64,000 nucleotides of DNA from the IMG/VR virus record IMGVR_UViG_3300025934_000016; one strand, given 5' to 3'. The stretch comes from an uncultured virus (IMG/VR IMGVR_UViG_3300025934_000016). Lineage: Duplodnaviria > Heunggongvirae > Uroviricota > Caudoviricetes. The notes below the pieces were generated by a model. The model was not told the origin of the DNA and searched no databases. It worked only from the letters and a program-made list of their open reading frames with translations. The position numbers and the translations under genes are program-made. Of this stretch, positions 1 through 64,000 are shown piece by piece (positions within the stretch are counted from its first letter, which is position 1; the number at the start of each line of letters is the position of its first letter).

Positions 1-102
1 GCGACCCATGCTGCGACCCGTGCTGCGGCCCATGCTGCGTCCCCTGCTGCGACCCGTGCTGCGTCCCCTGCTGCGTCCCGTGCTGCGACCCGTGCTGCGG
101 CC
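1..102 (-). repeat. Degenerate 12-bp coding tandem repeat (AA[RGW][VDA])
   Basis: About 8 units such as tgctgcgacccg, tgctgcgtcccc, tgctgcggccca. Confidence 0.9.
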
Positions 103-503
103 AAAGACGGCTGAGCACGTTCAGCAGCCCTAACGCCGTCCAATGCAGCTAAGTATTCAAGCGTGTCGGCGTGTACGGTCAATCCAGCAAGCCGCAAAAA
201 AGCGGGCGCACATTCACGAGCAAGCCAATCGATCGCAAGCCACGCACGACTAGCTTCGTGGTCTTCCGTACCGACGGTATTGATACACTTTGCCACATAC
301 GGCTTTAGCATTTGCCGATCATCGTCATTCAAAGAATCGTTCCAGTTGCGCATGAAAGTAGCGATAGTTGGCGCGACACATTTGGGGTGGTCGCCCCACG
401 GTTCTTCGGCAATGTACGCCGCTAACTCCATCGCGCACATTTTGCCGTCAGGCTCGTGCGCGCCTGAATAAAGTTTGATTTCTTCAAGGTTGACAATTCT
501 CAT
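1..503 (-). CDS. Hypothetical phage protein with Ala-rich tetrapeptide repeats (3' end beyond window)
   Basis: Manual translation from ATG 503: MRIVNLEEIKLYSGAHEPDGKMCAMELAAYIAEEPWGDHPKCV...AAARVAARDAAGDAARVAAGDAAWAAARVAAWV; open to the window edge; not in the ORF track. Confidence 0.8.
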   Translation of the reverse strand, partial: MRIVNLEEIKLYSGAHEPDGKMCAMELAAYIAEEPWGDHPKCVAPTIATFMRNWNDSLNDDDRQMLKPYVAKCINTVGTEDHEASRAWLAIDWLARECAPAFLRLAGLTVHADTLEYLAALDGVRAAERAQPSLAAARVAARDAAGDAARVAAGDAAWAAARVAAWV

Positions 504-510
504 ATTTAAC

Positions 511-657
511 TCATCGTTCCTCCGCAATTATCTTGGCCCGCGCCAGCTCAATCTCGATCCACGCCATTTGACGCGGATATTTTTTTATCTGTGCGGCCAA
601 CTCGCGCCTGAGTTGTTCGAGACAGCCGACATTGTATTTTGCGTGGTCCTCGCTCAT
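511..657 (-). CDS. Small hypothetical protein (48 aa)
   Basis: Manual translation MSEDHAKYNVGCLEQLRRELAAQIKKYPRQMAWIEIELARAKIIAEER; packs against the next gene. Confidence 0.55.
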   Translation of the reverse strand: MSEDHAKYNVGCLEQLRRELAAQIKKYPRQMAWIEIELARAKIIAEER

Positions 658-920
658 CGTTTTACCATCGGCTTTCTACACCGCCGGCACATTGGCATCG
701 TTTTAGCTCCGCTATCGCGCTATTAAAGCCGATACTTAACGTTCGCCCTGTTGGATCGCCTCGGCTAACGGCTTCCGCATTATCACCCTGGCGTTTGGGG
801 CAGCTTGCTTCCCGCACGTTGCGCTGCATCCGTATGTTCAGCCTACGACTCTGAGCCGCTTTACTGGCCATTAGTGCGGACGGAGTAATCATTTTTTTTG
901 TGGCATTTTTGTGGCATCAA

Positions 921-1184
921 TTATTCACGTCCGTGTACGTCCGTGGTAGGTGGCATGTCGATGTCGTACAGCAGCGGCAGCGCCTGGACCTTTGCCTTGG
1001 GCTTTCGCCGCTTGGACTCCGCAAACGGACTCGCCCCGCTCACGATCTTTAACCCCTTGGCATCAAGCACGCTTAATGCTTTCACCGTCGCGTCGCGTGA
1101 CTCCTTCCCCGTTCCCGTGAGAACAATCGTCCAGTCCTTTCGCTTGTGCGTCTCGGTTGCCACTATGGTTTTGGTTGCCGCCAT
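921..1184 (-). CDS. Hypothetical protein
   Basis: 87-aa ORF with GGAGG upstream, operon orientation. Confidence 0.65.
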   Translation of the reverse strand: MAATKTIVATETHKRKDWTIVLTGTGKESRDATVKALSVLDAKGLKIVSGASPFAESKRRKPKAKVQALPLLYDIDMPPTTDVHGRE

Positions 1185-1391
1185 TTTTCCCCTCCTGGTT
1201 TTGGTTCAGATATCGCCGCCGTTCGGTTGCCCGCGAGTTGGCCTGCTGCCCCTGGCGCGAGGGGAGCACCACGCCCCGCTCCTCGAGATCCTTCCAGGTC
1301 GTCTCCCCCGTCAGAGTCATCCGGCGCGCCATCACGTAAGTGGCGTGGCACACGCCCCGGATCCAGGCCAGCGTCCCGCAGCACGGGCAAG

Positions 1392-1565
1392 TCACTCCGT
1401 CGAGGAGCGGTCTTTTGGCGGGATCATGCTGGAGATAATCTCCTCGGGTTTCTTCTTGCCGATCCCATCGATCATTTCTTTCAGCCACTGCTTGCCCCTT
1501 TCCACGTTGCGCCGGTCGCCAAGCGGCGGGATGTAGACCCGCCTAGGACGCTTTTTCTTTCCCAT
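1392..1565 (-). CDS. Small basic hypothetical protein
   Basis: MGKKKRPRRVYIPP... start preceded by AGGAGG. Confidence 0.55.
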   Translation of the reverse strand: MGKKKRPRRVYIPPLGDRRNVERGKQWLKEMIDGIGKKKPEEIISSMIPPKDRSSTE

Positions 1566-2043
1566 TGATCGTTGCCTCCTGTCTTCGAAGGAGCGCCGCC
1601 TGCTCGCGGATGAGCTTTCTTCGCGCCCCCTCGTCATCGGCGGTCCTGGGTATGGATTTCTCCTCAATCAGGTCGGTCAAAAGCTGCCGCGCTTTTTTAA
1701 CCACCTCGGGGTCCGGCCTCTCCTCGAGCAGAATTGGCGGCTTGGGCTTGGGTAGCCGCTGGATTGTGGAGATCACTTCGGCAACTGTCGGGAAATATTC
1801 ACAGTTGTCGATCAGAATGTCTGCGGCTCGACGCAATTGCTCTGGCTTGAAGCGCTGGAGCCTCTCGTAGTAGAGCGCGGTGGTCGCAATCGTTACCTCC
1901 GTGCGTGGAAATGCCGCACAGAGCCGCGCCCATAAGTCATCGAAAAATGTGCGAAATTCATCAGCGTCTGTTTGGCGATCCGTCCCTGATTTTTTGGAAT
2001 TCTCTGAGCGCTGCAAACCCTTTCGGTTCTGCGACTCTTCCAT
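1543..2043 (-). CDS. Replication accessory protein (helicase loader/inhibitor, G39P/P-like)
   Basis: YYERLQRF...AADILIDNCEYFPTVAEV motif; directly downstream of the initiator; GGAGGAGG before ATG 2043. Confidence 0.6.
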   Translation of the reverse strand: MEESQNRKGLQRSENSKKSGTDRQTDADEFRTFFDDLWARLCAAFPRTEVTIATTALYYERLQRFKPEQLRRAADILIDNCEYFPTVAEVISTIQRLPKPKPPILLEERPDPEVVKKARQLLTDLIEEKSIPRTADDEGARRKLIREQAALLRRQEATINGKEKAS

Positions 2044-2821
2044 TCGAGCCTCCTCCCGATTGCTGGTTGTGTATCCAGTCAACTTTGATTGCAGTCCAGT
2101 TTCGGTCTATCGCTTCACTGAGCACGGCGGCTGGCGCATGGCCTAACCCCATCAACTCCCTAAGAACATTGATAATCCGCTTCGCTATCGTTTCCGTGAC
2201 CGGGGCCCGTTTTCTCTTTCTGTGGGCTAGAAATTCCTGCCACTCGGACTGCGGCATCCAATCCGGCAGCATGAAATCGTCCGACATCAGGCGGGTGACA
2301 CGGCGGCCTTGCCCCTCCCCCTTACAATCCCCCTCTTTAAGATCAGAGATAAGATTAGAAGAGATAACATTATATAAGATGGGTGCGGTTTCCTTTTTAC
2401 TTCCTTTTTGTTTCCTTAAGGAAGTAGAGATTCCCTTGTGTTTTCCATACCTTCTATCGTGCTTAATCCAAATCTCTTGTAAATAGCGTCTTCGAGAATT
2501 GTGATACTTTTTTGCTAAATACGGTCCCGCGTAGTCTAACCAGTCGTGTAAAATCTTCTCATCAAGCCATCCACAAGCATTGAGCGCACGGACAAAACCG
2601 TCCTCGTTCCCCTCAAATGCCGCCATCCGAGCGATCATCCCGTTGGGCCAGCCGGACAGGTCTCCGTCCTCCTGCTGCTCAAGGGCGTTATGCCAAAGTG
2701 CGTGGAGGTGGCCGATGGCGTGGACTGGTTTAATACCTAGTGCGTTTGCTAACATGATCGTTTTTCTGTGCCTGAGTAGAACTGTGTGAGATTCGATCCA
2801 CGGCATCTTCCTTTCTCCCAT
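1961..2821 (-). CDS. Phage replication initiator (replisome organiser / O-like); alternative start 2806
   Basis: N-terminal WIESH...GHLHALW...DGDLS; AT-rich repetitive linker; C-terminal PDWMPQSEWQEFLAHRK...AIDRNW domain. Confidence 0.75.
   Translation of the reverse strand: MGERKMPWIESHTVLLRHRKTIMLANALGIKPVHAIGHLHALWHNALEQQEDGDLSGWPNGMIARMAAFEGNEDGFVRALNACGWLDEKILHDWLDYAGPYLAKKYHNSRRRYLQEIWIKHDRRYGKHKGISTSLRKQKGSKKETAPILYNVISSNLISDLKEGDCKGEGQGRRVTRLMSDDFMLPDWMPQSEWQEFLAHRKRKRAPVTETIAKRIINVLRELMGLGHAPAAVLSEAIDRNWTAIKVDWIHNQQSGGGSNGRVAEPKGFAALREFQKIRDGSPNRR
2330..2430. promoter_or_regulatory. Probable replication origin inside the initiator gene
   Basis: AT-rich tract with ~5-bp periodic GATAA/GAGAA-like units and AAGGAA repeated at ~11-bp spacing; lambdoid-type position. 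Confidence 0.5.
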
Positions 2822-2938
2822 TTGGCGCTTTGCAGTTGCGGCATAACTCCTTTGTTAAATTGTTGGTGGTCGCGCAGTTCGAGCAAAACCAAAATACCTT
2901 CCGATAGATCGCTATCATCTTGGGCGGGAGCGGCGGCG

Positions 2939-3178
2939 TCAGAAATGCTCCTTCATGTACCTATTGCCGATCTCGCAGCACGCCTCGGCCATCTCCTTCA
3001 TCATCGCAACCGCTTCAGTGATGTGCCCATTTCGAGCATAAACGACCGCCGCCACTTGCATCCAAAGCACCGACGCCAGCGTGTGCTGGTGTAGAGAGAC
3101 GGCCAAGTTGGCGGCGGTCGTAATGTCTTCTTCGAGCACATCGAACTTGGCGTAGATATCGTCCTTGGCGTCTTTCAT
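2939..3178 (-). CDS. Hypothetical protein
   Basis: 79-aa ORF, ATGA overlap with the upstream gene. Confidence 0.7.
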   Translation of the reverse strand: MKDAKDDIYAKFDVLEEDITTAANLAVSLHQHTLASVLWMQVAAVVYARNGHITEAVAMMKEMAEACCEIGNRYMKEHF

Positions 3179-3399
3179 TTTCTGAAAATCTTCTGGAACT
3201 CATCGTTCAGTAACTTCCAGGCATAGACCGGCTTCTTACTGAGAGCGTTTTCCACCTCGGCGTGATCGAGCTCCTCCTGAATTTCCTCCATGCACGAGGA
3301 GCAATGGGCGCCGCGCCGGTCCAAGTTGCGATCGCACTTAACGCAGCGCCTATCCGCCCAGTAATCGTTTAAAGAATCGTTTAGGTCACGGTAACTCAT
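3175..3399 (-). CDS. Small Zn-finger protein
   Basis: CVKC...CSSC. Confidence 0.7.
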   Translation of the reverse strand: MSYRDLNDSLNDYWADRRCVKCDRNLDRRGAHCSSCMEEIQEELDHAEVENALSKKPVYAWKLLNDEFQKIFRK

Positions 3400-3583
3400 A
3401 GGTTTTCCCTTTCTCTTGGTTTTGGCTGGGTAACTATTCCTCAGTTGACACGCGGGGCTACACCCAAGGACAGTCCCCAGCCCTCCATGCGGCGCACGTC
3501 CCGCGTCAAGTTTTCGCCCGACTGTTGCACGCGGACCTGTCGGAACATGCCTGACGTACCCCTAGCGCCTGTGGGTTAAATCC

Positions 3584-3763
3584 TCATGCGATGAACTCAT
3601 CGTCATCGCAGATATGCTGGATGCCGGTCGGGCCGGCGACATCGGCCTCGGCACAACCGTTTTCCTCGGCGATAAGCTCGCGCCACTTCCTGACGGCCTC
3701 AGCAAACGACAAAGCAATCACCCACATCGGGCGGTCGCCATCCTGGACCAGAAAGAGGCTCAT
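3584..3763 (-). CDS. Small hypothetical protein (59 aa)
   Basis: Manual translation MSLFLVQDGDRPMWVIALSFAEAVRKWREL...; starts 4 nt after the ATPase stop. Confidence 0.65.
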   Translation of the reverse strand: MSLFLVQDGDRPMWVIALSFAEAVRKWRELIAEENGCAEADVAGPTGIQHICDDDEFIA

Positions 3764-3767
3764 TGGC

Positions 3768-5402
3768 TTAAACCATCTCTCCCTGGCTCGGCTCTTCCGC
3801 TTTGGACGACCCCGCGCGCCTTAACTGTGTGCGCTTGGTGTTATAGGCCCGGTGGACGCGCTTACGGTTCTCCTCGGATAGCCCGGAAATGACCGCCCCG
3901 AACTCGGCAAACTTGGCGTCAAGATCGCCCTGCTTCTTGGCGTCCATGAGCGTATCCTCGATGTCGCGTGTCGTCGCCGCCTCGATGGCCTTCTTGTCTT
4001 CGGGCGATATTCCGAGGTTGGGGGCTACGGCGCCCTGCGGCTTGGGCGCCTCTGTGGGCTGCTGTGGGCTTGGCTTGCTCGCAAACTCCGGGATGTCGTC
4101 ATCACTCGGCGGTAATTGGACCGTAGGCGATTGGCTCTGCTTGGCCCTTTCTAACTCCTCCTCGTACTTCACCTTCGCCTCGGTGAAAAAATCGGTGATC
4201 TTATCGAACTGACTCGCATTAAACGCCTTGTCGATAAACTCCATGTGTTTGGCGGCAAACCTGGAAAGATAATCGATTGTATCGACCCCGGCCGTGAGCC
4301 TATCGGGATGAATCTCGACTAGGCCCGCCGTGGAGCGCACATTGAAGATCAGGTTGTTGAGGATGGCCCTAACCGACTTCTCCGCGCCGCCGCTGCCGCC
4401 AAGCCCCCACTGATTGTAGACTCCGACAATCTCTTCCACCGTCCGCTCGGCGCGTAGCCTCTGCTGGTAAAACGCTTCCCCGCCGCCCTTGGTGAACAGT
4501 GTCCCGAGCGCCTTGTCCGATTCGGTCGGCGGCTCTACGGTCTTATTCCCGGTGGCCAGTATCTTGTAGACCGGCTCAAAGATGGACCAGGCGTTTTTCT
4601 GTAGTTGCTCATCGGTGTACTTCTTGCCCTGCTCATCCTCGGTGAAAAGCAAAAACTCCTTGCCGTCGATCTGGCGCGAGCGGTCTTTCAGCACCGTGGC
4701 CTTGCGGGCTATCATCACCCGGGAGTCTTCCATGTGCTGCGCTCTTTCCATCAGGAGAACGACATCGGGCTCGTATAGGAGCTCATTATCGCCGCGCATC
4801 TTGACGCCCGTTGCCTCAAAGCTCTTTTTCCCGGTGTCCTCGTCGGTCATCATGGAATACTCAAAAGCGGCTCTCCCAGTGAAAAGAAGGTGAGTATTGA
4901 CGGCGTTGGTAAACGGTGTGGAGAATTTCTCCTTCCACATCGGCTTGATCACGAGCGCGTCTTGCGGGTACTTGACCTTGCGCCCGTTGTCCCTCTCGAA
5001 CTGCACCATCATCTGCTCATAGACGTGCGTCACGGTGTCGGTCATAAAAATGGTGCCGCGGTTTTGCTCGCAGAGATTTAGGAGCTTGTTCCACACCAGA
5101 AGGTCGCGCGAGTGAGTGACAAAGAAATTCTTTCCTTCGATCAGCCCGAATTGACGAAAGAACGGGATGATAAACTTGACCGACTTCTCGGTGTCCTGAA
5201 GGATGACGTTGCCCGTCCTGCCCTCGGCCATCCAGATTCCAACCGCCGCGCAGCAAAGCGTGAAGGTCTTTCCGCCGCCGGCGAAACCTTCAGCCGACAT
5301 CTTGAACGGCGACCAGGTATCGGCCGATTTCATAAACAGACCCGACGCCGCAAACGGGTTATCCGCCGGCGGCGCGGTATTTTTGTTGTTGCTTGGTTCC
5401 AT
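3768..5402 (-). CDS. P-loop ATPase, AAA_24/Sak4-like recombination protein with long C-terminal extension
   Basis: Walker A GFAGGGKT, ILQDTEK, FMTDTVTH, YEPDVVL, VLKDR. Confidence 0.75.
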   Translation of the reverse strand: MEPSNNKNTAPPADNPFAASGLFMKSADTWSPFKMSAEGFAGGGKTFTLCCAAVGIWMAEGRTGNVILQDTEKSVKFIIPFFRQFGLIEGKNFFVTHSRDLLVWNKLLNLCEQNRGTIFMTDTVTHVYEQMMVQFERDNGRKVKYPQDALVIKPMWKEKFSTPFTNAVNTHLLFTGRAAFEYSMMTDEDTGKKSFEATGVKMRGDNELLYEPDVVLLMERAQHMEDSRVMIARKATVLKDRSRQIDGKEFLLFTEDEQGKKYTDEQLQKNAWSIFEPVYKILATGNKTVEPPTESDKALGTLFTKGGGEAFYQQRLRAERTVEEIVGVYNQWGLGGSGGAEKSVRAILNNLIFNVRSTAGLVEIHPDRLTAGVDTIDYLSRFAAKHMEFIDKAFNASQFDKITDFFTEAKVKYEEELERAKQSQSPTVQLPPSDDDIPEFASKPSPQQPTEAPKPQGAVAPNLGISPEDKKAIEAATTRDIEDTLMDAKKQGDLDAKFAEFGAVISGLSEENRKRVHRAYNTKRTQLRRAGSSKAEEPSQGEMV

Positions 5403-5423
5403 TTCATTACCCTTTCTATTTTT

Positions 5424-5636
5424 CTACTTGGTTGTTTTTTGCACGATCCCGAAAGACCGGCACAGTTGATCGATCAGCGGCTTTTTCCCCCAGCCGCCAA
5501 GGTCGCGCCCGTCCTGGGCGACCAGCACTATCCTCTCGGCCTTAGCCCCCATGCCGTTGGTGAAAAGCTCCTCCACGGCTTTTCTAACGTCCTCTTCTCC
5601 TACTTCCATGCTCCTCATCTCCCTTCTTTTCCTCAT
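5424..5636 (-). CDS. Hypothetical protein
   Basis: ORF in the early operon; start uncertain. Confidence 0.6.
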   Translation of the reverse strand: MRKRREMRSMEVGEEDVRKAVEELFTNGMGAKAERIVLVAQDGRDLGGWGKKPLIDQLCRSFGIVQKTTK

Positions 5637-5903
5637 CAGGCTCTAGTAACTTTTGAGGCATGAGGTGAATCACAATCGCTTGATTTACTGCCATGACGTT
5701 GATGCCGCCTGATTTTATGTCCTCCCAGTCCGCCTCGCTCAAAAGTAGCGTGATGGACTTCATCACTTTACTCATAAATGTTTCGACCTTCCTCCTCCGC
5801 GATGCACCACTCGCAACTCTCCCAATCGCAATCATTGGCTATGTGGGCGTCGTACTTCTCATCGCGGCTTACTTCCTCGGCTGTGCGAAACTGCTTCCAA
5901 TAA

Positions 5904-6155
5904 TCACGCAGGCTGATATCTTTGTTCATAGTAAGTCTCCCCCTCTCTCGGCTCTCGCGGCGCTGGCACTACTTCCAACCTCCTTCCCCGCGACGGCACC
6001 TCGTAGCCGTTCTGTGCGTCGATGATCATCGCGGCAACGAAAAACCCCACAAAAAAACCCAGGGCCAACGCGATCACTAACAGCGTGACGGGATAGTCCG
6101 CGCGTATCCGCCTGTTCTTTAACTCAACTATTCCCCGGCCATGGGTCAGTGCCAT
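5904..6155 (-). CDS. Small membrane protein
   Basis: Hydrophobic VTLLVIALALGFFVGFFVAAMII; AGGAAAGG upstream. Confidence 0.7.
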   Translation of the reverse strand: MALTHGRGIVELKNRRIRADYPVTLLVIALALGFFVGFFVAAMIIDAQNGYEVPSRGRRLEVVPAPREPREGETYYEQRYQPA

Positions 6156-6274
6156 ATACTTTCCTTTCCTTGTTACTTAAAGATTAAAAATCGTTCCTGT
6201 TGTTCTAAACCCCGTTGTGGCCATGCACAAAACGATTCGCTGTTCCCTTTCCGCACCCGCACTCACAAAACTTA

Positions 6275-6457
6275 CTAGTTTGATGATCCATCGTCTTCGG
6301 CGTCCTCTAACAAATGATCTAGTGCTTCTACTTCGTCCTTGATTGCCTGTCGGCATAGAGGGCAGAAGGACATGAGCGACTCGTACTTCGACGGTGTTAG
6401 GAATATCGCCAGACACTTACTATTGGCGCAGTGATCGAGCTTTCCGCATGTCAACAT
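6275..6457 (-). CDS. Small Cys-rich protein
   Basis: CANSKC...CPLC. Confidence 0.6.
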   Translation of the reverse strand: MLTCGKLDHCANSKCLAIFLTPSKYESLMSFCPLCRQAIKDEVEALDHLLEDAEDDGSSN

Positions 6458-6460
6458 GAC

Positions 6461-6748
6461 TTACTCCTTCGGCCACTTCTTCCCGGTCTGGTAAAATTGC
6501 TCCTCGGCGCGCTTGATGCACTTTAGCCCCTCGATGAAATCGTTCTGCCGCTCCTGTCTCTTCATTTCCTTGACGTAGCGTTCTTCTTCGTCTCGACTGA
6601 AGCCACTCTCGTGCTTGGCAAACTCAGCCGCGCGGCAGTCGATACACGGAGTTGTCGCGGGCCGCTTGCAGTGTGTGATCTGCGGACAGTCAACGTCCTT
6701 CTGGCAGTTCTCGCAAAAATGCGCGTGAAGTCCTGATTTCATAATCAC
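6461..6748 (-). CDS. Cys-rich hypothetical protein
   Basis: HFCENC...CPQITHC...CIDC. Confidence 0.65.
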   Translation of the reverse strand: MIMKSGLHAHFCENCQKDVDCPQITHCKRPATTPCIDCRAAEFAKHESGFSRDEEERYVKEMKRQERQNDFIEGLKCIKRAEEQFYQTGKKWPKE

Positions 6749-6933
6749 GCCGCCCCCTGCTGCTCCTGCTGCTGCTCAAGCAGTTTGCCTTTGCGGATCA
6801 GGGCGGCGTTTTTCCGATTGAGAACCGCCGAGCGACAGCGCACCGAACAGTATTTCTGCCATTCTGTCCTGGGCGAGAACTCCTCGCGGCATTTCCTGTT
6901 CTTGCACTTTCGCTCTTTTAATTTTCGCGCCAT
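6745..6933 (-). CDS. Basic Zn-finger protein, first gene of the leftward operon
   Basis: CKNRKC...QKYCSVRC; AGGAG RBS. Confidence 0.75.
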   Translation of the reverse strand: MARKLKERKCKNRKCREEFSPRTEWQKYCSVRCRSAVLNRKNAALIRKGKLLEQQQEQQGAA

Positions 6934-7026
6934 TGTGCTACTCCTAAATGCTCACTAATGAGTGATGCGTGATGCGGATGTTACGTACTATATGCCAATT
7001 GCCAAACAGAAAGTCAACAGAAAATC
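6934..7026. promoter_or_regulatory. Divergent promoter/operator region
   Basis: AT-rich gap between divergent genes; palindrome TCACTaatgAGTGA at 6952-6965. Confidence 0.55.
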
Positions 7027-7344
7027 ATGGCACCTTGTAAAAATATTTTGACACCGCCCCAGTTGTCCGACATCGTTAAGGAATTGCTGAAGAAAGGAAC
7101 GCCCTACTATGAGCAGCAAGCCAGGCTTGCGGTCGAGATCGGCACCGACTCGCCGACTATTTCAAAAATAAAATACTACGCACCCGAGTGGGAACAGCAC
7201 TTCAGAATATTTATGAAACTCGTGCCCCTCGCCATTCGCTATGGCATCCTTGGGGCACAGCATTTTTTACCTGAGGGGGATGATGAATCGGAAGGAAGTA
7301 TGGGATCTGGTAAGGCGCCTAAGAGTAAGGCTGGTCGTAGATAA
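7027..7344 (+). CDS. Putative HTH regulator (repressor-like)
   Basis: QQARLAVEIGTDSPTISKIK resembles an XRE-type HTH; divergent from the early operon. Confidence 0.55.
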   Translation: MAPCKNILTPPQLSDIVKELLKKGTPYYEQQARLAVEIGTDSPTISKIKYYAPEWEQHFRIFMKLVPLAIRYGILGAQHFLPEGDDESEGSMGSGKAPKSKAGRR

Positions 7345-7576
7345 TCGGGAAACGTCTGATAATCGCCGTGTGAATGTCTTGAAGAAACGTCAGGAATACG
7401 GTGAGTTATATCAAAAATCGCATGGCCTACTCGATATATTATGTCAACCTTCCGAAGCTATTCCCAATAATTCCAACAACTTACCTATTACTGACAACAA
7501 GCCGCGCCGGTCTCTTGGCTTCCCTGTTGCTCAACATAAGGTTGTGCCCCGACACCGTGGTTCCGACACCGTTGAC

Positions 7577-7903
7577 ATGATCGCCAACGCAGGGGTTGAA
7601 AACGCTTCTGACGCCGATCAGATTCCCAACGACTACCAGTTTGAGATTATTCGGCTCCGCCGCCGCGTGGATGAGCTTGAATGTATCGTGCGTGACAGAG
7701 ACAGCCGAGTTGTCGCTGCTATCGCCATGTTCGAGGATGATCTCGTGATGTACCGCACTTTGTTACACGACCACGTTGCGGAAACTCACGATGGCATAAA
7801 ACGGCGCGTGATTCGGATCGAGACAACACTTCAAACATTGAAAGCAAAGGGCAGTAAATTCTACCCGCCCCTGGATATCCCCGAGCGCTGGCAAAAGAAG
7901 TGA
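7577..7903 (+). CDS. Hypothetical coiled-coil protein (start uncertain; frame open from 7241)
   Basis: Protein-like 3' half; converges with the endolysin. Confidence 0.55.
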   Translation: MIANAGVENASDADQIPNDYQFEIIRLRRRVDELECIVRDRDSRVVAAIAMFEDDLVMYRTLLHDHVAETHDGIKRRVIRIETTLQTLKAKGSKFYPPLDIPERWQKK

Positions 7904-7906
7904 TTT

Positions 7907-8446
7907 TCAGAGCGCTGCGGTGACGGCTAGGGCCTTCTCCAATACCTGATCGGGATAGTCGAGGTTGCCGCCATTCCAGCGGAGCAGTGCATCGTGCTTG
8001 TTTCGATTCCCAAACTGGCTCGCGTAGACCCACCAGTGCTTGATCCCGAACTCGATATTGACGTAGGGGTCGCAGAGCTCGGTTAAGAAGCCGCCGCGAA
8101 AGTGCTCCTCGCGCGCTCCTGCGCCCATGAGCTGCATCAGGCCCCAGGAAGCCTGCTGGCCCCACCACTCCTGATCGGGGTCGCCTGCGAGGCAAGGAAA
8201 GTCATTAGGCGGGGTTTTTGAAGCGATTTCGGAATCCGCAACCTTTCGAAACACCGAATCGTTCTTGACGTTCCAAAACCAGCGGTAGCGGGGTTCAGGG
8301 TTATACGCCCATGGGTTTCCGCCCGATTCCTGAAGGATGATCGCTGTAATAAGCGCGGGGTCAAGATCGATGGAGGCTGGGTAGCCCTTGAGCGCGGCTT
8401 GAACGGCGCTGTAATAGCGAATCGCGCAGTGGAGCGGGCTGGTCAT
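7907..8446 (-). CDS. Endolysin, SLT-type lytic transglycosylase
   Basis: AIILQESGGNP (catalytic Glu), SWGLMQLM, WNGG. Confidence 0.9.
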   Translation of the reverse strand: MTSPLHCAIRYYSAVQAALKGYPASIDLDPALITAIILQESGGNPWAYNPEPRYRWFWNVKNDSVFRKVADSEIASKTPPNDFPCLAGDPDQEWWGQQASWGLMQLMGAGAREEHFRGGFLTELCDPYVNIEFGIKHWWVYASQFGNRNKHDALLRWNGGNLDYPDQVLEKALAVTAAL

Positions 8447-8778
8447 TTTGGCGTGGCGGCGGCTTGAATCATGGAGTCGATGATCCCCAGGAGCTTTAGA
8501 TTCGCTTGCAGGGCGGCATTGATCGCCGACTCGTTGGTGCCCGATCGATCGGCGTGGATTTTTACGATCTTTAGCTTGCCGTTGTCATTCTCGATGTCGA
8601 GGTCAAGTCCCTGCTGCTCTTTTGAGCTGTCATACGACGCCTCAAGCGTGCCGTCCGGGAGTATTCTATAAGTTGCCACGGTCTTGGCGCTAAAGTATGC
8701 CGCCCCGCAGCTCGAGGCGAGAAACAGCGCGAGCATGAGCCCTGCCGCCGTCCAGATAACCGATTCGGTCTTACTCAT
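8443..8778 (-). CDS. Putative lipoprotein (spanin candidate)
   Basis: Hydrophobic N-terminus ending LASSC; adjacent to the endolysin. Confidence 0.5.
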   Translation of the reverse strand: MSKTESVIWTAAGLMLALFLASSCGAAYFSAKTVATYRILPDGTLEASYDSSKEQQGLDLDIENDNGKLKIVKIHADRSGTNESAINAALQANLKLLGIIDSMIQAAATPK

Positions 8779-8968
8779 GGGGGCCTTCCTTTCCTTCTTT
8801 GACCTCGGCCCTGTACGCTTGAGCTATTTTCGCCGGCAGGTCATCTATTTTGACGTTAAGCAGAGCGTAGAGATATTTTAGCGCTTCGTACTTCTGGCGC
8901 ATGGTCCAGTTGCGGATCACCAGGCGGAGATCTTCTTGGAGTTCTTCTTGGGTCTTAACGTCGCTCAT
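8771..8968 (-). CDS. Hypothetical protein
   Basis: 65-aa ORF overlapping both neighbours. Confidence 0.7.
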   Translation of the reverse strand: MSDVKTQEELQEDLRLVIRNWTMRQKYEALKYLYALLNVKIDDLPAKIAQAYRAEVKEGKEGPHE

Positions 8969-9627
8969 CGGCTGGTCGTGTTACAGGAAAGCGGGGTGTA
9001 AGCGCTCGCACCCTTGGCATTAAGCCCCCTCACTTTTCCGCAGTAACTCGTGTGCGCCTTTAAGCCGGTCCAATCCCAGTTGGTTGTGTCGGCCGGGAGG
9101 GTGGCTCGCTTCACAAAGGCTCTCGGGCCGTTTGCCGTCCTGCCGACCACCTCGTAACTCGTCTCATTCGCCACGTCGTCCCATGTGAGCGATAGCGTGT
9201 CTGTGGGGGAGGCGGAGTTTTGCGAGACCGTAAACCCGCTGGGGGCATTGGGTGGCGTCGCCGGTGGAGGCGGCGGAAGAAAGGCGATACACGCGAGATT
9301 GGAGTAGGTGCTCGACACCGTGGGACCGCTCGTAGGCACAAGCACGGCCTTCAGCCGGTAGGTATAAGTGTTGGTTATCAGGGGATCGCGCACCACCGTC
9401 GTGTCGACCACCTGTGTGGTGTTGGCCGCAATCGGCGCGAGTGCCGCAAACGACCCGCCGTTTAACTGGCGCTCCAGGACAAAGCCGGTCTCGTTGGTGG
9501 AATTATCCTGCCATGTGAGCGTGGCCTGAGTCGGATGAGTCAAGTCCGCCTGGAGACAGGTCTGCGCGTAGGTGAGTCCGGGAATCCCGAGGAGCAGCCC
9601 CGCTACTAGAAGTATGCCTTTCCACAT
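8965..9627 (-). CDS. Signal-peptide protein with two fibronectin type III domains
   Basis: MWKGILLVAGLLLGIPGLTYA; LTWQDNSTNETGFVLER; LTWDDVANETSYEV. Confidence 0.85.
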   Translation of the reverse strand: MWKGILLVAGLLLGIPGLTYAQTCLQADLTHPTQATLTWQDNSTNETGFVLERQLNGGSFAALAPIAANTTQVVDTTVVRDPLITNTYTYRLKAVLVPTSGPTVSSTYSNLACIAFLPPPPPATPPNAPSGFTVSQNSASPTDTLSLTWDDVANETSYEVVGRTANGPRAFVKRATLPADTTNWDWTGLKAHTSYCGKVRGLNAKGASAYTPLSCNTTSR

Positions 9628-9651
9628 AAGATTCTCCCAAAGGGTAATGCT

Positions 9652-12099
9652 TTAGAATCCATTGATTTGAAACGTCGAACTGGCGCCTATTTCGAAGGTC
9701 GATCCGGCGCCTATCTGGAAGTTGCTGGGCGCGATCACCGGCACAACGGGACAGTTGGCATCGCCGATCACGCTAGGCGTGGCGATGTTGGTCTGGACTG
9801 AGCCTGAAGCAGCGCAAGCGGCGCCGAACGTTGTGTTCCCGCCCGCAGTGACCGGGATGCCCCAGTTATAAACCCGGACCTCATCGATCATGCCGTCGAA
9901 GTACTCGCCGAACTCGCTGTTCCCAACCCGTAGTGCGAACGTGGACGGCTCGATGTAGCCGGTCGCTGGCGTAGTGGTTATGAGCACGCCGTTTTTATAA
10001 AGCTTTAAGTTTGCGCCGTCGTAGGTAAGCGCGAGATGGGTCCATGTGCCGATTGGAAGCGGCGTTGCATTACAGACGGTAAAGCGCGGCGTTGATGTGC
10101 CATTGGTAGTGAACGTGCCCAAAACCTCCCCGTCGCCACACCCGCCAAAAGAGGTAGAGCTTGCATAAAGCTCGTAGGGCGAGGACGGTGTGCCGTCGCC
10201 CGTGGATGAAATTTTATGTACCACTGCGCGAAAGTCGGTGTGCGGGTTGGCCGGGTTTACCCAGGCTGAGATGGTAAAGGACTGGGTAAAATCGAGTGTG
10301 TTGGCCGAGGCGATATCGACATAACCCGTGGTGCCGTTAAAAGAAAGCGCCTTGCCGTAGCGCCCATTGGTTGCCCAGGTCATACCGCCCGTGAGCGTGC
10401 CGGTATTGCCGTTGCCGCTTGAGTCGGTGGCGCTTGTGCCGCTGCCGGTTTCAAACCCCAGTGCTACGGCCAGGGTATTGCCGGGAAAGGTCGGGGCGTA
10501 AGTGACTGCGATGCTGTCGGTGCTCGCGTTTAGGTTTGAGTCGGTGGCGGTGATCGTAATGTTATTGACACCCGGCTTGAGCGGAATATTGGAGGCGGTC
10601 CAATTGGCGGTTCCTGTGGCAGTGCCCGAGCCACCGCGGTCATTGACCCAGGTGATGCTGCCCGTGGATGCGATTGCGCCAATATCGGTGCCGCCCGTCC
10701 CGGCCCCTCGCGCAGGGCTAGAGGACTGCAGGGTCAAGTCGCCGGCACCGGGGTTGGTAAACAGCGGATTGGTCTGGAGGCTCGTCGTATTGTCGCCCGA
10801 GAGCGAGCGCCAGGTTGCTAGAGATGTGGTGTCAGTCCCATTGGACCATTGCCAGTGCAAAGTACCGCCGTCGGTGCGGTAATAAATGTTGTTTGAAAAT
10901 ACGTTCCCGGTGCAGCTTGCGGAGGCTGCGTCTACCGACACCACACCCTGCACGCTGGAATTGACGACAAAAATATTGTTCCTGACTATCGTATTGGAGC
11001 CGGCCTGAAAGAACTGCATCCCGTGGGTATCAACATCGTAGACTGAGTTGTGATCGATCACATTGCCGGTGTTGCCGGTGCAGCTACTCCCTCGCGTCTG
11101 AAATCCCCTGGAGGCCAAAGCGTGGGCGTTATAAATCTGGTTATACGAGATGGTTGCGGTGCTGCAGTCGGCCTCATAAAAAACTCCCGCGAAGCCGCCG
11201 CCGCCATGAATGCTATTGGTTCCGTTGTAATTAAAAATCCTGTTTCGCCTGACCGTGGAAGTTCTATCGCCGGCATCGCAGTAGATACCGGCGGTCAGGT
11301 TGTCGAATGTCGGCGCGTTGGGTGGATTGGTGACGGCTGCATAGCAGGCGGCTAGATCCTGAAAGTCGCTGATTACATTGTCGCTGATCGTGCTGCTAAG
11401 ATTTGTCTCTCCGCCCGAGCCTCCGCTTAGATAGACCCCCTGGTGCTGGCGATGCCCGTCAATCACACCGCAGCGCACCTGAGTGATTGTGTTGAACGTG
11501 ACCTGGGTATTGAGCGTGTGCATCAGCTCGATGCCGGTGTAGATCGGGTTAGTGATCGTGTTCTGAGTCACGATGGCGGTGATACGATGGGGGCTGGACC
11601 AGTTGCCTTCGATGAAGATCGGCCTGATCGTCTTACCGGTGCTCCCCTGAGTCGTCCCGCCCCAGCAGTTGATTGTAAGCCCGCTGACGGTAATTCCCAC
11701 CGTGTCCACGGTGTCAGCTTTGGCGTGCACGGCGCTGCCCGCAGTGTTAGCCGTGGAGCAGGCATCCCACCGGAGATTTCGTACCGTGATGTAGTTCGCG
11801 TCGTTGATATCCAACTGCATGACCAGGTTGGGGTTATGCCCCGTATCCGGCTCGATGATGATCGGGTTTGCGCTTGTGCCGCTGCGCGAGAGGGTGGAGT
11901 TGGTGGTGTAGTTACTCGCCGCATCCCTTATGCGGATCGAATCGCCCGCGTTGACAACATCAAAGGCGTTTTGGATAGAGCAGTAGGGACTCCCTGTCGT
12001 TCCCGAGCCGGGACAGGAGTTGTCCTTATCGACGTAGAGGGTTGCGCCGTAAGCATCGGCGGCAAAAAACGCGAGCAATAACGCCATTAGATATTTCAT
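9652..12099 (-). CDS. Signal-peptide beta-helix + partial Ig + LamG protein
   Basis: Likely start MKYLMALLLAFFAADAYG (ATGA overlap); PYCSIQNA, beta-helix repeats, DIGA, LamG FTISAWV...WTHLALTYDG...IDEVRVYN. Confidence 0.85.
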   Translation of the reverse strand: MKYLMALLLAFFAADAYGATLYVDKDNSCPGSGTTGSPYCSIQNAFDVVNAGDSIRIRDAASNYTTNSTLSRSGTSANPIIIEPDTGHNPNLVMQLDINDANYITVRNLRWDACSTANTAGSAVHAKADTVDTVGITVSGLTINCWGGTTQGSTGKTIRPIFIEGNWSSPHRITAIVTQNTITNPIYTGIELMHTLNTQVTFNTITQVRCGVIDGHRQHQGVYLSGGSGGETNLSSTISDNVISDFQDLAACYAAVTNPPNAPTFDNLTAGIYCDAGDRTSTVRRNRIFNYNGTNSIHGGGGFAGVFYEADCSTATISYNQIYNAHALASRGFQTRGSSCTGNTGNVIDHNSVYDVDTHGMQFFQAGSNTIVRNNIFVVNSSVQGVVSVDAASASCTGNVFSNNIYYRTDGGTLHWQWSNGTDTTSLATWRSLSGDNTTSLQTNPLFTNPGAGDLTLQSSSPARGAGTGGTDIGAIASTGSITWVNDRGGSGTATGTANWTASNIPLKPGVNNITITATDSNLNASTDSIAVTYAPTFPGNTLAVALGFETGSGTSATDSSGNGNTGTLTGGMTWATNGRYGKALSFNGTTGYVDIASANTLDFTQSFTISAWVNPANPHTDFRAVVHKISSTGDGTPSSPYELYASSTSFGGCGDGEVLGTFTTNGTSTPRFTVCNATPLPIGTWTHLALTYDGANLKLYKNGVLITTTPATGYIEPSTFALRVGNSEFGEYFDGMIDEVRVYNWGIPVTAGGNTTFGAACAASGSVQTNIATPSVIGDANCPVVPVIAPSNFQIGAGSTFEIGASSTFQINGF

Positions 12100-13505
12100 G
12101 GTAGCGTGCTCGTCCCTCCGAGGGTGATGGTCGAGGTGCCGACGGTCACGCTCGGGTTGGAAGTCGGCGAGGTGATGGTAACGACCGGAAGCGTCCCGCC
12201 GACAAACTCGTAGGCGCCGATGTCCCAGCCCGAACCTTGCGGCCTGGTTACGCCGGCTATGTCCGTGCAGGTAACGCTCGGCGTGCAACTGGCGCTCGCG
12301 GAGGCATCGGTTCCCTGATTGATAACGTTGGCGGTAGTGGTCGCGTTGGAGTTCAAGTGAAAGTTGGGAGTGCTCGCCGTGGGCGCCACAAAGATCGTGG
12401 AGGCCGCGGTGCTGGAAAAATTATGATCGACCGTGGGGGAGCTGCACGCTGCGGTATCGATGCTGTTGACGTTATTGGAAACGAGCAGGTTGTTTTTAAT
12501 GACCGCCCCCGGCGCCGTATCGCAATGGATGACACCGAATGCCCCGGTGCCGCCGTAGATGGTCAGGTTGATTAGCTTGTTGTTGGACCCGCTGTAACCG
12601 ATGTCCGCGCCGTTCCAGCTATTATAAATGAGGATGTTATATGCGAGGTTGTTGTCGCCCGAATAGAGCCCGACGGCAAAGTTGGCAAAGCGATGGTCGA
12701 GCCCAACATCGTGGATGGTAATATTTCGATAGATGTTGTTCGACGGTGCGCTTGAGCCGCTTGCCCCGCTTAGGTAGTTATGAATCCCGTAATTTTGATA
12801 ATTGTAGCAAGTCGTGTTCTCGATCAAGTTTCTATCGGTATGAATATACCAGCAGTGACGCTGGTCGGACTGGGTAAACGTCCCGCCACCGCCGTCATGG
12901 ACCGAGCCGCCAGTAATCCAGATGTCGCTCCCGATGCGATCGCCACCGCCGACTTGATAGCCCTGTCCCGAATAGTTCTTTACCTCGATATTGTCGAATT
13001 TTAGGTGATCGATCGCGCCGCCGTTGGCACCGCCGCCGATGCCCACGCCGTCAACATCGCTGGTGGTTGCACCATTGTTCGAGCCGTCGCACACCAGATC
13101 CTTAAAAATAATGTAGCGCATCGTGGTGCCGTTATCCCCGGCGCCCACACACCCCACTCCACCCGGGGTCCTAAGCGTTGCCACTTCGCCGGTGTGTCCT
13201 TGGATCACAAGGGCGTTGGAATAACTCGACCCACTCTTGGAGGCGAGCTGGGCGATGGTCATGTTCTCGGCGTAGGTGCCGCCCCGTATGTCGATGACGT
13301 CGCCCACACCGCCCGAGCTTGCGCTAATCGCCGTCGCAATAGTGGCGTAAGCGGTGGGGCTCCCCGCGCCGCCGGAACAGTTGCGCGCGCTCACGCTGTA
13401 ATTTCCCGAGCATCCCGATGGGGTCAGCGCATCCACGTAGCGGGTAGCCGCTTGGGCGCTTGTCGCCGCAAGTAAAAATAAAAAGACCGCCAATATTCTC
13501 TTCAT
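12096..13505 (-). CDS. Signal-peptide right-handed beta-helix protein
   Basis: MKRILAVFLFLLAATSAQA; IDIRGGTY, Asn-rich repeats, RPQGSGWDIGAYEF. Confidence 0.85.
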   Translation of the reverse strand: MKRILAVFLFLLAATSAQAATRYVDALTPSGCSGNYSVSARNCSGGAGSPTAYATIATAISASSGGVGDVIDIRGGTYAENMTIAQLASKSGSSYSNALVIQGHTGEVATLRTPGGVGCVGAGDNGTTMRYIIFKDLVCDGSNNGATTSDVDGVGIGGGANGGAIDHLKFDNIEVKNYSGQGYQVGGGDRIGSDIWITGGSVHDGGGGTFTQSDQRHCWYIHTDRNLIENTTCYNYQNYGIHNYLSGASGSSAPSNNIYRNITIHDVGLDHRFANFAVGLYSGDNNLAYNILIYNSWNGADIGYSGSNNKLINLTIYGGTGAFGVIHCDTAPGAVIKNNLLVSNNVNSIDTAACSSPTVDHNFSSTAASTIFVAPTASTPNFHLNSNATTTANVINQGTDASASASCTPSVTCTDIAGVTRPQGSGWDIGAYEFVGGTLPVVTITSPTSNPSVTVGTSTITLGGTSTLP

Positions 13506-14539
13506 TGGATCACCACTGGTCTGTGCCGGCGCACGGTTGCAGGTGCAGCCGGGACCGCTTTGAGTGCGTAGTAATACATCGTGACGGTGTTCTCGTTGAC
13601 GCTAAGCGCGGTGCCGACCTCAAAGCCGGTCGATAAAAACTGCTGGATTCGGTCGGTGCTGACATCGGCATCGCTCGAAAACGCTGCGTCACCGGTATTG
13701 TCCTTGAAGCGCCAGATCGCCACGCGCGAGCCGCTCTCGCCTTTGATAATGACAAACTGCGGTAAGAAGCCCGGTAGAGTTACAGCACGATTATCGTTGG
13801 TGACACCATCGCCGACCGCATTGCCGACATAGCTACTGGCCGAGGTGCTTCCGCTGACCGCCTTGATGGCCAAATAAAAAACGTTTTGCCCCGAGCGATT
13901 GACCGTCGCATCGGTCCCGACCTCAAAGCCGCTGCCATTGAAAGCCTGAATGCCGTTGGACATGCAGGCAAAAGCCTGGAAAAAGCAGCTCTTGTCACCG
14001 CTCATTGCGGTTGTGCGAAACATCGCTTCGCTGTTGGAGTTGTCGTCGGTCTGGACCAGGACAAACTCGGGCGAGAAGTCGGCGATTGCGCCAAGCGATG
14101 TGCTCGATATGTCAATGGCGCGGTTATCACTGCTGTCGCCCGTGACGTGCCCTACTGCTAGATCGCCGCCATTGTTAGCAAGCGCGGTGTAGTAACAGGT
14201 CTGAGTGTCGGCATTGGCTAAATCGGACGTGCCGACCTGAAAGCCGTCGCTGTTAAAAGCCTGAATGACATCGGTGAATATGCCGCTCGATGCGTCCAGC
14301 CGAATCGCCGCTTCGCCAAGGGTGGCGATCATATCGCGCGTGCTCCACATCATAGGTTGTCCGCCTCGGCACTTGACGAACACGACATCAGGCTGAAAGC
14401 TTGTCACCGAGGGCGAGGTTGTTGAGGCAATCACAATGTTGCGATTGTCGGCGCTATTGCCGGTGTATGACCCGCTGGCAAACTTGTAGCCCCACGCGGG
14501 CGAAGCGATAAATAAGAGAAGAAGAAGGAGCCAGTTCAT
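13502..14539 (-). CDS. Signal-peptide fibre-like protein with three internal repeats
   Basis: MNWLLLLLLFIASPAWG; three copies of a unit like SYTGN..DNR...F.P..V......IQ.F...GF.VGT. Confidence 0.8.
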   Translation of the reverse strand: MNWLLLLLLFIASPAWGYKFASGSYTGNSADNRNIVIASTTSPSVTSFQPDVVFVKCRGGQPMMWSTRDMIATLGEAAIRLDASSGIFTDVIQAFNSDGFQVGTSDLANADTQTCYYTALANNGGDLAVGHVTGDSSDNRAIDISSTSLGAIADFSPEFVLVQTDDNSNSEAMFRTTAMSGDKSCFFQAFACMSNGIQAFNGSGFEVGTDATVNRSGQNVFYLAIKAVSGSTSASSYVGNAVGDGVTNDNRAVTLPGFLPQFVIIKGESGSRVAIWRFKDNTGDAAFSSDADVSTDRIQQFLSTGFEVGTALSVNENTVTMYYYALKAVPAAPATVRRHRPVVIQ

Positions 14540-17256
14540 TAAGCCGCCTGTTTCAAAAGCACGCCCACCACTCGCGCATCGCCATCGTCGGTGTTGGTGG
14601 TGGCGTCAGTGGTCCAGCGGAAAAATAGAGTTGCTCCCGCGCCGCAAGTCCCGTTAGGAGTGATCGCCGCCGTGGTCCCGGTGTAATTGTTATTGGCGCT
14701 AGTCATCGTGATATCGAGCGTTTGCGCCGCGCCCCAGGTCCCATCGACCGTGGTTGCGTTGTTTCTGCACATCGCCTTAAAGGCACCCGCGAAATGCTGT
14801 GAAGCGCTATCCACGTCGTTGACGGTGAGCGTGATGGTGATTGTGGCGAGAGAATGTGTGAGCGTTATCTGGCCGTCAAATGTGGAGCTATTCGAATCCG
14901 CGCACGAGAAGTAGTAGCCGGTTGGACCGCCATTGATCGTTTGCTTGGTTGGATCGGTGCAGTTGGTTCCATCCGGGGTAAGCGAGCCGCCGTCAAAAGA
15001 CGCATTGATCCCGGTCGTGAGCGTGTTGGTGCCGCCCGCCTCGGTGGCAACCAGGGTCTTATTCGTGCCCGTGCTCGTGCTGGAATCGGTCCAGGTGCCA
15101 GTTCCCGCCACACCGCCGTCAATGCAGGTCACAACGGCGCCCGCTACGGCAAGTTTGACTATATGGCCGTCTGTGAGCGCGCCGCCTGCAGTCGTGCAGG
15201 GTGCGATGGTGCCGCTGGCGTTGGGAATCGTCCAGGTCTTTGTCCCTGTGACTGCCGAAGTATCATAGGTGAGCTTGTTGGTAGCAACATTGCCCACCGA
15301 GAGACCGCCCGACGCATTGGCCACGCCCGCCACGTCTTTGAGTGTTCCCGAAGTGCCAAAGGAGGTCGCGCCCGTGGCGATCAAATAGTTGCCCGTCGTC
15401 GCGCCGCTCAGTCCGCCAGTTGATGTTGTGCCGCAAGTCCAGGAGCCGTTCCAGTTAAGATGCTGCCCAGCGGAGTCGATACAGGATGGGATGGCCTTGG
15501 TGGTCATGGTCCCGGCGCCGGTGAACATGGGAAAGGCATCGGTCGCTCCGCTCAGGGCCGAGAGCGCGGTCAAGTTGGCGTTGAGTGCCTGGACTTCCGA
15601 AGAGATAGAAAGCGTGACCGTGCTGCCGTTAAAGCCGCACTTGAGCCGGTTCGCGGTGGTGTCGTAGGCGCAGCGCCCTGAGAGGGTCGGCGTGGCGCCG
15701 CTCGCCTTGGGAAAGGTAAAGCTCGCCGCCGCACCAAAGTCCTGATCGCCTGCGGAAAACGCATTCGACTGATCGGTCTGAACGGCCAGAGACCCCAAGT
15801 TGATCACCGGGTCGCCACCCACTCCCCCAGGATTGCTCGTGAAGACCACCCGGTTAGCCGTTCCCTGAAGAGTACGCCCCGCGTAGGTTCCCGCGCCCGT
15901 GCGCACCATGATCCCCGTAGCCGAGAAGTCGCTGTCACCGACAAGCCTCGTGTTGGCGTTGGGCACGCTGAGCGTGCGCGTGGTCGAGGGGGTGATCCCT
16001 GACACGTCCCACTTGAGGATTTTGGAGGTATCGGCCGTATCGAGTAGACTCCAACTCCCTGAGCGCCAACTGTTCGCGCCGGTCCACGTATAAGCCGCCG
16101 ACTGATCTAGCGATGCCGCTGCTGCAGGACAGGTACCGTCAAAAGCGAGGTATTGCCCCGCTCCGCAGGAAGTCCGGTTGGCCACAATGGTTCCGGTGCC
16201 GGTCGTATTGAGCACGCCGCCGCTGCCGATCGAGAGCGCATTGACGTTGGAGCCCGCCGTGACCGCCGAAAAAGCGACCGCGCCGCCCGTCGTGTCGAGG
16301 TCGGTTGTGGAGCCGTTCTCGCGTTTTCGAAACTTGTTGGTTGACGAGTTATACCAGACATCGCCGTTTGCGGGTGTCGATGGGTCGCCCGCCACCGGGC
16401 CGATGTTGACCCCCGCCGTCGTGGCGCTATGGCTAAAAATCTGTTTGGCGCCTGCGGTATAGGTATTGGTCTGATCGGTCTGAACGGCCAGAGACCCCAA
16501 GTTGATCACCGGGTTGGCGCTGCCGTCCCCAGGGGTAATAGTTACCCGGTTGGTGGTGCCCTGAAGCGTGCGCGAGGCGTAGGTTCCCGCGCCCGTGCGG
16601 GCCATGAAGCCGACTCCCGAGAAGTCCGCATCACCGAGGAGCCGTGTGCTCGCGTTGGGGAGGCTAAAGGTTCTGGTTGTGGAGGTGGTAAATCCCGATA
16701 AGTCCCACTTGAGAATCTTGCTCGTATCGGCTGAATCGAGAAGGCTCCAGTTTCCTGAGCGCCACGAATGAGGGCCGGTCCAGGTGTAGGTCGTGCTTTG
16801 ATCGACAATGCCTGTGGGAACCGTGCAGTCGGTTCGGTTCTGAACCGAGTTGTCGCTGCAGGCGATTCCGCCGCCGGTAAAGTTTAGGTTTGGGCGCTGC
16901 GTGAGCGGTGTGGCCTCATCCTGAATGGTATGGGCGGCACCGCCGCCGCTCGTGATCGAGACATCGGTGGCGCCCGTGGCGGGGTTATCCGCGGCCGTCA
17001 CGCCCGAGCCGGTGAAGTTGAGCTTTTGGCGGGGCGCGAGATTCACGCCCTCGTCTTGGACGGTATGCCCGGATTGTCCTCCGGGAAACTGGTTATCGAG
17101 CTTGTCGAAATTGTTGTTGATGTCCTGGCCCCAAGTGCCCGGTTCGGCCTCGGGTTTGACCAAGCCTAAATTCGGCGTGGTTGTTTGTGCGTAGGTGGGG
17201 TATGTAAATTGGCAAACGGCAATCAGGAAGACAAAAAAAGACAATAGTTTTTTCAT
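14539..17256 (-). CDS. Tail fibre-like protein with signal peptide
   Basis: MKKLLSFFVFLIAVCQFTYPTYA, then the fibre N-terminal motif TTTPNLGLVKP...WGQDINNNFDKLD; G/T/S-rich with internal duplications. Confidence 0.8.
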   Translation of the reverse strand: MKKLLSFFVFLIAVCQFTYPTYAQTTTPNLGLVKPEAEPGTWGQDINNNFDKLDNQFPGGQSGHTVQDEGVNLAPRQKLNFTGSGVTAADNPATGATDVSITSGGGAAHTIQDEATPLTQRPNLNFTGGGIACSDNSVQNRTDCTVPTGIVDQSTTYTWTGPHSWRSGNWSLLDSADTSKILKWDLSGFTTSTTRTFSLPNASTRLLGDADFSGVGFMARTGAGTYASRTLQGTTNRVTITPGDGSANPVINLGSLAVQTDQTNTYTAGAKQIFSHSATTAGVNIGPVAGDPSTPANGDVWYNSSTNKFRKRENGSTTDLDTTGGAVAFSAVTAGSNVNALSIGSGGVLNTTGTGTIVANRTSCGAGQYLAFDGTCPAAAASLDQSAAYTWTGANSWRSGSWSLLDTADTSKILKWDVSGITPSTTRTLSVPNANTRLVGDSDFSATGIMVRTGAGTYAGRTLQGTANRVVFTSNPGGVGGDPVINLGSLAVQTDQSNAFSAGDQDFGAAASFTFPKASGATPTLSGRCAYDTTANRLKCGFNGSTVTLSISSEVQALNANLTALSALSGATDAFPMFTGAGTMTTKAIPSCIDSAGQHLNWNGSWTCGTTSTGGLSGATTGNYLIATGATSFGTSGTLKDVAGVANASGGLSVGNVATNKLTYDTSAVTGTKTWTIPNASGTIAPCTTAGGALTDGHIVKLAVAGAVVTCIDGGVAGTGTWTDSSTSTGTNKTLVATEAGGTNTLTTGINASFDGGSLTPDGTNCTDPTKQTINGGPTGYYFSCADSNSSTFDGQITLTHSLATITITLTVNDVDSASQHFAGAFKAMCRNNATTVDGTWGAAQTLDITMTSANNNYTGTTAAITPNGTCGAGATLFFRWTTDATTNTDDGDARVVGVLLKQAA

Positions 17257-17353
17257 TTACATTACTCGCTTATGGACACCTACCTTTCTCGCGCCGCTAA
17301 AGGACGCGCCGTTAAAAGGGCTTTGCTGTTTGGGGCTCGCTCTCACATTACCT

Positions 17354-20300
17354 CTATTCGTTGACGGCCGCATCATTATTTTGCGGATCCTCGGCGCTTG
17401 GCGTTTTGCGCACTTGCTCGACTGCCTTCTTGGCGTAGTCGGCTATCCTGAAAGTGATCGCATCGATTCGAATTCGCTTCGCTTCTGGCGTGATGGTCGT
17501 GCTCGCCTTGATGAGATCCGCCTGTTTCCTCAATGTCGCCAAGTTACGTGCTACCCGTTCTAGGCTGGCCGCAGCGGCAATCGCATCCCGGTTGTCCTGT
17601 CGGTATTGCTTAGCTTCATCTAATTTACGCTCCCGTCTGAGCGCATCGTAGGTGTTCTTTTTCTCTTGCGCCTCGCCATAAGCCTTATAGAACCGCTCGA
17701 TGCTTTCCGGCTGTCCGGGAAACCTCGCCACGAAACCGCGCACCACCGGCACATCGGCAGCGCTCCCCTGCGGCTCTTCCGCCTTTTTGTTTTGGCTAAA
17801 GGGCTGGCTCGCTATATCGAGTCCGACTTGCCCCAACCCGCCAAAATACCCCCGAACCAAGTTCTCGATCTTTGCCGGCGAGTAGCCGATGGCTTGCCCT
17901 GCTGCCTTCGCGGCCTCCGACGTACCCGAGGTGTACTGTTTGGCCGGCGCAACGTCCTCTTTTCCTCGAGGGACAATCCGCCTCTCTCTGAAAAGGGAAT
18001 AGTTGGCCATGTTCTCGATCAACGGGATTGCTGCGGTCGGAATCGGGTTCGGAAGGCTGCTGAGCGCACTATTGAGGAGATCCTTCAGCGCTTGCGGGTC
18101 GTTTTTCTTGATCCACTCCAGTACGCGCTCCAGTGCGCTGCCAAACAAAAGGCCCGGCTCGAACGGCTTGGGGATCCGCCAAATGGTGTGGTCCTTGTTA
18201 AACACCGCCTTTTGTTCCGGACTCATGCCCTTCCACGTCTCTTTATCCATCGAGCCGCTTGGAACAATCCAGAAAAGATCTTTCTGCCAGCGCGGCAGCT
18301 CGTCATAGCGCGGGTCGTCCTGATTCATCAGATAAAGCAGCAGGGACGGTATGGTGATCGTGGCCAGAGCGCGAAGCAAAAAACGGCTGGGATGCTCCTT
18401 TGCGAACCGGCCCATTTTATCGAACCCCTGCATGTTGGCGTTCAAAAACGCTATCGCCTGATTCATCCCGCTCGCCTTGACGGCCGAACCCATGCGGGCG
18501 AAATCAAGCGTCACTTCGCGCGATGCCATCGCGCCCCTGAGAATGTTCTCCTTTGTCAATCCGCCTTCAGACGAAATCGCCCTGGAGAACTCCCCTACCC
18601 TTGTCGCCGCTTCGCCAAGCTCGGAGAGCGCACGGAGTGAGTCGATCGGGTGTATAATGACGGTCTTGGCGACCCCCCTCACCTGTCCGCTGTCGATCAC
18701 TTGCTTTAACGTTTTCTGCATCGAGCCGCGGTCGAGCGAGACCAGCATGGACCCCTGCCCGCCGCCCGCCTTCCAAGCGTTGTAGAGGTCATCTTTCTTG
18801 AGGATATGAAACAGGCCGCGGACAAAGTGACTGCCGGGGACATTGATGATTCCGTACTGGGAATAGAGCGCCGCAGAGAAAGCGTCGCGTACTGGGTTTC
18901 TGACGGCAAACTCCGGCGAGAGTACCGTGGCGCCAAGCCGCAGGGTTCGCGCTGGGATGCTCAGAATATTGATGAGCAAGTTCCGGGAGCTTCGATCGAG
19001 TCCCGCCATCGCCTCGTAAAGATCGGGGTGAACCTGATAGAGAACCGATTGGCCATCCTTCCAGCGCGACAGAATGTTATCCATCCCGGGCACTTTTGGG
19101 TTTGGCTTAAAGGCCGCCACGATCTCGGAGGGTATATCGACCTCGCCCTGAACGCCTAACTTCGCAAGGAGCTGGGCCACTTCCTCTTGATTGAGCTTTA
19201 CCGGGACTTTCCCGCGCGGCACCTTCTCGATGTATTTCCCCATTCCCTGACCGCTTTCGGCAAGCCTCACCAGCGCATCGGCCACGGCGTTGCGATCGGC
19301 CACGTTTATCATCGCGTAAGTGTTCTTGACGATCGACTCCAGCGGGTCGATGATCTCCCGTGAGCTACCCTTAAACTTTTTGACCGGCTTGCCGAGATTG
19401 GCGAACTTGTTGCCCCCCGCCATGCCGTCGGTGTGGCCTTCCATCAGGCGATAAAATGGGACGTACTCCTGGTTCAGTTCTTTGATTTTATCGGCGCTCT
19501 TTTTACTCAGAACGCCGGCCTTCTGCGTGTAGTCGAGTAGCGCATTGTTGTATTTCTGGAGCTCCTCGGCGGCTTTTACGAAGTGCGGCTTATCGTTATA
19601 GGCATCGAGAGTCGCCCGCACGTCATCGGCAGCAAGCCCGGTTTCTTTCCCCCGAGTCATCAGCTCAGCGGCGCGACGGGCGACGAGGTAGGCGCGGAGA
19701 TCATCGAGATTCTTTTGGAAAGGGCCAAGGATCTCGTTGAGCGGCTTCACGCCCTCAACCGGGCGGAAGGTGTCGTAATCGATCGGCCCCTCTTTCAAGA
19801 AGAGTTCGGCGCGCCCGGTCCAGCCGCGGAACAACCGCGCCAGAGTATAAGGGCTGTCGCCTGCATTTAGCGGTTCTCTGCCTTCTGACATGCGATTTTC
19901 GAATACCTTGATGTAATGGAGGTCGTCGAGCGCGCTCTTATACAGTCCGGCCAGCGTGATGGGCTTGGCGTCTTTCTCTCCGACTGATACCTGAGACAGG
20001 ACACGCGCCACGGGCGGCTGCTCCTTGTATCGTTTCCAGTCGGCGCGGGCTTTGCTCAGCGTTTCCCCGATATCGGGGTTTTTCGGTAAAAAGTCCTCTT
20101 CGAAGTATTTCAGGAACTGCGGCGCTTTGGTTTTGAGATGGTCGGGATTGGTGACATAGAACTGAATGAACTCCGCAACCCCTTCTTCCCTGTACCCGCC
20201 GTGCGGGTGGCGGCTGCCATAGAGATCTTTTCCGAGCTGGATCAGTTCTTTTTTCCCCGGCGCTCGTTTTGGGATGAACTTCTTTGACAGGAAGTGGCCA

Positions 20301-23300
20301 ATCTCGTGGGCGGCGACCTGCATGTCGTTTGCCTTCTTTAAACGGATGACTTCCTCTTTGACCTTGAAAAAACCACGAGCTTTCATCTGTGAGAAATTGC
20401 CGTGCCCTGAACGGATCGGGACCTGAAAGGCTTCCTGCAGGTCGCGGATGATATCGCCCCGGCGCTGAATCGGCTCCGCGTTCGCCCCGGCCGGCGGCTG
20501 GTAGTTTCGCTCCAGCGGGGAGACGGACTGCGGCACGTCTTTCGGACTCTTGCGGAGTTCGGGAAAGCCTTGGGTTTGCGGTTCGGGATACCCATGCGCC
20601 CCTCGCGTTCCAGTTCTTTGCCTTTTCGGCGCTTCTTTGACTGCTGGCTCGGTTTCTGGATCTCCTTCTTCTGTCGTGGCTTTCACGCCCTCAATCGGCT
20701 TTCCCGTGGGCTTGGGAATTGGAACTTTGAAAGGCCTGTGCGGTTCTCCGCCGATACTTGTCTTTATTCCTTTTGCCCGCTGTAAAACCTCACTGAGAGA
20801 TTCCTTCGTCCGTAGCACGGTAAAATCCCCGTCGCCGGGAATCTTGATTGTAACCGTAGCCTTATCGAGTCGTTCCAGTTTTGGACGGTTTTTCTTCTCC
20901 CATTTGTCTTGGGCGGTTCTGTTTGCCTTAATGAGCTTTTCCCTTTCTGCTGCCGGAAGCGAGGTGTTAAAGACCGTGTTGCTCGGTCGAGTGTTGTAGA
21001 TCGCCCTCGCCTGCGCTTGGATATCTGCCTTGGAAGGGGCGGCTTTAATCAACGCTTCGAGCCGTGAGACGATTTCACTTTTAAGCTCTTGCGCGGGCCG
21101 TTCCCCCTCGTGTTGGGCGGTTTTTTTGACTGCAGTTTTGATCTCCTCCACTGCAGGTGCGGCCTCCGGCTGGCCTTTGGCCTTGATGTCTTCTTTTTCG
21201 GCGGTTTGCGGCTTGCCCGCTTCAGATTTTTTTTCTCTTAGTTGCGCATTCTCGCGCTCTAGTCGCGCGATTTGGTCCTGGACGGACTGATCGGAGGGTT
21301 TGGATTCGGCCTGTTTCCCTTGTAACTCGTCAAAGATTTTCAGCCGTTCGGCCTTACCCTCTGGCGATAGGTATGGTGTTTTTTCCGTTATGGTTCGAAA
21401 TTCCTCAAGTCGCTGAGTGGGCAAATCTCTCAGCTTCGCTTCTGTTTCCGGTGTGATTGCATCATGCTGAACTTCGACGGGCGCATTGTTGCCCGAGGTG
21501 TCGACCACGAATGTCCTATTCCCACGTCTCTCAACCTTGTCTCTGCCAACCTGAAAGTCCGATATTTGATCCGGTCGAAGCAGTTTTTTTGAACGCGGGG
21601 GCGGCGGTGTTTCTTTGGACGGAGGCACTTGCTTGCGTAATTTGGCATTCTCCGCTTCAAGCTGTTTCGATCTTTCTTCGATGTTTGGGCTAGTTTTATC
21701 CTTCAGCCAGTAATCGGCTTTCTCTCGTAGTTGTTGATCGGATAAGCCTTTCAGGTGCTGGCGGAATTCGTCATCGCTTTTGGCGATACGCTCCGCCTGC
21801 TGTTGCTCCGCTGCTTCGCGTGTGGGTTGGCGTGTACCGACGCGCGTTCCCTGCTCGCTCAGATAAGAGTATCCGGCTACGCGCCGCTCACCTGTAGACT
21901 TGACGCCGAACGGCAGACCAAAACCGGAATACCATTTGCCATCGGTGCCTTTGAGTTCGACGCTCTCCACGACGGGCATCGGCTTGCGGCTTGCGGCTTT
22001 CACTATTTTCTCAATCAACTGTTCACGTTCGCCTGTCGGCTGTACCTCTTCCCCTTTCTCCCCCTTCATCGCCTTCACTCTTTCCGCCGCTTTCGCTTTG
22101 GCCGCTTCGCGGTCGGCCTGAGTGGGTTCCTCGACCTTCGGCGCTTGGGTCTCGGCCTTTGCAGTCGTAGGAGGAACACGCGCCGCCTCGTTAGCGGCGA
22201 ACGCTTGGGCCTCAACGAGAGTCATTGGTTTTGCGGGGTCGTTCAGGTGAGCGCGCGCCCCATTAACCGTAGCGACGACATCGAACTTGCCCCGCTCAGC
22301 GTCTGATTCAAGTATCCTTACGCTCGTGCCATCTGGCTTGACCGCTACTCCGGTGCGCCTGATTTGCTTGTCGAAATTTCTTAACCACTGCGGTGCGTTT
22401 ACCTTGTCCGCTTCGGTGAACCCGCCTGGAGGTGGCTTGCTGAGAAGCGCCGGCTTGGGTGCTTTTGCCTTCTCCACCCGCTCCGCCGCTTTGGCCTTCG
22501 CGGCTTCGCGGAGCCGTTTCTGCTCGGCTTCGGCGGCTGCAATCTTTTCCTCGATGCTCGGTTTAGCTTCGGCGGGCTTCGTCGGCTCCCGGATCGGGGC
22601 AGGCCCAGTCTTTTTTACCCGATCGTAAACCTCGCCGAATTCCTTTGCGCCAAGCTCGAGGGGGCTAGATGCACGTAATCCCCATTCCTGAACGTATCGG
22701 GAATAGGCACCTTGTCTGTCTACCCCTGCCGCAATCGCGCGTTCCGCTACTGCATAGGGATCAACTCTTGATGATGGTAATTCAGATGGGGGTGGAGGCT
22801 TAGCTTGGGCCCTCGTTGCCCGTTCTGCGTCAATCTCAGCTTGTGCCTTGGCGATGGCAGCAGGTTGATGTATCTCAGCCTCACGCTCTAAGTCGGATCT
22901 TTGGTCACGTAGTATTCGGCCTGCTTGGCTATCAACTCGAATTTCTGGGTTTCTATTCAGTTCAGATAATTGCTTTTGCAGTGCTTCATATTTGGCTGCA
23001 CTTGGTTCAGGTGAAGCGGGTGAAGTTGCTCCTGGTTCCGCAACCGGCTGCTCCAGCTTACCGAGCCGGTCTTTCGCCCCCTGCGCGCTGGCGACCTGCG
23101 CCTCGGGTTTCGCTTCTGGCGGCTTTTCTTCCACGGCCGGCGCTGGCGTTTCAGCAGGCTTCGCTTCCGCTGGTGGCGGATAGGCTTGCGGGCGAAACGG
23201 TAACTCTGCTGTCGGCTCCCCTTTGGCCAAAGGCTCAATTGGAGTATCTGCTTTGATCTCAGTAAACCCTGCCGGTGATAATTCACCGGGCGGTGATAAT

Positions 23301-24760
23301 TCACGTGATAATTCACCGGGAGTAGGCTTCGGCGCTGGCGCTTTGGCCTGTACCGCAGGTGGTACAGGTTCCTCGGGTCCTTCGAGCATCCCCCCGCTCG
23401 GTCCTGGCGGCTGTTCTCCACCCGGCTGCGTTGGCGCGGCGGCTGGTGCTTCGGGCCTTGCGCCCGCTTGTCGGCGCGCCCACTCATCGGCGTAGATCTT
23501 GTAGCGCGGGTCGAGGTTGGGATCGAGAATCTTGAGCGCGGCTTGGACGTGGGCGTCGCTTGACTGGCGCGCGACTCCGGCAACCGCGGACGCATCATCG
23601 GGTGAGAGGTCGCGTAGCGGCTCGGCGGAGGAGAGTTTCGCGGCCATTTCGGGATTGAGATTTCCCCAATCGCCAAACAGCCGGCCGCGGGCGTAGCGCA
23701 ACGCTTGGCCTAAAGGTACGTGCGGCGAACCCGGCGCGTTCATCATTGCGGTATTGATCGCTCCGGCTATATCCTGGCCGAGTGTTGGGTAAAATTCCGG
23801 CTTGATCGAGCTGATCGCCTCTGTTCCTGCTCTGAAAGCGTCAGAAACTATTTCCGGCATTGGGTTTACGATCGCGCCAAGATCGGGCGTCGGCTTTCCC
23901 GCCAAGTCGGTTGTCATTGGCGGCTTACCCTGTATCGCTTGCACAAGGCCCGGGAACGGCACCATCTTTTGTGCGGCTGGGGTATCGAGTGGTGGAGTCA
24001 GTGTGCTCACTAAGGCATTGCTGACTACATTCCCCGCCGACTTGGCGATCCCGGCAAGCCTATCCTTCCACCCCTTTGCCGCCTCGTTTTCCGCCCGCAC
24101 CCGAGAGGCTCCGGCAAGCGGCGGGACCGGCTCTGTGGCCGAGGGGATGTTGTTGGCGCCCATGTCCGGCATTTCGCCAACCTGAATCTGTGGCGATGGG
24201 GTTGGAATGAGCGATCTCAGTCGCTCTTTTATTCCGGCGAGGGGGTTGGGGTTTTGCGGGACTGGCGGATTGACTTTAGGTAGCGGGGGTGGAGGCAGTT
24301 GGCCGGGATCAAGGATGTTTCTTCCCGTAGTCGTGTCGGTGACGTTCCCCGTGTCATCGACCGCGTATTGCTGGTTTAGCTCTTTTGGCGCTCCTGGCGA
24401 TGGTTTATCCCACCAGCCTTGAGCGCGCCCCTTGCCGGGCCACAACTCCGATGCTGAGGGCAACTCGGGGACGCTCGGGAGATACGACTTGACCGTCTCC
24501 ATGGAGGGAATGGACGGCATGGACGGAAGCGCAGGAAGGGCGTTTTTGACCGTGCTGGCCGCGCTCTTGACCGCGCCCGTGGCGCGTTCCATTAATGAGG
24601 GTTCGGGCGGTTTGAGCGGTATGAATTCCTCGTCCGGGGCGAGCTCCCTAAATCCCTTCGGCGAGGAGCCCATAGGCCCGCCGTAGGTGGCTGGAATCTC
24701 CCCCTTGGCGAACGGGATAACCTCGTCGTCCGGGGCGAGCTCTCTGAAACCTTCAGGCAT
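17354..24760 (-). CDS. Large polyvalent / internal virion protein with zincin-like motif and C-terminal LPD38-like domain
   Basis: 2468 aa; AAHEIGH...EEGVAEF; DPRYDELPRWQKDLFWIVP...RIPKPFE; follows the ejection genes. Confidence 0.8.
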   Translation of the reverse strand: MPEGFRELAPDDEVIPFAKGEIPATYGGPMGSSPKGFRELAPDEEFIPLKPPEPSLMERATGAVKSAASTVKNALPALPSMPSIPSMETVKSYLPSVPELPSASELWPGKGRAQGWWDKPSPGAPKELNQQYAVDDTGNVTDTTTGRNILDPGQLPPPPLPKVNPPVPQNPNPLAGIKERLRSLIPTPSPQIQVGEMPDMGANNIPSATEPVPPLAGASRVRAENEAAKGWKDRLAGIAKSAGNVVSNALVSTLTPPLDTPAAQKMVPFPGLVQAIQGKPPMTTDLAGKPTPDLGAIVNPMPEIVSDAFRAGTEAISSIKPEFYPTLGQDIAGAINTAMMNAPGSPHVPLGQALRYARGRLFGDWGNLNPEMAAKLSSAEPLRDLSPDDASAVAGVARQSSDAHVQAALKILDPNLDPRYKIYADEWARRQAGARPEAPAAAPTQPGGEQPPGPSGGMLEGPEEPVPPAVQAKAPAPKPTPGELSRELSPPGELSPAGFTEIKADTPIEPLAKGEPTAELPFRPQAYPPPAEAKPAETPAPAVEEKPPEAKPEAQVASAQGAKDRLGKLEQPVAEPGATSPASPEPSAAKYEALQKQLSELNRNPEIRVDSQAGRILRDQRSDLEREAEIHQPAAIAKAQAEIDAERATRAQAKPPPPSELPSSRVDPYAVAERAIAAGVDRQGAYSRYVQEWGLRASSPLELGAKEFGEVYDRVKKTGPAPIREPTKPAEAKPSIEEKIAAAEAEQKRLREAAKAKAAERVEKAKAPKPALLSKPPPGGFTEADKVNAPQWLRNFDKQIRRTGVAVKPDGTSVRILESDAERGKFDVVATVNGARAHLNDPAKPMTLVEAQAFAANEAARVPPTTAKAETQAPKVEEPTQADREAAKAKAAERVKAMKGEKGEEVQPTGEREQLIEKIVKAASRKPMPVVESVELKGTDGKWYSGFGLPFGVKSTGERRVAGYSYLSEQGTRVGTRQPTREAAEQQQAERIAKSDDEFRQHLKGLSDQQLREKADYWLKDKTSPNIEERSKQLEAENAKLRKQVPPSKETPPPPRSKKLLRPDQISDFQVGRDKVERRGNRTFVVDTSGNNAPVEVQHDAITPETEAKLRDLPTQRLEEFRTITEKTPYLSPEGKAERLKIFDELQGKQAESKPSDQSVQDQIARLERENAQLREKKSEAGKPQTAEKEDIKAKGQPEAAPAVEEIKTAVKKTAQHEGERPAQELKSEIVSRLEALIKAAPSKADIQAQARAIYNTRPSNTVFNTSLPAAEREKLIKANRTAQDKWEKKNRPKLERLDKATVTIKIPGDGDFTVLRTKESLSEVLQRAKGIKTSIGGEPHRPFKVPIPKPTGKPIEGVKATTEEGDPETEPAVKEAPKRQRTGTRGAHGYPEPQTQGFPELRKSPKDVPQSVSPLERNYQPPAGANAEPIQRRGDIIRDLQEAFQVPIRSGHGNFSQMKARGFFKVKEEVIRLKKANDMQVAAHEIGHFLSKKFIPKRAPGKKELIQLGKDLYGSRHPHGGYREEGVAEFIQFYVTNPDHLKTKAPQFLKYFEEDFLPKNPDIGETLSKARADWKRYKEQPPVARVLSQVSVGEKDAKPITLAGLYKSALDDLHYIKVFENRMSEGREPLNAGDSPYTLARLFRGWTGRAELFLKEGPIDYDTFRPVEGVKPLNEILGPFQKNLDDLRAYLVARRAAELMTRGKETGLAADDVRATLDAYNDKPHFVKAAEELQKYNNALLDYTQKAGVLSKKSADKIKELNQEYVPFYRLMEGHTDGMAGGNKFANLGKPVKKFKGSSREIIDPLESIVKNTYAMINVADRNAVADALVRLAESGQGMGKYIEKVPRGKVPVKLNQEEVAQLLAKLGVQGEVDIPSEIVAAFKPNPKVPGMDNILSRWKDGQSVLYQVHPDLYEAMAGLDRSSRNLLINILSIPARTLRLGATVLSPEFAVRNPVRDAFSAALYSQYGIINVPGSHFVRGLFHILKKDDLYNAWKAGGGQGSMLVSLDRGSMQKTLKQVIDSGQVRGVAKTVIIHPIDSLRALSELGEAATRVGEFSRAISSEGGLTKENILRGAMASREVTLDFARMGSAVKASGMNQAIAFLNANMQGFDKMGRFAKEHPSRFLLRALATITIPSLLLYLMNQDDPRYDELPRWQKDLFWIVPSGSMDKETWKGMSPEQKAVFNKDHTIWRIPKPFEPGLLFGSALERVLEWIKKNDPQALKDLLNSALSSLPNPIPTAAIPLIENMANYSLFRERRIVPRGKEDVAPAKQYTSGTSEAAKAAGQAIGYSPAKIENLVRGYFGGLGQVGLDIASQPFSQNKKAEEPQGSAADVPVVRGFVARFPGQPESIERFYKAYGEAQEKKNTYDALRRERKLDEAKQYRQDNRDAIAAAASLERVARNLATLRKQADLIKASTTITPEAKRIRIDAITFRIADYAKKAVEQVRKTPSAEDPQNNDAAVNE

Positions 24761-25906
24761 TTAGTTAGCTACGTATTTTTTGCCGTCTGCGCCCTGATAG
24801 ACCGTCTTGCCGTCCTTGGTCCTGCCGATCGGTTTCCCCGGAGGTGCGGCGGCGGGCTGAGGCGCGGCTGCTGCGGGCTGTGCACCGTTAGGATTTTTCC
24901 CGATATCGGCTAGCCTCGAACGAACGGCTCGTATCGCATCGTTGATGACTGGCTTATCCTCTTCGGGTGTCTCAATGGAGTCGCGCTCACGGATAAGCGC
25001 GTTCATAGCCGCCGACGCTTGTCCCGTCGTGGCTCTCGGATCGGCCGCTGTCTTGGCGAGATTGTTGAGCCTGCTTGCTCTGGCCGTGGCCGCGCCCGCC
25101 TGAGCCTTAGAGTTACTCGCTGAAGCATTGGCCGCACCCGTCTGTGCGCCTATCAGGCCTGGGCGTTGCTGCTCGGTTCTAAGTTTTGCCGCCTCGAGCG
25201 CCGATTGTTCGGGCGATAGTTGGCGGGCCGGGGCTGACAGAGCGGGGGTTGGTGCTGATGGCCATGTGATCTCCCCAGTGGTCGGATCTTTAATTGGAAT
25301 CATCGTGCCATACTCGCTGACCACTGGGCGCGGCAATGTTGCTGGGCGCCTCCCTACTCCTGGAACTAGCTGTGTTGCCGTCGTTTCCCCTGGCGCGACA
25401 CCGTAATAGCCTGTTTCCGGACTCCCGAAGTGCTGCATCGGCTGTTGCTTGGCCGTAAGCGCGCGCTCGGCAATGCCGAGCGCCGCAGAGGGATTGCGCG
25501 AAACGGCCAGCGCCTCGCCGAGCTTTTGCATCTGGGGGCTGAACACGGGTTTCTGTGAGACCGTAGTTTGTTGTTCCAGAGGAACAGGCGCGACCGGCGT
25601 GCCCTGATCATCGGGTGCGCTCGGCATCGAGAAGCTCGCCGTTTGCGGGTTAACTGGCATTGACGCCACAGTGCTGGTCGATGAGACCGGCGTGATCGAT
25701 TTGAACACATCGCCGATCTTTTGGCTGAGAATCTTGTTCTCCTCATCTGCCTTTCGCTGTTCGGCGTAGCGATTGGTGATCGCCATGCCGGTATTTAGGC
25801 CCTGCGCGATGTTCGCACCGCGCGGGCCGGTGGCGGAGACAAGCGCGGAAAGGAGCGGATAGCCGAGCTGAAAGCCCGTAGAACTTGCAATATCTGACCA
25901 GTCCAT
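24761..25906 (-). CDS. Putative DNA ejection protein
   Basis: A/P/Q-rich; C-terminal GRTKDGKTVYQGADGKKY; position. Confidence 0.6.
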   Translation of the reverse strand: MDWSDIASSTGFQLGYPLLSALVSATGPRGANIAQGLNTGMAITNRYAEQRKADEENKILSQKIGDVFKSITPVSSTSTVASMPVNPQTASFSMPSAPDDQGTPVAPVPLEQQTTVSQKPVFSPQMQKLGEALAVSRNPSAALGIAERALTAKQQPMQHFGSPETGYYGVAPGETTATQLVPGVGRRPATLPRPVVSEYGTMIPIKDPTTGEITWPSAPTPALSAPARQLSPEQSALEAAKLRTEQQRPGLIGAQTGAANASASNSKAQAGAATARASRLNNLAKTAADPRATTGQASAAMNALIRERDSIETPEEDKPVINDAIRAVRSRLADIGKNPNGAQPAAAAPQPAAAPPGKPIGRTKDGKTVYQGADGKKYVAN

Positions 25907-25913
25907 AATGTTT

Positions 25914-26207
25914 TTAGTACCCCTGCCGATGTTTCAAATAATCGCCGAGAGGGTCGGACTGCGGAACGCTCTGCATCACGAGGGCCTGCGCGGCCTTGGG
26001 ATCAAGCCCCGGGACTTGTGGGGTGCCTCCCGCTACTGGCGGCGGTTCGAACTTTGGCGCGGTGGGCTGTAGTGGTGGGGTTTTCTGGTCGGGTAGCTGC
26101 GGTTGCACTGCGGGCATCCCGCCCGCTCCGCCCCTGCCAGGAATCTGTTTTGCGGCCATGCTGCCTACTACCGCAACTGCGCTTGCGCCAATCATTGCCC
26201 AAGTCAT
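25914..26207 (-). CDS. Small putative ejection protein
   Basis: MTWAMIGASAVAVVGS N-terminus; Pro-rich. Confidence 0.6.
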   Translation of the reverse strand: MTWAMIGASAVAVVGSMAAKQIPGRGGAGGMPAVQPQLPDQKTPPLQPTAPKFEPPPVAGGTPQVPGLDPKAAQALVMQSVPQSDPLGDYLKHRQGY

Positions 26208-26707
26208 AACTTCTCCTCGATACTGAGTTCTTCGACCGATGATTTGAGTCCGAGGGTCTCATAGTCCGGCGCGATCACTTCCTCCTCGATCTCTTTTAAA
26301 AACTCCTCTCCGCAATACTTGGTCAAATGGACCGTGGTCCAAATCGTGTCCTCTTCGGCATAAACCGCACGCTTCAATCCCGGCTCGGAGACAAACGTTG
26401 AGGGCGCTTCAAAATACTTCTTTCCGAACTCCGTATTGACCGAGACCTTGCCCCGCATGATGAAGTTTAGGTGCGCGTGGCGGTGTATCTTCCCGATGAC
26501 GAGCGAGCCTTTCGGCAAAAAGATCTGGCGCGCGTAGGCCGCGCACCCATACTTTTGATCGATCGGCGTGAAATAGTGCGTGAGCGTACATTGGCCGAGC
26601 ACGTCTTTGAGCTCGCCCCGCGCAATCATCTCCCGCATCTCGTCCTGAGCCTTTATCATCGACTCGCGGAACTGAACTCTCTCTAGCGTGTTGGTAAGCT
26701 CGTTCAT
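26204..26707 (-). CDS. Cupin-like phage protein
   Basis: YARQIFLPKGSLVIGKIHRHAHLN...PGLKRAVYAEEDTIWTTVH. Confidence 0.75.
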   Translation of the reverse strand: MNELTNTLERVQFRESMIKAQDEMREMIARGELKDVLGQCTLTHYFTPIDQKYGCAAYARQIFLPKGSLVIGKIHRHAHLNFIMRGKVSVNTEFGKKYFEAPSTFVSEPGLKRAVYAEEDTIWTTVHLTKYCGEEFLKEIEEEVIAPDYETLGLKSSVEELSIEEKL

Positions 26708-27531
26708 TTCGACGCGCCGCTCGACTTGACCGTCTGGCCCAGGTTGGACGGTAGTTGGCCCAAAATCCCATACGTTCCCTGCTCCGCGAGCGCCTGCTGG
26801 CGGAGGAAGTCTTGCTGCTGCGCGGCTGCGTCTTCGCTCTGGACTCCCCTTTCCGTCTGCCCGGTCGTGAGTAGCGCGTTTAAAGCGGCTAGGCGCCGCT
26901 GGGTGTCCTGACTGCCAAGCCCTGCGTACTGGCCCGCGGTATTGAGGGCGGTGGACGTTTCGCGCCCTATCTGATTCTCGCTGGCGTTTGTCTGTCTTCC
27001 GATCCTCGCCTCGTTGGCCGACTGCTCGCGTTGGAGCGCTTCTTGAGTTGCCGGGTAGAGATAGCCCGCCGCGCCGCGCGCCATGGCATCGCCCGCCGAA
27101 GTCGATTTACCGAGTCCCATCAGCCCGTACTGGTTTTGAATTCCCGGTTCCGCCTGGCTCTTGTAGGCGTTGTAGGCCGCGGCTATCGAGGGATCGTTGG
27201 CAAGGTCGGCCCCGCTGGCCCGCCCGCTCTGCCCTGCGTAGGGCATCGAGCTCTGGCCGGCATAGTTGTTTGCGTATTGCAGATTGCCAAAAGCCGCGTT
27301 TTCTCCGGCTGTCTGATTACCGACTCCGGGCGCCGTGCCGATCGCCGATTGCTGGTTCCCGGTAAGTCCCGGCACCTGCAGCGCATGAGGGGCTATATAG
27401 TCGCCCGGATTAAACCCCGGTTGGTCCTGAAGGGCGCCGACCCTGCCGGCGGTCTTGCTGGTGAGTTCCGAGAGCTCCGGGGGAATGTTGTTGGTGGTGG
27501 TGCTTTTGCCGCTGCCGCTCGAACCGCCCAT
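26704..27531 (-). CDS. Putative DNA ejection/pilot protein
   Basis: MGGSSGSGKSTTT start; G/Q/A-rich; position after tail genes. Confidence 0.65.
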   Translation of the reverse strand: MGGSSGSGKSTTTNNIPPELSELTSKTAGRVGALQDQPGFNPGDYIAPHALQVPGLTGNQQSAIGTAPGVGNQTAGENAAFGNLQYANNYAGQSSMPYAGQSGRASGADLANDPSIAAAYNAYKSQAEPGIQNQYGLMGLGKSTSAGDAMARGAAGYLYPATQEALQREQSANEARIGRQTNASENQIGRETSTALNTAGQYAGLGSQDTQRRLAALNALLTTGQTERGVQSEDAAAQQQDFLRQQALAEQGTYGILGQLPSNLGQTVKSSGASK

Positions 27532-27553
27532 TAGAATTTCCTCTTGGCCTTGA

Positions 27554-27949
27554 TCATTTGAAGGCTCCCTTGTTGCCGACTAGGCCCGCTGCCCCGGTGT
27601 AGCTCTGGTACGGGCTGGTCGGGGGTGGTGGCTTGGTATTTATCGGGGTCAGCGCTGTGGGCGCGGTGTAGTTGGTAGATCCCCCGGCGTCTGGCGCGGC
27701 GGGCGGCTTGGGCGCGGGTGGCGCTACGCCCGCGCTGTTCTGGTTGTATGTTGCGGCCATGGACGGGTCGAACCCTGTCGGCGCCGCGGGTGCGGTTTGA
27801 GGCGACGGCAGGCTGGAAGGCGCTTGGGAGACCATTCCCGCAAGCCGGTTCTGCTCGCTCTGCCCTCCCCCGCCGCTCGTCAGGTTGCTCGGGGCGCTTG
27901 ACGGCTCTTTAGTAGTTGGCGTTGTTCCGCTGCCGCTGTTTCCTGCCAT
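27554..27949 (-). CDS. Low-complexity P/S/T-rich protein
   Basis: 131-aa ORF, TAATG coupling. Confidence 0.65.
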   Translation of the reverse strand: MAGNSGSGTTPTTKEPSSAPSNLTSGGGGQSEQNRLAGMVSQAPSSLPSPQTAPAAPTGFDPSMAATYNQNSAGVAPPAPKPPAAPDAGGSTNYTAPTALTPINTKPPPPTSPYQSYTGAAGLVGNKGAFK

Positions 27950-28446
27950 TAGAATTCCCGTTCGACCTGGATCATGTCGAGTTTAAATCCGTAACACATG
28001 GTAAAAAGCCGCTTCATCTTTTCGGTCTTGGTCTCCGCAATGATCTTTTGGCAGTATTGGGTTTTCGCCCAATCGACCACCAAGTCGAGTCCCGCGCGAA
28101 GTAGCCCGAGCGGGGCGCGCGCCCCATCGTCGATCTCGTACTGAAGTATCAAGGCGCGCCGGATGTTTGACCATGGCGGCACTGAGACAACCGTGAGTAA
28201 GTGCCCGACAAGCTCCTCGTCCTGGACCGCGCCCAGGATGAAAAACCCCTGCTGCACGGCGGTGAAGTCTTTCATCACATGGCTTAAAAGGAGCGGGGGC
28301 ATGGTGTCGGGACAGTAGTGCTCGGCGAACTTTCCAATCCGTTCGAGCATCGCGGGCATGAGGCTCCAGCAAAACGGCTTGTCTTTGGAGAAGGCTACGA
28401 CCGACGCGAAGGCGTCGAGATCCTCTTGGCTTAGGAGCTCAATCAA
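27949..28446 (-). CDS. GNAT-like virion assembly protein
   Basis: ILGAVQDEELVGHLL...VDWAKTQYCQKII...YGFK pattern; position. Confidence 0.55.
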   Translation of the reverse strand: MIELLSQEDLDAFASVVAFSKDKPFCWSLMPAMLERIGKFAEHYCPDTMPPLLLSHVMKDFTAVQQGFFILGAVQDEELVGHLLTVVSVPPWSNIRRALILQYEIDDGARAPLGLLRAGLDLVVDWAKTQYCQKIIAETKTEKMKRLFTMCYGFKLDMIQVEREF

Positions 28447-28694
28447 AACGCGGTGCCTCCTGAAATTCGGTAACGATTTCCACCTGTGTAAAAGATCAGG
28501 TTGCGAGTTGCGCCGCCCGCGTTTTCAACCACCACCAGGCCGTCAAGCGTGGGGCTTGCGGGCGGGAGGTTGGCCGTAAGGACCACCGGCGGGCCGTCGA
28601 TTAGCTTGTTGATGGCGTGTCCGTACTGCCTGAGCGTGCTCAGGTCGGGTACCACCGGAGACTCATTGACCTTTCGTTCTTTTTCTAGCGCCAC
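28443..28694 (-). CDS. Hypothetical tail-module protein
   Basis: 83-aa ORF overlapping both neighbours. Confidence 0.65.
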   Translation of the reverse strand: MALEKERKVNESPVVPDLSTLRQYGHAINKLIDGPPVVLTANLPPASPTLDGLVVVENAGGATRNLIFYTGGNRYRISGGTAF

Positions 28695-30232
28695 CTTCCT
28701 CTCCTCACCGCGTCCACAAAGCTGCCCTTCCAGATGATCGGATGAGACGACGAGCCTTCAAGGCGCATCGAGAGATACTTGGAAGTGACTCTGTGGCCGG
28801 TGATGTAGGGTCCCGGTAGGCCGATATCAATAATGTCTTGCTGCCCGGAGATCTGGCGCTTCTCGCCCGCCTTGCTGTAGCCCACCTTGACCGTTATCTG
28901 CTGCGCGCTGGAATTTTGCTCGAACCGATGCTCAATGGAGTTGACCGTCGCCATGTTGGCGCCGCCATTGAGCGGGGTAAGCCCGGTCTCCGCGATAAAA
29001 TCGATTGGCGTTCCGTTGTCGGTCTCCCCGCTAAACATATGCGTTGCGCCGTTGGATTCGCCCCCTAGTATCACCCGCACAACGGCCCCCTGGCCGAGCT
29101 CGCCCAGCGTTTTGGTGATCGAGCCGAGCGGCACGGTCAACTGCCCGAGGGTAAGCGGCGTGATAAGCCGCACGTACTCGCCCGCGGTAAATTTCCTGGT
29201 CCCCCACTTGAGCGGCAAAACGGCGCCGGTCTGCTCCTTGACGATGATCCCCTTATCCGGCTCTCCGGAGCCGCCGCGCTGCGGGTAAACGATCAGGATT
29301 TCGCGGTACTGAGAATCGTAAGCCATCCAGGAGCGCCCGATCGATGAGAAGTCGAGAGTCTCGGAGAGATAAACCCTCGCGTTATCGCCGCCGAAGTCCG
29401 ACACCGAATCGAGCGTGTAGATTTTGAGCTTTCCGTTTAGCGCAAGATAGACCAGAGCCCCGTTGCTGAGCTTCACGTAGCCAAGAGTGGAAGCGGCGCC
29501 TTCGTCTTTCGGCACCGCAATGTAATCGAATCGGAAAGGGTCAACGCCGCCCTGCGCGGAGGCGCGGTGAATCGCATCGCTTTTAATGATCGCGCCGACA
29601 AGGTTTCCCATCTCCTCCATGATCACGATCTCGCCCGAAGTATCGGAGTGTAAAACCACCTGCACACTCCCCCAGCCGGTGTCGGGATCGTTAAAGTTCG
29701 ACGTATCGGTTGCCACGGGCGAGACGGTGCTTCCGGTCTTTAAGTTCCCCAGGATGACGTGGTTGTTTAGGATCATCATGCAGCGGGCCACTGGGGGAGA
29801 ACCGCCGATATCGGAGTATCCCGCCGTCACTCCGTTCCATTCTTTCGGGGTGTCCTTGTTGTTGACTCCTAACAGCAGTGTGCCGCCCGCTTTCTGAAAC
29901 ACGCGAAATACCTGCTGCTCGGTGCTGGCGGTAAGCGGCGCGCCGGTAATGGCCGTCCATGTCTTTGTGACAAAATTAAACGCCTTCCAGCCCGCAATGG
30001 TGGCGCCGACTAAACGCAGCGTCCCATCGCTGTGGTCGTAATGGATAAAGCCGGTGGGGCGCGCGCCTAGCGAATTGCCAAACGACGTGAGGCCGTTTCG
30101 TACCCGGAAGTCGCGGTCGCGTAGAATGAAATTCTCGCACTCCGATAACCCCTGTGGTGGAATGTGCTCGCGGTCAACGGCCGCAAGTAGGCCCAGAGTC
30201 GGGATTGGAATCAGTATGGACTTTACGGCCAT
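28685..30232 (-). CDS. Tail tube/nozzle protein (P22 gp10 / tubular B-like)
   Basis: 515 aa, beta-rich; GETDNGTPIDFIAETG; synteny. Confidence 0.7.
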   Translation of the reverse strand: MAVKSILIPIPTLGLLAAVDREHIPPQGLSECENFILRDRDFRVRNGLTSFGNSLGARPTGFIHYDHSDGTLRLVGATIAGWKAFNFVTKTWTAITGAPLTASTEQQVFRVFQKAGGTLLLGVNNKDTPKEWNGVTAGYSDIGGSPPVARCMMILNNHVILGNLKTGSTVSPVATDTSNFNDPDTGWGSVQVVLHSDTSGEIVIMEEMGNLVGAIIKSDAIHRASAQGGVDPFRFDYIAVPKDEGAASTLGYVKLSNGALVYLALNGKLKIYTLDSVSDFGGDNARVYLSETLDFSSIGRSWMAYDSQYREILIVYPQRGGSGEPDKGIIVKEQTGAVLPLKWGTRKFTAGEYVRLITPLTLGQLTVPLGSITKTLGELGQGAVVRVILGGESNGATHMFSGETDNGTPIDFIAETGLTPLNGGANMATVNSIEHRFEQNSSAQQITVKVGYSKAGEKRQISGQQDIIDIGLPGPYITGHRVTSKYLSMRLEGSSSHPIIWKGSFVDAVRRGRWR

Positions 30233-30238
30233 CCCCGC

Positions 30239-31009
30239 TTACCTCCACACGAGAAGCCCAACGCCCTGTATGGAGTTGCTCGCAGAGGCGGCGCTCCAAA
30301 GGATGTTGACTTGCAATGTCTGATCGATAGCGGAATTGGCGCTAATGAGCGCCAGGTTGAATGTCGAGAAGGCGCTCGTAGGGCCGAAATTGAGAGCCGG
30401 GTTAATCGGCGCCACTTCGATCCTTGCGCTGGCGACCTGGGAAGTCGCAGAATTGCGCGCGTGTATCCTGAACTGGCAATGGAGCCCGAACACTCCTTGC
30501 TGGGTTGCGGTGTTGTTAAAGAGCACGGGGTTAAAAAATAATTGTCCGCCGTAATAGAGCCGCACGCTGACGGTTGCGCCGGGGAGCATCGTGCCAACAA
30601 AGAAGCTGACTGTCCCGTGAAGGACCTGGGCCGTTCCAAGAACGCCGCCCTGGATAAATTGGCTATAAAGGCTCGCCTCGATACTGCTGTTGGCGACGGC
30701 GGGCTCGGTAACGTCTTTGATAATTTGGTTGGTAATCTGGCGCACGGCTACGCCGTCATGCAAAAGGAGACGGTCGCCGTTTCTGGCCAGTTGGCCCGCG
30801 CCGCTCGGATCGGCCGCGTTGTCCTTGAGAATTATTTTCTTGAGTCCCGTCGCATCCCACAAAAACCCCGGGGCGGCGACTGGGATATCGATCGGAACAC
30901 CGAACAGGTCGCATAGCGCGACTTCCAAGTCGCCCACCCTGTCGTCCACCTGATCGCCCGTAGTGGCGTTGGTCATTCGCACCGACTGTAAGGAGTTGGG
31001 TAAACTCAT
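30239..31009 (-). CDS. Putative tail appendage protein
   Basis: Beta-rich C-terminal half; between adaptor and nozzle. Confidence 0.55.
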   Translation of the reverse strand: MSLPNSLQSVRMTNATTGDQVDDRVGDLEVALCDLFGVPIDIPVAAPGFLWDATGLKKIILKDNAADPSGAGQLARNGDRLLLHDGVAVRQITNQIIKDVTEPAVANSSIEASLYSQFIQGGVLGTAQVLHGTVSFFVGTMLPGATVSVRLYYGGQLFFNPVLFNNTATQQGVFGLHCQFRIHARNSATSQVASARIEVAPINPALNFGPTSAFSTFNLALISANSAIDQTLQVNILWSAASASNSIQGVGLLVWR

Positions 31010-31013
31010 TTGG

Positions 31014-31730
31014 TTATCCCGGGTAATCGCTTACGGGCTGGCGCGCCGTGGTGCGCGAGCGGGCATCCTCTATTTCCATGTTGCGGGCGATCTTATCGGC
31101 CTTTTCCATCCAGAGGCTGACACGCTCGTCCTCAAATCCCCACTTGGTCGCTTCGACCAGGCCGGCATAAAGAAGGTAGTCCCAGGCCTGCTTGGTAAAC
31201 TCGTTTGCCGGATTGGCGTCGGTTAAGTCGGGCGGAAGGCCCCACCAGTTGCGATAGATCGTAAAGACGCGGTTGGGGACCGGGCCAAGCATGAGCTTGC
31301 CGGCCCAGACCGTATAGAGCCGCGGCTCGCCCAAATCGCTCTCGCCAAAGGCGCCTTGGCCCATGGGCTGCTGAAACGTGGAGCCGAACAGCCCCGAAGC
31401 GGGAAAGGTCTTATCGAATGTATCCTTATCGGTATACTCGATAAATGTTATTTGATCGTCGGTGGTCGCGTTGGCGGCTGGATACCAGAAACTTCGCGGC
31501 TTACTCCAGCCTTCGGGGGTATCGTAGTCGCGGATTGAGAGGCGCGTTCTGAACGTATCGGACCTCTCCGTAAACCTCGTCTCTCCGGGACGACACCAGT
31601 CCCGCATGACCACGTTGATTATCTCGGCGGCTGAATCGTGGTCGAGCTCGTTGACCGTAATCCCCAACCACCGATGAAGCATCCCCGGCAGTCCGGGAGC
31701 ACCGATCAAGTCTATTAGGGTTTTGGCCAT
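31014..31730 (-). CDS. Head-tail adaptor (tubular A-like)
   Basis: GEPRLYTV...LGPVPNRVF...DYLLYAGLVEA. Confidence 0.75.
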   Translation of the reverse strand: MAKTLIDLIGAPGLPGMLHRWLGITVNELDHDSAAEIINVVMRDWCRPGETRFTERSDTFRTRLSIRDYDTPEGWSKPRSFWYPAANATTDDQITFIEYTDKDTFDKTFPASGLFGSTFQQPMGQGAFGESDLGEPRLYTVWAGKLMLGPVPNRVFTIYRNWWGLPPDLTDANPANEFTKQAWDYLLYAGLVEATKWGFEDERVSLWMEKADKIARNMEIEDARSRTTARQPVSDYPG

Positions 31731-31737
31731 TCATGGA

Positions 31738-31986
31738 TTACCGATCGAGCTTTCCGCCCTTAGAGGTGCTCAAGGACGAGGGCATCAGGGGCGGCTGGCG
31801 CTTGTTTCTGACCACGGCGTCTATGCTGCGCCCGTTCCCCGAGGTATCGGTGACACCCGCCGACTCCACGCGCGTGTCGGGTAGCTTGGAAGATCTCTTG
31901 CGCGGCGGCTTGGCGATGCCGGTATCGACATGGCGGTACTTTCTAACATCGCTCGAAAGCCCGCGACTCTTTGCGAGCCGTGACAT
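31738..31986 (-). CDS. Small basic protein
   Basis: K/R-rich; paralogous to 31988-32230. Confidence 0.7.
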   Translation of the reverse strand: MSRLAKSRGLSSDVRKYRHVDTGIAKPPRKRSSKLPDTRVESAGVTDTSGNGRSIDAVVRNKRQPPLMPSSLSTSKGGKLDR

Positions 31987-31987
31987 T

Positions 31988-32230
31988 TTAGGGCTCCACC
32001 GCGTTTTTCGAGGTGACGCGAACCTTCTTCATTAGGGTCTTGCCACGAGTCGGGGTCCCGCTGCCTTTGACCGGATGACTCGATACCCCGCCCGACTCCA
32101 CGCGCACAACCCCTTCTTTTAGCTTAGATGAGCGGGCCTGCGGCTTCCCGGCCGTCCCGGTATCCACGGCGCCGCTCATGTACTTACGCACGTCCTTTTT
32201 CTGGGCGCGCACATCGTTTAGTCTCGCCAT
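31988..32230 (-). CDS. Small basic protein
   Basis: Start MARLNDVRAQ after GAGG; DVRKY...VDTG...RSSKL...RVES. Confidence 0.7.
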   Translation of the reverse strand: MARLNDVRAQKKDVRKYMSGAVDTGTAGKPQARSSKLKEGVVRVESGGVSSHPVKGSGTPTRGKTLMKKVRVTSKNAVEP

Positions 32231-32240
32231 CGGTTTAACC

Positions 32241-32447
32241 TCAGTAGGGGATCTTCTTTCCCCTGTGCTTTGCCAATTTGTTCTGCAATGCCCCAATCGC
32301 CGCCGCTTTTCCTTTCGCTTTTTCAATTCTCGCAAAATTTCCGGTCGTACCTTTCTGACCAAGCGCTTTAACAATGCCTTTGCCCTGCGGCTTTGGCTTT
32401 CGGTAAGACGCAACATCACTGCTCGTGGCGCGGCTCCCCTTGATCAC
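32241..32447 (-). CDS. Small basic protein
   Basis: K-rich, 68 aa. Confidence 0.7.
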   Translation of the reverse strand: MIKGSRATSSDVASYRKPKPQGKGIVKALGQKGTTGNFARIEKAKGKAAAIGALQNKLAKHRGKKIPY

Positions 32448-32674
32448 TAATATCGCCCCTTTCTCGGCGGCGGCATTACGTCCATGTCCTGCTCCGGCGC
32501 GCTATCCATTGGCCCCTCGTCGGCCCCGGTCATGTCCATGGGTCCTGCCGGCATGGGCCTTCGCGCCATGGGCGGCGGCGCCTTTTTGGCGGGTGCCTTG
32601 CCTTTGCCTTTGGTTTTTTTAGTAAATGCGGCTACATCCATGGCGCTGGCGCGCCCCCCTTTGATTCGGCTCAT
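32447..32674 (-). CDS. Small basic protein
   Basis: K/P/M-rich, 75 aa. Confidence 0.7.
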   Translation of the reverse strand: MSRIKGGRASAMDVAAFTKKTKGKGKAPAKKAPPPMARRPMPAGPMDMTGADEGPMDSAPEQDMDVMPPPRKGRY

Positions 32675-32979
32675 TTCTTTCCCCCTATGATCTGGCCCTT
32701 GCGCACCGTCTTGTTGCTCATGGTGCCGCGGGCGCCCTGGACCGCAATCGGCGGCTCGTCTGGCTCAGGCTCTTGGGGCTCCGCCGCCTTCTCCTCGATC
32801 TCTTTCATGGCGGCAATCTCCTGCGGGGTCTCCACGGGATGAATGAACACCCCGTAGCCGTCCGCCCCTTCGATCAGCCGCTGCACGTCCGGATCGTCGG
32901 TTTCGAACAGCCCATTTTTGAAATAGTGGTTTCGAATCGAGTAGGATTTGTACTTATTGCAACTGTAATGTCTGAGCAT
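32671..32979 (-). CDS. Hypothetical head-module protein
   Basis: Likely start MLRHY via TGATG; FKNGLFETDDPDVQRLIE. Confidence 0.7.
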   Translation of the reverse strand: MLRHYSCNKYKSYSIRNHYFKNGLFETDDPDVQRLIEGADGYGVFIHPVETPQEIAAMKEIEEKAAEPQEPEPDEPPIAVQGARGTMSNKTVRKGQIIGGKK

Positions 32980-33479
32980 CAGTAGACACCTTTCCCGATA
33001 TGGTCGATCTTGAGCGTCGGCTCGCACACCACCTTCAGCCCCGCCAACCGCGCTTTGTCAAAAAAGTAATTGTCCTCGCCCGTGCCAAACTCACACTGAA
33101 AGCGCGGCACCGCGACCTTTTTCGCCGCTTCGAGATTTATCAGCATGAACCCGCCCGGGTTCTTTAGCCGCTCGGTATAAGATCGGTTCTTTTTGTTGTA
33201 AGTCCCATAAACGATATCGGCGTTAAGCGCCGCCATGGTCTTGGCGAGCGTCTGGATGCCGTCGACGGGGAAAATGAGGTCGGCATCGATCATCATTTGG
33301 TGGCTGAACCCCTGCTCGATTGCCCGAATCATCATCTCTTCTCGGTGCCAGTGCACATAGGCGCCGGTCTTGAGCTTTATGTCTGGCTCATCGGGTAAGA
33401 GCCTTACCGCCAGGGCCAGACAAATGGCCGTTTCCGGCTCCACTTTGTCGTAGCAGGGGATGGCGATAGTGAGTCTCAG
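32979..33479 (-). CDS. Compact GT-A (GT2-like) glycosyltransferase
   Basis: LTIAIPCY, MIDAD (DxD), GEDNYFF...GLKV...HIG. Confidence 0.8.
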   Translation of the reverse strand: MRLTIAIPCYDKVEPETAICLALAVRLLPDEPDIKLKTGAYVHWHREEMMIRAIEQGFSHQMMIDADLIFPVDGIQTLAKTMAALNADIVYGTYNKKNRSYTERLKNPGGFMLINLEAAKKVAVPRFQCEFGTGEDNYFFDKARLAGLKVVCEPTLKIDHIGKGVY

Positions 33480-33481
33480 CG

Positions 33482-33802
33482 TTATCTCCCCGTTACGAGA
33501 GCGATTATCCGGTCCGCCGACGCATCGCCGGTAAACTCGGTTCCCGCTGCCACCTGGGCCTGGAGCTTTAAGTTGGTCTTGTCAAAAATGTATTTCCGAT
33601 TGACCAGCGGGTACGGTAAGGCAATCAGCATCGAGTCAATTGCGTTTAGTTGGAAAAGCGCCGCGGTGAGGACGCTTCCGCCCCCGGCTATCGCGCCGTC
33701 GCCGTTGATGAGCACAAGGCGCTGTCTCACGCCCACCCCACCGGCTTTCATTCCGGGAAAGTCGCGTCTCAGAATCGTAATGTTGGCTGCTGTGATCGCC
33801 AT
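33482..33802 (-). CDS. Putative capsid decoration protein
   Basis: Paralog of 33817-34125; GAGGAGG RBS. Confidence 0.6.
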   Translation of the reverse strand: MAITAANITILRRDFPGMKAGGVGVRQRLVLINGDGAIAGGGSVLTAALFQLNAIDSMLIALPYPLVNRKYIFDKTNLKLQAQVAAGTEFTGDASADRIIALVTGR

Positions 33803-33816
33803 TTGCGGTCCTCCTC

Positions 33817-34125
33817 TTAGCGACCGTAAACGGTCAAAATGATTTGGTCCGCGGCACAACTGACCGCGCCGGCCACTTGCGCTCCGGTGGAGCCCACCTG
33901 CGCCATGATCTTGCTGTTGGCCTTGTCGAAGATATAAACGCGATCGACCAGCGGGAACGGTGCGCTAAAGAAAATGCCGTCGATGGCGTTTAGCAGAAAG
34001 TTCGCTGGCGTTACGGCAACTCCGCCCGTTGTGTAGGATGCCTCGCCCACCAGCAGACAAATTCTGATCCTGACGCCGCGCCGCGGTGCCAGTTTGCGGA
34101 TGAATGTGATTGCTCCGAGAGCCAT
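33817..34125 (-). CDS. Putative capsid decoration protein
   Basis: SYTTGG...YIFDKAN.K...V.GR; first same-strand gene after the capsid gene. Confidence 0.6.
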   Translation of the reverse strand: MALGAITFIRKLAPRRGVRIRICLLVGEASYTTGGVAVTPANFLLNAIDGIFFSAPFPLVDRVYIFDKANSKIMAQVGSTGAQVAGAVSCAADQIILTVYGR

Positions 34126-34207
34126 GAAAACCTCCTAAGCTCGAACCCGGTTAGAGCCGGGGCCATAGGGTTGACTAGTTACTCAAAATCTGATACTGTT
34201 TCCCATT

Positions 34208-35053
34208 ATGCAAGCAAAAAATAAAGGGAAAAATCAGGGTAAAAATTGTTCCGTTGAGGGTTGTGGATATCCAGCGTTCTCTCGCGGATTTTGCGCTATG
34301 CACTATCAACGCAACCGCAAATACGGCGATCCTCTTGTGGTTAAAGCGGCCAAATCGAGGCATGGAAAAGGGAAGTACAGATATTGGAGAGGGAAGCATC
34401 TGCTTCCTCACCAGACCGCCTATCTCGATGCTCACGGCCCGATTCCGGTATGCAACTGCCAAGCGGGCGAACTTCTTCACGTTCACCACAAGGACGGCGA
34501 CCACTCCAACAACGCTCCCGACAACCTTGAGGCGCTCCACCCGACCGATCATGCCCATCTTCACAACCCGAAAGGTTCTTGCAAAGTTGAAGGTTGCAAC
34601 TCGAAAAGCCAAGACAAAGGACTTGTATCTTGGCCGGCCGACTCCGAAGATTTCTACTGTCCTGCTCACTACTACCAGCTTCAAAAATTCGGCAAGATCA
34701 CGAACGCAACTCTCAAATGGGGCGGACGAAAGAAGAAGTGGCTTGTGTGCTCGGTCGAAGGCTGCGAATCCGAAGGATATTGCCAGGGTTACTGCGTGCG
34801 GCACTACTCTCAAGTGCGTGAGCACGGAGAGATAAAACACATTGAGAAAATTGTAGGCGGAACGAAAAAATGGACCTCCTGCAAGGTTGAGGGCTGCGTA
34901 CCGACCTCGATGAAAGGCGCTTCTAATGGCTACTGCGATAGGCACTACCAACAGATACGGAAGTTTGGCCGCATCACGTCGGTAGCGCCCATCAGTAAAA
35001 CCGAATCGGGCCTCCATGGAGCTAATAAGCGGTGGAAGCCAGAAGGTTTTTAA
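34208..35053 (+). CDS. Free-standing HNH endonuclease with four Zn-finger repeats
   Basis: HVHHKDGDHSNNAPDNL; four C[SK]VEGC...C..HY units; antisense insertion. Confidence 0.85.
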   Translation: MQAKNKGKNQGKNCSVEGCGYPAFSRGFCAMHYQRNRKYGDPLVVKAAKSRHGKGKYRYWRGKHLLPHQTAYLDAHGPIPVCNCQAGELLHVHHKDGDHSNNAPDNLEALHPTDHAHLHNPKGSCKVEGCNSKSQDKGLVSWPADSEDFYCPAHYYQLQKFGKITNATLKWGGRKKKWLVCSVEGCESEGYCQGYCVRHYSQVREHGEIKHIEKIVGGTKKWTSCKVEGCVPTSMKGASNGYCDRHYQQIRKFGRITSVAPISKTESGLHGANKRWKPEGF

Positions 35054-35101
35054 AAATAGCCGCAGTACCATAATACTAAAACTCAATAAAATCAACTAGT
35101 T

Positions 35102-36379
35102 CTATGGTACAAATGCACTTGCTCCTTTAAATACTGCATTGCAAGTGTCAAAATCTAGCTCTAAACCGCTCTCCGTCAACCACTCATCCTTCGTCGCGTC
35201 GTCGCCCGCGTTCTGGCGGTTTTCCAGGTAGTTGGTGTCCCGGTTCACGCCGTTGCCGGAGAGAATTCGGTCCGCCAAATACTCGGGGTCAACCACGATG
35301 CCCCAGGTGCGAAACGTCGCGTTTTTGCTGAACAAAGGATGCTGTCTGATTTGCAAAAATCCGTAAGGAGTACGATAGCGATCGAGCATCATCCCATACG
35401 TTTCCGACATGGGCGTCATCTGGATCTCGCCGTGTATCCTAGCGACTTTATTAATATTCGTAATCGCGGTGTTGCCCGCCAATAACAATTTTTCCGAGCT
35501 ACCGTCTTCGAACACGTCCTCCATGAACGCTTCCCATGAGTCGATATCGACCGCGCCCGCGAAGTCCTTCACGTTGGTCGTGACAAGGGAGATAAAACCC
35601 TTGGTGGTACGCTCCGGCTGCGCGCCCGAGGTGTCCTCAACGCCGGTGCCGAACACATAGGCCATCTCGCGCTCAATGGCGTGGATTTCCAGTGTCTCGC
35701 GCTGCCTCTCTTCCAGGTCCGAGCCGGTGCGGAGGTTCGTAGCCTTGGCGGTGTTGGTCAGGTGGAGCGATGTACGAAAGATCTGGGTGTAATTGTTGAT
35801 TACGCTCGGCTCGAATGTAATCGCTGTGGGCACTGCCGCGCCTTCCTGGTGATGGGACCCGACGATCAATAGCCCGTCGCCGTCGTTCATGGCCGCGGCC
35901 GAGGAACCCTTGCCGCGAAGCGCCGCAAATGAGTTAAAAGGCGTTGTAGGATCAGCGCTTACCCAGATTACTTCGAGGGTTCTTTCGTTTATAAGCGAAT
36001 GGCCTTTCTTGAGCGCTATGGCCGCGCCTGAACCCTGAGTCTCAATTGCCAGGTCGCCCGAAGTCTGCGAGCCGGATACGATAACCCGCTGAGTTGGCAG
36101 GTTTTTGGTGAAAATCTTAAATTCCGGGTCGTTGGTCGCTCTCACCTGTAGCTTGCTCATCAATGCGGTAAGCGAGAGCGGGCTATTGGGAAAGAGCAGG
36201 AGAATGAGCTCGCGGTAATTCTTGGGACGCTCATCGGAGGTCCAGGAGCCCGTACCGCGTAGCCCGAGCACTGTTCCCTTCTGTCCGAGATGGACAAACA
36301 GGACATAGATCAGGCCAAGGAGAGAGTAGATAAATGGGAGAGTTGCGATATCGTTAAGAAACTTTTTTGCCCCTTTCAT
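35102..36379 (-). CDS. Major capsid protein (DUF5309/SU10-like)
   Basis: NYTQIFR, YRTPYG.L....HPLF, DEWLTESGLE; follows scaffold. Confidence 0.85.
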   Translation of the reverse strand: MKGAKKFLNDIATLPFIYSLLGLIYVLFVHLGQKGTVLGLRGTGSWTSDERPKNYRELILLLFPNSPLSLTALMSKLQVRATNDPEFKIFTKNLPTQRVIVSGSQTSGDLAIETQGSGAAIALKKGHSLINERTLEVIWVSADPTTPFNSFAALRGKGSSAAAMNDGDGLLIVGSHHQEGAAVPTAITFEPSVINNYTQIFRTSLHLTNTAKATNLRTGSDLEERQRETLEIHAIEREMAYVFGTGVEDTSGAQPERTTKGFISLVTTNVKDFAGAVDIDSWEAFMEDVFEDGSSEKLLLAGNTAITNINKVARIHGEIQMTPMSETYGMMLDRYRTPYGFLQIRQHPLFSKNATFRTWGIVVDPEYLADRILSGNGVNRDTNYLENRQNAGDDATKDEWLTESGLELDFDTCNAVFKGASAFVP

Positions 36380-36422
36380 TGTTTTCCTCGTTACTAAAAC
36401 CGATTACCGAAATCATGGTCTT

Positions 36423-37406
36423 TTACTCCGGGATCTTGCCGCTGTTCGCTATCATGCGATCCAGTACGGACGGTTCGCCGGTCTCGCCGACGCCGGTCCT
36501 CGAGCCTGTCCCCTCACCCACCACTAGCCGGCGGTTCGCCGCTGCCTTTTTCTCCGTGGTGCTACTCTTGGCCGCTTCGATCACGCTGTCGCTATTAAAG
36601 GCGACCCACTGCTTAGCGAGGAAAGCCGGAGCCTTCTCGCCCGTGGTCTGGCCGATCGTTGCGCCGAGCTCCTCGACCAAATACTTGGTAAAGGCGTCGC
36701 GGATCTTTTGGTCTTTTAATCCCGCGTAGAGCTTTGCGTCCTTCTTGGCCAAAGCGTCGAGCTGCTGGTTGTAGGCGTTGGCGATGACCTGGGCCTGAAC
36801 CTTTTCCTTGGTGCCCGATGTCTCGGCAATCAGTTGCTCGAGCTTTGCCTGGTTGGAAAAGATCACATCGAAGGCGTAGCGCAGTTGCCCGACCAGGGTC
36901 TGAACGGCGCGCGGATACGCTTCCGGGAGGTCGCTTTCCAGGAGGTTCCCTTGAACCAAGTCGCTCACGATGGCCGTTGCCGCCTGATCGTAAGCCTTGG
37001 CAATCATCCCGTTGGTGATCTGGGGGACTTGCGGCGCTTCCTCTCGGGGTTGCGCTTGGGCCCTTTCCTTGTCCTGTAAATGCTTTTCCTGGAGGTGCTG
37101 ATACTTGCTGTGCGTGACGGCCAAGTCTTCGAGCAGTCCCGCCTCTTCGAGCTCTTTGGCGGTGTACTCGATGCCCCGGACCAGATAGCGTTTCTCTGCG
37201 GGCTTGGCCGGTGGCTGCGCCGGTTCTTCGCGGTCGGCGGGTAAGCGTGTTTCCCGTGAAACAACTTCGTCGGGCGTTTTCCCTGGCGCCTCTTCGCCGC
37301 GCGATACCTCTTTGGGCTCTGCGGGTTCGGAAGGTTCAGGGGAAGGGACGGCCGGTAACTGGGTATTGGTGAGCGATGCTAGAAGGTCTTTGTCGTTGTC
37401 TGCCAT
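36423..37406 (-). CDS. Capsid scaffolding protein
   Basis: Acidic/Pro-rich N-terminus, helical body, directly upstream of the capsid gene. Confidence 0.7.
   Translation of the reverse strand: MADNDKDLLASLTNTQLPAVPSPEPSEPAEPKEVSRGEEAPGKTPDEVVSRETRLPADREEPAQPPAKPAEKRYLVRGIEYTAKELEEAGLLEDLAVTHSKYQHLQEKHLQDKERAQAQPREEAPQVPQITNGMIAKAYDQAATAIVSDLVQGNLLESDLPEAYPRAVQTLVGQLRYAFDVIFSNQAKLEQLIAETSGTKEKVQAQVIANAYNQQLDALAKKDAKLYAGLKDQKIRDAFTKYLVEELGATIGQTTGEKAPAFLAKQWVAFNSDSVIEAAKSSTTEKKAAANRRLVVGEGTGSRTGVGETGEPSVLDRMIANSGKIPE
37248..37263. promoter_or_regulatory. parS-like palindrome
   Basis: TGTTTCCCGTGAAACA, 15/16 match to TGTTTCACGTGAAACA. Confidence 0.65.
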
Positions 37407-37475
37407 GTGGTTTCGGTTATTCCTTTCTTGTTGGGTCTTGGGCTCCCGGCTCTCCTCCAGGTAGGCCCGTTGCTA

Positions 37476-37519
37476 AACCCCAAGCCTGCCGCCAAAAAAG
37501 GCGGGTCTTGAGAGGGTTT
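37476..37519. promoter_or_regulatory. Stem-loop upstream of scaffold
   Basis: aaaccc-caag-cctgcc / ggcggg-cttg-gggttt interrupted inverted repeat. Confidence 0.5.
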
Positions 37520-37575
37520 AAGGAGAATTTGGTGAAAAGGGTAAACCTAACGGGCGTGTGTGCGATATAGACGTG

Positions 37576-37785
37576 TCACGGATTGTCAGGCTTTTTTATT
37601 TCGTTCCGAAAGGTTGGAGTCGAGTAGCGAATAAAATCCTCAAGCTCATCAAAAAACCAGCGGCGTGAACCGCGAATCAGGTGTCCAGCGGGAAGTGAAC
37701 CTTGCTCCACGAGCCGGTAAACCGTTCTTGGAGTAACTTTCAAGAAATCGGCAACCTGTGAAATGTTTAACAGTCTGCCAATCAA
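37576..37785 (-). CDS. HTH_17 / excisionase-like DNA-binding protein
   Basis: LLNISQVADFLKVTPRTVYRLVEQGSLPA...GSRRW. Confidence 0.85.
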   Translation of the reverse strand: MIGRLLNISQVADFLKVTPRTVYRLVEQGSLPAGHLIRGSRRWFFDELEDFIRYSTPTFRNEIKKPDNP

Positions 37786-38357
37786 CTCGCCGTCCTCTTA
37801 AGTAATTTGAGTTGAGAAAATCGCTGGACATACTTTAGTGCTGCTTCGATAATGGTGGGACTGTCTCTCAGGAAACCTATCCCTTGATTGCACCTGTCAC
37901 AAAGAAGACCCCTCACCTTTTTATCAACGTGATCGTGGTCTACGCATAACACTTTGCCGGCTGGCGGCGGCGTTCCGCAAATGGCGCAGACACCATTCTG
38001 CCTACGCAACAAAATGTCATACCCATCGGGCGTCAAACCGCGCTTTCTTAAATTGCCCCGTCGATAATCCTCGTAGCCCAATTTGGCACGGTAGGTCTGA
38101 CTGTATTTACGACGTTTTTCCGAATTGTCGTTGTAACTCTGACGCATATATTCCCGCCGTTCTCCTACATTTGCCCAATACCACCGTTTGCCGGCCTCGT
38201 TACATTTTCCTGGGTTTGCTTTGTAATATCTGGCTTGAGCCTCACGGTGCTTGTCGAGGTTTGCCTGACGGTATCGCTTTTGTGACTCTTTATGCTTTTC
38301 TGGATTTGCCAGCCGCCACCGTCGTCGGCGCTCACGCGCTTTTTCTAAATCTTCCAC
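37782..38357 (-). CDS. Endonuclease VII-family homing endonuclease
   Basis: QNGVCAIC...VDHDH...VRGLLCDRCNQGIG; AN.xK helical repeats. Confidence 0.9.
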   Translation of the reverse strand: MEDLEKARERRRRWRLANPEKHKESQKRYRQANLDKHREAQARYYKANPGKCNEAGKRWYWANVGERREYMRQSYNDNSEKRRKYSQTYRAKLGYEDYRRGNLRKRGLTPDGYDILLRRQNGVCAICGTPPPAGKVLCVDHDHVDKKVRGLLCDRCNQGIGFLRDSPTIIEAALKYVQRFSQLKLLKRTAS

Positions 38358-38684
38358 TTAACCCCTCGTGGCGTAGTACGCCTCGATCTCGCGCTTTAAC
38401 CCCTCGTACTCAACTATGATATCGGTCGGTTCTTGAATTTCTAATAGAAACGCTCTTAATTTACCGAGGATATAAACGGCCTCGGTGGCGTCCTTCCCCT
38501 GATAGCTCGCGGTGGCCTGCTGGATTTTGATAAGCACCCGGTCGCGGACGTTTTGCCACTCCAGGGACTTCATGAATTCCACGGCGCGCAGATACGGCGC
38601 CTCGAGCTGGCGAAGCCTCACATTTTTGGCTTCGAGCGCTGCCTGCACCCGCTCGTAATCGTTATAGTCAGCCCTTGTCGCCAT
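38358..38684 (-). CDS. Small helical protein downstream of portal
   Basis: 108 aa, TAATG coupling. Confidence 0.7.
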   Translation of the reverse strand: MATRADYNDYERVQAALEAKNVRLRQLEAPYLRAVEFMKSLEWQNVRDRVLIKIQQATASYQGKDATEAVYILGKLRAFLLEIQEPTDIIVEYEGLKREIEAYYATRG

Positions 38685-41600
38685 TAAGCGGCTCCTTTCA
38701 GCGGGATCACGTTCCCCGCCTGTCTCATTTGCGCTACCTGCTCATCTGGCAACACCCTGACCGGCACTTGCGGCGTGCCGGGTGCGCCTGGCGGCATTTG
38801 TCCCGGCATCCCCATCCCGGGCGGTGGCATGAGAGGCTTATAGAACGAGTCGATGTTCCGGATGCCGAGCGGGGTGCGTGCAAACTCTTTGAACAACTCC
38901 TGCACGTCGGGCACTCGTCCCTGTGCGTCGGGCATCTGGAGCAGCATCGGGCTCTTGGAGAGCATCTCGCTAAGCGTTGTCCACGCCTGGATGGAGTCGC
39001 CCGGGTCTGCCGGCATGGGCCCGGAGCGCGGCACATAATCGACGTTTCCGGCGAGATCGTCGGGCGTCACCATCATAAATCCGTTCTGGTAGCGCGGGTC
39101 CCCGGTGCTCGCCATCTCGCGGGCAAACTCCCCGCTCACCCGAAACCACCCCTCCTTGTCGGTGAACTGCTGGCGGTTGGAAATCCAGCGCTGCGCCATC
39201 TTGAAGATCGCCATGGAGTCGATCAACTGGGCGTAAAAGCTCATTCTTGCGCTCGCGCCCATGTTGGCCTGATTGATCTCGCCGAGCGTGCGCTTATCCG
39301 AGGTCACTTGCGCCTGCATCGCATCGGAGGCGCCGGTCATTCTCATGCCCCAATCGAATAGCTGATTCACTTCGCCCAACATCCCGCTTGTCACATCGAC
39401 CTTCTGGAGTTGATGAATCACCGCGTCCATGCTGATCCGCCCTTCCTGAAGGAGCTTCTCGCCAAGAGCGGAGAGCCGGTAATGGCCCGCCGCGGTCGGG
39501 TTGAGAATGTCGAGCTCCTCGACCAGTGTTGGCGAGTAGAGCATCGAGTTATTTAAATGGCGCATCACATTGGCGACATGACTTTGACCGTGAATTCCGA
39601 CTTTGCCGTTACGCCGATAAATTGTCAGGTGGGTGGAATTCTCGATGCAGTAAACCTCGCCCTTGTAGTATTCGCGGCTGAACGACCACGGTTGAAGAGC
39701 AAAGGTTTTGGTGCGCTTGTTTATGCTGACGCAGTAGAGCGTCTTACCATTAGAAAGGGACTGGCCAAGCACGGTCTTGTATCCGAGCGATACTGCAATT
39801 GCTTGAATTCCGTCGGCTAACTCCTTGCTCGCCGAGTAGTACTGTGCATAGTTCTCGGTTTTTTTATGGCCGTCGCCGTCAATGGCCGCATCAAGGAACT
39901 TACCGCGCAGTTCTGGCCCCCAGGTGAACACGCAAGCCGGAACTCTCTTAGTTTGCGCACTGTCGCCACAATGTTCTTTCAGCCACTTAGCCAAGCGCCA
40001 GTTAGAGATCGTCCATGTAGACAGATCCGCCGTTGGTTGTGCGCGAGTAACGTGAAAGGGCATAGACTCCATCACCCCCGCAATTTTCTCCGCCGTTGAT
40101 TCCTTCGATTGACCGATAGTAATTCTGTGCGCCGAGGTAATTCCCTTTGCGCGATCACCGGACTGGTATTCTCTGATGTAACAATTCCCCTCGGAGACGA
40201 AGTACCCCAGGAATGGCGCTAGGGTCGAGTAGGGAATTGATGTGAGAGGAACGGTATGACTGCCACCATTCGCGTAGATCCTAGTCTCTTCTTCCAACAC
40301 AAGTTCGCCATTTTCTATCCCACCATTTTGACTTACCGCTCCCAAGAACTTACAGCGATGATCTATCGCAGCCGCGTCTTTGAAGCGGAATCTGTGGTTC
40401 CCCTCTGTACAAGTGCCAACGTACATTTGATGATTCGGCGTCACGAGCATATCCTGTTGATCTGTTTTCACGCGGACCATCTCACCGTCGAATGGATAAA
40501 CGAAGTGTTGCCGCGGCGCCTCAAACCAAAATTCATGTGTGTTGGGATCAACCGTGGCTACCTTGTCGCCATCGTCCAGGTCTTTTAGGAACTTGAATCC
40601 CGAGCTGGTAAGAATTTCTGTTTGCTCATCCGCGCAGTTGTAGAACCAATTCATAAACCTTTGTAATCCGTCGAGGTTCTCGATTGCCCCCGGATTAAAC
40701 GTGACGTGAGTGTCCACGTTGGACTCCGCACCGCTATACGGTAGCTCCTGGTGCTCGTACTCCGATGGGTGGGCGCGAATGACAATCGATTTATCGATCC
40801 AGGCAAACTGCCAGACCTCCGGGCGCTCTCCGTCGCCGAGCTTCCAGTCCTTCGGGATGAGCTTGATCGACATTACATCCTTGCAGTGAAACCCCTTGTC
40901 CTTGTCGTCCATGGAGCCTGTCATCTGGAGGTGCTTCAGCGAGCGGGCCACGGTGGTATCGCGCCGGCTGATCCCTCCCGCGCCGAGCTTGGAGACGTAC
41001 TCGATATTGAAGTAGGGTCCGCCGTTTTTCTGCGCCCCTTCGAGGAGCTCCAAGTAGGAGCAGAACGCCCGGTGTCCCGCGAACTCGGCCTTCTGGCCGT
41101 TGGAGATAGACACGCGGGGATCCACCCAGGTAAGGCGCGGGTCCACCGCCTCGACGCTATTGTGCTGTTTCAGTAAGTCCCAGGTCCGCTCCACCGGAGG
41201 CACTCCGAGAAAGTCCTGGAACGGGTTGGGCGGGCGCTTGGTGAACTTCCAGCCGTACTTGTCGGTCCAACAATCGTAAAACGTGCCCATGCCGTACTTC
41301 ACGGCGTCCTGGAGGATCGTGTAGAGCTGGACGAGAAAGTTGGTCTCGCGCTGATCGTACCCGATAACCGCCTGCATCACTTTGGCCGAGCGCATGTCCT
41401 CCGGGCCGCTGCCGCTGATCTCCAGGATCGGGTCGCGCTTGGTAAAGATCGCCAGGAGCTGCGTCAGGTAGGTCTGGAGGATCGCGTAGCTCATCGGCAC
41501 CACGATCGCCCGCTCCCAGGGCATTTCCTTCTTGTTCGATCTCGTGCCCTTGTCGGCGGTCCGGACGTTTCGCGCCAGGTCTATGTAAAGCGCACAACTC

Positions 41601-41845
41601 TCATCCACGCGATTCCAGTCGTCCCAGCGCGAAGCGATGTTTTTCTCGGCAAGTCGCTGTCGGGCGTTTAACCGCGAGAGGATCTCGGCATGAAAGCTAC
41701 TCCCGTACTTGAGCCGCGCCTCGATCGGTTGATCAATGACGCGGCCAGCAGATAGCGCGGGGTCCAGAGCGGGGTCGTCTTGTTGAGCGGGGTTGGGAGT
41801 TTGTAGGAGATTCGACAAAACCGTCGAATTCATTAGGTCGGCCAT
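38684..41845 (-). CDS. Portal protein containing an intein
   Basis: DAVKYGMG, TLGEINQ, P/M/Q-rich tail; ~700 aa after intein removal; upstream of scaffold and capsid. Confidence 0.8.
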   Translation of the reverse strand: MADLMNSTVLSNLLQTPNPAQQDDPALDPALSAGRVIDQPIEARLKYGSSFHAEILSRLNARQRLAEKNIASRWDDWNRVDESCALYIDLARNVRTADKGTRSNKKEMPWERAIVVPMSYAILQTYLTQLLAIFTKRDPILEISGSGPEDMRSAKVMQAVIGYDQRETNFLVQLYTILQDAVKYGMGTFYDCWTDKYGWKFTKRPPNPFQDFLGVPPVERTWDLLKQHNSVEAVDPRLTWVDPRVSISNGQKAEFAGHRAFCSYLELLEGAQKNGGPYFNIEYVSKLGAGGISRRDTTVARSLKHLQMTGSMDDKDKGFHCKDVMSIKLIPKDWKLGDGERPEVWQFAWIDKSIVIRAHPSEYEHQELPYSGAESNVDTHVTFNPGAIENLDGLQRFMNWFYNCADEQTEILTSSGFKFLKDLDDGDKVATVDPNTHEFWFEAPRQHFVYPFDGEMVRVKTDQQDMLVTPNHQMYVGTCTEGNHRFRFKDAAAIDHRCKFLGAVSQNGGIENGELVLEEETRIYANGGSHTVPLTSIPYSTLAPFLGYFVSEGNCYIREYQSGDRAKGITSAHRITIGQSKESTAEKIAGVMESMPFHVTRAQPTADLSTWTISNWRLAKWLKEHCGDSAQTKRVPACVFTWGPELRGKFLDAAIDGDGHKKTENYAQYYSASKELADGIQAIAVSLGYKTVLGQSLSNGKTLYCVSINKRTKTFALQPWSFSREYYKGEVYCIENSTHLTIYRRNGKVGIHGQSHVANVMRHLNNSMLYSPTLVEELDILNPTAAGHYRLSALGEKLLQEGRISMDAVIHQLQKVDVTSGMLGEVNQLFDWGMRMTGASDAMQAQVTSDKRTLGEINQANMGASARMSFYAQLIDSMAIFKMAQRWISNRQQFTDKEGWFRVSGEFAREMASTGDPRYQNGFMMVTPDDLAGNVDYVPRSGPMPADPGDSIQAWTTLSEMLSKSPMLLQMPDAQGRVPDVQELFKEFARTPLGIRNIDSFYKPLMPPPGMGMPGQMPPGAPGTPQVPVRVLPDEQVAQMRQAGNVIPLKGAA
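39584..40636 (-). mobile_element. LAGLIDADG intein in portal (351 aa)
   Basis: N|CADEQTEILT, VTPNH, FLGYFVSEG, FLDAAIDGDG, VYCIE, GIHGQ|S. Confidence 0.9.
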
Positions 41846-41926
41846 TTTATATTCGCCTCTTCTTCATCACCTGCCTTTCTGCGGTTTTCCGCTTTTACCT
41901 CTTTACGCTGGCACTTCGTTGTTCAC

Positions 41927-42142
41927 CTAGGGCGGTGGGTCCTCGGGCGGTAGGTTGGTCGGGTTTTGCTTTCGCACCAGTTCCTCGAGCGCCGCCACGC
42001 GAGTGGCAAGATCCCCGATCTGATCGCCAAGCATCATGGGCCAATCGGGCTTATGCTTTTTTGCCGCGACCTTCTTGGTGCCCTTCTTGGGCTTCAAGAA
42101 TGTATTCTCCTTTTTCGCCTTCTTGCTTTTCTTGCTATCCAT
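41927..42142 (-). CDS. Lys-rich small protein
   Basis: AGGAGG RBS. Confidence 0.7.
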   Translation of the reverse strand: MDSKKSKKAKKENTFLKPKKGTKKVAAKKHKPDWPMMLGDQIGDLATRVAALEELVRKQNPTNLPPEDPPP

Positions 42143-42146
42143 GGTT

Positions 42147-42326
42147 TTAACCCTCCTTTTTACTGACTTGTTGATATGCTCGCCCGTAATCGGGGTCCGC
42201 TAGTTCTCTAATTTGATCCATGCGTTCTGCTAAACAGGTTGGACACACGTGACGTCCATCTTGATTAGGATATCTGCCACGAATCCATACCATTTGACCG
42301 CCACAAATATCGCAAGCACTGCTCAT
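42147..42326 (-). CDS. Small Zn-finger protein (59 aa)
   Basis: Manual translation MSSACDICGGQMVWIRGRYPNQDGRHVCPTCLAE... Confidence 0.65.
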   Translation of the reverse strand: MSSACDICGGQMVWIRGRYPNQDGRHVCPTCLAERMDQIRELADPDYGRAYQQVSKKEG

Positions 42327-42523
42327 TGACCGTCCTCGATTATTTTGAGCGCCGTCTCACGGGCCACGCGCGCATGAGCCAAGTTTTTCTTAAACCGTCC
42401 GGGCGCGTCATCGCCCCACTTGGTCTGATCGTCGGTGTCCTGGAAGTAGCGGAGAAAGGCGCCCACAACGGCCTGCTTGAACCCCTCCTCGATTGCTGCC
42501 ACTTCGGTGTCGGCATTTCTCAT
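42323..42523 (-). CDS. Hypothetical protein
   Basis: 66-aa ORF packed between neighbours. Confidence 0.65.
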   Translation of the reverse strand: MRNADTEVAAIEEGFKQAVVGAFLRYFQDTDDQTKWGDDAPGRFKKNLAHARVARETALKIIEDGQ

Positions 42524-42527
42524 TTTC

Positions 42528-43121
42528 TTACTTAGGCGTTGCTCCCATCACCACAAAGTCGCGCTGCGATCCCTCCGCCCCACCGGACACAAGCCTCAGA
42601 AATCGCGCGATAATCGGAATCACCGGCGTGGCTTTGTTGGCGGGGACGGTAATGTCCGCGGCGCCGCTTTGGGCCGGCACAAAGCCGGTCGTTTCCTGGT
42701 CGGAAATCTGCAGTCCCACCGTGCCCGTCAGTGCGGCGGGACCCTTGATCTCGATCTCCCAGCGACGATAGGCCCGCGCGCTTGGCGGCTTTTTGTATGT
42801 GTAAGTCACCGTGTAGAGGCTTCCTACTGCCGGCTCCACGCCTGCCGGCGACCAGTCGACCGTGTTGGTGCCGAGCACGTAGTCGGTTGTGACCGTGTAT
42901 GTCGTTGCGCCCTGCACCACGCTCACAATCGAGACCACCGTCACCGCTTCCTGGCCATTGAGCAGTATTTTGTCGGTGCCGCCCGCCGAGCCTTTGACCA
43001 TTACCTGTGAGGTCTGCGCGGTATCCGGCGCCGATAGACCCATATCCAGCACGTCGGAGATCGTTCCGCCATTAGCTATGCTTAAAGTCGCCTTTCTTCC
43101 CGTCCATCCTACTGTCGCCAT
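42528..43121 (-). CDS. Putative virion beta-sandwich protein
   Basis: Beta-rich; internal DYVL...VDWSPAGVEPAVGSLYTVTYTY. Confidence 0.6.
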   Translation of the reverse strand: MATVGWTGRKATLSIANGGTISDVLDMGLSAPDTAQTSQVMVKGSAGGTDKILLNGQEAVTVVSIVSVVQGATTYTVTTDYVLGTNTVDWSPAGVEPAVGSLYTVTYTYKKPPSARAYRRWEIEIKGPAALTGTVGLQISDQETTGFVPAQSGAADITVPANKATPVIPIIARFLRLVSGGAEGSQRDFVVMGATPK

Positions 43122-43140
43122 TTCTCATGTCCTCCGTGTT

Positions 43141-44043
43141 TCAATTCGCTTCGGCCTGCTTTTCCTTTACTTCCTTGTGCCGTTGAGCATCGAGGGTTTT
43201 CTCGCGCTGGGCGATTTCTCGCTCCAGTTTGGTCTTCTGGGCCTGCAGGTTTGCCGTCTCGCGCGCGAGCACTCGTTTTTCCTCGCTCGCTATCGCCGCA
43301 ATCTCCTTTGCCGCCCGATTGGACTCATTGAGATCGCTTAGGTCCTGTCTCTTCGCTTCCAGTTGGTCCGCAATCGCCTGCAGCTCCTGTTTGGCCCGAT
43401 GGGCTGACTCTTGGGCCTGTTTTCGCTCCGCGTCGTGGCGCTTGGCCTCTTCGAGATTGGCCTGAAGGCGCTTCACCTCGCTATTGAGGGTCAATTTTTG
43501 CGCCTGGAGGTTCCCCACTTCGCGCTCCAACGCCTGTTTATTCGCGTTGATCTGCTCATTTTGGCTGATCGCATTGGCTTCTATCGATGTTGCGGCCCCT
43601 TCGAGTTCTTTCTTGTTGGCCTGAAGGCGCTCGATTGCCTTTTTGAGCTGCTCCACGGTGGCGGTCTTGTCGGTGATGTCGCGTGCGAGCTCTTTTCGCA
43701 CATGGGCGGCGTTTTGGCGCGCCTTATCGAGCTCGGCCTTGACCGTCACGAGTGAAACCTTGGCCCGCTCCGTCCCCTCGTCGATCAAGTTGGATTTTTG
43801 CTCCACCATCATCTCCACTTCGGCCCGAAGCTCGGCAATTTGGGCCCGAAGCGCCACTACCTCGCGCTTGGCGTTGGAGGTATCGCTCAGGGCCTTCTGC
43901 TGCTCGCTTTTTAGCTGCTGGGTCTCATCGTCGATGCCTTTGGCCCGCTCAAACACCGATTCCAGGTAGTCCGCAGCCCTAAACACGTTCTTGAAGGGTG
44001 CGAGGACGTTAATCGCGTCGTTTATGGTCTTTATTTCGCTCAT
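43141..44043 (-). CDS. Long coiled-coil protein
   Basis: Heptad-like, E/K/A/Q-rich. Confidence 0.8.
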   Translation of the reverse strand: MSEIKTINDAINVLAPFKNVFRAADYLESVFERAKGIDDETQQLKSEQQKALSDTSNAKREVVALRAQIAELRAEVEMMVEQKSNLIDEGTERAKVSLVTVKAELDKARQNAAHVRKELARDITDKTATVEQLKKAIERLQANKKELEGAATSIEANAISQNEQINANKQALEREVGNLQAQKLTLNSEVKRLQANLEEAKRHDAERKQAQESAHRAKQELQAIADQLEAKRQDLSDLNESNRAAKEIAAIASEEKRVLARETANLQAQKTKLEREIAQREKTLDAQRHKEVKEKQAEAN

Positions 44044-44165
44044 TTGTTAAAATACCTCCATTTAAGTTCGATAAACGCGCCCACCGCGAAAGCCACTGCG
44101 ATCGCTCCTAGAGCTAAAACGGGAATGAGTAGTGCTATCTCATAGACGAAGCTTTATTATTTCGC

Positions 44166-44666
44166 TCATAGTTCCGCCTTTCTCTTTGTCAGCGTCTCAA
44201 TCTCGGCCTCGAGCATCCGCACATCGCGCTGCAGGTCACTCTTCTGGGCCGTAAGCTCGTCCACTCTCTCCTGTTCGGCCTTTAAGTCCGCCGCCACCTT
44301 GTCGCGTGCCGCCACGGAGGTCTCACTGTAGTGCGCGTTAAGCTCGGCCATATCCGCGTCGAACTTTTTTTGCGCCGCGGCCTTCTTTTGGTCGAGATCG
44401 GCCTCGTAGTCGGCCAAATTTTTCTCTTTGGCATCGAGCTTGGCGACCGTCTGATCGAACGAGGCCTGCTTTTGCGCCAGCTTTTCCTCTGCGTCCTTGT
44501 TCTTGGCGTCGAGTTCGGCGGCTCTTCCCTCAGCGCGCTGTAAGGCGGTGGCCACTTCGTCGGCCCGCTCAAAAACGCGCCAGAGGTTTTTCATCTTGGC
44601 AATTTCGTTTGCCATATCGCTCGTGCTCATGTCGGTCTGGGGTTCTTCCTTCGTTTTGCTCACCAT
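44166..44666 (-). CDS. Coiled-coil protein
   Basis: Heptad-like; GGAGG before MVSK. Confidence 0.8.
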   Translation of the reverse strand: MVSKTKEEPQTDMSTSDMANEIAKMKNLWRVFERADEVATALQRAEGRAAELDAKNKDAEEKLAQKQASFDQTVAKLDAKEKNLADYEADLDQKKAAAQKKFDADMAELNAHYSETSVAARDKVAADLKAEQERVDELTAQKSDLQRDVRMLEAEIETLTKRKAEL

Positions 44667-44703
44667 GTCTTTCCTCCGCTTCACAGCAAATGTTCCTTCC
44701 TTT

Positions 44704-46008
44704 CTATCCGAGGATCACGTCGATCCGGTCCCCGCGCAACGTAATGATCTTTCTGTATCCAGGCGTGATGATAATTATCGCCGGCCCCTCTTGGCCGATA
44801 AGGCCCTGCTCGATCCGCGTAAGGGTTCTCGGTTGCCATTGACTGAGAGCCACCCAGAGCCAATCGGGGGGCATCCCGAACGGCGGGTTGTCGACTACCG
44901 CAGGCGGTTGAATGAGCGCGGCAATAAGATCGCCATTGACTACCGCCCAGTGCGGCTCTTTCCACCAGCGTATATCGGCGATGCGCCCCGGCGGCTGATC
45001 GACCGATTGGCCGGGAATCCCCGCTGAAAGCTGGTGTGGCGGAAAAACGAATGGTGCTGAAGGCAGGTACGAAACAAACGTCGAGCGCAAGTCCAGAGAG
45101 CGGCGTGGCGGTAAATCGACTGATTGTCCCGGTATGCCTGGCGATAACTTTCTTGCCTGTATCACCGGCGCTGTAGCCGGCCATTGATTCAATACCGCCC
45201 AGAACCAGCCCTGATTGAACGGCGTCTTCTCGACAACTGCCGCAACAAATTCCTGAACCAGCCTGTTGTAGCGAATCGGCGTCGGCAGGACGATCTGCCA
45301 CTGGCCGAGCGTGCTCCAGAGCCAGTCGGGCGCCATCCCAAACGGCGGGTTGTCGACGATAGCCCCAGCAAACTCCGGAATGCCTAGCGCTTGCTCGATC
45401 TTTGTAAGCGTTCTCGGTTGCCACTGACCAAGCGCGCCCATGGAGCGCGCGATTCCAAAGGGCGGATTGTCGGCCCCAGCCAGCGCGGCCTGCTGAATGT
45501 ATCTCGCGTATCGTTGAGCGCTGAGTGCTGAGTCCTGAGTGCTGAGATCGAAGCGCCAGCGCGGCGGCAAGCCAAACGGCGGGTTGTCGATCCCCTGAGT
45601 GAACTTGGCGTAGACGATTCGCACCGTCGGCGGCGGTTGCCATGAGATCAGCGCGGCGCGGAGTTCGGCGGCTCGATTGGGCGGATTGTCGACCGACTGC
45701 CCCGGTATCCCAGGCGATAATTCCCGTTGCTGAAAGGTCGGCGCGACTGTCTGCCACGAATTGATAACCGGAAATACCCAACTCTGATCGAACGGCGGAT
45801 TGGCAGCGAGCGCCTCTTGGATCAGCCGCGCACGCTGTTGTTGCGGCCATGGCTCTACTCTCCATGATGCCAGTACCGTTTCCGGTAGTGCGCGCCGAGG
45901 CGGCTGCGCAGTGGGTGGCGCGCTCGAGGGCGGGGTCAACTCCCGCGGCGCGAGAGGTTGAGCCCCACCTATGAACGGCTGCGGCGGTGGTGGTTGGTAA
46001 AGCGCCAA
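44704..46008 (-). CDS. Pro/Trp/Gln-rich repeat protein
   Basis: Repeated DNPPFG, GIPGQSVD, QWQ. Confidence 0.75.
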   Translation of the reverse strand: MALYQPPPPQPFIGGAQPLAPRELTPPSSAPPTAQPPRRALPETVLASWRVEPWPQQQRARLIQEALAANPPFDQSWVFPVINSWQTVAPTFQQRELSPGIPGQSVDNPPNRAAELRAALISWQPPPTVRIVYAKFTQGIDNPPFGLPPRWRFDLSTQDSALSAQRYARYIQQAALAGADNPPFGIARSMGALGQWQPRTLTKIEQALGIPEFAGAIVDNPPFGMAPDWLWSTLGQWQIVLPTPIRYNRLVQEFVAAVVEKTPFNQGWFWAVLNQWPATAPVIQARKLSPGIPGQSVDLPPRRSLDLRSTFVSYLPSAPFVFPPHQLSAGIPGQSVDQPPGRIADIRWWKEPHWAVVNGDLIAALIQPPAVVDNPPFGMPPDWLWVALSQWQPRTLTRIEQGLIGQEGPAIIIITPGYRKIITLRGDRIDVILG

Positions 46009-46030
46009 TCAAATGTTCGCTCCAAATCGT

Positions 46031-46741
46031 TTAGACATAGTAGACTCTGCGCAGCGCCGTGACGGGATTGTCTGGTGTCATCGCCGCATAGCTCAAGCCT
46101 GCGCCACCGTTGTAAAGGTCAGTCCGCTCCTGTGTGGTCAGAACACGTTTCCAAAATCCAACCTGATCAATGCGGCCATCCATTGGGCTATCCGTTGATG
46201 CCAGTCGTGCTCGACCGATCTCGACATCAAAAACTGAAGTGTTCGGGTTAGTGCCGTCAACGGTGCTGTCCACGGTCCCGTTGTTCACCTGGACATTATA
46301 CGTCCCTGCCACCGTGTCGCGCCAAAAAACTACGAAGTACCAAGTGTTGATGACAGGAGCGCCCAATGAATTGGCCGGGTATTGATTAGATTGATCATTA
46401 ATCGCTGGCGTTATACGTTGAGTCGATAGGATATAAGCCATGGTCCACTCACCGACAGGACCGCGATCCTTCCCTGCCATTCCGGTATCGGCTACTAAGG
46501 AATCGAAATAGAACCATCCACAAAAAGTGAAGTCGCCAGTTCCAAGAACAAAGTCGCTGTTGCTGGCAACGCTTAAATACTCATTATTTGCCGCCGTGAA
46601 TTGGGCAGCGTTGCCGACTTTTCCGACTGCTTGCGTAACCGTGTTGTTATCAGTGAGATGGTTGGCGCCGCGAGCATCGTTACGCGTACCGCTGGCTTCT
46701 TCTAGTTCCCAGAACGAAATAAGATTATCTGTCAGCGCCAT
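46031..46741 (-). CDS. LamG/concanavalin-like protein
   Basis: LISFWELEE, DFTFCGWF, DGRIDQVGFWKRVLT. Confidence 0.85.
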   Translation of the reverse strand: MALTDNLISFWELEEASGTRNDARGANHLTDNNTVTQAVGKVGNAAQFTAANNEYLSVASNSDFVLGTGDFTFCGWFYFDSLVADTGMAGKDRGPVGEWTMAYILSTQRITPAINDQSNQYPANSLGAPVINTWYFVVFWRDTVAGTYNVQVNNGTVDSTVDGTNPNTSVFDVEIGRARLASTDSPMDGRIDQVGFWKRVLTTQERTDLYNGGAGLSYAAMTPDNPVTALRRVYYV

Positions 46742-46743
46742 AT

Positions 46744-48114
46744 TTAATTACTGCAATCCGTTCCCGTGCTGCTCGCATAAAGCCGACCCGTCGAAGTGTC
46801 CACACAAAGGACTTTCTTGCCGCCTGCCGCCCCGGTGGTTTTGAAATTGTCGATGATCATTCTCTCGCTTGAGTTGTAAATCGGCTGGCTGGTTCCAGCG
46901 CCAGTCATGGTGCCTATTCCATCCACAAATCTTTCGTCACAGGTACTAAATGTACCATCGGTACAGCGGATATTCCCGTGAGACATAAATGAAGTGACAG
47001 CACTTGAACGGAACCCCGGCCCCATGTTGTCGGTCGTCGCACCCGTATTGCTCCTAATCACGTCGTTGGATACGTCAGCAATGCGGTTGTTGAGTAGAAC
47101 GATGCCCGTAAGGCCCTCAGTTGCAAAAAAATTACTGCCAGGCGCAGTGATGTATCCGCCGATTTCACTCGATTCAATCGTTAAGCTGCTTCCAAAGCTG
47201 CCTCCCGATCTGATAACTTCAGTGCTGCCAGTCTTGTGAGCCAATACGCCTTTGACGAACACATTGGTTCCATTCATATCTAAAAAATAGGTGCCGATAC
47301 TTTCAGAGCGAAAATTCATGACCGTTGATGTGCCACCGTTGGTAAATAGAAAATCGGTGCCGTTGGCTGATGCGCTGCCTCCCATGACATAACAACCGGC
47401 TGTGGCGCAGTTTATTCCAGTCGTATTTTCGGCCATCATCAACTGAATGAAAACGAAGTTCAGACCATTGAAATTGCCGTTGTAAAAACCATCGGTGCAG
47501 TTACCCAGGAACAAATTTATAAACGTCATCTCGCTGGACGTAGCAGTTCCGCCTACACCTTGTGTATTTATACATTTGGAAAAGCTGTCCACGGCGACCA
47601 GCTCGAATATGGATTGCCCAGTCTGAGTGCCGCTACCCGAACCACTAAATACTAATCCTTGCCGACTTCCCTTCGTTTGAGCATTGTGGAACGCCATGCC
47701 TTTCATCGAGAAGCCCTTGTTGCCCCAAAAGGTGATACAGTCAGAGGTACTCGATGCGATGTCGCAGTTGATGACGCTCTGCACGTAGCCATCACCCTGG
47801 ATATTAAAATGGTTTTGCCCGCCGCCAGCAAAAGTGTCGCTGGGGAACATTATCGGCGAGGTAACGCGGTAAACACCTAAAGGAAAATATAAAGTGCCCT
47901 GGGCGGTTGCGGCGGCGTCGGCGGCAGCTTGAATTGCCGCAGCGTCATCGGTCGAACCGTCACCCTTCGCGTTATAAGGAGGGCATTTAACATTTACCAC
48001 CGTAACGACATCGGATAGCTGTGGAACGGTGACGCACGAAGTGGTCGCCGCGCCGTGCAAGTCGGCTGTCGGCAAGAGGAACAGCAGCCATAGTACAAGC
48101 CAGAGTTTTTTCAT
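46744..48114 (-). CDS. Signal-peptide pectate-lyase-3-like beta-helix (tailspike/depolymerase-like)
   Basis: MKKLWLVLWLLFLLPTADLHG; YNAKGDGSTDDAAAIQAA...LYFPLGVY. Confidence 0.85.
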   Translation of the reverse strand: MKKLWLVLWLLFLLPTADLHGAATTSCVTVPQLSDVVTVVNVKCPPYNAKGDGSTDDAAAIQAAADAAATAQGTLYFPLGVYRVTSPIMFPSDTFAGGGQNHFNIQGDGYVQSVINCDIASSTSDCITFWGNKGFSMKGMAFHNAQTKGSRQGLVFSGSGSGTQTGQSIFELVAVDSFSKCINTQGVGGTATSSEMTFINLFLGNCTDGFYNGNFNGLNFVFIQLMMAENTTGINCATAGCYVMGGSASANGTDFLFTNGGTSTVMNFRSESIGTYFLDMNGTNVFVKGVLAHKTGSTEVIRSGGSFGSSLTIESSEIGGYITAPGSNFFATEGLTGIVLLNNRIADVSNDVIRSNTGATTDNMGPGFRSSAVTSFMSHGNIRCTDGTFSTCDERFVDGIGTMTGAGTSQPIYNSSERMIIDNFKTTGAAGGKKVLCVDTSTGRLYASSTGTDCSN

Positions 48115-48329
48115 CTCTGTATGGACGCCAGCGTGTACGTGGCTCCTCCGTCTCTGATCTTTAACGAGATCACTCTATTCGGGCTCGTGCCGCTCGCCTC
48201 GATCCAGAAATCGCCGTCCTGTGGGCTACTCGGAGTCGAGAAGTCGGTGCGAGTATTCGCCTTGGCCTGGCCCACTGTGCCAAAGTCCCAGGCGATTGAC
48301 TGAGTGTTAGTAAGAGCACGGCTCGGCAT
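48111..48329 (-). CDS. Small fibre-like protein
   Basis: PSSPQDGDFW motif. Confidence 0.65.
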   Translation of the reverse strand: MPSRALTNTQSIAWDFGTVGQAKANTRTDFSTPSSPQDGDFWIEASGTSPNRVISLKIRDGGATYTLASIQR

Positions 48330-48485
48330 AAATTTTTAGCTCGGCGCTGCGATATTGTTGCCGCTTGCATCGGTGATCTGATCACCGCCAGGGCTGATGA
48401 TTTCAATTTCTGTCACCCCCGGCGGCGATCCACTACGGAAGGTGAGAATTACCGCAGTGTCCTCACTATAGATTATCCGCACGGC

Positions 48486-48980
48486 TTATCTTTCGGCAAA
48501 ATTAATTCCGAAGCTCCAAAGCGTAAGCGAAGTTGGCGCGGTCGGTAGCTGCAGGTCATACGCGGAGAGCGAGCCGGCCGGGAACGTCAACACTTCCTGG
48601 GGTGTGGGCACCCAAAGATAACCGTTGAGGACGTTAAAGGCATCCGAGAAGATCGAAGTCTTGGCGCCCGCGCCTTCCGTTCCCACATTGATCCCGCTCT
48701 TGCCCGCCGCGATTGTGGTCGCGCCGGTAATGACGGACACCGCATCGGAGCGGTTAAGCGCCGCCGGGGTGGCCGACACGGCTGTGGTCGGAAACGCGGC
48801 GACCTGGGTGGTATGCTCGACTCTTTGCTGTGCGCTGGTCGCGTTGGCGGACTGCCCAATCCACACGCGCAGAATCTGAATGTTGACGTTGGGCGCCGCG
48901 CTCGGCATGATCATGACCAAGCTAACCGGCGAATTGTTGGCTACGGTCAGACCCGCGCCACCGACTGTAAATTCTCTCAT
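48486..48980 (-). CDS. Putative virion beta-sandwich protein
   Basis: AGGAGG RBS; FNVLNGYLWVPTP. Confidence 0.65.
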   Translation of the reverse strand: MREFTVGGAGLTVANNSPVSLVMIMPSAAPNVNIQILRVWIGQSANATSAQQRVEHTTQVAAFPTTAVSATPAALNRSDAVSVITGATTIAAGKSGINVGTEGAGAKTSIFSDAFNVLNGYLWVPTPQEVLTFPAGSLSAYDLQLPTAPTSLTLWSFGINFAER

Positions 48981-48981
48981 T

Positions 48982-49254
48982 TTATCCTCCTTTCAGACCT
49001 TGTTTAGAAAACTCGTACCCAAAACTATAAACTCTCTCCGTTGGATTCTCTTTGACGTGATCGTTGCCGCGCCCCACTAATCCCCGCTCCCCATGCGTGC
49101 ATTGAAAGCTCCGCCTGCTGCAAAGCTCAGGCGATGGATGGACCGCCACGCACTTGAGACACAGCCGCTTGTGGCAGTGCTGGCACTGGATGTAGGTGCG
49201 CATGAGGTCGCGCCCGCCGCAGCAATCGCAATGGTCCATTCTTGGCTCTCTCAT
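48982..49254 (-). CDS. Cys-rich Zn-finger protein
   Basis: CDCC, CQHC, CLKC. Confidence 0.55.
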   Translation of the reverse strand: MREPRMDHCDCCGGRDLMRTYIQCQHCHKRLCLKCVAVHPSPELCSRRSFQCTHGERGLVGRGNDHVKENPTERVYSFGYEFSKQGLKGG

Positions 49255-49427
49255 TGGGCGACTAACGCTCCCATCTGCGCTTGGGCCTGCCATGGCTTTA
49301 ACCGCGTGTCGCCTGTCACCGCCGCCGCATTATCGATCAGGTCGGGATCGAACCAGCCGAGCGTGACGGCCGTTGCGTCAAACCACGCGATACCTACCGT
49401 ATCCTTGTCGAAAGTTCCTACCGGCAT
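49251..49427 (-). CDS. Small hypothetical protein (58 aa)
   Basis: Manual translation MPVGTFDKDTVGIAWFDATAVTLGWFDPDLID...; fills the gap exactly. Confidence 0.6.
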   Translation of the reverse strand: MPVGTFDKDTVGIAWFDATAVTLGWFDPDLIDNAAAVTGDTRLKPWQAQAQMGALVAQ

Positions 49428-49428
49428 T

Positions 49429-50283
49429 TTAGGCCCACGTCCCTTGAGTCTCCGCCGCCATCTCCTGCATTAAAAAATAAGAGCCGCGCCGCACCGTGCA
49501 GGGCGTTGTCGGGTTGGCCGAAAATTGGAACTGCGGGATGAACGTCCCGCCCGCATTGATCTTGACCACCCCGTCCACCTGAATGATCGTTTCCACGGCT
49601 GTCGAGGTCGCATTGAGAACAATCGCCGTTGCCACCGATACGCGAATAGCCGAGACGGTGGTCGCAATGGTCAAGTTCGCGCCAGAGCGAATCTTGGCAT
49701 AGTAGTCGATTGAGGTGATGGTCGCCGTGCCGGCGAACAGGTTGGCGGTCGTGTGCGTGGTTGCGCCCGTGGCGAGCATCAGCAACCCTTCAAAATTATA
49801 GTTGGTTCCCGCCTTCACCGTGACGCCGCCCGCCGTGGGAAACCAGGGCTGCGCCGAAGCTGAGAGCGACCCGCCCGTATCATCGGCCAGAAGCGTTTTG
49901 TAAAGGAGCGGCGGTTGGGGAATATTCCCGAGAACGAAAAACCCGACTCCCTCGATGTACTCGAGCGCCTCGCCCGCGGCGAGCGTGACCTTGTGGAGTT
50001 CGTACAGGGTGGCGTTCTGGTCGAACTGGACCGTGACCGTCATCGACGAGGAGGCATGAGCGTTTCGGATATTGATCGTCTTGACGTTTCTAAGCGTGGT
50101 GGAAGCCGGCGCGGCGAGAATGTCGGTGGTCGTCGCCGTGGTAATGTTCGTGTTCTGCTTGCCGCCACCCACCCACGCACCAGTGGTGGAGTTGAGGTCA
50201 ATGTACGAGACATGAACGTCAACATCGCCAGTGGTCGAGGAGATGAGCGAGAGCTTGTCGGTAGTTGCCGCGAGCAGTAACAC
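49429..50283 (-). CDS. Putative virion protein, two beta domains
   Basis: Likely GTG start 50283 right after the previous stop; Thr-rich. Confidence 0.7.
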   Translation of the reverse strand: MLLLAATTDKLSLISSTTGDVDVHVSYIDLNSTTGAWVGGGKQNTNITTATTTDILAAPASTTLRNVKTINIRNAHASSSMTVTVQFDQNATLYELHKVTLAAGEALEYIEGVGFFVLGNIPQPPLLYKTLLADDTGGSLSASAQPWFPTAGGVTVKAGTNYNFEGLLMLATGATTHTTANLFAGTATITSIDYYAKIRSGANLTIATTVSAIRVSVATAIVLNATSTAVETIIQVDGVVKINAGGTFIPQFQFSANPTTPCTVRRGSYFLMQEMAAETQGTWA

Positions 50284-50284
50284 T

Positions 50285-50932
50285 TTAGAGTAACCTCCCA
50301 GCCGTGATGGGCTTCTGCATGATGGGCTTGGGGAAATACTTGTATTTCGCAACCGCGATGAGCGGGAATAGCTCAAGGTAATCGCCGCCCAAGAAATCGT
50401 CGAGGCCGCTATCTGCTGCAGCATTCACCGCCGTATGCAGCCCAACCCTGCCGCTTCCAGTAAAAGTAGAATCTGAGACGGACAAGAGAAGACTGGCGTT
50501 GCGGTATAATTCGAGTGAGTTGACTAAAGCCCTTGCTTGCAGGGAATCGGTCGGCGCCCAAGTGGCTGCGCTATTTGATGCTAAACTTGTGAAAGTTCCA
50601 GTGACTACTTTTAGGATAGCCGAAGTAGGGCCGTCATTTCGTTGCGCCCTAAAAACGTAACCGCTTATTGTGTTGGGCGCGGCAAAGCGCAGCACCACCC
50701 CTTCGTCCACTTGTCCTGCCCCCTGAATGGTGGCAATAGTCACGCCGGCAAATTGATCGGCCTCAAACGTCGCCCCGTTATAGGTCATGACCCTATCGCC
50801 GTTATCGCTCGAAGGGAGTACCGTGTTACTCGATACCTTTAGAGTTCCAAGGCCTGAATAGCTATCCCAAACCCCAGCGTGCGAGAGTGGATCCTCATCG
50901 GGAATGTCAAATTTGTCGAAGTATTTGGCCAT
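50285..50932 (-). CDS. Lectin-like beta-sandwich protein
   Basis: ADQFAGV, GSGRVGL, DDFLGGD. Confidence 0.65.
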   Translation of the reverse strand: MAKYFDKFDIPDEDPLSHAGVWDSYSGLGTLKVSSNTVLPSSDNGDRVMTYNGATFEADQFAGVTIATIQGAGQVDEGVVLRFAAPNTISGYVFRAQRNDGPTSAILKVVTGTFTSLASNSAATWAPTDSLQARALVNSLELYRNASLLLSVSDSTFTGSGRVGLHTAVNAAADSGLDDFLGGDYLELFPLIAVAKYKYFPKPIMQKPITAGRLL

Positions 50933-50935
50933 TTT

Positions 50936-51520
50936 TCAAAAAACGAAATTCCCGAGCCGAAACGGCGTATTTCCCCAAGCATCGGCGAAGGTTTTAAGAA
51001 TCGCCCGTAGTTGCGTTGTTGGCTGAATAAACGAGGTGTTGTAACCCAAAGACTGCGCAGCCTCTAAGACTGCGCTCTGATCATCAACGGGTACGGTCTG
51101 CCACTGAGCATTGAGCTTGGCCGAGGCATCGATCACCACAGCGTTCCCCAAAATCCCGTTTAGCCGTTGCATGAACTGAAACATTCCAGCAATTATCCTA
51201 GCGACCTGGCTCCAGAGCATGGAGCCGTTCACCCACTGCGCCGGGATCAAAGCCGCCTCCAAAGCGTTCTGCGCGGCGGTCACGCCGCCACCGCCAACCG
51301 CAGTGGCCAAGTTAGCCGGAAACGCAAACACATCGGTATTGGCGGTCACGGCGCTGTCTTGTGCCGGCGTAAGGTCTGCGGCCACTAAAAATAGCGGCTG
51401 AAAGCCGTAATCCATGGCGCCCCAACTGACGCCGAGGTCTGCAATGTACTTTGGGCGACGAGAGTCTGACGATGAGCTACCCGTGCCGATTGCCGGAACG
51501 ACGTAGAGTCGGAATGCCAT
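50936..51520 (-). CDS. Hypothetical protein
   Basis: AGGAG RBS; 194 aa. Confidence 0.75.
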   Translation of the reverse strand: MAFRLYVVPAIGTGSSSSDSRRPKYIADLGVSWGAMDYGFQPLFLVAADLTPAQDSAVTANTDVFAFPANLATAVGGGGVTAAQNALEAALIPAQWVNGSMLWSQVARIIAGMFQFMQRLNGILGNAVVIDASAKLNAQWQTVPVDDQSAVLEAAQSLGYNTSFIQPTTQLRAILKTFADAWGNTPFRLGNFVF

Positions 51521-51532
51521 AATCTCTCCTGG

Positions 51533-51856
51533 CTACGCCCGTAACTGCGGGTTACTCGAATCCAATTTGGTAAGCATCTCGATACTGTTCTGGATCAGGC
51601 TGATGGCGGCAGGTGCTACCGCCATGCTGCCCGCGGTCAAAAGCAATTTGGCAAAGTCGCCGACGGGGAGATTGACCCCCACCGCTGCCGCCGCGCCTGT
51701 GCCCGCCGCCAGTAAGAACCCGACCAGGCTTTGCAGATACACACGCGAGCCGCGAATAAGCGCCTGCTGCCACCATTTCAAAATAATTACTTGGGGATGG
51801 GGGCGTGGCTCGCCCTCGCGCTCTGTCATGACTACCTTGTCGGTCTCAGTCGGCAT
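51533..51856 (-). CDS. Putative holin
   Basis: WWQQALIRGSRVYLQSLVGFL plus a second hydrophobic segment. Confidence 0.6.
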   Translation of the reverse strand: MPTETDKVVMTEREGEPRPHPQVIILKWWQQALIRGSRVYLQSLVGFLLAAGTGAAAAVGVNLPVGDFAKLLLTAGSMAVAPAAISLIQNSIEMLTKLDSSNPQLRA

Positions 51857-51867
51857 GAAAAATTCTC

Positions 51868-52497
51868 CTACTTCAGAAGTTCCCGAACAATAACGACGAT
51901 CAGGCCCGCAAAGGACACGCACGCAACGAACACCGCCACCATGAAGCTATTACTAATCTGGTTTGTTGTCTGGGCGGATTGCTGCCCGCTGGTCTTCCCC
52001 TCGATGATCGTCACCCTATCCTTCAGATCGCTGATCTTACTTTCGAGCGCGTTGTTTGATGTGTGGATTAGAGCGGCCATTTGCTCCATCGATTTGTTGG
52101 TTGCGTTCTCGCTTTTGTTTATGCTCAACGCGAAGGTCTCGTTTTGCTTATTGACGGCTTTCTCCGCCGCCTGAAGCGCTGCATCAAGACTCGTCTTATT
52201 GCTTGCTGCCTCTCGGTCCATGCGCGCGTCGCGCTCGCTGAATTGCTTGACGATGGACTCAAACTTTTCCTGGTGAAGCTCCTTTAGGTGCGCAATCTGT
52301 TTATCGGTGTCGGTCGGGACGCGCGTTACATCCTCATGTAGTAGCTGCACCGCCTTGTCATTGGCGTCCAACCGCGTGAAGATGATTTCCTTTAACGACG
52401 CGATCTCACGCTGTACCTGCTGCGTGGTGAGAAGTGTCGGGTCGGGGATGGGCCGACTTCCCCCGCCCCTATGAAGCTGTTCTTCGTCGTTCGGCAT
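51868..52497 (-). CDS. Coiled-coil protein with C-terminal TM helix
   Basis: Coiled coil then FMVAVFVACVSFAGLIVVIV; adjacent to the holin candidate. Confidence 0.75.
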   Translation of the reverse strand: MPNDEEQLHRGGGSRPIPDPTLLTTQQVQREIASLKEIIFTRLDANDKAVQLLHEDVTRVPTDTDKQIAHLKELHQEKFESIVKQFSERDARMDREAASNKTSLDAALQAAEKAVNKQNETFALSINKSENATNKSMEQMAALIHTSNNALESKISDLKDRVTIIEGKTSGQQSAQTTNQISNSFMVAVFVACVSFAGLIVVIVRELLK

Positions 52498-52678
52498 TCT
52501 TTAAGTCATCCATCACCATCCAATCTCTGCGGTCCTGCTGACTCGTCAAATGAAAGCAGTTACAGTTCTGGCAATAATACGCGCGCTGCTCACGCCGCTT
52601 GGAATCCCCCCAGATCCGCAGCACGGAGATCCGTCTGAGCACTCGTGAGGCATCCTTTTTGGTGAATCTTTTCTTCAC
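52469..52678 (-). CDS. Small Zn-ribbon protein
   Basis: RAYYCQNCNCFHLTS. Confidence 0.65.
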   Translation of the reverse strand: MKKRFTKKDASRVLRRISVLRIWGDSKRREQRAYYCQNCNCFHLTSQQDRRDWMVMDDLKNAERRRTAS

Positions 52679-52697
52679 GCATACTATTTGCCGCCGC

Positions 52698-52937
52698 TCA
52701 ATTGTTGCTCTCCTCTAACCCCAGATACTTGCGCGCCACCTTGATCGGGTCGCCTTCCTTCCACACCCAGCGGTCAAGCGCGGTCCCGTCATCGGTGAGC
52801 GTCCCTTCAAGCTTCCAGTTCTCCTGTCGGGCGAATTCCGTAACCCCTGCCATTAACTGCTGCCCCGCCTTGCGCAGGTCGTTCACTTCGACCTTTAGCC
52901 GCTCGATCTCGGACTGTCGTTTCGCCGCTCTAGCCAT
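52698..52937 (-). CDS. Hypothetical protein
   Basis: Coupled ORF. Confidence 0.65.
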   Translation of the reverse strand: MARAAKRQSEIERLKVEVNDLRKAGQQLMAGVTEFARQENWKLEGTLTDDGTALDRWVWKEGDPIKVARKYLGLEESNN

Positions 52938-53151
52938 TACCGTGAATCCCTAATCGCCCGATCGACCAGCGCCCGCATGTCGCGCGTCACGCCGCGTACT
53001 CCCGCCGGCGGGCGGCTTGCGTCCTTCTTTGACCGATAGGATTTCGGGTTGGACCAGCGGTATTGATAGTGCGTCGATCCCATCAGCCTTTTCCATTCGC
53101 GGGCCGTGTAGGTCACGTCCATGTAGACAACGCTCTCCTCAGTCTTATCCA

Positions 53152-53418
53152 TTAGGCTTGGCCCGCCACCATCGCGCAAAACGACTCTATGGCCTGCGCC
53201 AACTTGTGACACGCTCGGTCGTGTATGAAATCGCTGGCAGTGAGTCGCACCGCTTCCATATATTCCGCCTCGCCGACCGTGGCTCGGATCAAGAATTCTT
53301 CAGCCTCCGGCGTCGGATGGTGCTCCAGTACTGTCGTTCTTGGCACGATGAATTGTCGTCTATGCGCTGGCTCTTTGAAGCAGCACTTACATGTCCACGC
53401 CAAAATAGCGTCAGCCAT
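53152..53418 (-). CDS. Hypothetical protein
   Basis: GGAG RBS; CKCC. Confidence 0.6.
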   Translation of the reverse strand: MADAILAWTCKCCFKEPAHRRQFIVPRTTVLEHHPTPEAEEFLIRATVGEAEYMEAVRLTASDFIHDRACHKLAQAIESFCAMVAGQA

Positions 53419-53851
53419 TCACCAAACTCCGGTATTCCTTCTGGCACTCCGGGCACTCAAGCGGCGTAAACCCATTGGGCTGTCGCTGCCGATATCTGCC
53501 GCACCCTCGCGCGCATCTAAGATCGGGGATCTTCCCGGTATGAACGTCAAACTGCCGGTCAAATTCCGCTGCTAATCCGTGGCGGTACTCCTGACAACCG
53601 CACCAGCAGCGTCCCGCCTTGGGAGGCGTGGAGAGTTGGTTAACCGTCCAGATAGCCGGCGCCGCTGACCTGTGGCGCTCGTGATGGCAATTTGCACACG
53701 TCGAATACTTCAAAAAGCAGGAGAGACACCCAAAGGCCCGCGAGTAGGTGTCCAGGCGCTTCAAGACCACGCCGGACTCCGAGACCGTTGTCGATGGGCG
53801 ACCGCAGCCGACGCAGGCCGTTTGCGCTATGGGGCTAAAATCACTTGGCAT
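53411..53851 (-). CDS. Multi-Zn-finger protein
   Basis: Several CxxC pairs. Confidence 0.65.
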   Translation of the reverse strand: MPSDFSPIAQTACVGCGRPSTTVSESGVVLKRLDTYSRAFGCLSCFLKYSTCANCHHERHRSAAPAIWTVNQLSTPPKAGRCWCGCQEYRHGLAAEFDRQFDVHTGKIPDLRCARGCGRYRQRQPNGFTPLECPECQKEYRSLVNG

Positions 53852-54034
53852 CTATTCTCCCTTCCTCGTCTTCGAGTACGCTATCGCTCGCAGCATCGCC
53901 GTCTTGCCCCCCGGGCCGAAGTGCTTCGCCCGTTTCACCGTTGATGGCTCCTTCGTGAACACTTCTTTCATGTTGCGCTGGAGCGCGCTTTTTACGTCGT
54001 CGCGGGTTACGCGGCTTTTGGGTCTTGTTGCCAT
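53852..54034 (-). CDS. Small basic protein
   Basis: AMLRAIAYSKTRKG. Confidence 0.65.
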   Translation of the reverse strand: MATRPKSRVTRDDVKSALQRNMKEVFTKEPSTVKRAKHFGPGGKTAMLRAIAYSKTRKGE

Positions 54035-54166
54035 TATTCACCTGTGCGGCCTCTTTGAGCGTGCGCCGTGGGTGGGGCGCCGATCCCGGCTTTACTCCCG
54101 CCGCAAGATCCCCTTGCATCTTTCTGAGCTTCTCGGCTAAGTGCGGGAGGTTTAGAAGATCGCGGC

Positions 54167-54883
54167 TCATAGTCCCTTGGTTCGCTTCTTCCTGGTCTCC
54201 GAGCGATGCCCGCGCCGGTCCTCCTTCAGAAACTTCTTTTTCTTGGCTTCCGACCCGAACACCTCGGTCCACTTGCGGCCATCGAATATAATTTGGTAGC
54301 CGCCGGACAAAAGCTGAAACGGCTTTCGAACCTTCCCCAACTGATCGAACGGCACCGACCCTGCCTTTCTGAACACTTCGAAGTAGGACGGATAAATAAA
54401 GTCCGACATGGGAATTCCGTTGACTGGGAAGCTTAATGCCTCCACCGGGTCGCACGCCTCATACGCATACGTCAGCCGCTGGTTGGGTCCGGTCGTCATC
54501 ATCTGGATGGCCGGGTCGACTAGCATCTCGGCCAACTCGTGCGAGGCCGACACCGAGACTAGCTCGCGGTTTTTAAGTGTGGTCTTGACGAATACCTTGG
54601 AGACCGGAAACCCGTCCGGAGTAAGATCGTGATAGGCGAGCGCCCCCGAAACGTCCGCATCATCGATAAACGCCATGGCCCATGCGCCCTTCACAAACCC
54701 GTCCGACTTGACGAGCTTGGCGGGACTTGCCCACCTTGGTGCGACGTAATTGTCCACGTAGAGCTGCATGGCCGCGATCAGCTTGTCGAAATCGACCCCG
54801 AGGCCGACTGTGGCCTTGTTGAAGCAGGCAATGGTCGGCGTATCCCCCTGATTAAACTGGCGTGAAATTGGTTTTTTGGTCAT
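54167..54883 (-). CDS. Zincin-like metalloprotein (HExxE)
   Basis: GALAYHD...SHELAEMLVDP...YEACDPVE. Confidence 0.65.
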   Translation of the reverse strand: MTKKPISRQFNQGDTPTIACFNKATVGLGVDFDKLIAAMQLYVDNYVAPRWASPAKLVKSDGFVKGAWAMAFIDDADVSGALAYHDLTPDGFPVSKVFVKTTLKNRELVSVSASHELAEMLVDPAIQMMTTGPNQRLTYAYEACDPVEALSFPVNGIPMSDFIYPSYFEVFRKAGSVPFDQLGKVRKPFQLLSGGYQIIFDGRKWTEVFGSEAKKKKFLKEDRRGHRSETRKKRTKGL

Positions 54884-54893
54884 TTGGTTCCTT

Positions 54894-55163
54894 TCATCCT
54901 ATAAATCCGTTCCGCTCGCAGTTAACCAAGATCCACCGGCTCGCCTCGCGCAGCTTCACCGTGATGATTGCCTTGACGTTGGGCGAAACATTTAGGTCGT
55001 CCAAGAACTCTTCAAACTTGGTCTCGAGTGCGTCTATGTCCTGGATACGCTCGGGTTCTGCGTTCGGACCAATAATCTGCCGACCGCAGCAGAGACAGTT
55101 CCCTTGTGGAGTGCAGCGGGCGGCTTGACCCGGCTGCATATGGCCGCACTCAGGGCAACTCAT
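54894..55163 (-). CDS. Small Cys-rich protein
   Basis: CPECGH...CLCC. Confidence 0.65.
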   Translation of the reverse strand: MSCPECGHMQPGQAARCTPQGNCLCCGRQIIGPNAEPERIQDIDALETKFEEFLDDLNVSPNVKAIITVKLREASRWILVNCERNGFIG

Positions 55164-55631
55164 TCACAATCCTTTCACTCCGATCGGGTGCGACTCCTGC
55201 GGCTTGGGCGTCTGCTTCTGCTTCCAGCGGATTTTTTTTTCTTTCCTACAGATTCGACAACGGCGAACACTCGTCAAAGGTTCGCTATAGATATTGCCGT
55301 CTACTAGAGCATGGCCGCTTTTGCACTCTGTTTTATGGGCATTTTTGGCGCTTGGACTCGTGCCTCGCAGAACGTTTACACGATGGGTCACGGCATCAAG
55401 ATGCTTGGGGTTGATGCACCAAGTGTTTCGGCAAAGATGATCGATGGTCAAACCGGCCGGGATTGCCCCGCAGTGTAGACTGTAACTAGCTCGATGCGCA
55501 TAAAGGTTTTGGTTGCCAACTTTCAGCATCCCGTAACCCCGACTCGTTGACCCAAGCCAAATCCAACAGCCCGTGTTTGGCTCCGGCATCGAATAGAATT
55601 CGAGTTTCTCTTCCAGCGTTCGGTCAATCAT
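55164..55631 (-). CDS. HNH homing endonuclease
   Basis: PNTGCWIWLG, AHRASY, IDHLCRNTWCINPKHL. Confidence 0.9.
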   Translation of the reverse strand: MIDRTLEEKLEFYSMPEPNTGCWIWLGSTSRGYGMLKVGNQNLYAHRASYSLHCGAIPAGLTIDHLCRNTWCINPKHLDAVTHRVNVLRGTSPSAKNAHKTECKSGHALVDGNIYSEPLTSVRRCRICRKEKKIRWKQKQTPKPQESHPIGVKGL

Positions 55632-55636
55632 GGCTT

Positions 55637-56236
55637 TTAGAGTCCTTTAACGCCCAGAGGATAAGACTCCTGTGGTTTCGGTCTCTTGGTGATATATGGG
55701 GGATTGAAGTCGAGCGCATAATTGACGGCCACTTGAAGCGCCTTGGCTCCCAGATCGAGCGAGTCCCCTGCCGCTGCCGCCTCCAATGCCTCCGCCGATA
55801 GCCTCCCCTCTTTGAATAGTTGGTCCACGTTCTGATGACCCACCGCCGTCAATGCCCATCGCGGCGCGGACGCCGTGAGGATGTCGATACTCCAGGGTAT
55901 CCGCCAAAGTAGCTCCCTCTCCTCATTGGTCGGCACCACGGCAATGCGAAACTGAAAGCTCTTGTCATACTCCATGAGCGCCTTACGGACTTCGGGCCAC
56001 ATCCCCACATAGGCGTCGAGGACCGTGAACGATTGCGGCTTGGAGATCGAGAAGATCTCTCCTACCACGCACGCTGCGCCCTCCTGGCGGTCAAAAACAG
56101 GTAAAATAATTCCGCTAATGACCCTTCGATATTTGCGATCAACGCCATCGACCTTACCAAACCAGTACGGTTCTTCTCCAGGCGGTGATTTGTGGCCGAG
56201 GATCATGCCGCTAACAGACCGTGCGTAATAGCCCAC
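55637..56236 (-). CDS. Hypothetical protein (start uncertain)
   Basis: Long alpha/beta-like ORF. Confidence 0.65.
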   Translation of the reverse strand: MGYYARSVSGMILGHKSPPGEEPYWFGKVDGVDRKYRRVISGIILPVFDRQEGAACVVGEIFSISKPQSFTVLDAYVGMWPEVRKALMEYDKSFQFRIAVVPTNEERELLWRIPWSIDILTASAPRWALTAVGHQNVDQLFKEGRLSAEALEAAAAGDSLDLGAKALQVAVNYALDFNPPYITKRPKPQESYPLGVKGL

Positions 56237-56366
56237 GACTCCAGCGCTCCGCGCGTGTTTGAGTTTACTATTGGTAATAATATACTTGGAGATCGCGCAC
56301 ATGGAAACACCTACCACACTTTGTCGAGGTAAGAAACCTTACCGCTAAACCGTAAAGGAGAAGTTT

Positions 56367-57152
56367 ATGGATACGTCAACGATAAGATCGGCCGACCCTC
56401 ACTCGGATGGAGATACGTCGCGAAAAGTTTCCGGCACTGCTTTCCCTTATTATAACCTCGCTGACACTGTATTGGTGGCCAAGGCGATTCACGACAAGGG
56501 CGGCGGGTCTGCCTCGCGTGAACAAATCGCCGCTTTCCTTGGATATAAATCGGTACAGAACGGGGCGTTTTTAACCCGAATTGGCGCTGGAAGGACGTTT
56601 GGACTAATTGCAGAGATGAACAAGCAGCTTCGGGTGACGCCGCTCGGCTATAAAATAATCTCACCGGAAACTCCCGAGCAGTATCGTGAAGGATTGGTCG
56701 AATCTTTTTTGACGGTGCCATTATTCAAGGCTCTTTATGATGAATACCGGGGAAGAGATTTACCCGAAGGGCTAGGACTAAAAAACGCCCTTCGTTTGAA
56801 GTTTCAAATCGTTCCCAAAAAAATCGATCTTGCATATAGGCTGCTTTTTGAATCAGCTGAAACCGCTGGCTTTTTTGAGACGCGGGGAAGCAAAACGCAA
56901 CTTATTGTGCCTGTAATCAAATCTAGGCCGTCAGCTGAACCCGAGAATAAAAACCTGGCTGTAAATACAGGGTTTGGACGCGGCGGAGGAGAACCTCCGG
57001 ATGGAACCTCTAAGCTGACAAAATCAAAAGATGATCTTCAAAACGAATATATAGAGACACTGATAAGCTTATTACGCGAAAAGAGTAAGAACGGCGAAAT
57101 GGACGATCAACTGATGGGTCGAATTGAACGATTGCTTGAGTTGAAGACCTAG
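56367..57152 (+). CDS. Winged-helix-like protein (moron)
   Basis: FPYYNL...QIAAFLGY...FGLI...LRVTPLG; AAGGAG RBS; opposite strand, lower GC. Confidence 0.7.
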   Translation: MDTSTIRSADPHSDGDTSRKVSGTAFPYYNLADTVLVAKAIHDKGGGSASREQIAAFLGYKSVQNGAFLTRIGAGRTFGLIAEMNKQLRVTPLGYKIISPETPEQYREGLVESFLTVPLFKALYDEYRGRDLPEGLGLKNALRLKFQIVPKKIDLAYRLLFESAETAGFFETRGSKTQLIVPVIKSRPSAEPENKNLAVNTGFGRGGGEPPDGTSKLTKSKDDLQNEYIETLISLLREKSKNGEMDDQLMGRIERLLELKT

Positions 57153-57158
57153 TAAGGC

Positions 57159-57193
57159 GACGGCATACCGGACTGGAACTCCAGTATGCCGTC
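57159..57193. terminator. Stem-loop after the moron gene
   Basis: gacggcatac / gtatgccgtc perfect 10-bp arms; weak U tract. Confidence 0.55.
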
Positions 57194-57379
57194 ATTAACC
57201 GCAGCGCTGGACACGCTCATATGTACCTCAATTTCTTGAGGCGCGGTTGTATCTGGGGTTTACCCCGCCCGCCACCATTTTGCAACAGAGGCTTTTTGGC
57301 GCTCTATTCAGGGGAGCGTCCCTAGACAAGATTCTCCCCTAATAGAGCTTTATTATCGCAGCAATATTAGGAGTATTCA

Positions 57380-57523
57380 ATGAGTAAGAAAGATCAACCG
57401 AAATCACGACTGATCGGCCGTGATGCTAAGACAGGCGAGTTTAAGCCTGTTGATTGGGCTCGCGCGCAGCAAAACAAGGATAAAGCCGTTGTGGAACGGT
57501 TGCCGTTGCCTAAGAAAAAATAG
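57380..57523 (+). CDS. Small basic protein (47 aa)
   Basis: AGGAG RBS; MSKKDQPKSRLIGRDAKTGEFKPVDWARAQQNKDKAVVERLPLPKKK; not in the ORF track. Confidence 0.7.
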   Translation: MSKKDQPKSRLIGRDAKTGEFKPVDWARAQQNKDKAVVERLPLPKKK

Positions 57524-57524
57524 G

Positions 57525-57791
57525 TTAACGATCCTTTAATATTGTCATCTTCACGACCGACTTAGTCGGTATTGTGATGTTACCGCAACCATGAAGGAGA
57601 ATGTCACCGTTTTGTTCCCCGGCTAAGTGCGGCACGATTGACTTAACCCTCTTGTCATCGTGGATAAGCCAACCAACGGAACGACAGTACAGCGGTTCCG
57701 CAGCCTGCTGTATCTCCTTCAGGTCTTGCCATCCCCTAGACGCATGAGAGTCGAGCCATTCAATTAAGACAAGCTTTAAATTTTCTGGCAT
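57525..57791 (-). CDS. Small beta-rich phage protein
   Basis: LVLIEWLDS...GW...SVGWL...IP. Confidence 0.75.
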   Translation of the reverse strand: MPENLKLVLIEWLDSHASRGWQDLKEIQQAAEPLYCRSVGWLIHDDKRVKSIVPHLAGEQNGDILLHGCGNITIPTKSVVKMTILKDR

Positions 57792-57980
57792 TTGGTATAC
57801 TTTACCAATATGCCAACAAAAATACTAAAGGCTCATCCTTCGCCACCGTTTGAGCGATTTCAGCAATTAACCTCATCGACTCGATAACAGCGCTCTAAAG
57901 CGTTGATATAGGACTCGTAGAGAGCGGGCGTACTATCGGTCGGAACCATCGCTAAAGTATTCACTTCGGCGCTCCAATCT

Positions 57981-58355
57981 TCATGTTTTGGCCAGCGGCG
58001 GCGCCGTAACGGGCGTCACGTCGGGTTCGGGCATCCGGATAGGTGGCAACTGGCCCGTCTCTACCGCAATAATATTGGTCGGTTGCAGTGCGATGAGCTT
58101 CTGCGTGCTCTCGGTCAATTGGGTGGAATCGAGCAGCGGCGGCTGGGTATAATCCCACAGCTCGCGTTGAAACCCGCTTGTGGCCTGGTCCACCATGTTC
58201 TGTATGCGGGCGTTAAACTGTGCCCGCGCCTTGGTGAGGCGGGTATAATCGTCTTGACAATACTTGCGCTCCCCTTCATCGACCACCTGCTCGCCTGGCG
58301 GAAGATCGCTCAAGATGCGCCGACACGCCCCGTCACATCGATACTCAACCGGCAT
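57981..58355 (-). CDS. Hypothetical Zn-binding protein
   Basis: CDGAC...YCQDD. Confidence 0.65.
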   Translation of the reverse strand: MPVEYRCDGACRRILSDLPPGEQVVDEGERKYCQDDYTRLTKARAQFNARIQNMVDQATSGFQRELWDYTQPPLLDSTQLTESTQKLIALQPTNIIAVETGQLPPIRMPEPDVTPVTAPPLAKT

Positions 58356-58504
58356 TTCTTACCCCACCCTTCCCCCGTTCTCGTGCTCTTGCTGGTGCGC
58401 CTTTAAACACTGATCCGAGCAAAGCCGCACGACAAACAGGTGCTCGGTGCAGACATACGGCAGCTCCGCCTCAAAGATCCCCTTGCAGTGAAAACAGCGA
58501 AGTC

Positions 58505-58714
58505 TCATCGGTGTCCAAACGACGGCGCATGACCACCGCCGCTAATCATCGGGGCAATCCAGCTTATGAGAAAGATGATCGCCACCACCACGACCACAAT
58601 CCGGATGATTGTCTTGAAGATCGGGTCCATGGGAATATACGTTTCGATCAGGTAGATACACAGCCCGACTAGCGCAATTGCCAGAATCAAATAGATAAGT
58701 CCCATTGGGTCCAT
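58505..58714 (-). CDS. Two-TM small membrane protein (Thivi_2564-like)
   Basis: TM-YIPMDPIFKTII-TM; AGGAGG RBS. Confidence 0.75.
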   Translation of the reverse strand: MDPMGLIYLILAIALVGLCIYLIETYIPMDPIFKTIIRIVVVVVAIIFLISWIAPMISGGGHAPSFGHR

Positions 58715-59107
58715 TTTAGTTTCCCTCCTTTGATACAACCACCTTCCAGATCGCCCGCTTGACCTTGTTCACCACCGCCACCGCCCGGATGACCGAGAGA
58801 TAGTAGATTCGCTTGGCCGTGCTAAGATCGTTCTGCTGCTGGTTAGATTGCGGCATCAGTACCAGTTGGCGCGGTTCTTTCGCCGCGACTCGCGGGCCGT
58901 GCGATTCTTAAGCCTTCTGTGCGCGTGATATCGCTCCAGTAATTCCGGGCTTTCAAACCACGATGTGCCTATCGCTCCCCCAGTGCCCATAGAAAGCGGG
59001 CTCCCTGTGGCAAGAACCTTCAAAAACAATGCGTCGAGCCACCGCCGTCCGGGGTCTTCCATCTTTTAGCTCGCCTTTAACCGTAACTGGCAATGTTGTT
59101 TCATCGC

Positions 59108-61795
59108 TCAGAACGCATGTTGCACTCCTGCCGATGGGAATATTCGGTTCAATCCGCTTCTTTGTTGAACGAGGAGTGCTAGCGAAAAGGCTATCACCCG
59201 ATCATCGAAACACCCGTCTTGAGCCTCACAGCGGCCATTCTCCATGATTCCAAATGTCTGCAATTCAGCAATTAAATCCTTGTCGTTGATCGATCCGTGT
59301 TCGCCCTTTGATCCGAGTGACTCCAGATATTCGCCAACTAGGTTTACCAGCATGGGTTTCGTTCGCTGATCGGTGCGCATCCCTAGTCGGTTTTGTTGCG
59401 GGTTTCGGATATCTGCTGGTTGATGAGTGTAGATATGCGGATAGCCCAGGTCTCGTGACAGTTTGTGCAGAACCAAATTCCCATGGCCCCCTGCATTGTT
59501 CTCAACGCAGACGTTGGCGCGATTGTAGAGATTCCCGAGCTTGGTGAGTTCCTCGGAAAATAGCGCCGGCTCCATGTGGCCGTGCCAGGCGGCAGCAATC
59601 GACGCATCGGCGCAGTCAAGCACATAGGCGGCGGAATAATCCCCGCCTTCGACTCCTTCGGCTACGTCGCAGTTGTGGACGGCCAAGTATCTCGCCAAGT
59701 AACTATGCGATGATGTTTCAAAATTGTTGACACATCCGACGTATTGACTAACCTCGTTTTTCGCCACCTTCACAAAGAGATATTTCCCATCAATCCAGGC
59801 ATACGTGCTATTACTACGGCCCACAGGATGCCCGTCAAAGATAGCGGCCATCGCGGTTGTGGATATCCGCATCTGAAAAGCAGCCTTTTGCTTGTACTCC
59901 TTGTCCTTGCCAGGAAAGGAACAGACACCTTCGTCTCTCAACTTGCTGACTCCAGTAAACATTCCACAAGACAATAAAATGTCTTGGAAATCATTAATCA
60001 GACCTTTGGAAATTGAGACACAAGCACCCGCTACGTGGTTTCTAGATCGAACGGTTCCCCCATCGCCGTCGAAGTAGCCCCTGAAAAACTCTATCCGTAA
60101 CGGTTTCGGAATCGTTTTAACCCACGGTGGCACTCGCTTATTTGCCGCTCCACGGCCAAATTGCTGCAAAAAGCGATACATACTCTCGCATGTGAATTTG
60201 ACCTCAATGACGTTCTCTTTCTCAGTATATTGCGGCGATCTGTTGAACAGACGAGCAATTAACCTCGCCGCTCTGTCGGCAACCGGCTTATCTACTTTCA
60301 GATTCAGCGCCACGGCCACTTGGTAGCCGTAATCTCCTTTTCGAGGATCAGAAATACGCGCTTTCCATGAGTACCCGTCAGCCAAATAAAGACCGACAAA
60401 CCACCAAAAGTCGCCGTCCTTTAAGATCGAGGAATCGATAACACGATCAACTCTTACCTCGCTTTGCGACGGCCATCTCGAAGGATCGATGTCCACTTCC
60501 TGTTGAAACGGAAGAGGTATCCGCACAAAATCACCGGCATTTACGGTTTGCGCCTCTTTCCAACTACAGAACGAAGGCTTCTTTCGCCTCCGATCACCGT
60601 TGGACACTCGTTGCTCTGTCCTTACGCCGTCCACCGTCCATACTGGATGCTCTGGAGTCAACCGAACCGGATCGATAAACCCCTGCACCTTGATAGAGTG
60701 AATCGGGCCGTCGTATGGCCTGCGCTGGATGCTTTTAATGCCCGTCTCGGTGCCGTCTATGTCGTAGAGCAAATCGTCTAGGCCTACCGCCTCGATTTCC
60801 TTCCAGCCGTCTCGAGTCAAAACCTGCTCACCATCAGGCAAACAGCCTATCACGTACCGATGCCGCAGGTCAGGCGGCGCCCACATCTTGACGTACCCGC
60901 CCGCCTTCTCCTCGAGCTTGACGTGGAGCAGGTTCTCATCGGTGGACGGCAGCAATCCCTGAAACGATGGGACTGTGGCGAGCTTCTTTAAGTCGTCGAG
61001 CTGGTCGAGGTTAAACCGGGGAGTACCGATGAACATATCGACCCGCTCGCCCTCGACAAAGCGCCTGACGAGGATTCGCGGCCAAGTTGCCGTTAACTCC
61101 TCGTAATACCCCGGACGCAAGTTTGCCTGATTCTCGCTTGTCGGCGTAAACCAGTGTTCCCATGTCACTGGCGCAATGCCGGGGAGATTAAACACCATGG
61201 TGCCGTGGCGCTCATCCCCGCTTTTATCGATGATTCGTTTGCTTGCCCAATGGGAACGGGAGGGCGGATTGGAGGTTAGCGCAATCTCGGGCTGCTCCAG
61301 CCCTTCTTGTCTAAGTCGGCTGTAAGCTAAATCGAAAACTTCCTCAGATATTCCGGGACTTACCCTTTGCTCTACTCCTGGCAAGTAGGCCGGGGCTACT
61401 TCTTCCAATCCTATAAAGCCGTACTCCGTCGATAAGAACATGCTGGCATCCTGGGCCGTCTGGCCGTGCCGGAATAATACTTCGTGCATCCGACCGTCCG
61501 GGGTGCGAAGCATGTAATCGGCAGGATTGGATTTGGAGATGTAACCCATCATGCTATTGTCCGGGAACCACCTGAGCCACGTTTTAAGCGTACTGTCGGA
61601 TAAGTTGCGGTACGTATCCCTCATAATCACAGCTCTAAGAGAAACGCCGAGCTTCGATGCCTGCACCGCCTTAAAGAACACCCGCCATACCAACCAAGTG
61701 CTCTTCGCAGTCCCAATTGAGCCCCACACATACTTTAATCGGGCGCGACTTTGATGAGCTGCTACTGCGACCGGGCCAAAGTGATACTCCGGCAT
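59108..61795 (-). CDS. terL: Terminase large subunit containing an intein
   Basis: Walker A-like GSIGTAKS, FIGLEE, coupling motif TSNPP, nuclease DVAEG...DYS, DDRVIA. Confidence 0.92.
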   Translation of the reverse strand: MPEYHFGPVAVAAHQSRARLKYVWGSIGTAKSTWLVWRVFFKAVQASKLGVSLRAVIMRDTYRNLSDSTLKTWLRWFPDNSMMGYISKSNPADYMLRTPDGRMHEVLFRHGQTAQDASMFLSTEYGFIGLEEVAPAYLPGVEQRVSPGISEEVFDLAYSRLRQEGLEQPEIALTSNPPSRSHWASKRIIDKSGDERHGTMVFNLPGIAPVTWEHWFTPTSENQANLRPGYYEELTATWPRILVRRFVEGERVDMFIGTPRFNLDQLDDLKKLATVPSFQGLLPSTDENLLHVKLEEKAGGYVKMWAPPDLRHRYVIGCLPDGEQVLTRDGWKEIEAVGLDDLLYDIDGTETGIKSIQRRPYDGPIHSIKVQGFIDPVRLTPEHPVWTVDGVRTEQRVSNGDRRRKKPSFCSWKEAQTVNAGDFVRIPLPFQQEVDIDPSRWPSQSEVRVDRVIDSSILKDGDFWWFVGLYLADGYSWKARISDPRKGDYGYQVAVALNLKVDKPVADRAARLIARLFNRSPQYTEKENVIEVKFTCESMYRFLQQFGRGAANKRVPPWVKTIPKPLRIEFFRGYFDGDGGTVRSRNHVAGACVSISKGLINDFQDILLSCGMFTGVSKLRDEGVCSFPGKDKEYKQKAAFQMRISTTAMAAIFDGHPVGRSNSTYAWIDGKYLFVKVAKNEVSQYVGCVNNFETSSHSYLARYLAVHNCDVAEGVEGGDYSAAYVLDCADASIAAAWHGHMEPALFSEELTKLGNLYNRANVCVENNAGGHGNLVLHKLSRDLGYPHIYTHQPADIRNPQQNRLGMRTDQRTKPMLVNLVGEYLESLGSKGEHGSINDKDLIAELQTFGIMENGRCEAQDGCFDDRVIAFSLALLVQQRSGLNRIFPSAGVQHAF
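59672..60844 (-). mobile_element. LAGLIDADG intein in terminase (391 aa)
   Basis: G|CLPDGEQV, LTPEHP, VGLYLADG, FRGYFDGDG, VHN|C; directly before the nuclease Asp. Confidence 0.93.
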
Positions 61796-62253
61796 CGATA
61801 GTAGCTCTCCAGTGCTTGTTGGCGTCGCAATTCTGGATTAGCCCAATAACGTTCGCGGTTTTTAACTCGGCAGCATATCCGGCACCTTCGTCTATTGCCT
61901 AATAACCTAAGATTCTCTCCTTCCAGCGGATGACCCATTTGACACATAGATTTGCGAGCGTTTAGGGCTGGCGGCCCTACGCCCCGTAGAATGTTCTCTC
62001 GGTCGGTTACTAACTCAAGATGCCAAGGATTAACGCAGCTTCGCACGCGGCAAAGATGATCGGGCACCAGCCCTGGCGGAATCGGTTCTCGATGCTGGAT
62101 ATATGAATAGCGATGGGCCTGGCGGTCATTGTCGCCATTCCACCGAAATTTGCCGTATCCCTGGTGAGTTAGGCCCGCGATCCATAGCCAACATCCAGTA
62201 TTCGGTTCTGCGATATACTTCTCTTCGAACCGTTCCAGTGTGGTCTTATGCAT
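61762..62253 (-). CDS. HNH homing endonuclease
   Basis: PNTGCWLW, AHRYSY, DHLCRVRSCVNPWHL; paralog of 55164-55631. Confidence 0.9.
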   Translation of the reverse strand: MHKTTLERFEEKYIAEPNTGCWLWIAGLTHQGYGKFRWNGDNDRQAHRYSYIQHREPIPPGLVPDHLCRVRSCVNPWHLELVTDRENILRGVGPPALNARKSMCQMGHPLEGENLRLLGNRRRCRICCRVKNRERYWANPELRRQQALESYYRCRSITLARSQ

Positions 62254-62509
62254 CAGGGTCTACATTCGTTGACAGGATATAGGTTTGAGCGTCCCCGTGG
62301 CGATCTTCGGGAACACGTTTTGGGTGTAAGTAAGGAAGGGCCTCATGACAGGCCCAATCGCGGTGCGCGGTGTCCTCATTTGGATCACGCATTATGTTAA
62401 GTGCGTAATCTAACGGCAATAACCCGCCCCTTCGCGCCTCATCGAGTTCGTTGGTGCGCTTATTCTTGACACCTTTCTGCCGCCCGCCTGTTTTTCTACC
62501 TTTCGCCAT
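62246..62509 (-). CDS. terS: Terminase small subunit
   Basis: KTGGRQKG..NK, PLDY...MRD, ALPYLHPK; upstream of terL. Confidence 0.75.
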   Translation of the reverse strand: MAKGRKTGGRQKGVKNKRTNELDEARRGGLLPLDYALNIMRDPNEDTAHRDWACHEALPYLHPKRVPEDRHGDAQTYILSTNVDPDA

Positions 62510-62548
62510 CTATTTTCAGGTCTAACTTAGAGTTGCTGTCTCAAAGCT

Positions 62549-62622
62549 TGGTGGACCAGGAGGGAGTCCAACCCTCACTTACTGGGTGCAAACCAGTCGT
62601 GCTCGCACTACACCACCGGCCC
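62549..62622 (-). tRNA. tRNA-Ala (UGC) with encoded CCA
   Basis: GGGCCGG/CTGGTCC acceptor with G3:U70 and A73; ACTGG-TTTGCAC-CCAGT anticodon arm; GAGGG-TTGGACT-CCCTC T arm. Confidence 0.92.
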
Positions 62623-63040
62623 ACAAATAGATTGAGTTAGGCACCCCGGCCACCCGATTTGCCCCTTCCGAATGGCCGAGGTATCTGTCCGGTGTCTCTG
62701 TAGCCCTCCTTTCTGTGGGGGAAAATAGGGGAAATTACCGAGGCTTACGATTGCCATGTGCTACGTGGCATATCACAACCTGTAGTGGTTGGGAAGGATA
62801 AACACACTACGAGCGAGCGATTTCTTTCTAATTGGGTTTTAAACGAATCGCGGCAATCGGGGGGATAGCAGAGTGAAGGTCAGCCCTGGAAAGTGGCGCT
62901 AATAGAATCCTGGTAAGGATTTCTGGAGGGTTTTGGGGCTATTTGCTATTTGGCATGTTCCAAACAGGCAGTTTGCGGGTTTGTATCCCGTTGGTTTACC
63001 GGGCTATCCGAGCTTGTTTGTGGCAGAATTGTGGCATGGA

Positions 63041-63340
63041 TTATTCGCCATCTTTCAGAAACATCGCGCGTGCATACTTTTTGTTCTCGCGCTCAGTTAA
63101 TTCTTCGGCGTGCCTATCCGCTTCGGTTTTTAGTCGCCAATTCTCCCGCATGTCGGCCCAGATTTTTCCTGCCGAAGTTTCCGTAATCCACCGTTCGTAT
63201 GGCAAGCCACTTTCCACAAAAGCATTTCTCGCCGGTCCACTTTGTGGTTCCGGATGCAGATGAACCTTTGCTCGTTCACCGTTCCCGTCGTACCACTCAT
63301 CACACATTGCACATTGAATTTTCATGTCTCTGTCCCTCAT
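63041..63340 (-). CDS. Hypothetical protein
   Basis: CAMC; GAGGGG RBS. Confidence 0.7.
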   Translation of the reverse strand: MRDRDMKIQCAMCDEWYDGNGERAKVHLHPEPQSGPARNAFVESGLPYERWITETSAGKIWADMRENWRLKTEADRHAEELTERENKKYARAMFLKDGE

Positions 63341-63687
63341 AGCCGCCCCTCAATCTTCACGGTTTTGATTTTGTGGCAAATTTTGTGGCACAGCTTTCCA
63401 CAAATTTTCCATTCGAAGACCACCACATCCAGGTTAAAATCCTCGTAACTGCCAATATCGCCGAGGAATTCCACCTGGTCGTCGTCCAGGTCTGCCAGGT
63501 CTGCAATCTCGTTGCCGCCAGCGCGCAAGCGAGGCTGTCCTATAATCCGCAGAGGCGCTCCTGCGGCTATCAAGGTCAACGCCGTAAAGAGTTTTGGCGG
63601 CAACGTCGCGTTGACCTGCTGGATGGCGAACTCCAACATATTCACCCACGCTTCGTCACACGCTTTCTCTATCTCTTCGCGTTTCAT
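63337..63687 (-). CDS. Hypothetical protein
   Basis: 116 aa, flanked by 26-bp direct repeats. Confidence 0.65.
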   Translation of the reverse strand: MKREEIEKACDEAWVNMLEFAIQQVNATLPPKLFTALTLIAAGAPLRIIGQPRLRAGGNEIADLADLDDDQVEFLGDIGSYEDFNLDVVVFEWKICGKLCHKICHKIKTVKIEGRL

Positions 63688-63709
63688 AGCCGCCCCTCAA
63701 TCTTCACGG
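63337..63709. repeat. 26-bp perfect direct repeat
   Basis: TCATAGCCGCCCCTCAATCTTCACGG at 63337-63362 and 63684-63709. Confidence 0.92.
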
Positions 63710-63903
63710 AATACGAAACCCCTTGAATTTTAAGCGTTGCATTTCGGAGCGCAGGGCAAGCCATGACTGATTTGTCAGCCGGTGCTTAGCCAGAAGGTCG
63801 CTCGCGCCCTCCCACAATTTTATGTAGGCATCTCGCCGGTTAACCGCCTTTGACGCCATATAGTCAAACTGCCGCTCTACGATGTTTTTGTTTTGCTTCA
63901 CTT
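63704..63903 (-). CDS. Small hypothetical protein (start uncertain)
   Basis: 3' part of the 96-aa ORF, probable GTG start VKQNK. Confidence 0.5.
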
Positions 63904-64000
63904 CAATGCCGCCCCTTCTTGGGCTGCACCCTCCAACTGCTCCTGACATTCTCGCGCTTGACCTTGTGGTGGTGCTCACGCGCCACATAGTCAAGCACCT

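Follow-up and report, generated by a model that had tools for sequence, protein, structure and literature searches.

The cytoplasm is generally regarded as the sole site of tailed-phage assembly. The fibres of Escherichia phage SU10 are cytoplasmic and leaderless, and the same holds for the P22 tailspike, which folds in that compartment and attaches late and spontaneously to the finished head. Sec-routed virion proteins are known from filamentous phages, where pVIII and pIII take this route and the receptor-binding protein bears disulfides; these Ff coat proteins remain anchored in the membrane and are assembled by extrusion. The MAT fibres of Bdellovibrio are trimers that resemble phage fibres and are produced with a signal peptide; they are chromosomally encoded and displayed on the bacterium, share a conserved post-signal domain, carry S74 in 13 of 21 cases, and are not virion parts (PMC10769870). 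A literature search covering few subscription papers returned no description of Sec-routed fibres of tailed phages, nor do the available portions of PMC5723332 and PMC3556154 contain one. The accessible text of PMC10975493 reports one leader-bearing esterase resembling tail hydrolases, which its authors read as a lysis aid.

Here we analyse a 64,000-nucleotide stretch of an uncultured virus (IMG/VR IMGVR_UViG_3300025934_000016), hereafter the window, which derives from an SU10-type soil podophage: its capsid matches SU10_MCP above the Pfam cut-off, and portal and adaptor are related to those of SU10 (7z47). Five consecutive late genes on the minus strand (8965-17256) open with Sec/SPase I-type leaders. 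Together with even Cys numbers on these fibre- and enzyme-like genes, the leaders indicate that host-recognition parts probably fold outside the cytoplasm.

Genome organization of the leader block

The block lies directly downstream of a gene for a 2468-aa LPD38 ejection-type protein (17354-24760, minus strand), which has neither leader nor Cys, and is followed by lysis genes; it thus occupies the late tail-module position of podovirus tail fibres. Starting from the LPD38 gene, it encodes a 905-aa fibre (14539-17256) with an N-terminal fibre anchor, repeated fibre modules, and a C-terminal beta-rich tip; a 345-aa protein of a phage tail-fibre family (13502-14539); a 469-aa beta-helix-type protein with a choice-of-anchor Q domain (12096-13505); an 815-aa protein, counted from its ATG, with a right-handed beta-helix, an Ig-like part, and LamG (9652-12099); and a 220-aa Fn3-type protein (8965-9627). 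All five leaders quoted in the original prediction are present on the minus strand, and the mostly translational coupling it described is found at three of the four junctions, which overlap by 1-4 nt, while the last is a 24-nt gap. The predicted range, 8443..17256, is correct for the five genes and fails for 8443-8964, which holds two genes outside the five. Few differences separate the block from matching contigs of four other public runs, no single one of which spans it.

Beyond the block follow a 111-aa lipoprotein-like gene (8443-8778, minus strand; Cys24, with a canonical lipobox in a homolog), whose product is probably of lysis or spanin type, and a gene for an SLT transglycosylase, the probable endolysin (7907-8446, minus strand; PF01464). 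The two suggest a diderm host.

The suggestion that the whole appendage block passes through Sec was too broad: the phage also encodes a short fibre (30239-31009) as well as LamG and other modules (42528-51520), all of them leaderless. A sixth leader gene, encoding a 456-aa pectate-lyase-like protein (46744-48114, minus strand; PF12708; 12 Cys), falls outside the originally predicted range; no relative of this protein was found in IMG/VR.

Leader sequences and their conservation

Leaders and cleavage sites were called by a heuristic rule and by eye; one version of the cleavage-site rule demanded Q, D, or E at +1, which makes the tallies obtained with it partly circular. On this basis, the five proteins display the n-, h-, and c-regions with small residues at -3/-1 that characterize Sec/SPase I substrates, and their best 10-residue hydropathy window within the first 30 aa reaches 2.81-3.31. 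The fixed n/h/c-region rule is positive in 7 of 52 called genes, compared to 16 of 11,711 internal pseudo-starts; the seven comprise the five block genes, the lipoprotein-like gene, and the pectate-lyase-like gene. Neither a membrane anchor nor a lipobox was seen in the five. Judged from sequence, translocation and cleavage of the leader proteins appear well supported. The major capsid protein possesses a hydrophobic N-terminal extension that is unlike a Sec signal.

Translation most plausibly includes the leaders, as the original prediction presupposed. Within the first 60 codons of the fibre gene, the only in-frame starts besides the ATG are two TTG codons, both devoid of a ribosome-binding motif, and no Met separates leader and anchor; in the 469-aa and 220-aa genes, the downstream GTG or TTG has a ribosome-binding match of only 3 nt. 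Moreover, the leaders persist in homologs, where their character is kept and their sequence varies. Among the best 32 non-self homologs of the fibre, differing leaders are recognizable by eye in 27 and by the strict rule in 19; of the other five, three are upstream-extended ORF calls and two start inside the mature part. Gln occupies +1 in two of the six window leader proteins, and Gln24 of the fibre is conserved to at least 90% among 23 aligned fibres. In Bacteroidota, Gln is found at +1 of most SPase I substrates (the Q-rule; PMC5837995).

Cysteine parity

In gene order from the fibre, the mature parts of the five proteins contain 14, 4, 10, 14, and 4 Cys, and the number is even in all six leader proteins of the window. 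Counted past residue 18, Cys numbers are even in 35, odd in two, and zero in one of 38 cassette genes, versus 10 even, 11 odd, and four zero among 25 leaderless virion genes; considering Cys-bearing proteins only, 35/37 compare with 10/21. Where the total is odd in a cassette protein, the extra Cys resides mostly inside the leader. Mature Cys are hence both even and enriched, as expected for periplasmic disulfides, in sequences that are related to one another rather than independent. Export is not a prerequisite for disulfides in virions (PMC13576161), and there are known cases of virions that are cross-linked by disulfides yet assembled in the cytoplasm (PMC10811340; PMC13576161). From the retained leader character, the small-x-small site just before the anchor, and the even Cys, we infer Sec export and disulfide folding, in line with the original prediction.

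Fibre anchor and candidate docking site

The signal peptide of the fibre (aa 1-23; 17188-17256, minus strand) ends at a site placed by eye between TYA and Q and is followed by a tail-fibre N-terminal anchor motif (aa 24-54; 17095-17187, minus strand) that is common to leaderless phage fibres. As originally described, TTTPNLGLVKP starts close to the cleavage site, namely at residue 25, one residue past it. In an alignment of 23 fibres, 8 of the 15 invariant columns map to the anchor region, and such an N-terminal particle-binding anchor is recognized in the 905-aa protein only and in none of the other four.

An anchor profile search yielded 3532 matches at E<=0.001. Among the best 150 of these, the anchor starts at residues 2-5 in 106, none of which has a hydrophobic stretch (0/106), and at residues 18-31 in 30, of which 28 bear a leader; 14 behave otherwise. 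The Cys median within these best 150 is 0.36% for leaderless and 1.50% for leader-bearing proteins. Likewise, the S74 chaperone occurs in 7/22 leaderless anchor relatives versus 0/8 leader-bearing ones tested, and no S74 match was obtained in the window fibre block. A poorly resolved tree built from 28 anchors with a leader and 60 of those without one (47 columns; P0104 and offset oddities left out) implies six changes, at least two of them forced, and groups 27 of the 28 leader-bearing anchors with weak support. Since leader-bearing anchors fall mostly into one group, the homolog counts are not independent. L002 and L003 were discarded as fibre relatives, having only an internal fibre module in common and no leader. 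A GTDB scan with the fibre alignment gave no match, and no PDB sequence homologs of the anchor or of the short fibre were found. As a lead only, ESM Atlas feature neighbours of the fibre belong to viral T4 gp9/10-N and Mtd-N clusters (0.87-0.91).

The candidate dock for the anchor is the head-tail adaptor (31014-31730, minus strand), whose profile matches PDB 9nwi (E 4e-14) and the SU10 adaptor 7z47 (E 3e-12). In L024, a distant adaptor homolog is directly followed by a leaderless anchor fibre, and in L020, a leader-bearing anchor fibre sits between adaptor-like and nozzle-like genes. Leader-bearing family fibres of L038 and L040 carry another N-terminal module in place of the anchor. Cassettes with at least two leader genes are present in 13 other distinct phages with differing head-tail modules. 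The 256-aa leaderless short fibre (30239-31009, minus strand), encoded between adaptor and nozzle, was rejected as a conserved dock: its variable tip recurs in just two of the 11 other stubs compared, those of L014 and L015, the tips in other cassette phages being Gly-rich or otherwise different. Its single-sequence AF2 model is unusable (pLDDT 37.6).

The other four block proteins

The 345-aa protein matches phrog_24898 (E 6.9e-14) and ends in an R-H-R-P-x-V-x-Q tail that is common to unlike proteins at the same position in relatives. Its homologs gp64 and gp69 of Pelagibacter phage HTVC104P are leaderless; hence, the leader was gained by or lost from phage-type proteins. The 469-aa protein, which scores above the cut-off for NF041518, is a homolog of the N-terminal portion of proteins in which relatives combine beta-helix, Ig, and LamG in a single chain. 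The first part of an Ig-like domain (about two strands) lies at its C-terminus (12099-12188, minus strand), while the remainder forms aa 480-534 of the 815-aa protein (10498-10662, minus strand; a weak Glucodextran_B match, E 0.046, below cut-off). This split Ig domain seems to link the two proteins and seems to be new here.

The 815-aa protein matches PF13229 and PF13385. For aa 1-480, AF2 reaches a pLDDT of 88.3, and the best PDB folds for the beta-helix, sharing 9-14% identity with it, are those of GH136 lacto-N-biosidase and PL9/PL6 lyases; solved tailspikes are more distant in fold than secreted glycosidases and lyases. Stand-alone leader-bearing homologs of the beta-helix (30-39%), one of them on a 520-kb contig, look like cellular secreted enzymes; a GTDB scan for the cellular-looking homolog gave no match, and neither did a search for the 815-aa protein in GenBank phages. 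The 220-aa protein matches PF00041 (E 8.4e-08) and has leader-bearing homologs in L032, L033, L041, L057, and L001.

Discussion

With moderate confidence, we propose for the block products a route of export, periplasmic folding with disulfide formation, and docking on virions at lysis. The host Sec system would export the products of this late-operon cassette, SPase I would cleave them, and their disulfides would form as they fold in the periplasm. Cleavage would expose the fibre anchor at the N-terminus, its place in ordinary cytoplasmic fibres, and once lysis breaks inner membrane and wall, the pre-folded fibre could dock on finished particles. Some of the beta-helix, LamG, and Fn3 proteins would probably be attached to the docking fibre, and the docked proteins may complement the cytoplasmic short fibre, acting as a second set for adsorption or as depolymerases. 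The phage's own leaderless short fibre counts against docking, as the exported set may be dispensable. The original claim that the products join virions has support for the 905-aa fibre in its intact anchor and in the virion MS/MS annotation of cultured analogues. The Fn3 protein and both beta-helix proteins are less convincing candidates, because they resemble ordinary secreted bacterial proteins.

A more far-reaching version, in which all products are exported, Dsb-folded, and pre-assembled into one adsorption complex, is possible but rather doubtful. Here, strand complementation of the split Ig domain would join the 469-aa and 815-aa proteins, C-terminal tails would plug modules onto the fibre, and the complex would snap onto DNA-filled particles only at inner-membrane breach. 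If so, host secreted enzymes could be recruited unchanged as receptor-binding parts, and progeny would stay non-adsorbing until lysis.

It is unlikely that only the anchor fibre, perhaps with the 345-aa protein, joins the virion, while the beta-helix, LamG, and Fn3 proteins are free exported enzymes or lectins that clear capsule or biofilm polysaccharide at lysis. Such a division would agree with their homologs and domains, which are typical of secreted bacterial proteins, with the lack of a recognizable phage anchor in them, and with the adjoining lysis genes. However, their genes are translationally coupled to the fibre, the conserved C-terminal tails and the recurrent split Ig domain point to a common complex, and beta-helix proteins are also standard tailspikes.

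We regard it as quite improbable that none of the products is a virion part, and that they act as exported decoys or as host-surface or lysogenic-conversion proteins, preventing superinfection by masking or occupying the receptor. The classic leaders would fit this role, bacteria do possess secreted phage-like fibres (Bdellovibrio MAT; PMC10769870), and the small divergent genes at 6745-7903, which match no family, could represent an immunity region. Yet no part of the fibre is more conserved than the anchor, which would be useless off the virion, no integrase was found among the scanned ORFs of the window, which may be a partial genome, and the analogues are annotated from virion MS/MS. All five proteins lack a membrane anchor, and with no lipobox seen in them either, display on the infected cell, as originally offered, is less likely. 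Nor does the block show the own promoter or terminator and the odd base composition of a moron: it contains 6 promoter-like sites (4.9 expected) and 8 terminator-like sites (11.8 expected), no separate promoter signal, and a GC content of 0.56-0.63, like its neighbours.

Very improbable, finally, is that the leaders tether fibres at the cytoplasmic membrane face or that translation starts behind them, with disulfides arising by air oxidation after lysis: export is deduced by a heuristic rule, disulfide-crosslinked virions can be assembled in the cytoplasm as mentioned above, and the capsid extension is hydrophobic yet not Sec-like, but tripartite leaders with small-x-small sites occur in all five proteins and across homologs, no Met intervenes before the anchor, the even parity concerns the mature part with odd totals stemming mostly from leader Cys, and SPase I is active on the outer face of the membrane.

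If our proposal of export followed by docking is true, a Sec-dependent, periplasm-matured adsorption apparatus adds a compartment and a final, lysis-coupled step to assembly, gives the virion surface access to disulfide-bonded enzyme folds of host origin, and ties infectivity to the host's Sec, SPase I, and Dsb. Annotation pipelines may, moreover, misfile leader-bearing tail genes as morons.

Compared with known systems, the window fibre shares the anchor (TTPNLxLxxP...WG...NxNxDxLD) and the tail-module position with leaderless podovirus fibres (L024, L026, and Tunturi_4 gp112), many of which carry an S74 chaperone, and differs from these cytoplasmically synthesized fibres in its leader. Unlike the chromosomal, often S74-containing MAT fibres, the window genes are phage-encoded and give no S74 match. 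Cellulophaga phages phi18:3 (gp085-087; KC821620) and phi10:1 (gp091-095; KC821618) likewise have runs of adjacent tail-block genes whose products start with Sec leaders and carry Gln at +1. Seven of these eight leader genes (phi18:3 gp085-087 and phi10:1 gp091-094) are annotated as 'structural protein, experimental MS/MS', a signal that may reflect co-purification, and leaders go unmentioned in the record rows examined. In contrast to the window proteins, with which they have no sequence homology, the Cellulophaga phage proteins contain 0-3 Cys and belong to phages of a Bacteroidota host. The cultured Tunturiibacter soil phages Tunturi_1 (gp12-17) and Tunturi_4 (gp113-114) possess leader-bearing, Cys-rich tail-block genes, as in the window; Tunturi_3 has a leader in 0 of 14 genes examined, and 'signal peptide' does not occur in the main text of the phage paper (PMC11924767). 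Similarity of Tunturi to window proteins is faint (E 0.001-0.005), and Tunturi_1 gp13 matches the anchor weakly (E 0.17 in 49 targets). The question is directly testable, since the trait is present in phages already in culture, namely Tunturi_1, Tunturi_4, phi18:3, and phi10:1.

Leaders of the tail-fibre block and its homologs

All five leaders named in the original prediction are present, on consecutive minus-strand genes for the 905-aa fibre (14539-17256) and for proteins of 345 aa (13502-14539), 469 aa (12096-13505), 815 aa (9652-12099) and 220 aa (8965-9627). The block is also mostly translationally coupled, as proposed, with overlaps at three of four gene junctions, and the window genes offer no convincing downstream start that would bypass a leader. 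A single, fixed rule (non-negative n-region, 8-residue uncharged hydrophobic core, small-x-small site) selects 7 of the 52 called window genes versus 16 of 11,711 internal pseudo-starts. Besides the block genes, these seven comprise a lipoprotein-like gene (8443-8778) and a pectate-lyase-like gene outside the block (46744-48114).

Fibre residues 1-330 retrieve 93 matches, 39 of which satisfy the strict rule. Leaders are kept in 27 of the 32 best non-self matches by eye and in 19 by the strict rule; the rest are three upstream-extended ORF calls and two that start within the mature part. The leader sequences are very diverse and share an end point directly ahead of the same motif, while Gln24 is nearly invariant among aligned relatives. 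Homologs of the 815-aa, 469-aa and 220-aa proteins carry leaders too, again of differing sequence. Leaders appear to be conserved as a function and not as a sequence.

The fibre anchor with and without a leader

The motif at the predicted cleavage site of the fibre (TTTPNLGLVKP, from residue 25) is indeed a phage tail-fibre anchor, with 3532 profile matches at E<=0.001. Of the top 150 matches, 106 start the motif at residues 2-5 and lack any hydrophobic stretch, 30 start it at residues 18-31, with a leader in 28, and 14 are other cases. Since leaderless relatives start at the motif and leaders end just before it, cleavage would recreate an ordinary fibre N-terminus. In a short-column tree, 27 of 28 leader-bearing anchors fall into one weakly supported group, and at least two changes are forced. 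An alignment of 23 leader-bearing fibres has 15 invariant columns, 8 of them within the anchor, a count biased by the choice of rows for similarity in residues 1-330. An S74 fibre chaperone occurs in 7 of 22 scanned leaderless relatives, and collagen or pectate-lyase domains in others; on one phage contig (L024), a leaderless anchor fibre lies directly behind a distant homolog of the window adaptor. In a phage from a different lineage, a 100-kb contig (L027) encodes a leader-bearing anchor fibre (10001-11686, E 1.1e-05) amid other leader-bearing, Cys-rich genes.

Cysteine parity

Mature Cys counts of the five block proteins and the pectate-lyase-like protein are all even (14, 4, 10, 14, 4, 12). 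Counted after residue 18, Cys numbers are even in 35, odd in 2 and zero in 1 of 38 complete leader-bearing genes from related loci. Leaderless adaptors, nozzles and stubs from these phages, 25 in all, give 10 even, 11 odd and 4 zero counts. Since the proteins are related, nominal p-values exaggerate the contrast. Disulfides alone are no proof of export, because virions with crosslinked proteins have been described, in which oxidation is perhaps spontaneous (PMC13576161, PMC10811340).

A recurrent cassette with a split Ig-like domain

At least two leader-bearing cassette genes occur in 13 distinct phages, near-duplicates merged (L001, L014, L015, L032, L033, L035, L038, L040, L041, L042, L046, L047, L057), where they are associated with different head-tail modules. 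The usual order is fibre, short variable protein, beta-helix/Ig/LamG protein, Fn3 protein and lysis. In two capsid relatives (L006, L007), leader-bearing genes instead flank a portal-like gene on both sides, and in L020 a leader-bearing anchor fibre lies within the tail core. Unlike proteins at the second position share an R-H-(R/K)-P-x-V-x-Q-type C-terminal tail (window 13502-13530, L033, L035, L038, L040, L041, L047, L057), a possible attachment strand.

Six relatives (L032, L033, L038, L040, L041, L047) combine beta-helix, Ig-like domain and LamG in a single protein. The window 469-aa protein corresponds to the first part of this chain and ends about two strands into the Ig-like domain. The 815-aa protein opens with another leader and another beta-helix and then supplies the remainder of that domain. 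In L014 and L035 the chain ends at the same residue motif; the Ig-like remainder follows in the next gene of L014 after a different N-terminal domain, while the corresponding gene of L035 lies off the contig. Recurrence of the break at one point suggests that two exported chains, here the 469-aa and 815-aa proteins, may be joined by strand complementation. Alternatively, the split could mark a recombination hotspot without binding.

Genome context

The window covers the greater part, or the whole, of a dsDNA phage with a short tail. Large terminase (59108-61795, minus) and portal (38684-41845, minus) each contain an intein-like, LAGLIDADG-bearing insertion. Further, it encodes an SU10-type major capsid protein (35102-36379, minus), adaptor (31014-31730), leaderless short fibre (30239-31009, minus), nozzle-like protein (28685-30232), ejection-type proteins ending with a 2468-aa LPD38 protein (17354-24760), and lysis and replication genes; no integrase was found among the window ORFs scanned. 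The block is carried by rhizosphere and soil metagenomes (24 public datasets among the matches listed, 23 study codes, one possibly the window's source). Contigs from four other runs match it, none with the whole block.

The capsid ORF, whose ATG follows a ribosome-binding motif, begins with a 35-aa extension that contains a hydrophobic stretch, closed by an LGxxG motif, ahead of the conserved start. This extension is possibly a membrane-tethered or host-protease-cleaved leader; L008 (73% identical) has one like it, and L004 and L006 lack it. In genome G001, the 142-aa gene behind the capsid gene is similarly hydrophobic at its N-terminus. HNH/endonuclease-like genes are scattered through the structural region (34208-35053, 37782-38357, 55164-55631, 61762-62253; two confirmed HNH, others by eye). 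Divergently oriented small genes at 6745-7903 could form a repressor/cro-type switch; homologs of 7241-7903 adjoin lysis genes in L032 and L033. Between terminase and portal, a second cluster (42528-52497, minus) encodes the leader-bearing pectate-lyase-like protein together with leaderless LamG, DUF4815, two coiled-coil proteins and a 434-aa protein with Pro/Trp-rich repeats. The domain at 50285-50932, leaderless here, is part of leader-bearing proteins in L014, L033 and L047; L047 also encodes a homolog of 50936-51520 that bears a leader.

Probable export and proposed fate of the block proteins

By inference from leaders, their conservation in homologs and even Cys numbers, Sec export and periplasmic folding of the block proteins are very likely, and this part of the original prediction is well supported. 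The best explanation is that the proteins are exported, fold with disulfides in the periplasm and dock on virions at lysis. Its closest competitor places the anchor-bearing fibre, perhaps with the 345-aa protein, on the virion and leaves the remaining proteins free. Both together make it likely that at least the fibre joins the virion, and we modestly favour docking for most of the block.

Counting against such docking, the three non-fibre proteins (two beta-helix, one Fn3) may be captured host enzymes acting free. The 815-aa beta-helix (AF2 pLDDT 88.3) has secreted GH136 and PL9/PL6 enzymes as closest folds, with viral beta-helices matching too, and stand-alone homologs that look secreted; the 469-aa protein carries a choice-of-anchor Q domain. 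Moreover, the leaderless short fibre has a tip of its own. This fibre is a chimera, matching L004 and L007 over the N-terminal 85 aa and L014 and L015 in the tip. The tip is not conserved across cassette-bearing phages and was rejected as a shared dock.

Comparison with cultured phages

A literature search largely confined to papers outside subscription nowhere found a Sec route described for tailed-phage fibres. Cys-rich leader genes lie in the tail block of two acidobacterial phages, Tunturi_1 (gp12-17) and Tunturi_4 (gp113-114), and none of 14 Tunturi_3 genes examined has a leader; in the main text of the Tunturi phage paper, neither 'signal peptide' nor 'mass spectrometry' occurs (PMC11924767). 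In Cellulophaga phages phi18:3 (gp085-087) and phi10:1 (gp091-094), proteins annotated 'structural protein, experimental MS/MS proteomics' carry N-terminal leaders ending ahead of Gln; no homology links them to proteins of the window. Leaders are present in none of 17 other MS-annotated Cellulophaga phage proteins examined, and phi10:1 gp095 has a leader but no MS/MS note. The window itself adds a leader/no-leader split inside one anchor family and a recurrent, putative split Ig link.

Follow-up and report, generated by a model that had tools for sequence, protein, structure and literature searches.

Within the window, the 64,000-nucleotide stretch of an uncultured Caudoviricetes virus (IMG/VR IMGVR_UViG_3300025934_000016) that was analysed here, the minus-strand open reading frame (ORF) at 35102-36379 encodes a protein of 425 residues that opens with a 35-residue leader. 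The features of this locus are given below.

36385..36389, minus strand: Shine-Dalgarno (SD) sequence GAGGA, 5 nt ahead of the leader ATG, seen in the sequence and conserved as GAGG/GGAGG in relatives
36275..36379, minus strand: leader M1-G35, 35 codons, absent from the capsid protein 9IN6 and delimited by homologue comparison
36344..36376, minus strand: basic amphipathic first helix, residues 2-12 (AlphaFold helix 2-11; hydrophobic moment 0.66, family median 0.50)
36287..36340, minus strand: hydrophobic, transmembrane-like core, residues 14-31 (hydropathy; AlphaFold helix 14-33)
36272..36289, minus strand: end motif L31-G-Q-K-G35 plus T36, with the putative cut at G35/T36 (Gly at -1 in 53/55 leaders, aligned with Met1 of leaderless relatives)
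36269..36271, minus strand: GTG codon of V37, which is not conserved as a second start (GTC/GTT in 8/15 loci)
35102..36274, minus strand: predicted mature major capsid protein, residues 36-425, HK97 fold, SU10_MCP family (PF17236, phrog_1328, 9IN6)
36423..37406, minus strand: probable scaffold gene, by position, without a hydrophobic leader
38684-41845, minus strand: portal gene (Pfam and PHROGs), upstream of the capsid gene
59108-61795, minus strand: large terminase gene (Pfam and PHROGs), upstream of the capsid gene
33817..34125, minus strand: small gene of a beta-sandwich family that follows the capsid gene and is decoration-like in its position only; no leader here, but a leader in some relatives
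33482..33802, minus strand: the other paralogue of this small family, without a leader

The ORF encodes a major capsid protein of the SU10 family with an HK97-type fold, as an earlier note on this DNA had claimed from the letters alone. It matched PF17236 (SU10_MCP) over residues 48-419 (E 1.2e-36; 127.1 bits against a cut-off of 24.1) and phrog_1328, major head protein, in PHROGs. The capsid protein of Vibrio phage VP1 (9IN6) was retrieved both by sequence (E 1.2e-53), with its residue 2 paired with query residue 35, and by fold (Foldseek, E 5.4e-38), where the crAss001 and SU10 capsids ranked next; the AlphaFold model of the capsid precursor had a mean pLDDT of 81. The VP1 protein shares family, fold, and first motif with the query when aligned from query residue 35, but has no leader. 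The capsid gene sits in a head module with portal, terminase, and scaffold genes, the scaffold being assigned by position only (Pfam and PHROGs gave no match for 36423..37406), and the gene set suggests a short-tailed phage.

Several other genes were observed in the window. The portal and the large terminase each carry a LAGLIDADG-like insert, probably an intein, and the portal of near relatives is shorter. An HNH endonuclease gene (34208-35053, plus strand) separates the capsid gene from the two small genes and runs in the opposite direction, and more HNH or endonuclease VII genes are found at 37782-38357, 55164-55631, and 61762-62253. The minus strand also encodes a Trp/Pro-rich protein of 434 residues with repeats around an NPPF motif and no family match in Pfam or PHROGs (44704-46008), fibronectin type III and pectate-lyase-like proteins with signal-peptide-like starts among the virion genes (8965-9627 and 46744-48114), and an LPD38-domain protein of 2,468 residues that is probably of the ejected polyvalent kind (17354-24760).

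The core of the leader has a Kyte-Doolittle (KD) hydrophobicity of 2.22 (19 residues) and a Fauchere-Pliska mean of 1.25. When the 105 leader nucleotides were shuffled 20,000 times, 3,328 shuffles were open at all and 15 yielded an open frame that was equally hydrophobic. The 55 leaders found among homologues were of two types: 46 of type A, ending L-[G/N/S]-[Q/E/N]-x-G, and nine of type B, hydrophobic right up to the Gly. Of the type A leaders, 44 are complete; in these, a basic and amphipathic first helix (moment 0.50) was seen, and the cores had a median hydrophobicity (H) of 1.22, a moment of 0.18, and an uncharged run of 18-28 residues. A core that is hydrophobic with little moment fits a membrane segment, and the hydropathy of query residues 14-31 was likewise membrane-like, in agreement with the transmembrane-like leader behind a well-spaced GAGGA that had been described earlier. 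The flanks of the type A cores were basic, with at least two K/R in the first 10 residues (44/44) and K/R ahead of the motif (34/44), and the membrane orientation is therefore ambiguous. Since the capsid body must remain cytoplasmic, an N-out span or a re-entrant helix would be needed, whereas a plain N-in span would export the body. Summed insertion energies were marginal for many leaders, and the junction (residues 32-46) was modelled by AlphaFold mostly at pLDDT <50. A Pfam scan of six leader pieces at E up to 10 returned one weak irrelevant match and no signal-peptide family, and the best ESM Atlas score for residues 1-48 was 0.82, to be read as leads only.

Alignment of the N-termini of homologous capsid proteins, a check that the earlier note had suggested, was performed with the best 120 of 500 matches plus the query (121 proteins), 117 of which have at least 375 residues. 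Among these 117, the leader, which is under purifying selection (see below), was present in 55 (two of them partial) and missing in 61 (two of which look mis-called), and one protein was truncated. The residue in place of Met1 of the leaderless proteins was Gly in 53 of the 55 leaders and Ala in the remaining two, compared to 5.8% Gly elsewhere in the leaders, and the nine type B leaders, although unrelated to type A, end in the same register. The leaderless proteins started M-[P/A/S]-x-x-G in 53 of 61 cases. Initiator Met is removed from M-[P/A/S] starts, so that the short form after Met removal and the long form, if cut behind G35, would share the same N-terminus. In 9IN6, 398 of 399 residues were modelled, so in the mature shell the chain is ordered from its start. 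The register thus indicated that leader cleavage at G35/T36 would restore the usual N-terminus of the family, in line with the cleavage proposed before. The capsid part does follow the leader, as had been stated for the VLGLRG stretch; that statement left out T36, and it is here, not at V37, that the capsid-equivalent sequence starts. None of the 24 phage records that matched aligned ahead of residue 36, and one of 138 full-length distant representatives had a hydrophobic N-terminus.

At the DNA level, 15 leader loci including the window were compared, 12 of which are distinct in the leader, and GAGG or GGAGG was seen by eye ahead of the first ATG in 12 of the 15. The earlier note had raised the possibility of dual starts, with a poorly spaced ribosome-binding site at the internal GTG of V37. 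The spacing is indeed poor (AAGGGA just 3 nt upstream), and a conserved second start was ruled out: the V37 codon is GTC or GTT in 8/15 loci (7/12 distinct), among them L085, which has a 98.7% identical capsid body and lacks any further in-frame start codon over the stretch concerned. In the present genome alone, some leaky initiation at the GTG may occur. Among the 10 pairs of five same-length leaders, dN/dS was 0.11-0.42 in eight, the other two being saturated at synonymous sites, compared to 0.04-0.08 for the capsid body. The retained SD sequence, the unconserved internal GTG, and the purifying selection therefore show that the long form is the selected, translated product. Contigs from two metatranscriptome runs (X3, 36125-36441; X1, 36139-36371) matched most or all of the leader with no differences; they carry no information on strand or level and may be DNA.

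As judged from the alignments, the leader is conserved in character, not in sequence. On a tree of 138 capsid bodies, its distribution requires at least seven changes. In an IQ-TREE subset of 30 rows, picked after seeing the 138-body tree, five changes were required and a single leader clade was rejected (AU p 0.0005). The leaderless proteins P0044 and P0304 fall within the leader clade, with bodies 89-90% identical to that of leader-bearing P0037, and P0013, which has a type B leader and 88% overall identity to the query, sits beside the query in the tree. This repeated gain, loss, and swap at close range suggests that the leader is an optional, exchangeable add-on. A leader-profile search for other tagged proteins, a weak test with 8,000 candidates scored, gave 18 matches, all to capsid proteins or fragments. 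In a pattern scan of SD-led ORFs, 7/151 matched in the leader loci, all of them capsid genes, against 5/1,761 chance-like matches elsewhere; the scan missed the small-gene leader of L092 and is thus insensitive. A genome scan returned no leader-bearing locus.

The small gene downstream of the capsid gene carries a leader of its own in some relatives. The leaders of its homologues P0305, P0306, and P0307 end ...DESG, ...NESG, and ...SQRG, respectively, where P0308 and P0310-P0312 have Met1; the contig of the leaderless P0308 is as long as that of P0046, which bears a leader. Where the gene was visible, it was leader-bearing in 2/7 loci with a leader on the capsid (L092:11387-11800 and L093:3665-4036, the L093 leader ending in Ala) and in 0/8 leaderless-capsid loci, which are small numbers. 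The fold of P0305 gave no Foldseek match at E 0.001 (best Z 6.2), and a decoration role is unconfirmed. The paralogue pair at 33482-34125 is replaced by a single 45% identical gene in L083 and L085, in which the capsid bodies are 99% identical. In five loci with leaderless capsids (L003, L004, L007, L099, and L103), a gene for an 11-span membrane protein and proteins with hydrophobic N-termini lie inside the virion module, ~2.5-3.8 kb after the capsid gene.

The leader may well be a membrane-tethering propeptide cleaved by a host enzyme, a reading that we put at slightly better than even. The capsid precursor would be synthesised from the first ATG, translation of the leader itself being established, and the hydrophobic core would tether new subunits to the cytoplasmic membrane from the inside, the body staying in the cytoplasm. 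A membrane-associated protease, most likely the host's, would then cut G35/T36, as implied by the register, and the freed subunit, with a normal N-terminus, would by analogy assemble with scaffold and portal like its leaderless relatives do. The tether step would be an optional holding, concentrating, or timing device and not a structural need. The Gly/Met1 register in the capsid gene and in a second gene, the hydrophobic, non-amphipathic core in a leader under purifying selection, and the low-pLDDT junction all argue for this reading. That the enzyme would be the host's is suggested by the window, in which no peptidase family was matched in Pfam (41 and 70 ORFs), PHROGs (28 ORFs), or NCBIfam (20 ORFs), and no polytopic coding-strand ORF (at least three hydrophobic spans) was found. 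On the other hand, the basic residues on both core flanks make the orientation ambiguous, close sisters do without the leader, none of the known peptidase rules fits in full, with a modest prepilin score for type A (see below), and the longest contig with this protein is 71,392 bases, so that ~7 kb outside the window has room for a protease gene. The existence of leaderless sisters at 89% identity would fit release before or during assembly better than the membrane-anchored prohead assembly envisaged in the earlier note. The link to exported appendage proteins that the note suggested found no support, as L007 and L099, both leaderless, have proteins with hydrophobic N-termini in the virion region as well.

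The register evidence is independent of the membrane, and the leader could alternatively be cut at G35/T36 as a hydrophobic propeptide that binds the scaffold or a chaperone, or bundles in the procapsid, with a soluble protease of host or phage removing it. The marginal summed insertion energies of many leaders are consistent with this, as is phage 80alpha, in which, according to the accessible text, a short N-terminal leader on the HK97-fold capsid protein is cut by host Prp and is dispensable on that protein (PMC5744158). We nevertheless regard it as unlikely, given that hydrophobicity is kept while sequence is not, and that unrelated leaders are swapped within a tight clade, as would be expected of membrane or signal segments. 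Furthermore, the scaffold lacks a matching leader in every locus shown, and the sole soluble metallopeptidase-like ORF (54167-54883, minus strand) was not found by tblastn in 146 loci, including the leader-bearing L144, which spans the syntenic interval. This ORF encodes a 238-residue protein, possibly a metallopeptidase (HExxE-type motif by eye), of a common unnamed bacterial family in the ESM Atlas, and received no name from NCBIfam.

With no protease found in the window, the leader could also stay in place for good and fasten proheads or virions to the membrane or hold lipid inside the shell, with the Gly as a hinge. This seems quite improbable to us; a hinge would work without the precise match to Met1 that is seen in two genes and in several leaders unrelated to one another, and without Q/E/N being favoured at -3, and the 89-90% identity of the P0044 and P0304 bodies to that of P0037 suggests that the shell has not been rebuilt around a retained helix.

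Rhomboid substrate motifs call for a hydrophobic P4, a small P1, and a hydrophobic P2' residue. This pattern was present in 7/9 type B leaders, and the ~7 kb of genome beyond the window could encode a phage membrane protease, for example a rhomboid, that removes the leader. The pattern was, however, found in 0/46 type A leaders, the query included, and the layout is reversed: in the accessible text of PMC2941825, the motif with its P4/P1/P2' positions sits at the N-terminal end of the following transmembrane helix. A rhomboid substrate reading was thus rejected for type A. Neither the window nor the leader loci examined showed a polytopic ORF close to the terminase, and removal by a phage membrane protease appears very unlikely.

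Hardly credible, finally, is that the extension acts mainly via RNA or translation (a hairpin, a second start) with the peptide incidental: a 9-pair stem is predicted over the AUG in six near relatives (36330-36379, minus strand, the start codon region pairing with codons 14-17) and the leader SD is weak for a capsid gene (-5.9 kcal/mol vs -10.9 and -12.0 for the two following genes), but fold z-scores of -1.6 to +1.5 in six leaders and a covariation term of 0 for the stem revealed no strong conserved mRNA structure in the leader, the internal start is unconserved, the leader amino acids are under purifying selection, and a capsid protein with an uncut leader would remain to be explained.

For the proposed membrane-tethered precursor cut by a host enzyme, the junction was compared with known peptidase rules. 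Signal peptidase I requires a small neutral residue at -3, which was present in 2/44 type A leaders (-3 was Q in 25, E in 8, and N in 6), and signal peptidase II, acting on lipoproteins, requires Cys at +1, which was present in 0/44; both sites were rejected. An L27-like leader of the Prp type was also rejected, the junction being G/T, G/V, or G/A, not F/A, and the scaffold being without a leader. Prepilin peptidases PilD/TadV act on the cytoplasmic side, cutting behind an invariant Gly, and in the class III signal ~21 hydrophobic residues and a Glu at +5, dispensable for processing, follow this Gly (accessible text of PMC4471445). The capsid leaders share with this signal the Gly at the leader end and Q/E/N at -3. 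They differ in that the hydrophobic tract precedes the Gly, positions +6 to +21 are polar (KD -1.9 vs 2.93 in prepilins selected at >=1.8), -5 is Leu and not K/R, -4 is mostly Gly, and Glu at +5 was found in 0/44. With the tract and Glu+5 missing after the Gly, a class III signal proper was rejected, and the leader may work like one turned round.

We also scored the sites with a prepilin matrix for positions -5 to -2, built from 74 Flp-like and 49 type IVa-like sites (123) from two bacterial phyla, to which the host need not belong. With this reservation on the phyla, the median scores were -1.2 for type A capsid sites, -5.9 for other Gly (95th percentile 1.07), and 6.2, in-sample, for prepilins, and the type A site ranked first among the Gly of its own protein in 3/44 cases. 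The query scored 1.9 and ranked second among its Gly (first with the type IVa matrix alone), the small-gene leaders P0305-P0307 scored 3.5-5.7 and were top among their own Gly, and type B leaders scored -9 to -16. An enzyme that cut both types would recognise hardly anything except a small residue next to a membrane segment, and this speaks against a strict prepilin reading. Among named enzymes, a prepilin-type (GxGD) peptidase is the foremost candidate, and a tentative one. A more specific and rather doubtful version is an inverted class III signal, in which the anchor would precede the Gly and stay in the membrane, the host prepilin peptidase would free the capsid protein to the cytoplasm, and the tag would be portable among the capsid and neighbouring virion genes.

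On the usual view, soluble subunits assemble into the heads of tailed phages, T4 being the known membrane-linked exception. T4 proheads anchor to the membrane through a connector-binding protein, and prohead membrane association had not been shown for other phages according to the accessible text of a 2011 review (PMC3185693). The likeness to T4 is a membrane step in virion assembly, here a proposed one, and the difference is that the T4 anchor is not the capsid protein. The leader of the f1 coat protein is cut by a cellular peptidase (PMC3185693, accessible text); the coat protein of filamentous phages is itself a membrane helix and does not have the HK97 fold. With 80alpha, the common trait is a host-cut N-terminal leader on an HK97-fold capsid protein, the cleavage here being read from the register. 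The 80alpha leader has 13-14 residues, is L27-like, cut at F/A, and common to the scaffold, and the word "membrane" is absent from the accessible main text of PMC5744158, whereas the present phage has 35 residues with a transmembrane-like core, Gly at -1, and a scaffold without a leader. A search by title and abstract start, in literature largely without subscription papers or supplements, found no published description of such a capsid leader, and the accessible text of PMC10172136 and PMC13730344 mentions none.

A capsid protein of a known family appears to carry a propeptide of a new kind. This case contributes a precise Gly/Met1 register found in two genes, the gain, loss, and swap of the leader at close range, and a window in which no phage protease was found. 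On sequence evidence, the leader suggests an undescribed membrane step in phage head building. The clade is a good test system, with the predicted cut fixed to one bond and with leaderless and leader-swapped alleles at 88-90% identity. If the reading is true, head assembly would gain a new step, in which a host enzyme cuts a capsid precursor tethered to the membrane. A prepilin peptidase as the enzyme would mean a new substrate geometry for that enzyme family, and with an inverted class III signal, head assembly would be coupled to the state of pilus processing in the host.
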